NCBI GenBank assembly: GCA_032718475.1
Contig: JAUCBJ010008053.1
Location: 1-42,651 of the forward strand
DNA length: 42,651 nt
Direction of reading: 5' to 3'
From: Nemertoderma westbladi
Lineage: Eukaryota; Animalia; Xenacoelomorpha
A model generated the notes under the pieces. That model saw only the letters and a list, made by a program, of their open reading frames with translations. It was not told the origin of the DNA and ran no database searches. The position numbers were made by a program, and so were the translations under genes. This document shows positions 1-42,651 of the stretch, piece by piece. The first letter of the stretch is position 1, and the number at the start of each line of letters is the position of its first letter.

Positions 1-194
1 AGGCAGAGTATTAGGAATGCAAAGTTCAGATCCTCGTGTCTCGGCTAAACCAAGCTCTGGGTAGACCTTGGAAACGACTTGCCTCTTCACACTGACATTG
101 CTTCGTGCGATATTGCTCTCATACCGTATATTAAATAATACATATAGTAGCGTGATGTCCCTCTAACAGTAGCGTATAACGCAAAATAAATCTG

Positions 195-520
195 TTAAAC
201 CCTTTGACCATCTGTAATTCTAGTCGATTAAGATATCGCGGCACCCACCGATATACTTGAAAGACAAATTCTAGAATCAGTGGTTAACGTCCCCAGACAA
301 GTTCTGGAATAAATCGGTGCCCATCTCAAATATTAATTATTTAATATTTGCAAATCTAATAAATCAAAATCTGTAAAATTCAGATCCTTCAACAATTCTA
401 GTCAATTAAGATATCGTAGCATTTACCGATATTCTTAAAAAGACAATTGTCATAGAATTAAGGATCTTGTGTCCCCAGACATGTTCTGGAATCCAAATAT
501 GTCCATTTAATTATCAAATA
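195..520 (+). repeat. Two-copy ~180-bp tandem duplication inside the LTR (U3-like enhancer repeat)
   Basis: AATTCTAGTC(G/A)ATTAAGATATCG...GTCCCCAGAC..GTTCTGGAAT occurs twice here and twice at ~33187-33450. Confidence 0.7.
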
Positions 521-1322
521 ATAAAATTTCAGGGAATCAATTTAAATTCATGCCTTTTAATGAATTTAATAAATTGCCATTTTTACGCAATTTATAACAT
601 TCCCAAAATTCCATTAATTAATAGATCAAGGGAGCGGAGATTTATTTTATCATGCGTATGAGTGTGGGAAAGTCTCCCAAACATGGTCAATAGCCGATAA
701 AATTCATAAAGTCATGTATAAAACAGAACATTGACTATTAAAGAATTACTATTAAATAACATCCCAGATCTGTATGCATTGGAATCACCCTAATTCTACC
801 GCTAGCTTTGCATAATGTCACCATAGCAACAACCACGCTAGAATTAGAATTGAGTTAAACGAACAATAGAAAGCTTGTCCCATTGAATAGCATAGGGAAT
901 AAATAGTGCACTGATAGTATCCAAGGATACATAATAATACAGTAACATTCTGGAAGGCATTGACTAACGGACAAGTGACCCGAGTGTGTGTAATTTGTGA
1001 CAAGTTGTGTGTGTGGTACTTGTGAGCTTATAGGCGAATGTTACTACTAAGGTGTGTTTACAGTAGCCAGTCGCAATCGTAAAGTAACCTAACTCTCCAA
1101 GGAAAACCTGAAGTACATCTAAGCCTTTGGGACGGACAGTGGAGTGACTTGTGCCGGTTGTCGTTGTCGTTGTGCGGCTACGTCGTTGGCGAAAGTACAG
1201 CGGCGACGACACATCGGCGCTGAGGATCTCGTACTGTCCGGGGGTTGATTGGGGTAGGCAGCGACGCCCGCTCGCCTAAATGTGGACTCATTATAATATG
1301 GATAAACTCATATATAGCAGAT

Positions 1323-2654
1323 ATGACGGAGTTGATAGAAGATGGTCTTGGTATCGGGGAGCGATATACTCTACTTTTACAAGCGTTTGTTGATAGCTTA
1401 ATACGCGGCGACGTTAGTCCAACTGCTGCGGAGGACGATGGTCGTTATATCGAACCGCCAATGTCCCAAGAGCAGCTCACGCGTGAGTTGGACTGTAGAA
1501 AATTCGCTGCTCGATATACGCAGCGTAATGGTACGTATATGGGCTTCTTAACTACTGGTCATCCTATCGATTTACACAATACGGACTATGTCGACTATAT
1601 ATCCTGCCCAGCGGAGTCGGAACCATAAACTGAAATTCGAATGCGAAAATTCTATTCGAAATCGACTCGAAAGAAAAGACACTAAAGAAACAAATGGACG
1701 CGGTAACTCCAACGTATATTTGGAATTCTTGATAGAAGCATTGTAACAACAAATAAATATCACCCGCGTTTCCCCTACCAGACGTGCGTCTTTGGTATTA
1801 TTACGATAAATGTCCTAGACCCAGCCAATAAACGGAAAGACATAAACATCCACGGAAACGTTGTGTTAAACACAGTTGTGCTCGTTATATTTACTGGAGT
1901 TCGAGCGAAACTTGTTTGACGTATCACCTATGCTCACTCGGCTCGAACGATCCTGGAGTAAACCTACGATCAGAGTCCCGGAATACTCGGTCAAATTTCC
2001 TCATTCCTTAGTTGGACCTCAGACCTGCGATCCTGATGGTGTCGCGGATCCTCGCGGACTGTATTCACTGTTCAAAGATCTAGTGCTACCCTAACAATTA
2101 ATCGGTAACACTCCGACAGTGATTTCTAGCTAGCCGCCCATCTTACCTAGCCGGATTGTGACGCGGACACCTAATATCACTATCCAACCGTATGGTTGTC
2201 CCCGTTTAACGCGATACAACCCCTCATCAAGGTGAAGGAGAGCGTTGTACGAAACGAGTTAAACGCTATTCTATAAAGATCAAAAAAGAAACCTGCGTTT
2301 GTTCAGATAAACGTAAGTTATAACAGTAAGTCCAATCGATAAACGAATTGGCTTTATCTCAATTCGATTGGGAAATCCAGAATCTCTAAGAAGTTATCGA
2401 ACTTGGACGATCCTATTCTCTGCGAGAGTTTGTGGATGAACGTATCCAGCTACGAGCGGAGGAAAATCAGCTCGAGGAGAAGCATATCGAAACGGCAGAT
2501 ACCTCGACCACAATCCTACACCTTCTGATGCAATCATATTGCACCCTTCACCCAGGAGTTATGGCCCTCCTAGTAAAGTGGCTCCCCCAAAGAGAAAAAG
2601 ACTCTTGCTAGCCTCAAAAAACTGCGTAAACGCCGTCTGCGTAAGAAAGACTAA
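1323..2654 (+). pseudogene. Degenerate coding-like segment inside LTR A; product unknown
   Basis: MTELIED...PPMSQEQLTRELD through a basic LKKLRKRR.RKKD end is shared with the C LTR copy. Changes in the first part are mostly synonymous, but frameshifts and stops follow. Confidence 0.4.
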
Positions 2655-3019
2655 CTGTTCAGAGTATCTTTATGTTTTAGAAACTGTGATTTTTATATTT
2701 TATAGACTGAAAATCCCATTTTCTGGGAGCGGTGTAAAAGCTTTTGCTGAATTGTCCGGTTATTTTTCCTTATTTTTCCCGTAAAGTACTCTGTAGTTGG
2801 TTTACCAGGCATAAAAAGGCCGTGTCCTTGCTGTACTGGTGTTTTAGCGGACATAAAAGCTATTTCTTCTGTATTTGTACTTTAGAGGACATAATCCGTA
2901 ATTCCGTGACGTAAAAGCTCGATACTCTTGAAAACAGTGTCGCTACCATGACGACAGCTAGCAGCTGATATTGCCACGTCGACGTTTCTTTGTTTCTCTG
3001 TTCTCTCGTTGTTCAGGTT

Positions 3020-3085
3020 GACCAATCAGAGCGTTTGTTGTCTTTGTGTTGGAGGTATATACAGAAACTCAGTAGTTCAGTGTTA
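3020..3085 (+). promoter_or_regulatory. Putative LTR Pol II promoter (CCAAT, TATA-like, TCAGT initiator)
   Basis: ACCAATCAGA at ~3021, TATATA at ~3056, TCAGT at ~3069 and ~3077. The equivalent CCAAT and Inr motifs are in the C LTR. Confidence 0.45.
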
Positions 3086-3939
3086 TGTTTTTGCCCAGAG
3101 CCTAAGAACCGGCTTTTGGTGTTTTCAGTTTTTAGTCTTACACTAGGAGGTTTAATTATAAGGACATATATCCTTTAACTACCTGACTCATGGAATCACT
3201 GCTAACTGATCATACATACTGACTGCTGAAACATTGCAAACTCATAACAATCAGTGTTCAGTTGTTGTTTTATACTGCTATTTACTGTCAGTTCTTCATA
3301 ATATGGTTGATGAATTATTATATTTGGAATAACGATAAATAACCCCGAAACCCAATATTCTTGATATACCGAAGGTAAGAGAGAAGGGTTACAGATAAAC
3401 GATTGTGACTTATGTTAAAGTGGTTTGAAGTGAATCTAATGTTATTTGATAGACCCTACATGAGTCAGTCTGTGTTCCTTTTATATGTGACTAAAATCAG
3501 TGAAGATTGGCAGATTAGTGTGCAGTATTGTGCAGCATTGTGTATGAGTGAGTCTGTTAAAGAAGCAATTCCTAAAGAATGCGCCATATATGTGAATTAT
3601 AATTAAGCCATATCGTTGTGAGTAGTTTAAGTCATAACTCTGTTTATATAGATAAAGCGCCACGTCCTAAAGGAACTGTTAATATTTCCCGAAGGTGAAT
3701 AATATTGTCAGAGATTATATAATACTGTCAGTCGAATAATACATTAGGCTTACATAGCAATAAAATTAAACCGTCGAACCCAATCTCCCGGGAATATCCA
3801 GCGGGTGAATGATCGCGCACAGATTGGTTTCGACTAGTGTAGTGAATCAAATACTTGTCATAGACTAAAAACCGATTTAATATCTAGAAGACATCTTAAT
3901 TTGGTGGGTTAAACTGCCAAAGGTCTGAAAGCGCGAACA

Positions 3940-4569
3940 ACTGGCCAACGTCTCCTTGCCCTTCTAACGGTTGCCATGGTGACCATTTTATCCATAACAT
4001 CGACTCCGCCCTTGAGATGGTTGTAATCTAATATTATCCGCAGCTGATTCAATGAGGTTTTGCCGAACATGCCTGGGTAGACCTCTGGAAGTTCGGACAA
4101 TATTAATGTTCCGGACTTTTCCTGGTGTATGAGGAGTTTTTGACCACGTAATTTTCCCGTCTTTGGAAACATAATTTGAGTTCTTCTTCTTTGGATTAGC
4201 CTCAGTTGGAGCAGCAACTTCACTACTATCTGTATCACTAGTCAGAGTCATGACTTCTTCGTCGTCTTCGCTGCAAACTTCCTCGTCTTCGCTACAAACT
4301 TCCTCGTCTTCGCTGCAAACTTCCTCGTCTTCGCTGCAAACTTCCTCGTCTTCGCTGCAAACTTCTTCGGTAGAGATATCAGACCCGTTATCACTAGCCT
4401 CTACATCATCTTCACATTGATCAGGAATGACTCCCTCCAAAAATCGAGGATCATAGAACAAATCGAACCGTTTCATCCGATCTCTGCGGGGATAAGTTTT
4501 CCTTTCTCCACCATTACGTGATGGTGGGGTACCGCTTGTACCAGTGGTACTGGTACAGGAACTCATCAT
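3940..4569 (-). pseudogene. piggyBac (PGBD-like) transposase remnant lacking most of the catalytic core
   Basis: Acidic N-terminus with 21-bp EEVCSED repeats and KDGKITW, joined by a frame change to DYNHLKGGVDVMD...RRWP, the C-terminal catalytic region of piggyBac transposases. Confidence 0.8.
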
Positions 4570-5112
4570 TTCCAGATTTCTGTATTACAGTACTGTGTTG
4601 TACACAATGTTCAACAGTAGGCCTACTGCGTAGAGTATTTATACAGTAGGTTTATTTATAGGAATACGTAGTGAAATGAAACTAAAACGATGATCTAAAA
4701 TTTACTATGCACTTGAGAGTTAGAGAGACATATCCTTACATTACAGGTAATTGCCAAGAGAGCGTAGCCTTATGCTCGCTCCCGGTGTTTCAATGTCACA
4801 TTCCCTGGTCTCTTTTACTTATCATGAATGTAAACTGAAATTAAATTCCACTTAGGTGTTTCTTTTCGAGATTAAATGCATAAAAAACCATTGGGGTCGT
4901 ATTGACCCCAATGGTCATTGGCGTGGCCAAGGTAATTAAATTCAAATTAAAAGCGTAAATTAAATTTTTGGTGTGCGAAGTTATATGGGTCGTGTAGAGC
5001 ACACAAAAATTGAGGAATTCATGGAATTTCAGCTCCTGAACATTAATTAGACTGAAATGACAACACTTTCAATGTGTCCTTGGGGTCTCAAGACCCCATG
5101 GGAGTCCTTGGG
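3940..5112 (-). mobile_element. piggyBac DNA transposon, 5' portion, internally deleted and interrupted by LTR A
   Basis: The minus-strand end reads TTAA|CCCAAGGACTCCC (TTAA at 5113-5116). Subterminal palindromes TGGGGTC..GACCCCA lie at ~5081 and ~4892, and transposase motifs are present. Confidence 0.85.
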
Positions 5113-5116
5113 TTAA

Positions 5117-5392
5117 CTGCAACTCCACTACGAAGATTTCCTTATCAGCCGTACGCCCTTCTGCTTGTGCTTGTATATCATGCTTGGCTTCTATTCCTTC
5201 TAGAACTGCCATTGATTCAGGGCTAGAGGGGGCTAAACCCTTTAACCTCCTACGCAGATTTGCCTCTCCTACTATGACTATATAGGGCTGTAGGTAACGT
5301 GATATCGCATCCATGTCCTCACCTTCTCCAGAATCATCTGAGTCTGTGTGCAGATTGCTTGGTGTTATGGTACCGGAACAGGCTATGTCCAC
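5117..5392 (-). pseudogene. BEL/Pao gag N-terminal fragment (element F), related to element C gag
   Basis: DAISRYLQPYIVIVGEANLRRRLKGLAPSS aligns with DAIDIYLSDYQRFVGDEELRRRLEGLSPNS in ORF 9864-11615. It is cut at the piggyBac TTAA. Confidence 0.75.
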
Positions 5393-7127
5393 ACCCGGGC
5401 ATCAATGTTTATTGTTTATTTAAAAAAAGTTTGTAAATTACATCGTTTGCCAGTTGGGCCTAGTTTATTTAATACTGGGTTAATTTTTCGTTTGAGTTTT
5501 TATATTGTATTTCTTTGTATTTCTGCAGCCGTTGGCGGTGGTGGTGGTGCGGCTGCACCGGCAGCTTCTGCGTCCAACACCATGATTAATTTTGTGATGC
5601 CGGGAGTTGGGGGTGGAAAGCAACCTCAACAATCGTACCATGAGAAGGATTCTGGATGTTAAAATACGTTACAAATTCAAGTACCGGTACACTCTGGGGC
5701 GACGAAGTAAGCGGACTTAGCATACGGGTCCCGATGGTTTAACCTTTATCATTTATTTGTCAGTCCATAACTGTCGGGTCGGTCAGTCTAACCTATCTGT
5801 CAACAAATGTTTGTAGGCTAATAACTCAAGTCAATCTTAGATAAAATTAAACCAAACTAGGTAGGCCTATACAATATGTAGTCTATCGAAAGTCTGAAAT
5901 ATAAATTGCGTGGGAGGACTCAGCAGTTCTCCAGTCACCCGCTTGAGGGCCACTAGTTAACGGTTGAAATAGTGGAACCCTGTATGATAAGGCTCCCACG
6001 AAGGTGTACTGTACATCACAGGCTATTGTTATTTTAATATTATTGCTGAAAACATTGTATACTGTTCTTCAGGTGCTTTATTAGTACTAGTTGGTGCTCG
6101 CAATTACCAATATTATTAATACAACGAAATATCACTGAATATCACTGATGGTCGGTCAACCGCCAAAAGATCCAATAGGAGTCTAGAAATTCACGAATTC
6201 ACAAATTCTAGAAATGGCAGGCTACCAACCGACATTCAATAACCCCCCCCCCCCCCCCCCCCCCCCCCTCCCCCAACATGCCATACCGTTCCCTTACGTG
6301 CAAATACGTTCCCTTAAGTGCAAATGAATAAACACATCAGAAAATTATAAAAACATAATTGAATTAGGACGGATGATAGAGGCTCGACACGTGTTTGTCC
6401 TGGAAAATTTTTGACCAAATGGAGCCTTTCAAATATGTGTGGACCTTGTCCATTAGTTCAAGTGCGCTCTTTGTGGACAGTGCTACTAGTCTCTTTGTAT
6501 TATTAGTATTAGTGTACCCAGAGAAAGCCGCCCCAATATTACATTATTACAACAACATTTCCATTGGGTAAGAAAGTGGAGGAGAGCCAGGCCCGACTCT
6601 CAATTTTTTACTTTATATTATGCGATCAATTTTCACTCATCGCGTCATGTACCCAGCATGTATGTAACCTTTTGTTAAATTTGTTGGCTATGCGTTTGCG
6701 GCTGTTTGGGCGGGGTGTGGTAGGCCTACACTTTTCACACTGAAACATTTTGGTTGTGAAATGTTACAGGGCACAGCGATCAGAGATATTTCATATATAT
6801 TTTATTATGAGAGGAAGAAGAACATACAACGTTATTTACTATATATGTATCGAAATAATTGTTTTCGGGTTTAACTTGGAAGCCTCCCCAAATAGTTGAT
6901 ATACAATTATATATAAATTATTTCCATGGTCTTGGCAGCATGGTCATTCACCCGTCTTTAGTTAGAAATTTGTTTGCATGAAAGACAGTTTAGTTTAGTT
7001 TTTACTGATTTATTATCTCTTATCTGACTGGGGTAATAATAAAGGATAGGATAAATGGAAGCAAAGTGTGGCAGTGACAAATATTTCCCCGTCACCCTAG
7101 CATCTCTTAAGTATATGATATCTCAAA

Positions 7128-7176
7128 GGGGGAAGTTTGGATTCACTGCATAAATGCAGTTCACCAAACTTCCCCC
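7128..7176. repeat. Inverted repeat / hairpin, possible MITE relic
   Basis: GGGGGAAGTTTGG...ACTGCA TAAA TGCAGT...CCAAACTTCCCCC. Confidence 0.5.
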
Positions 7177-7520
7177 GAATGCACACTGTAACTTCCCACT
7201 TCCCCCAAATATCCACTGTTGAATTAATTTGAAGCGATATAATAGTACAAAATTGTGTGAGTTTTTAATTGTGTGGTCCATTTGTTATTTGATCTCTATT
7301 TATTGTTTAAAGTGCATTTAATATCACACTGGTTTTTAGAATATTATACTATACAGCCTTATGTTTTATTAATTTATCCAATCGAAGCTTCATAAGGGCC
7401 GGTTATTTGTACGCATATCCCTAATGCGCTCAGTAAGGTCCAAACAACATATTAATATGAAAATAAATTATCTGCAAAGAAAAGAACCCAATAATACACC
7501 ATTTGACCTTATTAAATTTA

Positions 7521-8072
7521 ACCGGTTACATATAACGATTGCGACTTACATTAAAGTGGTTTTGAAGTGAATCTAATGCTATTTCATAGGCACTACATGT
7601 ATTGGTTGTTGTTCTCTTTATATGTGACTAAAATTAGTGAAGGTCGGCAGATCGGTGTGCAGCATTGTGCAGTATTGTGTATGATTGTGACTGATAACAA
7701 AGCATCTCCTAAAGAATGCGCTATATACGTGAATCCATAGCCATCCCGTTGTGTCTAGTTTAAGTCATAACTCTGTTTACATATTTAGAGCGCCACGTCC
7801 TAAAGGAACTGTTAATATTTCCCGAAAGTGAATAATATTTGTCAGAGATTATATATTACGATCAGTCGAATAATACAGTAGGCCTACACCGCAATAAGGT
7901 TAGGCTTCCAAATCCAGTCTCCCGGGTATATCCAGCGGGTGAATGGTCGCGCATAGACTGGCTTCGGCTAATGTAGTGTATCAAATACTCGTCATAGGCT
8001 AAAGTCGATTTATTATCTAGAAGACATCCAAATTTGGCAGGTTAAACTGCTAAAGGTCTGAAAGCGCGAACA
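7521..8072 (+). repeat. 5' LTR of C, truncated to its last 552 bp
   Basis: Matches 36383-36934 with about 4 substitutions by eye and ends ...GCGAACA. Confidence 0.9.
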
Positions 8073-8093
8073 ATAACAGATATTGCTTCTGTA
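8073..8093 (+). promoter_or_regulatory. Non-tRNA primer-binding position of C, complementary to its own LTR
   Basis: No TGG. ATAACAGATAT is the exact reverse complement of LTR 36208-36218, and 18 of 21 nt pair with 36198-36218 (one G-U). Confidence 0.65.
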
Positions 8094-8351
8094 TTGCGGT
8101 AGGCAATAAAGCTGAAGTACCGGTCAACCGGTACCTAGTAGGCCTGACTACCTAACTACCTGGACTGGTACTTATAGCAGTACAGGTATAGCAGTATTAT
8201 TCGATTTTGATAATTGTATACCGGTAGGCCTTAATATTTAATCAGGGACGGCCACCCTGGTTTTTTATTGAGATTTTACTTATTTCTGTCAGGTTTTATT
8301 TATTTGTAGGTTAATATTGAGCAGAAGACGTGTAAGCCTGCTCAGATTGTA

Positions 8352-8735
8352 CAGATAATTTGTAGGCTGGACTGTTGTCTGACTGTCGTTAAGTCTGAAG
8401 GGACTGTAGTGTGTGTAGAGCGTATGTCCGAAAAGTACTAGTTAGGAAAGTAGGGGCTTCCAGTGCTGTGAGGTAAACCCCCTCGAAAGAATAAGTCGTA
8501 CTACTCGGTTAGAACGCATACTAACTAACCATTTCGGAGTCTGCATATACTGTAGTTTATTTAGGCTTGATAGTGGTCTGCCAGCGTTTGGTTTGTACTT
8601 TGTTTGTGTAGTCTGTACGGGTAGCGTAATATTTCTTATTTAGATAATTTGTAGGCTGGATTGTTGTCTGGCTGTTGTTGGGTCTGAAGAGATTGCGGTG
8701 TGTGTGGAGTGTATGTCCGATAAAGTGCCAGTTAG
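8352..8735 (+). repeat. Two ~90-bp direct repeats in the C leader
   Basis: AGATAATTTGTAGGCTGGA.TGTTGTCTG...GTATGTCCGA at ~8353 and ~8642. Confidence 0.7.
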
Positions 8736-9474
8736 CGTAATATTTATTATTCAGAGTTTATGCGATTATTCGCAACATTCATATCCCCAAGTCTGTTCAA
8801 GTATTTTAACTACTGATTATTGGTTGTATAAGTACTTGTACCTAATTTAGGGTTTAGTGTACAGTGCTTTCCGAAGGTAATTAGTGTGTAGGCAGTATAT
8901 TTGTGTTGTAAAGTGGTTAATTGGCACATTGGTTCTGTTAGACCGCGGTAATTAACTTCTAGGTAGGAACACTCCGTGATACATAACGTAGTACTTATAG
9001 CGATACGGCTATAAGTCGTCAGACGGTGGTATTTTTTCTATCTGGACAACGCAATATATTACTACTGCTTGTTATTTTCAAATTCGTAAAAAATTTGTAC
9101 GTGTAATTTTTGTGTTTATTTAGAGATTGTAATCTCACCCCGAATTGTATGTAATTTGTAGTATTAAATAACTTAGGTAAATTAGAATTATTTGTTTTAG
9201 TGTCCAACAAGTAGCACTTCACTGAGAGCTTACAGCTTCTGTGCAGTGACTCCTTCCCAGAAATAATAACATTTATTTCAAATATTGATAAATCCCATTA
9301 AAACGGGTATATATATTATAAATCAACTCAAACCGATTTATAAAATAGTAGGCCTGCCATACAACAATTAGGTCTCAATATCAGTTGGACTACTGCTTAA
9401 ATAACGGTAATAAAGTAAGTTAAAGTAACCAAGTAACCCCTAAAATTCAGAAATTCAATTATTCTAAAATAATT

Positions 9475-9745
9475 GATATACCGGTATTTACAATAGGCTT
9501 ATTATATTTATTTCTATAAATTTAGGCTGAAATTATACCGGTATTCTGTAATTAATTCTAGTCCATAATTATACTTATATATACTATAAGTGTAAGCTGT
9601 ATACCGGTATTCACGATAGGCCTATTATATATTTATATATATTTGTGCTGAAATTACATACCGGTATTCTGTGACAAATCTAGTCTGTAATAATACTTAT
9701 ATATATATACTATAAGCATACCGGTATTCTAATATATTATATATA
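9475..9745 (+). repeat. AT-rich degenerate repeats with an ATACCGGTATT core in the C leader
   Basis: ATACCGGTATT recurs at ~9478, 9535, 9601, 9658 and 9718. Confidence 0.65.
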
Positions 9746-9863
9746 TATAACGCTACACTGAGTAGCAGTATCGGTAATTAATTACTAGGCTAACAGTGAT
9801 ACTGAATTACTAGACTTGCTTAAACTGTAACATAGCAGTAGGCATTCAACTGTACAAACAAAC

Positions 9864-11615
9864 ATGTCTGACACAAAGCAAAACCTGTCAGACAGTCTCC
9901 TAGATACAACCATCTGTGACCCAGACAGGAGTGTGGAACGTGTGAGACCGAAGTTCAATTCACCTCCTACTGTAAGAAAGATCATCCCTCCAGTAGTAGT
10001 ATCAGACCCTAGGCTAGTCCAACACCGTAGGTCTATCATAGGAACTCGAGCTCAGGTCAAGCGGGACCAAGAAGCAGTGGAACAGCAGCAACACTCGAGC
10101 CGAGAACTTATTTCTCAGCGGCCCGACAGCTCCAGTAGTGCGGATACCGTAGAGCTGACACCCGAGCGCGGAGCTAAGATGGCAGATGCGGTTTATTCGG
10201 ATCCCCTTCTCATCCTTCCTGCAGCCGTACTCACTAGGGTATTGATTGCGGTGGAGGAACACCAGATTGATTGGGCGAGAAGTAAGCTAGCGACCAAGGA
10301 TAGTTATGCGGGATATACAAGGGAAGAACTGAAGTCTATTGTCGAGTCGCAATGGAACTTCCCCGGACCCGGACTCCCGTTTGACTTATTGGAAGCTGCC
10401 TGGGAAGACATACACAGGATGGGAGTGACAAAAGAAACCAGCGATTCAGCTGTATGGAAGAGGTCAGCAGCCGGATACGTGCAGGGATTCTTCAGCTCTA
10501 TGGAGCGATTGGAGGAACAATTGTTTCGACAACCACAAGGACCTCAAGAGCAGGGAGAGCTGCTTTATCAAGTTAGAGAAAGAATTCTAAGAATCAGACT
10601 AATCTTATCTGCCTTTGAGGAGGCTTCGAAAAGAAGACAACACACGTCGTTGCAAGTTTCCGTAAAGACTTGGTTACAGCGGGTGAGTCTCCAAGTTCAA
10701 AGAACTGCCCCGTGGAAATCTCAGTTGAATGAGCGCTCAACCCATGGAGAATCAACAGACGCTACCTTTTCCCAAGTGGAAAGTGAAGCGACAGCAGAGA
10801 AACCGCATAAGAGGGATGCTATTGACATCTATCTGTCAGACTATCAACGCTTTGTAGGTGATGAAGAGTTGAGGAGAAGGCTGGAAGGACTTAGCCCTAA
10901 TAGTGAAGGAGCCAAGCTTGTGTTGGACGCAATCGACGCGGATATGAGAGCTGCGAACCAAGCTAAATTTGATGAACGCCTCCGCATCGCTAGAGTCCAA
11001 GAAGAACAAGTAAAGAAAAAACGTATAGAAGACAGAAAGACAGCGGCAGTGGCAGCAGCAGTGGCAGCGGCAGAAGCGGAAAGAAAAGCGGCAGCGGCAG
11101 CGGCAGCGGCAGCAGCAGAGGCAGAAGCGGAAAGAAAAGCGGCAGCGGCCGAAGCGGAAAGAAAGGTGGCAGTGGCAGCGGCCGAAGCGGAAAGAAAGGC
11201 GGCAGTGGCAGCGGCAGAGGCAGTGGCAGAAGCAGAATGGAGAGCGTCTGAAGAAACCACCCAACTAGAATTGGAAAACATTCAGGAGAATCAAGACTGC
11301 ATAAATAAACAGTTAACAGCTAGTCAAATGCAGATAATGAGTCGATCAACTCCCAAAAGACAGGGATATACATCATCTGAGGAAGGAGATACCCCCGATC
11401 CTGAAGGCAGAGGAAATAGATCTCGTCTAAGCAGACGTAGAAGAATGTCCCACCATCAGAAATTGCCTGATTTGCCCCCAGCTGTTAGAAGGCAACTAAC
11501 TAACACAAACTTAGGTAGTACAGAACCCACAGACCAAATAATTAACATAGAAAGACTCCCTACTATAGTAGATAAGTTCTGTTCTGTTCTGTTCTCGAAG
11601 CCACCCCTTCAGTGA
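9864..11615 (+). CDS. gag: Element C Gag, N-terminal part, with Ala-rich coiled-coil repeats
   Basis: 583-aa ORF after the leader, with AAAEAERK repeats and homology to fragment F. It continues in another frame at 11612. Confidence 0.7.
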   Translation: MSDTKQNLSDSLLDTTICDPDRSVERVRPKFNSPPTVRKIIPPVVVSDPRLVQHRRSIIGTRAQVKRDQEAVEQQQHSSRELISQRPDSSSSADTVELTPERGAKMADAVYSDPLLILPAAVLTRVLIAVEEHQIDWARSKLATKDSYAGYTREELKSIVESQWNFPGPGLPFDLLEAAWEDIHRMGVTKETSDSAVWKRSAAGYVQGFFSSMERLEEQLFRQPQGPQEQGELLYQVRERILRIRLILSAFEEASKRRQHTSLQVSVKTWLQRVSLQVQRTAPWKSQLNERSTHGESTDATFSQVESEATAEKPHKRDAIDIYLSDYQRFVGDEELRRRLEGLSPNSEGAKLVLDAIDADMRAANQAKFDERLRIARVQEEQVKKKRIEDRKTAAVAAAVAAAEAERKAAAAAAAAAAEAEAERKAAAAEAERKVAVAAAEAERKAAVAAAEAVAEAEWRASEETTQLELENIQENQDCINKQLTASQMQIMSRSTPKRQGYTSSEEGDTPDPEGRGNRSRLSRRRRMSHHQKLPDLPPAVRRQLTNTNLGSTEPTDQIINIERLPTIVDKFCSVLFSKPPLQ

Positions 11616-13187
11616 TAGAGACACCTGTACTCCCTGAACCTACCTCTAAATTCCCTCTGCACAGCACTAAGCTACCTGTGTCCCACAGAACCACCCTTGA
11701 AAATGTTTATGTCCTGGACTCCGAGCGAAATATTAATGATTTGTCGCCCGTTGTCCCTCGTCCGCCCGCTACAACGTTGGCGCCTCCCGCTTCGGCGGTC
11801 GAGTGGGTAGATGAGGGACGACGGGAGATGGGTCTCCTGCTCAGGCAGCTGAGGGAACACCGTTCCCGCTCCTCTCAGCAAGTCCAGGAGATGGAGGGGA
11901 CTGTGCAGCAGTTAAAGGGAACAATTAGAGAGAGTAGGTTAGAGTTGCAAGAAGTGCAGCAAAGTATCGCGTTAGAACACGATAAATTAGTAAATACACA
12001 AAAGGGTATACCACCACCCCCTGTAACAATGTGTCAACCTGTTAGGTCTGAAGTATTTCATGCGCAAGGTGTGGAGCCTACACGCATCTATACTGCTAGC
12101 GAAGTGGAAACTCCTATAGTAAACCCTATTAAGGGTAATTATAAACCTGTCGACAATGATATCCCATATAGACTTGATAATAATCTGAGAAATTTATATA
12201 CCGATAACTCGATATTAAATAACACTATGGCCCAAGAAAGTTTTACGCGTCAAATGGCTAGAACCGAAGCCCGTCAAGCGGTAAAGGTGGGAGAGATCGT
12301 CAAGTTCAATGGAGATGAGATGAAATGGTTACCTTTTAATGAATATTACAAAGATAACATACAGAACTCTGTGCTATCAAACGGAGAGAAACTTCGATTC
12401 CTCATCGAGTGCTTGGAAGGATCTCCCAAGTTAATGGCGTTAAAGTTTATTGGACATCCCGATGGATTAAGACAAGTTTGGGATACCCTAAACATCAGGT
12501 ATGGTAATAGGAATAATATAGCTAGGTATTTGTATGCAAAATTGGTAGCGCCACGAAAATTCATTAGCAGCGGGATTATAGAGTTTTCCGATGAGATTCA
12601 AGAGATCTGTAGACAATTAGATTGGCTAGGTAAGTCTCATGAATATCAACCTACCATGGCTGATCTCATGTCATTCTTAGATGGAGAAGTGAAATTACAG
12701 CTCCTAAGGCAGTCCAGAGAGAAGACACCGGAAAACAAGGTAAGTGAGAAACCCGTTTCTAGGAGAAAAGTAACACCAGTGTGTTATACCGACGACGGCG
12801 AAAGCCAGACTTCTCAAGGAGAGGACAGCGGGAAAGACACTGAAAGATCTTATTATGTCAATAAAACGCCTAAAGAACAGGTAAGTAAATTCAAGTCTCG
12901 AACCAATGACAGGAGAGAACAGGTAAGAAAAACTCCTCCTACGTCTCCTAAGAGAATTCAGTTAAGAAAGCCCGAAGAAAGAACGAGTGTGCACAATGTT
13001 ACTCAAAATACGGTAAGTAACATCAAACCGAAATGTGCACTATGTGATGGGACCCACCGTTTGAATGTGTGTGATGAATTCCTAAGGAAATCATTAAAGG
13101 ATAGACGGGAAGTCATGTGGGATAAGCGGTTGTGTTATAATTGCCTCAGACAAGGACACCAATGGCAAACCTGTTACTCCGACGCAA
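11612..13187 (+). CDS. gag: Element C Gag core (DUF1759-like region and Cys knuckles), interrupted by element B
   Basis: KFNGDEMKWLPF...EKLRFLIECLEG...RYGN, CALCDGTHRLNVC and CYNCLRQGHQWQTC. It resumes as CAKCGAKHHLLLH after the CGCAA duplication. Confidence 0.85.
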
Positions 13188-13726
13188 TGTGACGGGATCC
13201 AAGAGGGATCCCGGTTTATCCGGTTTTAGTTCACGCGTCCCCGCCGTGTATAAAGAGTAAATGAGTTTATGCTGTTCGTCGTATATAATATTAGGATATG
13301 CAGATATAGATATAGATATAAGATAATATTGTCGTATACGGAAGGCGGGATACGGTAACTAAAGTCCCAGTCCTTCCCTAGCTAAACTATTGTAACCTAA
13401 TCTAGCACCGGTATTGCACTGAGATAACTGAATTGGTATGATTACTGCCAAGTGGCTATATTGCACGGTTGGCCTTATTGCTACTCAATCGATGCCTTTC
13501 CCCCCTCCTGATTGGTTGATACCCTTGTTGGCGCCCTTTGGAGTGTTCCCGTTCACTCCACCTGTTCTCTCTGGGTTAGGGGTTTGGCCCCTGACCCTCA
13601 TTGTGTGTTTCCTTCCCATTCTTATTGGGATAGCACGAGTTGGTTAATTACCCAATCTCATGGCTCCCAATATTGCTTATCGGCTTACAACTTTATGGGG
13701 TGTTAGCGGGATTGAATAAGCTAACA
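13188..13726 (-). repeat. Full LTR copy of B, flanked on both sides by CGCAA
   Basis: TGTGACGGGATCC...GCTAACA; near identical to 30502-31042. Confidence 0.95.
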
Positions 13727-14256
13727 CGCAAGGTGTGCGAAGTGCGGTGCAAAACATCATCTCTTGTTGCACACTGAATTCGAAAGAAACAGCCCGAGTC
13801 AGGTAACTGATTCCGAACTACATGTCCAATTCAGTGATGTGAACGACACTGACCAAAGTTCTGAGATGGAAGGATTCTATACGGATGAATTCTCCGACGA
13901 AGATGAATCCTGTTACATGATAAATACCGCAGTGTATCGAGCACTTACGTATGAAAAAGACACAGACAGCGACCTCACCCTAACTACTTCTGATCGACAA
14001 CCATCTTGGAAAGCGCCAACTTCCAATGTAGGAATCCGAGAATTTCCTGTAGTACAGTTAAGGGTCCACGGACCTAAAAGGAGTTATATAGTGAACACCC
14101 TCCTTGACTCCGGTAGCACAGGAACATTCATCGACAAAGAACTAGCCGAAGACATCTTTGCTGGACAACCCAAGTTCCGAACTAAGTTAAACATGTCAGG
14201 AATTATGCAGGTTTGGAAATCTACAGTAATAGCCGATTATTATGTAGGTGCGTTGT
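13727..14256 (+). repeat. 530-bp duplicate of the C gag-protease flank
   Basis: Appears identical to 31043-31572 and gives the same translation, LHTEF...YYVGAL. Confidence 0.95.
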
Positions 14257-14436
14257 TCCCGTTCACTCCACCTGTTCTCTCTGGGTTAGGGGTTTGGCCC
14301 CTGACCCTCATTGTGTGTTTCCTTCCCATTCTTATTGGGATGGCACGAGTTGGTTAATTACCCAATCTCGTGGCTCCCAATATTGCTTATCGGCTTACAA
14401 CTTTATGGGGTGTTAGCGGGATTGAATAAGCTAACA
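14254..14436 (-). repeat. Partial (183 bp) 3' LTR of B adjacent to the PPT
   Basis: Matches 13544-13726 and is joined to the duplicated flank through TGT microhomology. Confidence 0.9.
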
Positions 14437-14474
14437 CTCCCCCCCATGCTATCTTCCCGGTAAGAAGATAGCAT
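14437..14474 (-). promoter_or_regulatory. Polypurine tract of B plus adjoining 11-bp stem-loop
   Basis: The minus strand reads ATGCTATCTTC-TTACCGG-GAAGATAGCAT GGGGGGGAG|TGTTAG. Confidence 0.85.
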
Positions 14475-15125
14475 CAACCAAAAAGTGCGCTGCAATCCCG
14501 CTGGATCCCGATCTAGTATCGGGTGTGGGGTGGAATTCTTTTCTCTCGGAGCCGGCTTTAAAGGCCGCTCCCTATGGGTATGATAACGCTACCCTGTGTG
14601 CCTGGCGTCTCATGTCGGGCCGATCGCGCTCACCTCTCACGCAACTTTTGTTACCCCCAACACTTCCGCCCCATCTCTTCTTCACTCTCATCCTAACTCT
14701 CTCATACACTCGGACCTCCTCGTCCCTCACTCAGCCTCTCATTCTCCCCCCCCCCCCCCCCCCACACTGGAATTGCGTCCGCACTCTCTCCGCACTTCGC
14801 ACCTATTACTCTGTCCCTCAACCCTACTCTGACTACCTCATCCTTCTGACGAATCTCCCCCCCCCCTCTTGTGCCGTCGCACTCAAGAAGTGTGAAATTG
14901 TCTGGTGTCTCGTCCATAGTGCCATAGTCAGTTTACCCCCCAGTCCCAGTAGCTAATTGAGAAAGGTTGTATGACTATAGTACTTACTCCGAATGTATAT
15001 TTGTAGATTACTCATTGCTACGTACATACATACAAATTGTACTTATATGATTATTCGCATTAATTAAATTTGTACATATTTCGCACGTCTCACGTGGCGC
15101 CTTCCAGGCGCACTACATCAAAGCC

Positions 15126-15958
15126 TCAGTCCATCCCTCCTTGGCGTCCGTGGTGTCCCCGAAAGTTGCACTTCGGACATCGGTTCTGCAACCGTGGACA
15201 CGCTCCCATCCTGTGGCTCGTCTCGTGGCAGTAGAGACAGCTGGTCCCTTTCTGGAACCTGTACAAGCAGCTCCTTTCCTGGTGGGTCTGTCTCCCACAG
15301 TAGCCGCAACCGAGTACCAATGTCTCCCGCCCCACGTCGTCTTTCATCCCAAGCGATCTCCGCGGTCTGTGGAGTCGCTGGTAGGCGAACTTCTAGACGT
15401 TAGCGTCCCTGTCTACATCGATCTCCTCGCCCCTCCCGGGCATCGTCTCTCCGAATACTACCCGTGGTGCCGTCCCCGGTTGCTTGCCCAACCTGATAGT
15501 GCTCCCCGCGAAATCCATCGCCGGCTCCTCGTGCACCCAGGCCCGCTTGCCGGGTTTGTCCCAGAAGGCTCTCGCCCCACTGGCCGTCACCACCCTCCCG
15601 CCAACCCAGTCCGTGTCTGAGTGGCCTATCCTCTCGATGGGCGGCATCTCTCCAAACTCGTCGTCGTCCTCGTCCTCCTCTCGCAGTGGTCCCAACCCCG
15701 GTATCCCGGTGGACCCACTATGTCCCTTCCCGCCTTGGCTCTCGCCCGTAGCTCTCCATCCCTCCAACTCCCTTAACTTCTCTCCTCTCTCACAAGTTTA
15801 CCTGCCATCTCGAACTCTGCCCGATCGCTCACCCGAAGGTGGTGCCTTGCCAAGGCGCAAACGTGATGAGTGATGGGTTTAGGTGGTTTAAGTTCAGTTC
15901 GATGGCCTATCTCTTTCTGAATTTCTGAGTTATTGCCTATTCTTACTACTGTTACCAT
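15126..15958 (-). pseudogene. Additional ORF downstream of pol in B, with tandem CCHC-type zinc knuckles
   Basis: CGYCGRQTHQERSC, CLYCHETSHRMGAC and CPKCNFRGH. ORFs 15393-15767 and 15126-15347 share one frame across a TAG. Confidence 0.7.
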
Positions 15959-16224
15959 AATTTGTTCCCCTTCTTAGCCCTATTCTTATTCTAATTTTAT
16001 TTTTAATTTCAATCCTACTGCCTTACTGCTTCCTATTGATTATTCTATTCCCTAATCCACATTCTGGCCTACTCTGTGGGCCTATACAGTACAGCAGTGT
16101 GCGTCGTGTGGCCACACGATTTACCCAGCTGTACTCATATGCCCCCCTCTCGCTACTAACGCTACTAACTGCTAACTAATATCTATATCTTATATACCCT
16201 TCTACCTCTTACTCTCTCTCTCTA

Positions 16225-16625
16225 ACTAACGGTACTACGTACCCTAACTCTAACTCTTCTCTAACGGTACTACGTACCCTCTAACTCTCTAACTAACTAA
16301 CGGTACTTACGTACCCTCTAACTCTCTAACTAACTAACGGTACTTATGTACCCTCTAACTCTCTAACTAACTAACGGTACTTACGTACCCTCTAACTCTC
16401 CTCTAACTAGCGGTACTACGTACCCTCTAACTCTCTAACTAACTAGGTACTACGTACCTTCTAACTAACTAACTAACTAGGTACTACGTACCTTCTAACT
16501 AACTCTCTAACTGGCGGTACTACGTACCTTCTAACTAACTCTCTGACTGGCGGTACTACATACCCTCTAACTAACTAACTAACTAGGTACTACGTACCTT
16601 CTAACTAACTTCTGCCTACTAACTG
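16225..16625. repeat. ~30-bp minisatellite between pol and the extra ORF
   Basis: About a dozen GGTACT(T)ACGTACC cores separated by CTAA/CTCT runs. Confidence 0.85.
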
Positions 16626-16649
16626 CGTACCTACCATGTACTATTATTT

Positions 16650-19600
16650 TTATTTTATTTTTATTTTATTTGTGTGGGAAGGGCGTCTCGCCCTCAATCC
16701 CACCCCCCTCAGTCCAAATCTTGGACGACTAAACTCTACTCTAACTTCTAGCAGACAGCATTTGCCTACTGCTCTCCTGTAGGTTTTCCTGTCCTTCGCA
16801 CCTATCTTACCACCTATCCGCACTTCTACCGATCGGACTCTTCCGTCCTCATCGGAGTAGGTGCCTACAACTCTCGCCAACTGCCACTGGTTGTTGATGA
16901 TAGTATCATCCGTAACGATTACGAGATCTCCTACTCTTAACTCCCTGTTCGGCTTCCTCCACTTGCTTCGCTTATGGAGCGTGGGTAGGTATTCTTCTAC
17001 CCACCTCCTCCAATACTCTGCGCTTATTGCTTTAGCGACTTTCCAACTTTGGCGGGAGTGTATGTCATCTGGGTCTACACCCCGCATATCGATGGTCGCT
17101 GGCCTTTCCATCAGGAAATGGCTAGGCGTCAGCACGTCTAATGACTCAGGGTCATCATTCTCCGGATATAGCGGTCTGCTATTAATGATCCCCTCGCATT
17201 TCGCAAGTACTGTCCGTAAGACGTCCTCAGTGACCATGTGGGTGTTCATTAGCTTCGTCATTAGATGCTTTGAACTGCCCACCAGTCTCTCGACGCATCC
17301 TAGTGTATGTGGTGCATACGGCGTCCTTCTCTCCCACTTTACTTGTCGTCGTCTCATGGCTGCCCTGACTTCTTCTCCCTCCAAGATGTCCAAGGCCTCT
17401 GCCATCTCACTCTCTGCGCCCACAAAGTTGGTGCCGTTGTCGCTGTATATCACTGCGATCGTCCCACCTTTGCGGTCCCTAAACCTTTCTAAGGCGTTAA
17501 TGAACGCTGATGCGGTTGCATCTTGGGCGAGTTCTATCCCTACCGCCCGCGTGTTGTTGCATACGAAGATAATGCCGTAGCGTTTCTCCGTGTGTCGCAT
17601 CACTCTGATCTTTATCGGCCCGAACATGTCCACACCGCAATGCGTAAATGGTGGGTCGTGCTGTCTTACCCTACTCGCCGGTAGTGGCGTCATCTCCTGT
17701 ACGGCTCGCTCCTTCTTCGCTCGTCGGCAGGTCTGGCACTGCCCCACTACCGCTTTTACCTTTTTCCTCAGTTGTTTGACCCAATAGGTCCTCCTTATCT
17801 CTGTGAGGGTTCGGTTGGTGCCCCCATGCAATATCGATTTGTGGGAGTCCCATATAATCTGGTGGACTATTGGCGATCCTGTAGGAATGATGATGGGTTT
17901 CGGTGGTACGACTATGCTGTTGTTGTATCCCACCCTGGAATTCATTACTAGAATCCCGTCGTCATTGAGTTGTGGCGACAGCGTAATCAGCTCGCTGTCC
18001 CGTCGGAGGTGCTGTTGGTTACCGATGCGTTCCACCTCGTCGCCGTAGTTCTTCCGTTGTTCATAGCGGATCACTGCCTTGGCCGCTCCTTCCAGATCTA
18101 TGGTTGTCCTGATCTTCTTGTCCTTGCCAACTCCCGCAAGGAAATTCCCGAATGCTCTCCAGTACACCACTAGTTTCTTGGTCTTATACCAACTAGAACT
18201 GTAGCTGAGGAGTTTATCCGTCGGGTTATCGCACAGTTCTCGTCCTGGTTGCACGTCCCTAATCTCCCTCACCATCTGGGAGTATATCTCTTCTCCCTCT
18301 GAATCTCCCTCTTCTCCCTCTGACACTACTTCTGTGCCCGGGTCCACCTTTCTCATCGGCGGCCAGGCCTCCTTATCGCTCAGAAATTGTGGCCCATGTT
18401 GCCACAATACTTCCTTCTTCAAGAAAGTGTGGCGTACCACGCCCCTCGACAACAAGTCCGCTGGGTTCTCGTCCGTTGGGCAGTAGTGCCACCTTTCCAG
18501 TTCTGTGCTCGCCCTTATTTCGTCCACTCTATTCGCGACGAATATCGGGTATCTCGTCCTTTCGTTGTGTAGCCAACCAAGCACTACCATGGAGTCCGTC
18601 CAGTAGTGTGTCTCCACTATGTTGGGAATAGTATCCACTAGGTAGGCTGTGGCTCTTACTCCTAGTCTCGCGGCTGTCAATTCTAGCTTAGGAACTGATG
18701 CTGAATCTGGTGGCGTTGACTTTGCTTTGCTAAAGGCTAGTCTTGGCTTGTGAGCCCCCTCTCGTTGTACTAAGTAGAGTGCCGCTCCGTACGCTTCCAA
18801 CGACGCGTCGGAGAACATGTGTAGGTCCAGATTCGTCATGTTCCCATCCGGGAAATACACCCGTGGCATGTTGTATGTTCCCATCTTCTCCAAGTCTCCT
18901 GTCCACTTGCTCCACTGTTTCTTGATTTCCTCTGGTACCTCTACGTCCCACTCATCCTTCAGTTTGTATACTCTCTTGAGTATCTGTTTCCCCGTGACTA
19001 ATAATGGGGATGCTAGGCCTAGGGGATCGTATATCCTTGCTATATACGATACATAGCCCCTCTTCGTGTGGATGTCTGCGCCCTCCTGGCTCAGCTGATA
19101 CTTCAGTTCGTCTGTCTCTCTATCCCACACGATTCCCAATGCCTTCTGTTGAGATTCTGTTCTCTTAATCGCCATGTCCTGCCCTTTGGCTGTTGTGGGA
19201 TTGTCCATGGTCGATTCTGGTCTCCTGTCCTCTATCGCCTTAATAAATTCTTCCGAACTGGATTGGAATTTGGTCAGGTTAAAGCCGGATCCTTTTAGGA
19301 TGTCGCGAACCTCGCGCCCTGTGTCCAGTATCTCCTTAACCGTATTTCCAGACTCCATTCCGTCGTCTACGTAGAAGCCGCGTCGAATCATATCGACGGC
19401 CCTACTGCTGTATCTATCTTCCTTCCCCTTTACTGTGTCTCTCACTGCCATAGTCGTTGTAAATGAAGACGACTTGGCCCCCATGTTCTGTACTACCATC
19501 TTATATGCCGGTATTATCGACGGTTCTTCCTCGCCGTTATACCATAAGAAGCGCTGACTGTCGCTATCTTCCTCCGTTACACGGACTTGGTTGAACATGC

Positions 19601-19652
19601 CTTCTATATCACACGTGAAGGCGTGTTTTCCATTTCTAAATCTAAGTAACAC
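16650..19652 (-). CDS. pol: Element B Pol: reverse transcriptase, Pao-type RNase H and integrase
   Basis: DIEGMF, FYVDD, IYDPLG, FSDAS, PKLEL, WTDS, NPADLLSRG, H..HGG..CQTC, VDMFGP, SDNGTNF and a DUF5641-like EYLPTL...W C-terminus. Confidence 0.97.
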   Translation of the reverse strand: MLLRFRNGKHAFTCDIEGMFNQVRVTEEDSDSQRFLWYNGEEEPSIIPAYKMVVQNMGAKSSSFTTTMAVRDTVKGKEDRYSSRAVDMIRRGFYVDDGMESGNTVKEILDTGREVRDILKGSGFNLTKFQSSSEEFIKAIEDRRPESTMDNPTTAKGQDMAIKRTESQQKALGIVWDRETDELKYQLSQEGADIHTKRGYVSYIARIYDPLGLASPLLVTGKQILKRVYKLKDEWDVEVPEEIKKQWSKWTGDLEKMGTYNMPRVYFPDGNMTNLDLHMFSDASLEAYGAALYLVQREGAHKPRLAFSKAKSTPPDSASVPKLELTAARLGVRATAYLVDTIPNIVETHYWTDSMVVLGWLHNERTRYPIFVANRVDEIRASTELERWHYCPTDENPADLLSRGVVRHTFLKKEVLWQHGPQFLSDKEAWPPMRKVDPGTEVVSEGEEGDSEGEEIYSQMVREIRDVQPGRELCDNPTDKLLSYSSSWYKTKKLVVYWRAFGNFLAGVGKDKKIRTTIDLEGAAKAVIRYEQRKNYGDEVERIGNQQHLRRDSELITLSPQLNDDGILVMNSRVGYNNSIVVPPKPIIIPTGSPIVHQIIWDSHKSILHGGTNRTLTEIRRTYWVKQLRKKVKAVVGQCQTCRRAKKERAVQEMTPLPASRVRQHDPPFTHCGVDMFGPIKIRVMRHTEKRYGIIFVCNNTRAVGIELAQDATASAFINALERFRDRKGGTIAVIYSDNGTNFVGAESEMAEALDILEGEEVRAAMRRRQVKWERRTPYAPHTLGCVERLVGSSKHLMTKLMNTHMVTEDVLRTVLAKCEGIINSRPLYPENDDPESLDVLTPSHFLMERPATIDMRGVDPDDIHSRQSWKVAKAISAEYWRRWVEEYLPTLHKRSKWRKPNRELRVGDLVIVTDDTIINNQWQLARVVGTYSDEDGRVRSVEVRIGGKIGAKDRKTYRRAVGKCCLLEVRVEFSRPRFGLRGVGLRARRPSHTNKIKIK

Positions 19653-19718
19653 CTCTATGCCCGAATTGTATATGTTTGGGCCTTCTAACAGGTAGTCGTT
19701 TAAGCACTTTCCGTCGGT

Positions 19719-21457
19719 CTATGCCGATGCGTCGACTACCATCCGTAGTTTACCTTTCTTTGGATCTAAAGCCACGTGTAGTGGCAGGTAATATGTCCTG
19801 TCCGTGTTTGGCTCGTCGACCGGTAACTCCACGGCCCATCCTTTCTCGACGTACTTCTTAATTGTTCTGTGGATGTACTCATTCTTCTCGGGGCTCCGTT
19901 TTAGTGTTTGTTTCAGTTTGCGGAGTCTCGTGAGTACCATCCCCCTATTGTCGGGCAGCGGTATCTTCTGTAGTTTCCATACCATTCCTATAGTATACCG
20001 CCCCTCATTGCATGTCATCGATTCCTCCACGCTTTGTAAAGCTTGCTTGTCTTCTACTGAGGTCCCGACCCCGGTTTCTTTCAGTCCCTCGAAATCCTGT
20101 CTGAGCAGTCTTTTAAGCTGCTCCTCTGCTCCCTCGTCACCCATTTCCTGCATTGTTCCCGTGAACATGCATCCTGATGTCTCTGACATCCTAAATGGTA
20201 TCTTGCTCTTAATTGGACCACTCAGCGTCCACCCGAATGGTGTTAATATGGCCACCGGATCACTCTGCTTGTCTTCGCCGAAGACCGTTTGCATTCTTTC
20301 GTGGGCCGTTGGGCAGTCCATGCCTACTATGATGGACACCTTCCTAACATCCACGTCTGGGATTGAGAAGTCAATGTTGTCCAGGAATTTATACTGCTCG
20401 ACCTCGATGTTGGTTGGTCGCCTGGCATTAATATTAATTGACTCTATCACTTGGATGGGGTCGATGGTTGCCCCTAGTCGCATCCTGGTGCCACTGCTGC
20501 AATTGCGCACCGTCCTGTCCTCATCTCCAGGATCTCATCTTTGCTAGAGATGGTTGTTACCGCCATTCTGCTTGGCCTCATTCTCAATCCTATCTCTTCG
20601 GCCACCCATTCCTCGACTAATGTGAAGGCAGCTCCACTATCAACCAGCATTAGCGTTGTTACTGATCGATTGCCTTCCCCAATCACTCGCACGGGTACTA
20701 CTCCAAGTAGCACCGTTCCTCTCTTCTTCGCTCCTACTGTGCTCGTCGCCATCGTTTGGCCTCTTCTCTGACCAAATTTTATCGGCTTCTCCTTGCACTC
20801 CCTTGCTCTATGTCCACTCATTACACATCGCGAGCAGATATTATTGCTCAACGCATAATCTATCTGATCTTGCCTAGGTAGCGCCTGCCAGTACCTGCAG
20901 TTCATGGTTTGATGAAGCGCATTTGCGTGTAGCTGGCATTTGCTCTTTGGGTTGTAGCCCTCTTTATACAGCGCATTGCGTATCGCAGTTGCGTTCGTAC
21001 CAAAGTCCCTACTATTCTTATTGTTTGGATTCAGCCTACTGGACGTACTGGGGTTATGTTTATTCGTGCTGTTATTGTTCCCCTGTCCGTTCCATGGTGT
21101 TGTCTCATCTTCGGCTAGCTGTGGACTTGCAGTCCCCTGCGTCGCTGCATATGGCAATGATTGCCTGAGCCTCGGTAATGCGTTTGATGTATTGTGCTCT
21201 GGTTTCGGTCTATGGTAATCCGTCTTCGGTCCCTTTCCCAGGCTATCTTCGCTGTAGACTGGGTCAGTTATTAGCTCAGCCTCGTAGTTTAAGAAGTTTG
21301 ACATTTCTTCTAAACCCGGTTCCGCACCCTTCTTGTCTCGAGTGGAGAAAGCAATTTTCCTCCACTTGTTGCGCATCCAACTCGGTAGTGCCTGCGCTAT
21401 CGTGGTGATGTTATTGGACGCATTGAGCTCGTATGGCGCGTCTAGCGTCTTCAGCAC
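19719..21457 (-). pseudogene. Element B Gag C-terminus, aspartic protease and RT N-terminus; frameshift near 20500, in-frame TAG at 19719
   Basis: CSRCVMSGHRAREC, LVDSGA, TPFGWTLSGP and YYLPLH...KLRMVVDASA, which is in frame with the pol ORF. Confidence 0.9.
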
Positions 21458-21461
21458 GATC

Positions 21462-21620
21462 TGTTATATTATTTACTGTATGTGTCTTTTGTCTAGTTAC
21501 TGTTTTATAGTTTGTGCTAGTACCGTGTTTGAGTCTGTATGTGTTCTTCATTATATGCAAGCACCACTGTACAGCTGTACCTACCAGGTCAGCAGGTACC
21601 GGTATCTTTCTACTTTAACA
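21462..21620 (+). repeat. 5' LTR of E
   Basis: TGTTATATT...TTTAACA; same as 26227-26385. Confidence 0.95.
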
Positions 21621-21621
21621 A

Positions 21622-21633
21622 TGGTAGCAGAGC
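21622..21633 (+). promoter_or_regulatory. tRNA-iMet primer-binding site
   Basis: TGGTAGCAGAGC, one base after the LTR. Confidence 0.9.
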
Positions 21634-21799
21634 ATTCTGGCATTACTGCATTAACTGAAACAACCCGGTCTGCCAGTGTTTACAGTTTAATCAACTAGCC
21701 TTGTGTGTTGAGTTGAGTTGACGTTGACGGTACTGCTGATGCTGAATTTAATACCGGTACAGTAATACCGGTCAGCCGGTATTAATGTAGGCCTATTAA

Positions 21800-21992
21800 A
21801 GCGTGATGGCGCAATACTGCAATATCTGAATATATGAATGCGTAGGGTGCGTGATGGCGCAATATAGCAATCAATGAAAGCGTGATGGCGCAATACAATG
21901 ACAGAATGAAAGCGTGATGGCGCAATACAATGACAGAATGAAAGCGTGATGGCGCAATACAATTGTACAATGAATGCGTGATGGCGCAAATG
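21800..21992 (+). repeat. Six GCGTGATGGCGCAA motifs (~32-bp period) in the Copia leader
   Basis: Copies at ~21801, 21849, 21880, 21912, 21944 and 21976. Confidence 0.85.
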
Positions 21993-22171
21993 AAGATATA
22001 TTCCGGTAAAAAACAAAATTAGGTCTGACAGACTACCGGTACCGGTACTGGTTTCTTGAACTAAAACCTTCCCAGGCCTAGGGCATTATCAATTATGGCT
22101 CTAGCAATCTCCCCACTGTAGTATAGCAGTGTAGTCCTGTAGTCTACTTTAAAAATTAAAAAAAAACAATT

Positions 22172-23164
22172 ATGGCAACTTCTGCCGGGCATGGCAGAAT
22201 TCCACCACCCCAATTTAACTCTGAAACTGGGAGTTACAGAAGATGGAAAAAGGAGTTAATAGTATGGAAAACAATAACTGAAACTGCAAAGAATAAGCAG
22301 GCACTCACTGTCATACTTAACCTGAAGGGATTAGCTAAAGATAAAGCTCTTGATTTAAACATAGCCACTTTGCAAGTTGATGATGGCATTGATATACTTT
22401 TATCAGAATTAGATAAAACTTTCAAAAAGGAACGGGAGGAGGATGCATATGAAACATTTATAAAATTTCGAAATTTTACAAGAAATCATGGCATCAGTAT
22501 AAGAGATTATATAGTTAAATTTGAAACATGTGTTTGTCATCTTGCTGAATTTGACTTAAATTTTAATGATGCTATTTTGGCAGCAGAGTTAATACACAAA
22601 GCTAATCTTACACCAGCTGAGCGCAAAATAATATTAGCTACTACTAAACTAGAATTCAAAGATGTTAAGAAACATCTTCTACGAATGATGTCTGATATTG
22701 GTTCAGACAATGTGAACACAAGTACTACATTAGAAATACATGACAATGAAGGGCCTGAATCAGCCCTTTGGGGAACCAACCCTAGGAAGTTCACTTCTGC
22801 CAGTAAACCTTATACAAGTGGAACGGGGTACATCCCTAATAAATTTAAATCAAAACCATACAACAGTCAAATGTTGCCTACACCTTTAAGTAAGCCTAAG
22901 GGACCAAGTGCTCAAAATCGTTGTAGAATATGCGATTCTACTAGACACTTTCAACGAGATTGTCCACACAGAGTTAGTTGTAACATTTGTGAGTCAATCC
23001 TACATCAATCTCAGGCATGTCCTCATGATGATAACGAAACCTTAGCAGTTAAAGACAATATTGATACTGGCAATAGCAATACCTATAATGATACAGAAGA
23101 TGTTTTCCTCTTGCAGCATGTATTTCATCAACATGCATATGAGGAAAGGAACTGCATAAGGTAA
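22172..23164 (+). CDS. gag: Copia Gag with two CCHC knuckles
   Basis: PPQFN...YRRWKKEL.VW N-terminus, CRICDSTRHFQRDC and CNICESILHQSQAC. Confidence 0.9.
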   Translation: MATSAGHGRIPPPQFNSETGSYRRWKKELIVWKTITETAKNKQALTVILNLKGLAKDKALDLNIATLQVDDGIDILLSELDKTFKKEREEDAYETFIKFRNFTRNHGISIRDYIVKFETCVCHLAEFDLNFNDAILAAELIHKANLTPAERKIILATTKLEFKDVKKHLLRMMSDIGSDNVNTSTTLEIHDNEGPESALWGTNPRKFTSASKPYTSGTGYIPNKFKSKPYNSQMLPTPLSKPKGPSAQNRCRICDSTRHFQRDCPHRVSCNICESILHQSQACPHDDNETLAVKDNIDTGNSNTYNDTEDVFLLQHVFHQHAYEERNCIR

Positions 23165-23202
23165 CTGAGGTAACTGCCCCATACTCACCATTTAGCAATG
23201 GT

Positions 23203-25653
23203 ATGACCGAGCGTCATAATGGCCTCATCAAGGAAATATATCAAAGGATAAAGATGGAAAATCCAACTTATAAAGATTATAAGATTTTGCAAATGGCTTC
23301 CTTTGTTAAAAATGCCTGGCCTGCTAATAATGGATTTTCACCACATCAAATAATGTTTGGCAGAGGGCCAAATATAGGAAATATACTTACTGATAATATA
23401 AGTGCATTAGACAATGCAACTTCTGTAAGTAAGTCTGCTATTGATCATATAGCATTACTGAATCAGGTTCGAATAGAATTTGCAAAAGCGGATTCATCAA
23501 CTAGGATCCGGAGAGCATTATTAAAGAATGTAAGACCTACGAATAAAGGCATTTCTATGGGTGATAAAGTATACTATTTTTCTTATCAGGATGAAAAATG
23601 GTGTGGTCCAGCGAAAGTAGTTGGGATAAATGGAGCCGAAATATTAGTAGCTCATGGCTCGAAATACATACGAACCCATAGATCCAAAATACGAATTGAT
23701 AATGGTTATTATAATCAATATGTTTCAAATGAGAGTCCATCAGCTGATAGTAAAGAGGATTTACTATCAGAACCCTGCCAATACATTGAAGATGATGAAA
23801 TAGTACACTCAGAACATCTTATACAAGATCATGGCAGCTATAGCAATGATACTAATGAGAGAGAAACCAATGATATCCAAGATACTGCTAATTATAGCAG
23901 TAGCTTGAATTTACATCCCTTGTCAGACAATGAAATGACTAATGATAGTGTGAATACTCCTATCTCTAACTTGCAGTCTATGAATTCTAGTAATACTATG
24001 GAAGATTGTCGGAATGATGAAGAACACACAGAGCCAATTGTAGATAGAAAGCAATATCCCCGCCGAGTACATAAACCACCTGAGCGATATGGCTACTCTG
24101 CCGGTCATATTTCACAGAATAACATTGACAAGAAAATACAAGAAGAATATAGTTGTGAGGTAGCTGAGGCAAAAGAAAAAGAACTCTCCAATTGGCTGGA
24201 TAATAATGTATATACTGAAGTTGATGAGAGTGAATTATCACCTAATGCCAATATTGTATCAACAAGATGGGTAATTGACTTAAAATATGTTGATAGTATT
24301 CAAACTATAAAGGCTCGCCTTGTAGCCAAAGGGTTTCAAGATAATGATACTCCTATATCCTTTGCACCAACATGTGAGAAGATGTCAATACGGACTTTGC
24401 TTTCAGTTGCTGCTAGATTGAACTGGAAATTATGGATAGTGGATATAAAACGTGCATTCTTACAGAATGGCAAATTACCGGATGAGAGGATTGTTTATGT
24501 GATTCCACCAGAAGAATATTTGAGAGAGAACAAGAGATGTGTATACTGGAAATTGAAGAAGTCAATTAATGGTTTACATGATGCATCACGACATTGGTTT
24601 GTTAAACTTAAAAGTGAATTAGAGAAACTAGGCTGTCAACAAAACAAACTAGACCCTGCTATGTATTCCTTAATGTCAGTAGAAGACAATCTAATTGCAA
24701 TCATTGCCACACATGTCGATGATATAGCAATAGCAGGAAGCAGTGAAATATCATCTACATTTATTGATGGAATCCAATCAAATCTCAGTGTTGGAAAGAT
24801 AACAGATGTCAGTTGTAATTGGGTAAAATTTCTTGGTGTTTTCGTACGTACAATGGAATATGGTGGATTCGAAATTTCTCAAGATCCTTTCATTCAATCT
24901 TTGTCCTGTTCAAGCATGGAATCCTTTCAGAATTCAGAATCCAAGGATATATACCATTACTTCAAATCACTGCTTGGGAAATTGATGTGGATATCCACTA
25001 ACACTCGTCCCGACATAGCCTTTTTTGTGGGAACCTTATCACAGATTCAGCAACCAACGCTTAATGATATTTGTAGCTTGCACAAAATTGTCAGAAAATT
25101 GAAATGCGAAATAATTACCATCAAATTCCCTACTACTAATGACAAACTGGAATCTTTATATATATTTACAGATTCTTCATTTGGCAATCCATCTAGGATG
25201 GGTATCTGTATTTTTTGGGGATGTCATTTGATATATTGGTGCAGTCGCTGCACAAAGCGGGTAACAAAGAGTACATTATCTGCTGAGACCTTTTCACTTG
25301 TTGAAGGTGTCGATTTGGGAGGATACTTGCATGTCTTTCTTCATTCACTAACTCATTATTCGTATCCATTTGTTTACTTATCAGACCATAGGGGTCTGAC
25401 CCAAGATGTGCAGAGTGGAAAAATGTCGCAAGAGAGGAGATTATGCATTGATTTTGCATATATTCGGGATAACATTCAACTGGAAGACTTGATTTGGATA
25501 CCTACTAAACTACAAATCGCAGACACATTAACAAAATCAAGAAGTCTGGCGTCACTATTGTTAAAACGTATTCTAGATGATCCCACTTGTCTATATGAGT
25601 GTATATCTATTTTAGCTGAACACAAACATAGAAAGAAAGTAAATGTATTTTAG
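23203..25653 (+). CDS. pol: Copia Pol: integrase C-terminal half, RT and RNase H
   Basis: (TAPYSPFSNG)MTERHN, STRWV, KARLVAKGF, DIKRAFLQ, GLHDASRHW, HVDD, TRPDI, FTDSS and QIADTLTK. Confidence 0.95.
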   Translation: MTERHNGLIKEIYQRIKMENPTYKDYKILQMASFVKNAWPANNGFSPHQIMFGRGPNIGNILTDNISALDNATSVSKSAIDHIALLNQVRIEFAKADSSTRIRRALLKNVRPTNKGISMGDKVYYFSYQDEKWCGPAKVVGINGAEILVAHGSKYIRTHRSKIRIDNGYYNQYVSNESPSADSKEDLLSEPCQYIEDDEIVHSEHLIQDHGSYSNDTNERETNDIQDTANYSSSLNLHPLSDNEMTNDSVNTPISNLQSMNSSNTMEDCRNDEEHTEPIVDRKQYPRRVHKPPERYGYSAGHISQNNIDKKIQEEYSCEVAEAKEKELSNWLDNNVYTEVDESELSPNANIVSTRWVIDLKYVDSIQTIKARLVAKGFQDNDTPISFAPTCEKMSIRTLLSVAARLNWKLWIVDIKRAFLQNGKLPDERIVYVIPPEEYLRENKRCVYWKLKKSINGLHDASRHWFVKLKSELEKLGCQQNKLDPAMYSLMSVEDNLIAIIATHVDDIAIAGSSEISSTFIDGIQSNLSVGKITDVSCNWVKFLGVFVRTMEYGGFEISQDPFIQSLSCSSMESFQNSESKDIYHYFKSLLGKLMWISTNTRPDIAFFVGTLSQIQQPTLNDICSLHKIVRKLKCEIITIKFPTTNDKLESLYIFTDSSFGNPSRMGICIFWGCHLIYWCSRCTKRVTKSTLSAETFSLVEGVDLGGYLHVFLHSLTHYSYPFVYLSDHRGLTQDVQSGKMSQERRLCIDFAYIRDNIQLEDLIWIPTKLQIADTLTKSRSLASLLLKRILDDPTCLYECISILAEHKHRKKVNVF

Positions 25654-26208
25654 TTTTTTTTTTTAGATTTATATTGGGGTTCATCATGATGATGTGGGTT
25701 GAATGTTATTGATATATTATATTGTTGAAATGTTTTTCCAAATATTTCTTGCAATTATCGATACAGTAATTGATATTTTTGGAAAGGCGGATGATAGATA
25801 GACAATACTACGTAATTCCGAAAGACAGTACTGGACTTGTTATATTATATATCATATGTATGTTACATAGATTTAACTGATGGATATGCATATATGTTAG
25901 CAAGACGCTAGGCATATGTTATTTTATATGTCGTCTATTGTTATATGTTATTGTTGTACATGTGCATGTACAGTATTACGTAATTCTAAGATACATTTAA
26001 TTGGTGGCATTTCCTTGCCATTGTTTTATTTTGGCATTTAACGTATACTGCATACTTTATTTATCCATTTTGTACTTTTAACGCCAATTAAAAAAAAAAC
26101 CGAAGAGATTGGTGATATTGTTATGCTATATATGTTGGTGTGGTATTTGTAGCGTATATTGTCCTATACATACTTGATTTATCCATTTATTACTATGGAC
26201 ACCAATTT

Positions 26209-26385
26209 AAGAAAGACCGAAGAGATTGTTATATTATTTACTGTATGTGTCTTTTGTCTAGTTACTGTTTTATAGTTTGTGCTAGTACCGTGTTTGAGTC
26301 TGTATGTGTTCTTCATTATATGCAAGCACCACTGTACAGCTGTACCTACCAGGTCAGCAGGTACCGGTATCTTTCTACTTTAACA
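26209..26385 (+). repeat. PPT and 3' LTR (26227-26385) of E
   Basis: AAGAAAGACCGAAGAGAT|TGTTAT... Confidence 0.9.
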
Positions 26386-29300
26386 CGATCAGCGCCTTTT
26401 CGACTTTGTTAGCGAAGGTCTTAATGCTAACGGGATTATCCTGTAGGCCACCCGATGTTATGCCCCTCAGCGTCTGCCTGATGATCTTGGCCGGGTGCCC
26501 GTATTCCCTATCCAGTGCCCGCCATGCTGTCGTGAAGCCGCCCTCTATTCCTTGATATTGCCTCACGATATCGTATGCTGGGCCTCCCGTATATACTTGC
26601 AGATATTTTAGGCACTCCGCCTGCGTCAAGTTTTTTGTTAGTATTTCGTTACTATACATGCGCCGAAACTGTAGATATTCTTCCGGCCTACTCCCATCGA
26701 ATTTGAATGGTTCCACGGGTGGTAGCTCGATCCTCGTTTTCAACGCATCGATCAACGTGGCCATCCCCATCGCCTGCGCTTCCAATGGATTCGACGGGTG
26801 CTGTATAGTTTCTCCTGTCTGGTGCGGTTCCTCCGTCCTATTTCTTGATCTTCTCTGACTTGGGTATGTCATCGGGGGTAGCGGCCCCCTCCGTATTTCT
26901 GTGTCACACGACCTGTTTTCATCTAAGGGTCTCGTTGTTCTTGCTCCTATCGGGGTATATTGTTGATATTGTGATGGGGGAATGTCACCCTGTCCCCCCC
27001 CCCCCCCCCACCGGTATGTTTGGTACTGGGGTTGATGTTAATATGTTGGGGCCCATACACCTATCCGCAATAATTCCCCCCTCCCCTGGGTATATGTTAT
27101 GTCCCTGCATGCTGTAGTCATACTGCTGTACTGGTACCGGTATAGGCCTATCAGCTTCTGGCCTACTCGCCGGTATGTATTCCGCGACTTCCGGGTTTAA
27201 TCCCGTTGTCCACGCTATCCTATCGCCTGCATTGCCTCTCTCAGTATGGCCTATGGTATGTGCAGTAAGGCCTACAGTATGTCCTACAGTCTGCATGTGT
27301 TGTTCGGGATCGAAGTTTATTCTTCTCGAATAATCCTCCCCGCGGCTACCGTATTCTCGATCGGTAGGTATATTCCGTCGGAAAGTTTCTCTTCGACCCC
27401 CCTCCTCTACTGTTCTCGTCTTCGTACCGGTACATTGCGTACCCCTCTCATCGGCGCGTAGTGCGCCTCGCCGGGTCGCATCTCTCCGGGGCGACGGCAA
27501 TCTCCCGGAGTCCGACCCCACTGACTCTCCGTCCTCATCTCAACTACCGACGGCTCGCTATCCGTCCTCGCTCTTCTATCGTTCGCGGCGATACCTCTAC
27601 TACTGTCTTCTCCTCTTCTCCTTTCAGTGGAATATTCCCGTTCGTGAGATCTCTCGTCGACCTCCCGGTTAAACCCCACTGTTCTTCTTCCCTCTTCTGA
27701 TCGGGCTCGACGCTTCGTCCGCCCTCTTACGACGTCAACCTGTCTCTCTCTGCTCGGTCGCACGCCGCTGGGGATACTCGCAATCCCCCTATTACTTTCC
27801 GTCGCCGGTTGTTGCGGTTTACCTATTTCGGCCCTCGCACTATCCGCTGACGGCTGTGGGACACTCTCTGCCCCCCCCCCCCCCTTTCGCCGCTAACTCG
27901 CTGTTGTGGGGCTCTCGTAGCCCCCCCCCCCCCCCCCCCACTCGCCACATCTAACTTCGCTATCTCTCATCCCGCCACCATATCCCTCTCCAGTCGACAC
28001 ATCAACCCCACCGCGGTCGGGTTTATTCACCCCCGCCTCTCTCTCTGCTATTGCGTGGCCTACCAGGCCCTCTGCTCCCTGCCTACCGACTATGTGGCCT
28101 ACCAGGCCCTCGCTGGGTCTATTCAACCCAGCCACTCCCTGCCTACTGACTATATGGCCTACCAGGCCCTCGCTGGGTCTATTCAACCCAGCCACTCCCT
28201 GCCTACCAACTACGTGGCCTACCAGGCCCTCGCTGGGTCCATCCAACCCAGCCACTCCCTGCCTACCAACTACGTGGCCTACCAGGCCCTCGCCGGGTCT
28301 ACCTAACCCAGCCACTCCCTGCCTACCAACTACGTGGCCTACCAGGCCCTCGCCGGGTCTACCTAACCCAGCTACTTCCGGCCTACTAACTACGTGGCCT
28401 ACCAGGGCCCCATCTGTCTGGCCATACACGCCCGACGTGTTTACATTAATAGCACCCGTATTGGAAACGGAATTAATTTGTTCGTTCGAAATAAAATCAT
28501 TTGAATTATCTTGCGCGACTACACTATCTGAATTATTTTGTAAATTCGGGCTCGCTGAATTATTTAAGTTATTTGGATTATTTTGTGTAATTGCATTACT
28601 TAAATTATTTTGTAAGTTCGAATTTGGGTTATTACTTTGATTATTTGGATTATTTTGCGTAGCTACATTAATATTAGAATTACTTTCTACATTAATATTA
28701 GGAATGTTCTGATTTAAATTTAAATTACTACCACTAGGTAAAGTATTTCCTGCAATAAAGGTTTGATTAGAATTATCCCATACGGTACTATTAATATTAA
28801 CCACGTCTACTGTACCATTATCATTATTACCCCCCCCCCCCCCCCGCCCGTACGGTCACACCAGTTTTGGGTCTGTCGTGCGGTCCCTGTAAGTGGGGTA
28901 TTAATAAATGTATCCACGGCCCCTGGCTCCTCTAAAATACTCGAGCCAGTCCCGCTCTCTGACGTCCCCGGCCCGCACCAGTTGCAGCTCGTGCATGCGT
29001 CTAATCCTATGTTCCCCAAGCTCACTTTGCCGTCTCTTTAGTTCCTTTTGCTCTCGCTCAGCTTCTGCCATTCTCCTCTCACGCTCCCGCGCGTCCTGGC
29101 CAGCCAACTCTGCTACTCTCCTAGCGCTCTCCCTTCGTCTCGCTTCACGCTCTCTGCGTTCACTTTCCTCCCTCGCCTCACGTTTCTCGCGTTCCGCCTC
29201 ACGTTCCTTTCATTCACTTTCCTCCCTCGCCTCACGTTTCTCGCGTTCCGCCTCACGTTCCTTTCGTTCACTTTCCCACTTCGCCTCACGCTCCTTGCGT

Positions 29301-30433
29301 TCACTTTTCTCTCTCGCCACACGCTCCTCTTGTTCCTTCAACTCTATTTCATCATACTCCCTAAGGCTTCTCAAAGCCCTTTCGGCCTTCTCTCCGGTTT
29401 CTCTAATCAATGCCGCTTCCCTCTCTAGCCGCATTCTCCCCTCCTCTAGCCGTTTATCCATTTCCCTCTGACCTTGCTCTATCAGCTCGAGACGGTACGC
29501 GGCACCTGCCTCTCTCACCAGTCTTTCTTTCGCGGAGGATGTAGCAGACTTATCGGTCACGACGGACTCCCTTCGCCTCCCCGTCCTACTAACTTTCCCC
29601 CGCTTCCCGGAACTTCCTCCGACCGACGAGGCCGAATCCTCGGGGTTAACCTCGGATTCGCCCCCTTCAGGTCTGTTCCAACCCACTAATTTTATACCCC
29701 GGGCATCGACCAAGTATGGCCCTATGTACACTGACGCTACGCTAGGTTCCATACTCCCACATTCCCATAGTTCAAACAGTTCGCTGGCAACCCCTTTTGC
29801 TCTCTCCTCGGCTAGTTCTCTCTGCCCAAAACGCATTAGGTAATTAAAGTGTCTATCCGACTCACCTAGTCGTTTCCTCAGTCTCACCTCGTCTATCTTC
29901 GCCCCTTCCTTCTTAGCGTCCTTTAGTAGTCTCTGGGTCGTGTTGTAGGCCCGTCGAAGTCGATCAGAAACCCCGACGTCCTCGTCGCCGATCTCTCTTC
30001 CGTCTCTCCGGGTCCGACGTCGTACCGGCGGCCCCACCGTCGCCGTTTCGGTGGGCCGTTCGTCGCCCTCGGCCTGTGGCTGGCCGGCGACATCGGTACC
30101 GATATCTCCTTCGTCTCTCTGCGTCCGGGGCCGCACCGTCGGCCCCACCGTCGCCGTTTCGGTGGGCCGCTCGTCGCCCTCGGCCTGTGGCTGGCCGGCG
30201 ACACCGGTGCGTCGACCCCCGTCCCGTGTCGACTCGTCTCCTTCTCCCTCGAGCTCGTTCTCTCTATCCTCCGACTCGACCTCAGGTTCCAGGCCCTCCT
30301 CGTCCTGAACTGCCGGATGACCCGTTACCGATGGGTCCGGCGTTGTGGGCCTGTATCGCCTGGTTGCGGCCTCGCGGATCGTTAGCTCTTCGTCCGGGGT
30401 CCGCGTCGGTGTTATCTCTCCCGACTGACTCAT
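26386..30433 (-). pseudogene. gag: Element B Gag N-terminal region, very long, with a nonsense codon and several frameshifts
   Basis: Starts MSQSGEIT 68 nt after the LTR. Contains a coiled-coil EREARE region, CGA>TGA at 29210, and DUF1759-like FKFDGS...YLQVYTGGPA...EYGHP that rejoins LKTLDAPY across the Copia. Confidence 0.85.
28050..28410 (-). repeat. 60-bp in-frame tandem repeat in B gag (~6 units)
   Basis: EGLVGHVVGRQGVAGL(G/N/D)RP repeats. Confidence 0.9.
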
Positions 30434-30460
30434 CTTTCTTCTGCAGATTTGGTGGCTGGT

Positions 30461-30501
30461 GGTTACTGAGTTTATCTAGGGCGGCAGCTGGGTTTAGTTA
30501 C
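30461..30501 (-). promoter_or_regulatory. Non-tRNA primer-binding position of B, complementary to its own LTR
   Basis: The leader forms an imperfect ~41-nt inverted repeat with 30669-30710, starting at the first base after the LTR. No TGG. Confidence 0.7.
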
Positions 30502-31042
30502 TGTGACGGGATCCAAGAGGGATCCCGGTTTATCCGGTTTTAGTTCACGCGTCCCCGCCGTGTATAAAGAGTAAATGAGTTTATGCTGTTCTTCGTATAT
30601 AATATTACGATATGCAGATATAGATATAGATATGAGATAATATTGTCGTATACGGAAGGCGGGATACGGTAACTAAAGTCCCGGTCCTTCCCTAGCTAAA
30701 CTATGTAACCTTATCTAGCACCGGTATTGCACTGAGATAACTGAATTGGTATGATTACTGCCAAGTGGCTATATTGCACGGTTGGCCTTGTTACTCTACC
30801 TAATCGATGCCTTTCCCCCCTCTGATTGGTTGATACCCTTGTTGGCGCCCTTTGGAGTGTTCCCGTTCACTCCACCTATTCTCTCTGGGTTAGGGGTTTG
30901 GCCCCTGACCCTCATTGTGTGCTTCTCCTTCCCATTCTTATTGGGATGGCACGAGTTGGTTAATTACCCAATCTCGTGGCTCCCAATATTGCTTATCGGC
31001 TTACAACTTTATGGGGTGTTAGCGGGATTGAATAAGCTAACA
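30502..31042 (-). repeat. 5' LTR of B
   Basis: TGTTAG...GTCACA on the minus strand, TCAGTT Inr at 30744-30739, and CGCAA TSD. Confidence 0.95.
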
Positions 31043-32617
31043 CGCAAGGTGTGCGAAGTGCGGTGCAAAACATCATCTCTTGTTGCACACTGAATTCGAA
31101 AGAAACAGCCCGAGTCAGGTAACTGATTCCGAACTACATGTCCAATTCAGTGATGTGAACGACACTGACCAAAGTTCTGAGATGGAAGGATTCTATACGG
31201 ATGAATTCTCCGACGAAGATGAATCCTGTTACATGATAAATACCGCAGTGTATCGAGCACTTACGTATGAAAAAGACACAGACAGCGACCTCACCCTAAC
31301 TACTTCTGATCGACAACCATCTTGGAAAGCGCCAACTTCCAATGTAGGAATCCGAGAATTTCCTGTAGTACAGTTAAGGGTCCACGGACCTAAAAGGAGT
31401 TATATAGTGAACACCCTCCTTGACTCCGGTAGCACAGGAACATTCATCGACAAAGAACTAGCCGAAGACATCTTTGCTGGACAACCCAAGTTCCGAACTA
31501 AGTTAAACATGTCAGGAATTATGCAGGTTTGGAAATCTACAGTAATAGCCGATTATTATGTAGGTGCGTTGTCCACCCCCCAGGATGAACTAGGAGAACA
31601 CAGTATAAGGTCAGTAAAAATGGTGGCGATAAAGAACTTCGCTACCAGCCAAGTAGAACCTTATAACTGGGATGAGGACGATTCCACCCAGCAGCTTAAT
31701 ATACCTAGATTCACCACAGACTACCCTGGAGTGCAAATACTCATCGGCCAAAATGCGCATGAGGCGCTTGAGACATTGGAGAAACGGCCTGCTCAACCGC
31801 AACCACTACAAGCCTATGCGGGAAGAACTAGAGTAGGTTGGTACTTTACTGGCCCTTCCCGTAGAACTCTCATAGAAAGATTACCAAAAGAACAGGTATA
31901 TCAAGTAAAGGAATGGGAAGTAGAGAGCAGTGAGGTAGACGACCCAACTGAGGGAACACCATACTCCTCAGATAATGACAATATTAACTCCAATGTAGAT
32001 CAATGGAGACATTGCCCCGAGACGATTAATCTAGCCGACATCGCTTCCAGAGGAGCAACTCCTCAAGAACTGACAGATACTCCAGACTGGTTAGGTGGAC
32101 CCGACCTCCTAAGTAAAGAAGATGAATGGCCTCCCCATTTTACCACGGCTGAGATTAGACAAGCCAAGGGAGCGGAGAAAGTCAAACCTAAAACCCGGAC
32201 GTGTAAATCAAGGTTATTTAAACCCGTGATAGATCTGTCTGTACTACACATTGCCAGGGACGACGCTGTGGATCTAAACTCCCCCACCGCGAACCGATCT
32301 GTTGTGGAGATCAGAGAGAGAGACTGGAGATCTGGAACACCAGACGTCTCGCCGGGACTCTCACCTCTCCTGCCGGGAGCGATGGACCACTATAGATCCT
32401 GGAATCGGCTTCGTAAGGCCGTCGTGTATTTGAAGTGATGTTTCTATCGTCACTATTCCAGGACGAAGAGGAAACCTGGAATTGTCTTCGAGACACAGCA
32501 GCTCAATCGCCCAGTTGGTCGTTTATGTTTACTGGAAAGAGACCGAGAACTGTCCGGAAACTATGGAAGGCAAGATACTCTTCCCACGACCACCTCCCTA
32601 ATCCAACAAACATCTAG
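31043..32617 (+). pseudogene. Element C gag end and protease fused to RNase H-downstream and integrase-end remnants
   Basis: LLDSGSTGTFI and RTRVGWYFTGP lead directly to QWRHCPETINLADIASRG and SWNRLRK. No YVDD or DDE core. Confidence 0.85.
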
Positions 32618-34266
32618 GGACTCCCCAACGTAACAGCGTCTGGAGTGGGTGTGTGACTATATTATTTTATATTTGTTTTTATTATTTTACATTTATGTAT
32701 GTATTATTATGTAATTTTATTATAATCGTTTTCTTTAATTTTATTTAGTAGAATGTTATTTTAGCGATTATTTAGTAGATTAGTGCAATGTATATTCGCG
32801 TTTATTACTTAATTACTTATATATTATATATTTAGTGCGACGGCGAGAAATAATTATTTTCTCTTTCCTTACTGCCCGTATTACATTATAAATACGTGAC
32901 TACAGTAAGATGAAATGTCCGTACTTATTAAAGTACAATAAAGCTCCTACTATATTCAAGTATTATTGGTAAGTAGAGTATTAGGAATGCAAAGTTCAGA
33001 TCCTCGTGTCTCGGCTAAACCAAGCTCTGGGTAGACCTTGGAAACGACTTGCCTCTTCTCACTGACATTGCTTCTTGCGATATTGCTCTCATACCGTATA
33101 TTAAATAATACATATAGTAGCGTGATGTCCCTTTAACAGTAGCGTAAAACGCAAAAATAAATCTGTTAAACCCTTTGACCATCTGTAATTCTAGTCGATT
33201 AAGATATCGCGGCACCCACCGATATACTTGAAAGACAAAATTCTAGAATCAATGGCTAACGTCCCCAGACATGTTCTGGAATAAACCGGTGCCCATCTTA
33301 AATATTAATTATTAATATTTACAAAATCTGTCAAATTTTAGATCCTTTAAAATTCTAGTCTATTAAGATATCGTAGCACTTACCGATATTCTTAAAAAGA
33401 CCAATTTCCTAGAATCAAGGATCCCAGTCCCCAGACATGTTCTGGAATAAAATTGTGTCTATTTAACATAAATAATAAAATTTACGAGAATAAATTTAAA
33501 TTCATATTTTTAATGAATTTAATAAATTGTCATTTTTATACAATTTATAACATTCCCAAAATTCCTTTAATTAATAGATCATGGGAGCGGAGATTCACTC
33601 TATTAAGTGTATTAGTGTGCGAGAATCTCCAATATATAGTCAATAGCCGATAAAATTCATAAAATCATGTATAGAGAGGATATTGACCATTAAAGAATTA
33701 CTATTAAATAGCATCCCAGATCTGTATGCATGAGAATTTCCCTAATTCTACCGCTACCTTTCCATAATGTCACCAGGGCAACAACCACGCTAGAATTAGA
33801 AGTGAGTTAAAAGAACAATAAAGGCTTGCCCATTGAATAGCATAGGGAATAAATAGCACACTGCTAGTATCCAAGGATACATAATAATAACGTGACATTC
33901 TGGAAGGCACTGACTAACGGACAAATGGCCCGAATGTGTGCGGTTTGTGACAGTTGTGTGGAATTTGTGCGTTTATAGGTGAATGTTACTACTAAAGTGT
34001 GTTTACAGTAGCGAGTCGCAATTGTGAAAGTAGCCCTAACTCCAGTAAGAACCTGAAGTAAATCTAAGCCTTTGGGACGGACGGTAGAGTGACTCGCGCT
34101 GGTTGTTGTGGTCGTTGTGCAGCTACGACGTTGGCAATAGGCACATCAGCGAAAGTACACCAGCGCTGAGGATCTTGCGCTGTCCGGGGGCCGAGAGGGG
34201 TAGGCAGCGACGCCCGCTAGCCTAAATATAAACTCATTATAATATTGATAAACTCGTATAGCAGAT

Positions 34267-35625
34267 ATGACTGAGTTGATAGAAGATGATCTTGGTATCA
34301 GGGAGTGATATACTCTACCTTTAAAAGCGTTTGTTGATAGGTTGATACGCGGCGACGCTGGTCCAACTACTACGGAGGACGATGGTCGTTATATCGAACC
34401 GCCGATGTCCCAGGAGCAACTTACGCGTGAATTGGACTATCGAAAATTCACTGCTCGCTATACGCATTGTAATGGTACGTATATGGACTTCTTAACTACT
34501 GGCCATCCTATCGATTTACACGATACGGACGATATCGACACCGAAAGGGAAATGGTCCTATTTAAATATCATACCCAGCGGAGTCGGAACGATAAATTGA
34601 TAATCGAATGCGAAAATTCTATTCGAAATCGACTCGAAAGAGAAGACGTTAAAGAACCGGATAAACGCGGTAACTCCAACGTATATTTGGAATTCTTGAG
34701 AGAAACATTGTAAAACCGAATAAATATCACCCGCGTTTCCCCTACAAGACGTGCGTCTTTGGTATTATTGCAATGAATGCCCAAGACCCAACCAACAAAC
34801 GGAAAGACATAAACATCCGTAGAGACGTTGCTTTAAACACGGTTTTACTCGCTATATTTACGGGAGTTTCGAGCGAAACTTGTTCGATGTATCACCTATG
34901 CTCGCTCGATTCAAACAATCCTTAAATAAACCTATGATCAGAGTTCCGGAACACTCGGTCAGACCTCCTCATTCCCTAGTTAGACCTCAGACTCTTGATC
35001 CTAATAGTATCATAGATCCTCCCGAACTGTACTCACTGTTCAAAGATCTAGTGTTAACCGAACAGTTAGTCGGTGGCACTCCGGTTGTGGGCTCCCTAAA
35101 AATTCGCCCATCTTACCTAGTCGGATTGGGACGCGGACATCTAATATCGTCATTCAACCGTATCATCGTCCCTGTTTAACCCGATACAACCTGTCACCGA
35201 GGCGGAGGAGAGAGTTGTACGAAACGCGTTGGACACTATTCGTCAAAAGAGCGGAAAATGAACCTACAATTGTTTAGAGAAACGTAAATTGCAGCAGCAA
35301 GTCCAAGCGGTAAACGAATTAACTTTATCTCAGTTAGATCAGGAAATTCAGAATCTCTAAGAAGATATCGAACTTGGACGACCCTATTCTCTGCAAGAGT
35401 TTTGGACGAACGCATCCAACGATAAGCGGAGGAAAATCAGCTCGAGGAGAAGCATATCGAAATGGACGAGACATCGACCGTAACCCTAAACGTTCTGATG
35501 CAATTGTATTGCACCCTTCACCCAGGAGTTACAGCCCGCCTAGTAAAGTGGCTCGCCCCAAAGAGAAAAGGACTCTTGCTAGCCTCAAAAAACTGCGTAA
35601 ACGCCGTCCGCGCAAGAAAGACTAG
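34267..35625 (+). pseudogene. Degenerate coding-like segment inside the C LTR
   Basis: Homologue of 1323-2654; ORF pieces 34342-34713, 34880-35179 and 35374-35625. Confidence 0.4.
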
Positions 35626-35934
35626 CTGTTTAGAGTATTTTTATATTTTAGAAACTGTGATTTTTTATATTTTATAGAATTAAATCCCATTTTCTGGGAG
35701 CGTGTAAAAGCTTTTGCGGGATATAACTGGCCCTTTTCTCCGCAATGTACTGTGTAAGGTGTTTTTAGAGGACATAACTAGCGATTTATCCGCTGTGTCT
35801 GCATGTGTGCTTTAGCGGACATAAAAAGCCAGTTTTCCCACAATGCGCTCAAATACTCTAAACTACCTAACTCAAATGACGCAATCTACCAACCGATTTG
35901 CTGTACGCCTATAGGCTCTTTGTTCTGTTCGATC

Positions 35935-36116
35935 AACCAATCAGAACAATGATCCACCAATCAGAGCAATTTCGCCTTGTGTTGAATATGGGCTGCAAAA
36001 ACCCGAATAGTTCGGCATTTAGACATTCGTGGAACCTACAGAATCTGGAACTCGGCCAATGAGAGCTGTTTCTCTTTGTGTTGAAAGATACCTACAACAG
36101 CCCAGAGGGATCAGTT
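35935..36116 (+). promoter_or_regulatory. Putative LTR promoter: three CCAAT boxes and TCAGTT initiator
   Basis: CCAATCAGA at ~35937 and ~35957, CCAATGAGA at ~36056, TCAGTT at 36111-36116. Confidence 0.45.
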
Positions 36117-37861
36117 GTGTTGGTTTTCCCGAGCCTAGAAGACCGGCTTTGGAATCTCTGTTGTTTCAGGCTTTAGCCCAAGATTAGTAGGCTTAATTAT
36201 AGAACGTATATCTGTTATCTTACTCACTCACCTAATCATATTGTCAACTACAAACACCGCATTTTTACTGCTATTTACTGTCGGTTATTCATTATATCAG
36301 TTGATGGAATATTATTATATTTGGAATATCGATAAATAATTACAAAACCCTCAATCTTCTTGATATACTGAAGGTAAGAGAGACCGGTTACATATAACGA
36401 TTGCGACTTACATTAAAGTGGTTTTGAAGTGAATCTAATGCTATTTCATAGGCACTACATGTATTGGTTGTTGTTCTCTTTATATGTGACTAAAATTAGT
36501 GAAGGTCGGCAGATCGGTGTGCAGCATTGTGCAGTATTGTGTATGATTGTGACTGATAACAAAGCATCTCCTAAAGAATGCGCTATATACGTGAATCCAT
36601 AGCCATCCCGTTGTGTCTAGTTTAAGTCATAACTCTGTTTACATATTTAGAGCGCCACGTCCTAAAGGAACTGTTAATATTTCCCGAAAGTGAATAATAT
36701 TTGTCAGAGATTATATATTACGATCAGTGGAATAATACAGTAGGCCTACACCGCAATAAGGTTAGGCTTCCGAATCCAGTCTCCCAGGTATATCCAGCGG
36801 GTGAATGGTCGCGCATAGACTGGCTTTGGCTAATGTAGTGTATCAAATACTCGTCATAGGCTAAAGTCGATTTATTATCTAGAAGACATCCAAATTTGGC
36901 AGGTTAAACTGCTAAAGGTCTGAAAGCGCGAACAGGGTTCGATGCACAGGACCTAGAGGCGATGGGATGGGACAAAGACGTCCCTGGCGAGTATCGGTAA
37001 GGGAATGGGGAAGAGTGGATGGCGAGGTATCCAGAGAGATGTCTGGAAGAGACACCGATCTTAGAGGGCATAACGAATATACCGATACAAAGGAGGTCGA
37101 ATAAGAAGACAAGGTGGAAAGGGAGAGGATGTAAGAAGGTTAATCCAAAGGGATAGGAGCCAATGACGAAGGGTGACAAAGGAGACAGCAAAGTTAGAGG
37201 AGATGTGTTGCACACGGGGCTGGCAGAATGCGAGGGGGCATTAAATGGTAAGCCATTATGCGTACCGAAGGATGACCAAGGGTCATCGGGGGCTTTAACG
37301 CCGGCGCACATATTGAGGGGGAGGCCAGCAGAGGTGGCATGTACCAGTGATGATGACATGAAGGGCGGCATTCTACCGCCAAGTGATGACACGATGAAGG
37401 GTGGTGAGACGGGATGGGTGGAGGGTGGGAAGACAATGAGGAGTTCTGTGAGGAGATAGAAAGATCCGATCTTAGGGTGGAGGAGAAGGGAAAGTCAGAT
37501 CCAAGAGATTTGGAATCGATAAGGAGAGTGTGGCGGAGAATAAGAGGAACTACAGGGGGGCAGTGGGAGAGTTGCCTGCTGGAGGAATTGCCCTTAGGTT
37601 GTTGAGTCGTCCAATATATTGGACTGAGGGGGGTGGGAATGAGGGCGAGACGCCCTACCAACACACTAAACAAAAATAAAATAAAAATAAAATAAGTAGT
37701 AAAACATTAGTAGCAAGGTACGCTGTAGGTATACATTATGTACGTCTGATGGGTATGGATGTACCAATGTACATAATACGATGGTGGTACATAGGTGTAG
37801 GTAGTTACAATTACGTACGTCGGACGGGTGCAAAATGTACCAACGTACCTAATTTACATAC

Positions 37862-38222
37862 GAACTATTGTGGGCACTGAGGGCGCCACATGAGGAGTTG
37901 AGGGGGGGGGGGGGGGTATTTACGCATACAGTAGTGGAAGGGTACACAGTACCATAAGTACGTAACATGTACTATTGTGGGCACTGAGGGCGCCACGTGA
38001 GGAGTTGAGGGGGGGGGGGGGTATGTACGCATACTGTAGTAGAAGGGTACACAGTACCATAGTGAGGATTAGGATGGGTATACATTGCGTATGTCTGATG
38101 GGCACAATGTGCCAACAACGTATGTAATAAATACCATCACAAGCCGGGTCAATGGGACCAATAATTATACGTAATGCATACAATAGTGGGCATTGAGGGC
38201 GCCACGTGAGGAGTTGAGGGGG
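37862..38222 (+). repeat. Three direct repeats in the D post-pol spacer
   Basis: GTGGGCA(C/T)TGAGGGCGCCAC(A/G)TGAGGAGTTGAGGGGG at ~37870, 37977 and 38186. Confidence 0.75.
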
Positions 38223-38627
38223 ATATGTAGGCATGGTAGGATAGACTGTGTAGGCCGCACAAACTAGACTACTGTAGCGCATAGCCCGTAGTGCAGAGTT
38301 AGAACATTGCTACAGAGCCAGAAGGTTGTCTGGTAGGAAGCTAGTACAAGAGTAAGAAAATTGTAGCTAGTCTTCTCTGTAGACAAGTAGTGATGAATTA
38401 CTTACATAGTAATTGAGTAGTAGATAATGTAATAGAACGTCAATTGAGGTTGGGGAGTGAACACAGCACTGAAGAATCAGTGGTAAATTGGCACATAGAG
38501 GACGATCACTCGTACGAAACACTGGCAGAACGCAGATAGGAGGTATTCCAACACTGATTTAAACGAATTAAGACCATACTTAGTTATATCTTGCCCTACT
38601 GAGCCTTTCTAAGGCACCACCAGTCTG

Positions 38628-39299
38628 GTGAGAGAGGAGAATCGTGATGGCGGAGAAACTATGATGGAGTTTATCGCATTCCATGGAGAGGGGCGGATAT
38701 ATATGGTCCCGGATGACGTGGAGACAGTAGAGAATGACGGTGGGACAAGAAAGGTGTCAGGAGGGTCGAGTAGAACTATATTGCTGCATTTAGTGGCGGT
38801 GAACGGAGATATTTTTCTGTTTGACCTAGCGACCTATGGTAGAAAGACTGGGCCAAAGTTGAACCACCTACCGGATGCGATGCAGAAGCTAGTAAGGTCA
38901 AAGACTACGATCGAGATTGGATCGGTGATACGCGGCGATGTGGAGAGGATTATTGGACCGGGCACCCCAAATCTTCTGGACATGCAGGTAGTCTGCATGG
39001 CTATGACGAAACCAGATGGATAAGGATTGGTGGATAACACGGGACAATAGGGAGTCGTGGTCATGGGTCAGTTGATGGGGCTTATGTGCCACATGCCGAT
39101 GGAGTGGAACAAGTTCAGAGAGGAATACGGTGTGGGACTTGCGAATTCACTCAAGTGGGGGCGAGACGGGGAGAGACGAGTTATATCACTTCCGAAAGGG
39201 GGGCTGAAAACACGTCGTGTAGACGAATATATAATGTATAATATACATACTATAGTCAGATATAACCTTTTCCAATTAGCTACTGGGACTGGGGACTAA
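38628..39299 (+). pseudogene. Additional ORF of D: DnaQ/DEDDy-like (RNase D/WRN/EXD-type) 3'-5' exonuclease, decayed
   Basis: FIAFHGEG (ExoI DxE with D>H), LHLVAVNGDIFLFDL, LPDAMQKLVRSKTTIEIGSVIRGDVERI (ExoII) and LLDMQ. Contains in-frame stops. Recognised by eye only. Confidence 0.65.
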
Positions 39300-39803
39300 T
39301 TGACTGGAACAGGAGGATAAGACGAGGGACTCACTTATTATATACAACGTATACGTGTATGAGACCGTGGGAATCCAACAGAAAGAACTTAGAGAGCGAT
39401 TGTCAAGGGGTTGAGTATCAGGGGAGCATGGGGAGAAGGTGCTAGAGTTAAGGGAGAAAAGTAAAGCGTGTGAGGTCCGAGTGTGGGGAGCGAGCGGAGA
39501 AGAGGATGAGTCCTAAGGGACTAGTGAGAGAGGAAGGTACAACAAAGTCCGAGAGATAAAATTGTGTGAGGAGTGAGGGCGATCGTCTAAAACAGAGACG
39601 CCGGATGCCTTGGTACAGCTTAGCTCGCAGATGTACCAAGGATGGGTAGTGAAAACAGACCCATGGGGACCGGCCTGGAAAGCTGACCCCGAGAAGAAAA
39701 CCTCCACCCCACATCCAATATTAGATTGGATTCCAGCGGAATTGAAGCGCACTTGAGGTTTATGCTATCTTCTCAACGGGAAGATAGAATGGGGGGGGGG
39801 GAG

Positions 39804-40432
39804 TGTAAGCGGATTCAATTCCCTGCACTACCCAGCGGAAAATGGGCGAAGTGGCATTTTACCAATTATAGTTTGGAAGGTGACATTACCAATAATAATG
39901 TCACCTAATAACCAACTTAGGCGATACACATCGCCAGCCACAAAGAAAGATGAGAGGTCTTAAACCATCTCAGAGGGACAAAGGGGCTAGCAGGGCTAGC
40001 ATGTGGGGATAGTGGCAGCAGGGAGTAGCGAGATAGACATTAATCGGGTTAGCCAATGATGGGAGGGGAAAACAGGTGATTGGAACGCATCTACTGGCCA
40101 GGCCACTCAATACAGTAGCTGTGATTAATATGTGTTAATAATATATAACCGTTGTACTTGTGAATTATGATTCAGTTGGTTTCTATACAGTTGTGAGACC
40201 GGAACGGTTTTTAACCGTCGTCATTACCGTGCTATTATATTCTGACTGTGCTATTATTATGTTCTGTGATTATAACAACTGACACTAAAAACTCAGTTAT
40301 TCCAACGGCCTTCGGCCTATTATATTTTATTCAGACCACAGCCTTTCAGCAGCCTATGGACGCGGCGACGCGTATAATACCAAGACAACACACCGGTCGG
40401 AGTTTAGCAACCAACTCCTAAATCCCGTCACA
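39804..40432 (+). repeat. 3' LTR of D (629 bp) after a G-rich PPT
   Basis: GGGGGGGGGGGAG|TGTAAGC...CCCGTCACA; TATATAA at ~40143 and TCAGTT at ~40172. Confidence 0.85.
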
Positions 40433-41008
40433 TCCATTTAATTTTTTTTTTAAGTTTTTAATTATTTTCGAATATTATTATTCGTAGAAATTAATGAAAA
40501 TATAACCTGAAAAAAAACACCAAAACGAAAAAACGTGAAAAAAAGAACCAGTTAATATTTAAATAAAATTTCTCTAAAAGACTCGGAATGTGCAGCAACG
40601 GACTCTTTGACGGATGCAGCATTACCGACCTGGATACAAACCCCTAAACGTTGACGAAGGTGTTCAATCGATTTTTTGTTGCCAGATACCTTCTGTATAC
40701 GGGCCCTACACGGAGGAATGCGGAATGCTATCCTAGAGGTACCAAGACCGCCCAGTGATTCGACAGCTACAGGTTGAATTATATATAAATACGTGACAGT
40801 TCGCCGTAGTCCATTTAATTATATTCACCTATTCGTAAAAGTGCCCTTTCCAGCAAAGCAAATATATAGTTACATTAGCAGCTAGAACAGTTAGGATTCA
40901 CATTATCCCAGTGCCAATAATGTGCTTTAAAAAGTACCCCACACATTTCGAATCGGGCTTCAGATCAACCAATGACGGATCAACCAAACTAAAATGTTGG
41001 TTTTTGAT

Positions 41009-42651
41009 GAACCATTAACCTAAGTCGTGGAACCATTAACCCATGTCGTGGAACCATTAACCCATGCCGTGGAACCATTAAACCATGTCGTGGAACCATT
41101 AACCCATGCCATGGAACCATTAACCAATGTCGTGGAACCATTAACCCATGTCGTGGAACCATTAACCCATGTCGTGGAACCATTAACCCATGTCGTGGAA
41201 CCATTAACCCATGTCGTAGAACCATTAACCCATGTCGTGGAACCATTTACCCATGTCATGGAACCATTAACCCATGTCGTGGAACCATTAACCCATGTCG
41301 TAGAACCATTAACCAATGTCGTGGAACCATTAACCCATGTCGTGGAACCATTAACCCATGTCGTAGAACCATTAACCCATGTCATGGAACCATTAACCCA
41401 TGTCGTGGAACCATTAACCCATGTCGTGGAACCATTAACCCATGTCGTGGAACCATTAACCCATGTCGTGGAACCATTAACCCATGTCGTGGAACCATTA
41501 ACCCATGTCGTGGAACCATTAACCCATGTCGTGGAACCATTAACCCATGTCGTGGAACCATTAACCCATGTCGTAGAACCATTAACCCATGTCGTGGAAC
41601 CATTAACCCATGTCGTGGAACCATTAACCCATGTCGTGGAACCATTAACCCATGTCGTGGAACCATTAACCCATGTCGTGGAACCATTAACCCATGTCGT
41701 GGAACCATTAACCCATGTCGTGGAACCATTAACCCATGTCGTGGAACCATTAACCCATGTCGTGGAACCATTAACCTATGTCGTGGAACCATTAACCCAT
41801 GTCGTGGAACCATTAACCCATGTCGTGGAACCATTAACCCACGTCGTGGAACCATTAACCCATGTCGTGGAACCATTAACCCATGTCGTGGAACCATTAA
41901 CCCATGTCGTGGAACCATTAACCCATGTCGTAGAACCATTAACCCATGTCATGGAACCATTAACCCATGTCGTGGAACCATTAACCCATGTCGTGGAACC
42001 ATTAACCCATGTCGTGGAACCATTAACCCATGTCGTGGAACCATTAACCCATGTCGTGGAACCATTAACCCATGTCGTGGAACCATTAACCCATGTCGTG
42101 GAACCATTAACCCATGTCGTGGAACCATTAACCCATGTCGTGGAACCATTAACCCATGTCGTGGAACCATTAACCCATGTCGTGGAACCATTAACCCATG
42201 TCGTGGAACCATTAACCCATGTCGTGGAACCATTAACCCATGTCGTAGAACCATTAACCCATGTCGTGGAACCATTAACCCATGTCGTGGAACCATTAAC
42301 CCATGTCGTGGAACCATTAACCCATGTCGTGGAACCATTTACCCATGTCATGGAACCATTAACCCATGTCGTGGAACCATTAACCCATGTCGTGGAACCA
42401 TTAACCCATGTCGTGGAACCATTAACCCATGTCGTGGAACCATTAACCTAAGTCGTGGAACCATTAACCCATGTCGTAGAACCATTAACCCATGTCGTGG
42501 AACCATTAACCAATGTCGTGGAACCATTAACCCATGTCGTGGAACCATTAACCCATGTCGTGGAACCATTAACCCATGTCATGGAACCATTAACCCATGT
42601 CGTGGAACCATTAACCCATGTCGTGGAACCATTAACCCATGTCATGGAACC
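41009..42651. repeat. 21-bp tandem satellite (GGAACCATTAACCCATGTCGT)n, ~78 units, running to the window edge
   Basis: Directly visible and highly homogeneous, with recurrent single-base variants. Confidence 0.98.

Follow-up and report, generated by a model that had tools for sequence, protein, structure and literature searches.

Probable Tf1-like self-priming in BEL/Pao retrotransposons, with a primer often built by predicted splicing

Introduction

The ICTV describes the BEL/Pao retrotransposons as Belpaoviridae (Semotivirus), LTR elements of animal hosts with the order gag-PR-RT-RH-IN, a purine tract and an 18-nt binding site for tRNA-Arg or tRNA-Gly. They are held to be tRNA-primed, and their replication is poorly understood (PMC8742986). 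How would such an element start reverse transcription if its leader carried a complement of its own LTR in place of a tRNA site? The question is raised by contig JAUCBJ010008053.1 of Nemertoderma westbladi, whose entire 42,651 nt were analysed and are called the window below. The answer that we hold with considerable confidence is that BEL/Pao elements include Tf1-like self-primers, that the primer is often built by splicing, and that element C of this window is the intron-less form. Self-priming of the Tf1 kind is known; its probable occurrence in BEL/Pao is what is new here relative to the literature, and the departure from the tRNA-primed ICTV description is the core of the finding. The original prediction, made for element C, missed the predicted intron that splits the complementary LTR stretch (the arm) in many relatives.

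Elements in the window

The window is a nest of LTR retrotransposons with the following main parts.

1-3939, element A, 3' part of a relative of C
2733..3939, plus strand, 3' LTR of A, 84% identical to C over the 3' 670 nt
7521 to 36934, plus strand, element C
7521..8072, plus strand, remnant of the C 5' LTR, its first 680 nt including the arm being absent
9831..13187, plus strand, gag region of C, two overlapping frames with DUF1759 and Cys-His motifs, split by element B
16650..21463, minus strand, protease and pol of element B (RT, Peptidase_A17/RNase H region, integrase, DUF5641) in three reading frames
21462..26385, plus strand, nested Copia with a TGG-type primer site at 21622, an internal control
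30502..31042, minus strand, 5' LTR of B, 541 nt
31043..32438, plus strand, gag end, protease-like region and short RNase H-end remnant of C
35703..36934, plus strand, 3' LTR of C, 1232 nt, TG...CA, preceded by a purine-rich tract
39804..40432, plus strand, 3' LTR of element D, a distant relative of B; the leader of D lies outside the window

Element B belongs to BEL/Pao (Belpaoviridae), since DUF1759, an aspartyl protease, RT, Peptidase_A17, integrase and DUF5641 are all present, in the order PR-RT-RH-IN. Its integrase follows RT/RH, unlike the Copia order. PF05380 is found in all 120 homologues of B listed, and the named hosts among them are cnidarians, molluscs, echinoderms, a barnacle, a nemertean, a fluke and fishes, at 30-35% identity. 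B sits on the minus strand within the gag of C, and the Copia, with identical LTRs of 159 nt, lies in turn within B; of element D (to 40432), a B relative, only the 3' part is present. The LTRs are of the TG...CA type and are accompanied by a purine tract, as in BEL/Pao, and a 5-bp target duplication is seen for B only, the 5' end of C being missing. A domain search gave no chromodomain match in the window's elements, and neither tRNA genes nor Rfam matches were found in the window.

Element C is a non-autonomous BEL/Pao derivative, because it combines a DUF1759 Gag with a protease-like region and lacks RT. Domain and sequence searches found neither RT nor an integrase core in it, and its RNase H-end remnant has 56 residues. 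The two LTR copies are 99.3% identical over 552 nt, 8072 corresponding to 36934 and 7521 to 36383 in the 3' LTR. Thousands of public contigs align to the C family. Downstream of the coding remnant of C, about 2.7 kb are common to A (5-2747) and C (32975-35717) at 86% identity, with no ORF of 150 codons; the high contig depth over this stretch suggests a very abundant non-autonomous family. Another repeat, abundant as judged by contig depth and contig ends, adjoins the truncated 5' LTR of C at 6452-7516 and may be the cause of its deletion.

The arm and the leader

The arms and putative primer-binding sites are placed as follows.

3168..3178, plus strand, arm of A, unlike the C arm at 3 of 11 places, which leader variants in public contigs match
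8073..8083, plus strand, putative primer-binding site of C, leader bases 1-11, without a tRNA-type TGG
30493..30501, minus strand, putative primer-binding site of B
30669..30677, minus strand, arm of B, 9 nt, 167 nt before the LTR end
36198..36204, plus strand, possible extension of the C arm, 7 pairs with 8087-8093, where some family leaders differ
36208..36218, plus strand, arm of C, read in the 3' LTR and predicted to be the end of the self-primer, 716 nt from the LTR end

As originally predicted, the leader of C at 8073-8083 is the exact reverse complement of the LTR at 36208-36218 and starts at the first base past the LTR end. The seven further pairs with 36198-36204 are also found, one of them a G.U pair. 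The arm can indeed be read from the 3' LTR only: the 5' LTR begins at 7521, the equivalent of 36383, so its arm is missing. The two-strand duplex of arm and leader has a predicted energy of -19.8 kcal/mol (-10.5 for the 11-mer alone), and when the LTR is scanned in 30-nt windows with a step of 5, the leader finds its best site in the arm region. In 5000 dinucleotide shuffles of the C 3' LTR, the 11-mer occurs in 7. An empirical control over the whole window was set aside, as it contained the LTRs themselves.

In element B, the first 9 leader bases match the LTR at 30677-30669, which 6 of 5000 shuffles equal, and neither the B nor the C leader starts with TGG. B and C had been regarded as independent cases. 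This is true of their sequences, as their LTRs do not match each other; it is probably not true of their origin, both elements being BEL/Pao. The Copia, described originally as keeping a normal tRNA-iMet site, does have a TGG one base past its LTR, read here as a site for tRNA-iMet.

Arm and leader are 716 nt apart in C, against 167 in B and 91-236 nt in the 15 relatives described below. No splice joint lies within the arms of C or A, which contain no AG. A donor-like AAG|GTAAGA is common to both elements, at 36374 in C, about 155 nt past the arm, and at 3375 in A; judged by its motif, an intron starting at 36374 could shorten the long loop of C.

Co-variation in A-type leaders

The arms of A and C differ at three places, and a leader that pairs fully with the A arm would need changes at 8073, 8077 and 8078. 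Such a leader had been forecast for full-length A-type elements. Public contigs from four of the seven listed runs were aligned to 8030-8130, and variants were listed at a threshold of at least 2 per 100. Only five variable places are listed in these 101 nt: 8073 A>T, 8077 C>A, 8078 A>G, 8084 T>A and 8098 G>A. Those at 8073, 8077 and 8078 are just what pairing with the A arm requires, so the forecast was right in its three letters; the leading G that it allowed as an option is absent from the list. The opposite outcomes, A-type elements with only the leader of C or with a tRNA site, were not seen in the public contigs. A rough hand calculation, for three set places with set letters among five variable ones in 58 leader bases, puts the coincidence at about 1 in 100,000.

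The variants at 8073, 8077 and 8078 are carried by 32, 17 and 42 contigs in X1, which is possibly the window's own sample, and by 12, 7 and 18 in X3, from another study. In X5, which bears a different organism label, each of the five variant rows is one contig, with a depth of 16.6, and X4 has no leader coverage past 8077. The changes matter for pairing, the A arm forming a duplex of -2.3 kcal/mol with the C leader against -10.5 for the C arm, and an A at 8084 would give a twelfth pair. The G at 8078, which could also form a G.U pair with the C arm, is commoner than the A at 8077. A arm and variant leader lie on separate contigs, the arm being about 700 nt from the leader, so the co-variation is one at the level of the family; at that level the A-type pair keeps all 11 pairs across 16% LTR divergence. 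X5 also contains two further leader types at 8073-8083, seen as loose ends.

Predicted splice-built arms in distant relatives

Forty pol proteins were aligned, leading to 78 loci from metagenome contigs (the best 80 of 633 confirmed, 17 of 64 parts having been scanned). In 51 loci the sequence upstream or between elements exceeded 300 nt, and 46 regions were left after exclusion of the near-duplicates L051, L062, L040 and L020 and of L029, in which the match begins in mid-pol. Several loci share an accession series and may share hosts, and they are counted as families, not as independent hosts.

Read by eye, LTRs show a predicted GT...AG intron with its acceptor within the arm. The regions were also scanned blindly, with any ACA as LTR end, an offset of 0-4, any fitting donor and acceptor, and at least 3 nt of complement on each side of the joint. 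A spliced arm of at least 11 nt was found in 14 of the 46 regions, compared with none in the antisense control, none in the same-sense control, one with wrong splice motifs, and 0-3 in each of twelve shuffles (5 in sum). At 10 nt the count is 15 of 46, against 1, 2 and 3 in the three controls and 0-3 in the shuffles. In the 15 matches, for which the loop limit was narrowed to 260 nt, the arm has 4-8 nt on the donor side of the intron and 5-8 nt on the acceptor side; the introns measure 94-426 nt, the loops 91-236 nt and the offsets 0-3. The donor motif is a filter of the scan, so the donor consensus is no separate evidence. The automatic best match of L054, a chance 11-mer with a 312-nt loop, was rejected in favour of the match at the LTR end fixed by L051.

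Unspliced, the same LTRs would pair over only 5-9 nt. Each leader matches the joint of its own family over 10-13 nt (mean 11.3) and those of other families over a mean of 1.8 nt. Only 4 of 210 cross pairs reach 10 nt (L002/L041 and L034/L066), each between members of the same clade. The arm ends in AC (12) or AT (3), the next base is C or G in 14 of 15, and the leader starts with GT or AT in all 15. By their sequences, these 15 distant families would thus appear to build the primer by splicing, with a predicted GT-AG intron splitting the arm. Three further spliced arms were seen by eye (L006, L026 and L067), and LTR ends are fixed independently by LTR pairs in L050, L051, L030 and L026.

No spliced match was found in 31 of the 46 regions, many of which lack part of the LTR or leader; L001, L010, L012 and L078 are ambiguous by eye. 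Only the donor half of the LTR is assembled in L009 and L070, and there the bases before the donor complement, by eye, leader bases 6-11 (L009) and 8-15 (L070), as the splice-built model expects. The tRNA-type sites were seen in L004, L020, L023 and L043, which form one clade (support 1.0), and in L059, outside the tree. Three separate parts of the tree contain spliced arms, one of them near the tRNA-site clade, and element B is on a long, unsupported branch. The tree is midpoint-rooted, without named references, and so gives no order of events. Scans of viral contigs found no relatives.

Intron-less arms were read by eye in the 3' LTR of L030 and in L027, L036 and L072; in the blind count they show no enrichment (3 against 2 antisense at 11 nt), and a first blind scan for unspliced arms of at least 10 nt was noisy and gave mostly chance matches. 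The 3' LTR of L030 lacks the intron that its clade members L066 and L034 carry at the same joint. The 5' LTR part of L030 (1-326) has an intron end, and its 3' LTR (6694-7103) is without an intron and has an 11-nt arm. L030 is so a recombinant or a chimeric assembly, because its two LTRs are only 88% identical and the intron end is present in the 5' copy only.

Folding and alternative explanations

Two stretches of C bear on the folding of its leader.

7882..7896, plus strand, U5 stretch complementary to the C leader at 8092-8104
8092..8104, plus strand, leader side of a possible U5-leader stem in C

A U5 inverted repeat, or U5-leader stem, reportedly belongs to Tf1-type self-priming (Lin and Levin, 1998), and a similar stem had been proposed for C. 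The complement is real, with 13 Watson-Crick pairs, a 2-nt bulge and -19.0 kcal/mol for two strands; the stem itself is absent from the predicted fold of 7860-8125, a piece without the arm, in which its pair probability is at most 0.04 and forcing it costs 3.6 kcal/mol. Bases 8092-8093 would be needed by both the arm extension and the U5 stem. The loose ends of other C-family copies would pair with U5 without a bulge, and the U5 complement varies in family contigs. In a fold of the natural LTR and leader of B, the predicted partner of the arm is a U5 stretch rather than the leader, the arm-leader helix having a probability of 0.01-0.13 and lying 0.5 to 3.1 kcal/mol above the lowest-energy fold. 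Upstream of the B arm, LTR bases 30690-30710 are predicted to pair with the leader at about 30461-30482, beyond the primer site (minus strand). From these models, the second pairing and the U5 competition for the arm make a conformational switch in B possible.

The competing helices predicted for B and C would suit another reading, in which the arm-leader helix is a conserved RNA structure that serves packaging, dimer formation or control of polyadenylation in the 5' LTR, and priming is by a host RNA or some other route. The loose GT or AT start shared by all 15 leaders could be taken the same way, priming being read here from the nucleotide sequence. We consider this reading unlikely. In every match the helix begins at, or within 3 nt of, the LTR end, which is where a primer must end, and each family-specific leader fits its own arm alone, a pattern that no fixed host RNA could follow; moreover, the relatives with a tRNA site show no spliced-arm match at all.

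That the C family is dead or copied in another way, its pairing a relic of a self-priming ancestor, is very unlikely. The copy in the window lacks RT, its 5' LTR is truncated and insertions are nested in it, as might be expected of a relic, but a dead family does not readily account for thousands of contigs, for LTR copies that are nearly identical or for an A-type pair conserved in full while the LTR diverged.

It is scarcely plausible that the complement is a short inverted repeat left, without function, by template switching or copying during reverse transcription. Plus-strand copying of any primer would rewrite its binding site, so that co-variation need not mean selection. A copy taken from DNA or from unspliced RNA would not, however, match an exon-exon joint in 15 families, and B and C have no alternative tRNA-type site.

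A chance match in AT-rich sequence would be eased by complements of only 9-11 nt, by long LTRs and by the many LTR ends and splice pairs tried in the relatives, but it carries negligible weight against the shuffles (7 and 6 of 5000), a forecast borne out at three set places, and 14 of 46 regions compared with 0-1 and 0-3 in the controls; the original prediction already called chance unlikely, from two different sequences with one architecture.

Proposed mechanism

Self-priming in C is modelled on Tf1, from which the steps of fold-back, cleavage and priming are carried over. The 11-nt leader of C is the likely binding site for a primer from its own LTR RNA. After fold-back of this RNA, a cut just behind the arm would create a new 3' end on the LTR boundary, and extension would start there. 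The cleavage would probably be made by the RNase H of an autonomous partner, whose RT would be borrowed too.

In the intron-bearing families, the primer would be made by the host, through splicing of the 5' LTR copy. An arm split by an intron would likely make the primer a longer, spliced and capped fragment, and on sequence grounds the arm is probably not the transcript's opening 11 bases, because it spans the predicted splice joint. The RNA would carry the intron a second time, at its 3' end, because an AATAAA-like signal lies 7-73 nt past the arm in 8 of the 15 families. This 3' LTR copy would stay mostly unspliced, so that the intron is inherited; pairing over so few bases, it might not compete for the site. 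Occasional splicing of the 3' copy would give intron-less LTRs, such as the 3' LTR of L030 and those of C, A and B. Since the primer would be copied in plus-strand synthesis, changes in the arm would be carried into the binding site, and co-variation would follow.

On balance we lean towards a wider form of this model. A broad animal branch of BEL/Pao would have exchanged tRNA priming for a self-primer put together out of two LTR exons by the host spliceosome. The intron would make the 5' and 3' LTR copies of the RNA unequal, so that only the spliced 5' end primes, and the intron-less C, A and B would have arisen through splicing of the 3' copy, with a ready-made primer that co-evolves with its site.

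Relationship to known systems

Tf1 and Tf2 of Schizosaccharomyces pombe, Tj1 and the Tf1/sushi group of Ty3/gypsy have no tRNA site, and about 11 nt adjoining the LTR complement an LTR stretch (PMC7175516, PMC4600332, PMC5341516); in Tf1 it is the first 11 bases that form the pairs with this site, and RNase H cleaves the RNA between bases 11 and 12 (PMC7175516). C and B are similar in that their putative primer site adjoins the LTR, complements the LTR and is no tRNA site. The context of the arm end in the relatives, AC or AT followed by C or G, is kept at the presumed position of a Tf1-like RNase H cut. Unlike Tf1, these elements have BEL/Pao domains and no Ty3/gypsy chromovirus proteins, and would work like Tf1 without being members of its group. 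They also differ in that the arm spans a predicted splice joint in the relatives, in that the C arm is so far from its site, and in that the system is predicted here from DNA.

Self-priming has been described for Tf1/Sushi and predicted for Tcn1 and TAR (PMC6317226, PMC4600332, PMC5341516, PMC2864245, PMC6934838, PMC5443660). The plant elements Tcn1 (gypsy) and TAR/Houba/Osr-1 (Ty1/copia) were predicted to be self-primers by an LTR complement of at least 10 nt that starts 0-5 nt past the 5' LTR (PMC6317226). C has such a complement, and B, with 9 nt, is just short of it. Tcn1 and TAR/Houba/Osr-1 belong to other superfamilies, and the accessible part of that paper mentions no intron-split primer (PMC6317226); element B does not have the Copia domain order of TAR/Houba. 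Unlike the Belpaoviridae as described by the ICTV, B, C and at least 15 relatives are without a tRNA site, and C is without RT.

Searches of openly accessible article text found no report of self-priming in BEL/Pao elements or of a primer built by splicing. The main texts of four BEL/Pao surveys (PMC3118150, PMC554778, PMC6238403, PMC8556966) contain no PBS or priming terms, and PBS is mentioned only generically in PMC8220671.

If the preferred reading is true, a third LTR superfamily also self-primes, in several clades, which bears on the order in which self-priming and tRNA priming arose; hairpin priming may predate tRNA priming, as PMC3601003 suggests. Building the primer by splicing would couple reverse transcription to the RNA processing of the host and evade control by tRNA fragments, and it would account for BEL/Pao elements for which annotation tools would report no tRNA site. 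To this the window adds a forecast of arm-site co-variation that came true in an intron-less, non-autonomous family, and the survey of loci extends the splice-built form to 15 or more families.

Other features of the window

The 3' end of B (13188-14437) is rearranged into a partial LTR (184 nt), a duplicate of about 530 nt of the C interior (31043-31572) and a whole LTR, and this block is 98% identical to 30502-31572. A tandem array with a 21-nt unit occupies 40862-42651 and reaches the window end. In D (40142-40178) and B (about 30773-30741, minus strand), motifs read by eye, which we take to be TATA-like and initiator-like (TCAGTT), lie about 30 nt apart, upstream of the arm positions, hinting by their sequence at a transcription start upstream of the arm.

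Follow-up and report, generated by a model that had tools for sequence, protein, structure and literature searches.

A BEL/Pao retrotransposon of Nemertoderma westbladi, with a leader complementary to its own LTR, probably primes reverse transcription with its own RNA

The window analysed here, a stretch of 42,651 nucleotides of the Nemertoderma westbladi contig JAUCBJ010008053.1, contains a BEL/Pao retrotransposon, hereafter element B, whose features are collected in Table 1. The Pfam domains DUF1759, Asp_protease_2, Peptidase_A17, Integrase_H2C2 and DUF5641 were identified in it, with protease, reverse transcriptase (RT), RNase H and integrase in the order and with the BEL-type domains of BEL/Pao, LTRs of 541 and 539 nt that fall within 0.2-1.2 kb, a polypurine tract (PPT) and a 5-bp target site duplication (TSD). 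The 18-nt site for a host tRNA 3' end that also belongs to BEL/Pao is missing, the leader reading GTAAC from position 30501, directly after the LTR-terminal CA. Element B is assigned to BEL/Pao by its protein lineage only, and its predicted priming departs from the ICTV profile. PF05380 was present in all 120 homologues listed, the closest of which is 35% identical, so that element B is without a close relative in reach; the named homologues are animal, at an identity of only 30-35%. The Pfam search gave no chromodomain hit.

Table 1. Features of element B, with positions in the window
Feature	Position	Strand	Description	Basis
Element B	31042-13188	-	nested within gag-protease region of BEL element A	
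5' LTR	30502..31042	-	541 nt, TG...CA	
TSD	31047-31043 and 13187-13183		5 bp, TTGCG	
TATA-like AATATAG	30769..30775	-	~33 nt 5' of predicted +1	sequence
Predicted initiator TCAGTT	30739..30744	-	putative +1 at 30742	motif only
LTR arm (+33..+74)	30669..30710	-	predicted pairing part of self-primer; predicted cut at its 3' end, C30669	
Predicted stem, 5' side	30658..30668	-	begins directly after predicted cut, pairs with U5	folds
U5 partner of stem and decoy (GTGAACTAAA)	30539..30555	-	inverted repeat I2	ensemble folds
Post-LTR leader (+1..+41)	30461..30501	-	predicted primer-binding site; no TGG	
gag start	29210..30433	-	ATG 30433-30431, 68 nt past LTR	
gag piece with DUF1759	26375..27037	-	split by nested Copia	
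Protease-RT-RNase H-integrase	16650..21463	-	one stop and frameshift; YVDD and RNase H acidic residues readable	
Polypurine tract	14437..14448	-	adjoins TG (14436) of 3' LTR	
Partial LTR (183 nt), then ~530-nt copy of 5' flank	13727..14436	-	rearrangement or assembly join	
3' LTR, whole	13188..13726	-	539 nt	
Second arm copy, 3' LTR	13355-13397		arm end at 13355	

The 3' LTR differs from the 5' LTR by 13 mismatches and 6 gap columns (~97% alike). The 3' end of the element is doubled, the PPT being followed by a partial LTR (183 nt), then by the 5' flank (31572-31043) copied without mismatches and lastly by the whole LTR, with the join at a 3-nt microhomology; this could be a template switch (full and solo-LTR alleles) or an assembly join. 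In the 2.2-kb 3' region (14437-16650) there is a tandem array with a 37-nt unit, together with a broken minus-strand ORF (~15130-15800) in which CxxC-H-C motifs recur; no env was seen.

Apart from element B, the window holds the surrounding element A (7521-36934), which is seemingly without RT and RNase H and has only gag, protease and a small part of the integrase; its LTRs are 99.3% identical and begin with GG rather than TG, with no clear TSD. The nested Copia (21462-26385), which we take to be GalEa-like, is young, with identical LTRs of 159 nt and the TSD CGATC, and has a normal TGG primer site (TGGTAGCAGAGC) one base past its LTR; a homology search with it gave hits at only 25-38%. A sister family, C, is represented by a 3' LTR at 39804-40432 which shares with element B the PPT, the TATA/initiator spacing, the U5 motif GACGCGT and the ATCCCGTCACA end; TATATAA stands at the spacing of element B and TCAGTT at 40172-40177, and there are two candidate arm ends, both in AC, at ~40216 and ~40227. 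The 5' end of C falls outside the window. A 21-nt tandem array of 78 copies (96% identity) occupies 41009-42651 and continues past the window end.

The preliminary description had claimed that no TGG follows the 5' LTR, that the leader is instead complementary to an arm within the LTR and that the pairing begins at the very first base after the LTR, all of which we could confirm; the TCAGTT that it had proposed as initiator near 30742 was likewise found, downstream of the TATA-like motif. Of the 41 leader positions, 32 are identical to the plus strand of the arm region, in runs of 9 and 2, three singles and three runs of 6; no shuffle out of 5000 reached this alignment score, and the pairing begins at leader +1 with no spacer at either end. 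The duplex with the 5' LTR copy has a predicted energy of -37.6 kcal/mol against -24.3 +/- 2.5 for shuffles (0/1000 in each of two sets), and that with the 3' LTR copy of -40.7 kcal/mol. From +1 the pairing is perfect for 9 nt, a length reached by 2 of 1000 LTR shuffles, and when a spacer of 0-5 nt was allowed 5 of 200 were as good. As, out of 1674 41-mers taken from the interior of element B, the best 10 bind at some place in the LTR with equal strength by energy (-37.7 to -43.4 kcal/mol), the evidence rests on position and register and not on energy. No tRNA genes were found within the window.

Several further candidates were rejected. An origin of the leader by inverted copying of the full 74 nt up to the predicted transcription start fails, since leader positions +42..+75 behave like shuffles (1814/5000 by alignment; 137/1000 by energy); a weak alignment signal past the predicted start (80/5000) was one among six alignment tests. 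Pairing of the Tf1 kind at the initiator gave only -3.7 kcal/mol over 9-14 nt between the leader and the region of the predicted start, and a primer built by splicing gave a best match of 8 nt against 9 nt unspliced. Element A was considered as a second case of a leader matching its own LTR (a self-match), and its non-TGG leader (ATAAC...) gave 7 nt, with 126 of 200 shuffles as good.

Folding of the element B transcript from the predicted start (30742) gave helices at leader +21..+41 with pairing probabilities of ~0.8-1.0, and of the whole duplex just the 24 distal nt (+18..+41) are predicted to form readily. In the 5' copy, leader +1..+12 is predicted to be free and the junction to fold into a small hairpin, and the proximal 9-bp helix has a probability of 0.03 at 37 C, which falls to 0.008-0.013 at 15-25 C. 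Taken as two strands, this helix reaches p=0.35 for the arm of the 5' LTR and p=0.92 for that of the 3' LTR; a single difference between the two LTR copies falls inside it, so the prediction shifts with the few differences between them. In the ensemble folds the U5 decoy, which resembles the leader, competes with it for the 3' end of the arm, and the priming helix of the 5' copy is ~2.4 kcal/mol less stable than the decoy pairing (forcing cost, ensemble energy), a gap which in our judgement falls inside the error of the multibranch-loop model. According to the preliminary description, a cut at the arm end would leave a 3'-OH poised to copy U5; the register of the arm is exact, but in the 5' copy the predicted decoy outcompetes the proximal 9 bp, which suggests a switch rather than a simple static primer.

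The preliminary description having proposed conservation of the complementarity in relatives as a check, we compared BEL loci with 30-39% protein identity to element B. A metagenome scan gave a first set of 78 loci (30-37%), of which the 32 with DNA upstream of gag were tested, matches spanning a GT-AG intron being admitted. Seven families (L005, L012, L022, L025, L034, L037/L040 and L039) passed a strict filter with self-matches of 10-11 nt, best-of-all-CA shuffles being as good in 0-6 of 100 each, and L007, L011, L051 and L054 were added when the filter was loosened after the sequences had been read. Together these 11 families (12 loci) carry self-matches of 10-13 nt (0-5 of 200 shuffles each); the LTR end was fixed by two copies only for L037/L040 and by score or eye in the other 10. 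The remainder comprised 6 TGG loci, 13 unresolved loci (LTR partial or leader of another type) and L001, which was dropped because its spurious 13-nt match sits in DNA without an LTR pair. The second set, 28 BEL loci from a prokaryote genome collection (L079-L106), most likely stems from animal hosts whose DNA remained in the bins; 20 were examined, and both LTR ends were found in 5 (3 TGG, 2 non-TGG). No relatives were found among viral contigs.

The letters of the self-match differ from family to family, and among 132 cross-family pairs of leader and LTR just one reaches 10 nt and four more reach 9. In all 11 families the match spans a predicted intron, the leader starts with GT and the arm ends in AC; the TAC|CGTA context of element B recurs in L051 and L054. 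Predicted LTR introns of just 33-38 nt were seen in L007:5651-7336, L051:1-470 and L054:150-360. Between the LTR end and the match there are up to 5 spacer nt in L079:1770-1795, L084:6410-6435 and L085:140-165, and none in element B. The 0-5 nt spacer rule was introduced after L079 and L084 had been viewed, with shuffles given the same rule: L079, which at zero offset was equalled by 62 of 200 shuffles, then has 11 nt (0/200), and L084 has 11 nt (1/200) and needs no splice, as in element B. Where two copies fix the LTR ends, all three non-TGG families (L037, L079 and L084) have an 11-nt self-match, equalled by 0, 0 and 1 of 200 shuffles, whereas the six TGG families reach 4-5 nt. Three further loci of the second set, with inferred ends, have 11 nt (9, 4 and 0 of 200 shuffles).

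The 11 families together with L079 and L084 share with element B a non-TGG leader that matches the LTR of the same element, and in element B and most of these 13 the arm terminates in AC. Their matches are perfect over 10-13 nt and, except in L084, cross a predicted GT-AG intron, whereas element B has a shorter perfect run (9 nt) and spliceless pairing that extends to 41 nt. The earlier claim of a duplex much longer than in Tf1 applies to element B itself; as most relatives have ~11 nt with a predicted splice, the long duplex is its special form and not the rule. One clade inside the self-matching branch (L024:120-140, L043:55-70 and L044:15-35) has a non-TGG leader of the form TTCG...AAAA, for which no self-match was found in the available LTR parts and which is possibly a third primer type. 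In trees, self-matching and TGG loci are split by well-supported branches. Element B is a long branch that FastTree groups with a TGG locus and a quick PMSF tree places on the self-matching side; in a 15-row tree it lies outside both groups (AU p=0.45 for joining TGG).

The missing tRNA site, the 41-nt complementarity to its own LTR and the shorter self-matches of relatives make an own-RNA primer likely, and we consider it probable that a fragment of the element's own transcript serves element B as primer for minus-strand DNA synthesis. On the model of Tf1, transcription would start near 30742, and a cut after C30669 would leave a capped primer of ~74 nt, freed when the element's own RNase H cuts at the 3' end of the arm. 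The distal 24 nt are predicted to pair stably; the last 9 bp would compete with the U5 decoy, and closure up to the junction would need a chaperone, likely Gag/NC. RT would then copy 167 nt, from A30502 to C30668, and strand transfer would proceed via R downstream of the cut. Transfer through R past the cut requires the poly(A) site to lie further into the LTR, and AATAAA or ATTAAA 11-49 nt 3' of the arm end in 4 of the 7 relatives examined fits this; the R-U5 of element B has no canonical AATAAA, only variant hexamers at ~30585, 30544 and 30534. The suggestion of a mechanism analogous to that of Tf1 in a BEL/Pao lineage gains from the missing TGG, the register at +1 and the non-TGG relatives, and loses from the proximal helix at p ~0.03 in the 5' copy, from the shorter perfect run of element B and its varying place in the trees, from the lack of a canonical AATAAA and from element A, whose leader is non-TGG yet has no self-match.

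That weak helix would suit priming by a small RNA of the host, such as a tRNA fragment, with the LTR-leader duplex as a packaging, dimerisation or translation structure, as the duplex is predicted strongly in its distal part (+18..+41) and in the 5' copy leader +1..+12 is left unpaired; Copia lineages with half-tRNA primers are known according to the accessible part of PMC6317226. The TGG expected from a full tRNA 3' end is absent, however, and no Rfam family matched within 30300-31100. In the anticodon loop of tRNAs, position 37 is a purine; on inspection, the leader complement misfits such a loop, having no purine there. Moreover, the leaders of the relatives vary in step with their own LTRs, and self-matches that differ in letters between families are not expected from a fixed host RNA, so that we regard a host primer as unlikely.

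The better pairing of the 3' LTR arm with the leader (-40.7 kcal/mol; p=0.92) would agree with a transcript that ends at that arm (13355) and primes with its own 3' end, no RNase H cut being needed. Against this, no poly(A) signal was seen on reading just upstream of the arm end of element B, the hexamers past the arm end in 4 of 7 relatives point to an RNA end beyond the arm, and a poly(A) tail would block the 3'-OH; we hold this reading to be distinctly improbable. Slightly less credible still is a match due to chance or to a functionless old inverted duplication in a copy that simply decayed, since, although the element is broken by the nested Copia, frameshifts and a stop, 9 of 41 positions are mismatched and some interior 41-mers bind the LTR equally by energy, the register at leader +1 is exact (0/5000 shuffles), unrelated families share the geometry and LTRs ~97% alike leave little time for the leader to decay.

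Priming by a piece of the element's own RNA may be taken further, to the more speculative and rather doubtful proposal that a large BEL/Pao branch has left tRNA priming and primes at an internal RNase H cut after AC, mostly via splicing, with element B as a two-state RNA switch. The 24-nt distal helix would serve as a toehold, the U5 decoy would hold the arm end until a particle chaperone flips the arm, and the flip onto the primer site would time the onset of reverse transcription. If own-RNA priming is true, self-priming reaches a third LTR superfamily, a self-primer can be long and internal and not just the first 11 bases, and there is an explanation for BEL elements in which finders that rely on tRNA detect no primer site; self-primed elements would presumably also evade tRNA-fragment control. 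The cut is predicted to the nucleotide (C30669).

In the literature searched, no report of self-priming in BEL/Pao was found, and a mention in Repbase, GyDB, supplements or subscription journals is possible. PBS and tRNA terms do not occur in the accessible parts of the Sinbad paper (PMC554778) and of a BEL/Pao survey (PMC3118150), and where self-priming is mentioned in those of PMC8220671, PMC3601003, PMC6934838 and PMC5443660 it is tied to other groups. A search for the 11-nt motif gave, among the papers listed and judged by title, nothing on retroelements or tRNA.

The ICTV 2021 profile of Belpaoviridae puts the primer site at 18 nt, for host tRNA-Arg or -Gly, and the size at 4.2-10 kb, and calls BEL/Pao replication poorly understood and tRNA-primed (PMC8742986). 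Element B resembles this family in gag-protease-RT-RNase H-integrase, BEL Pfam families, LTRs and PPT, and differs from it in lacking a tRNA site and in its size of ~12.2 kb without insertions. Self-priming has been predicted from LTR-leader complementarity in plants for Tcn1 (gypsy) and TAR/Houba/Osr-1 (copia), which belong to other superfamilies and hosts; that survey, in its accessible part, covers plants, from which BEL/Pao is absent (PMC6317226). Tf1 takes as primer its RNA's first 11 bases, released by an RNase H cut (PMC7175516, accessible part), and self-priming has been proposed for Tj1 (PMC4600332, accessible part). Like Tf1, Tf2 and Tj1 (Tf1/sushi, Ty3/gypsy), element B has no tRNA site and a leader complementary to its own RNA; in these accessible parts, release of the primer by RNase H is shown for Tf1 and proposed for Tj1, and for element B it would follow by analogy. 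In contrast to the first 11 bases of Tf1, the arm of element B is internal (+33..+74 from the predicted start) and its 41-nt duplex interrupted, and its domains are those of BEL/Pao and not of a chromovirus. Element B most likely acts like Tf1, yet falls outside the Tf1/sushi group.
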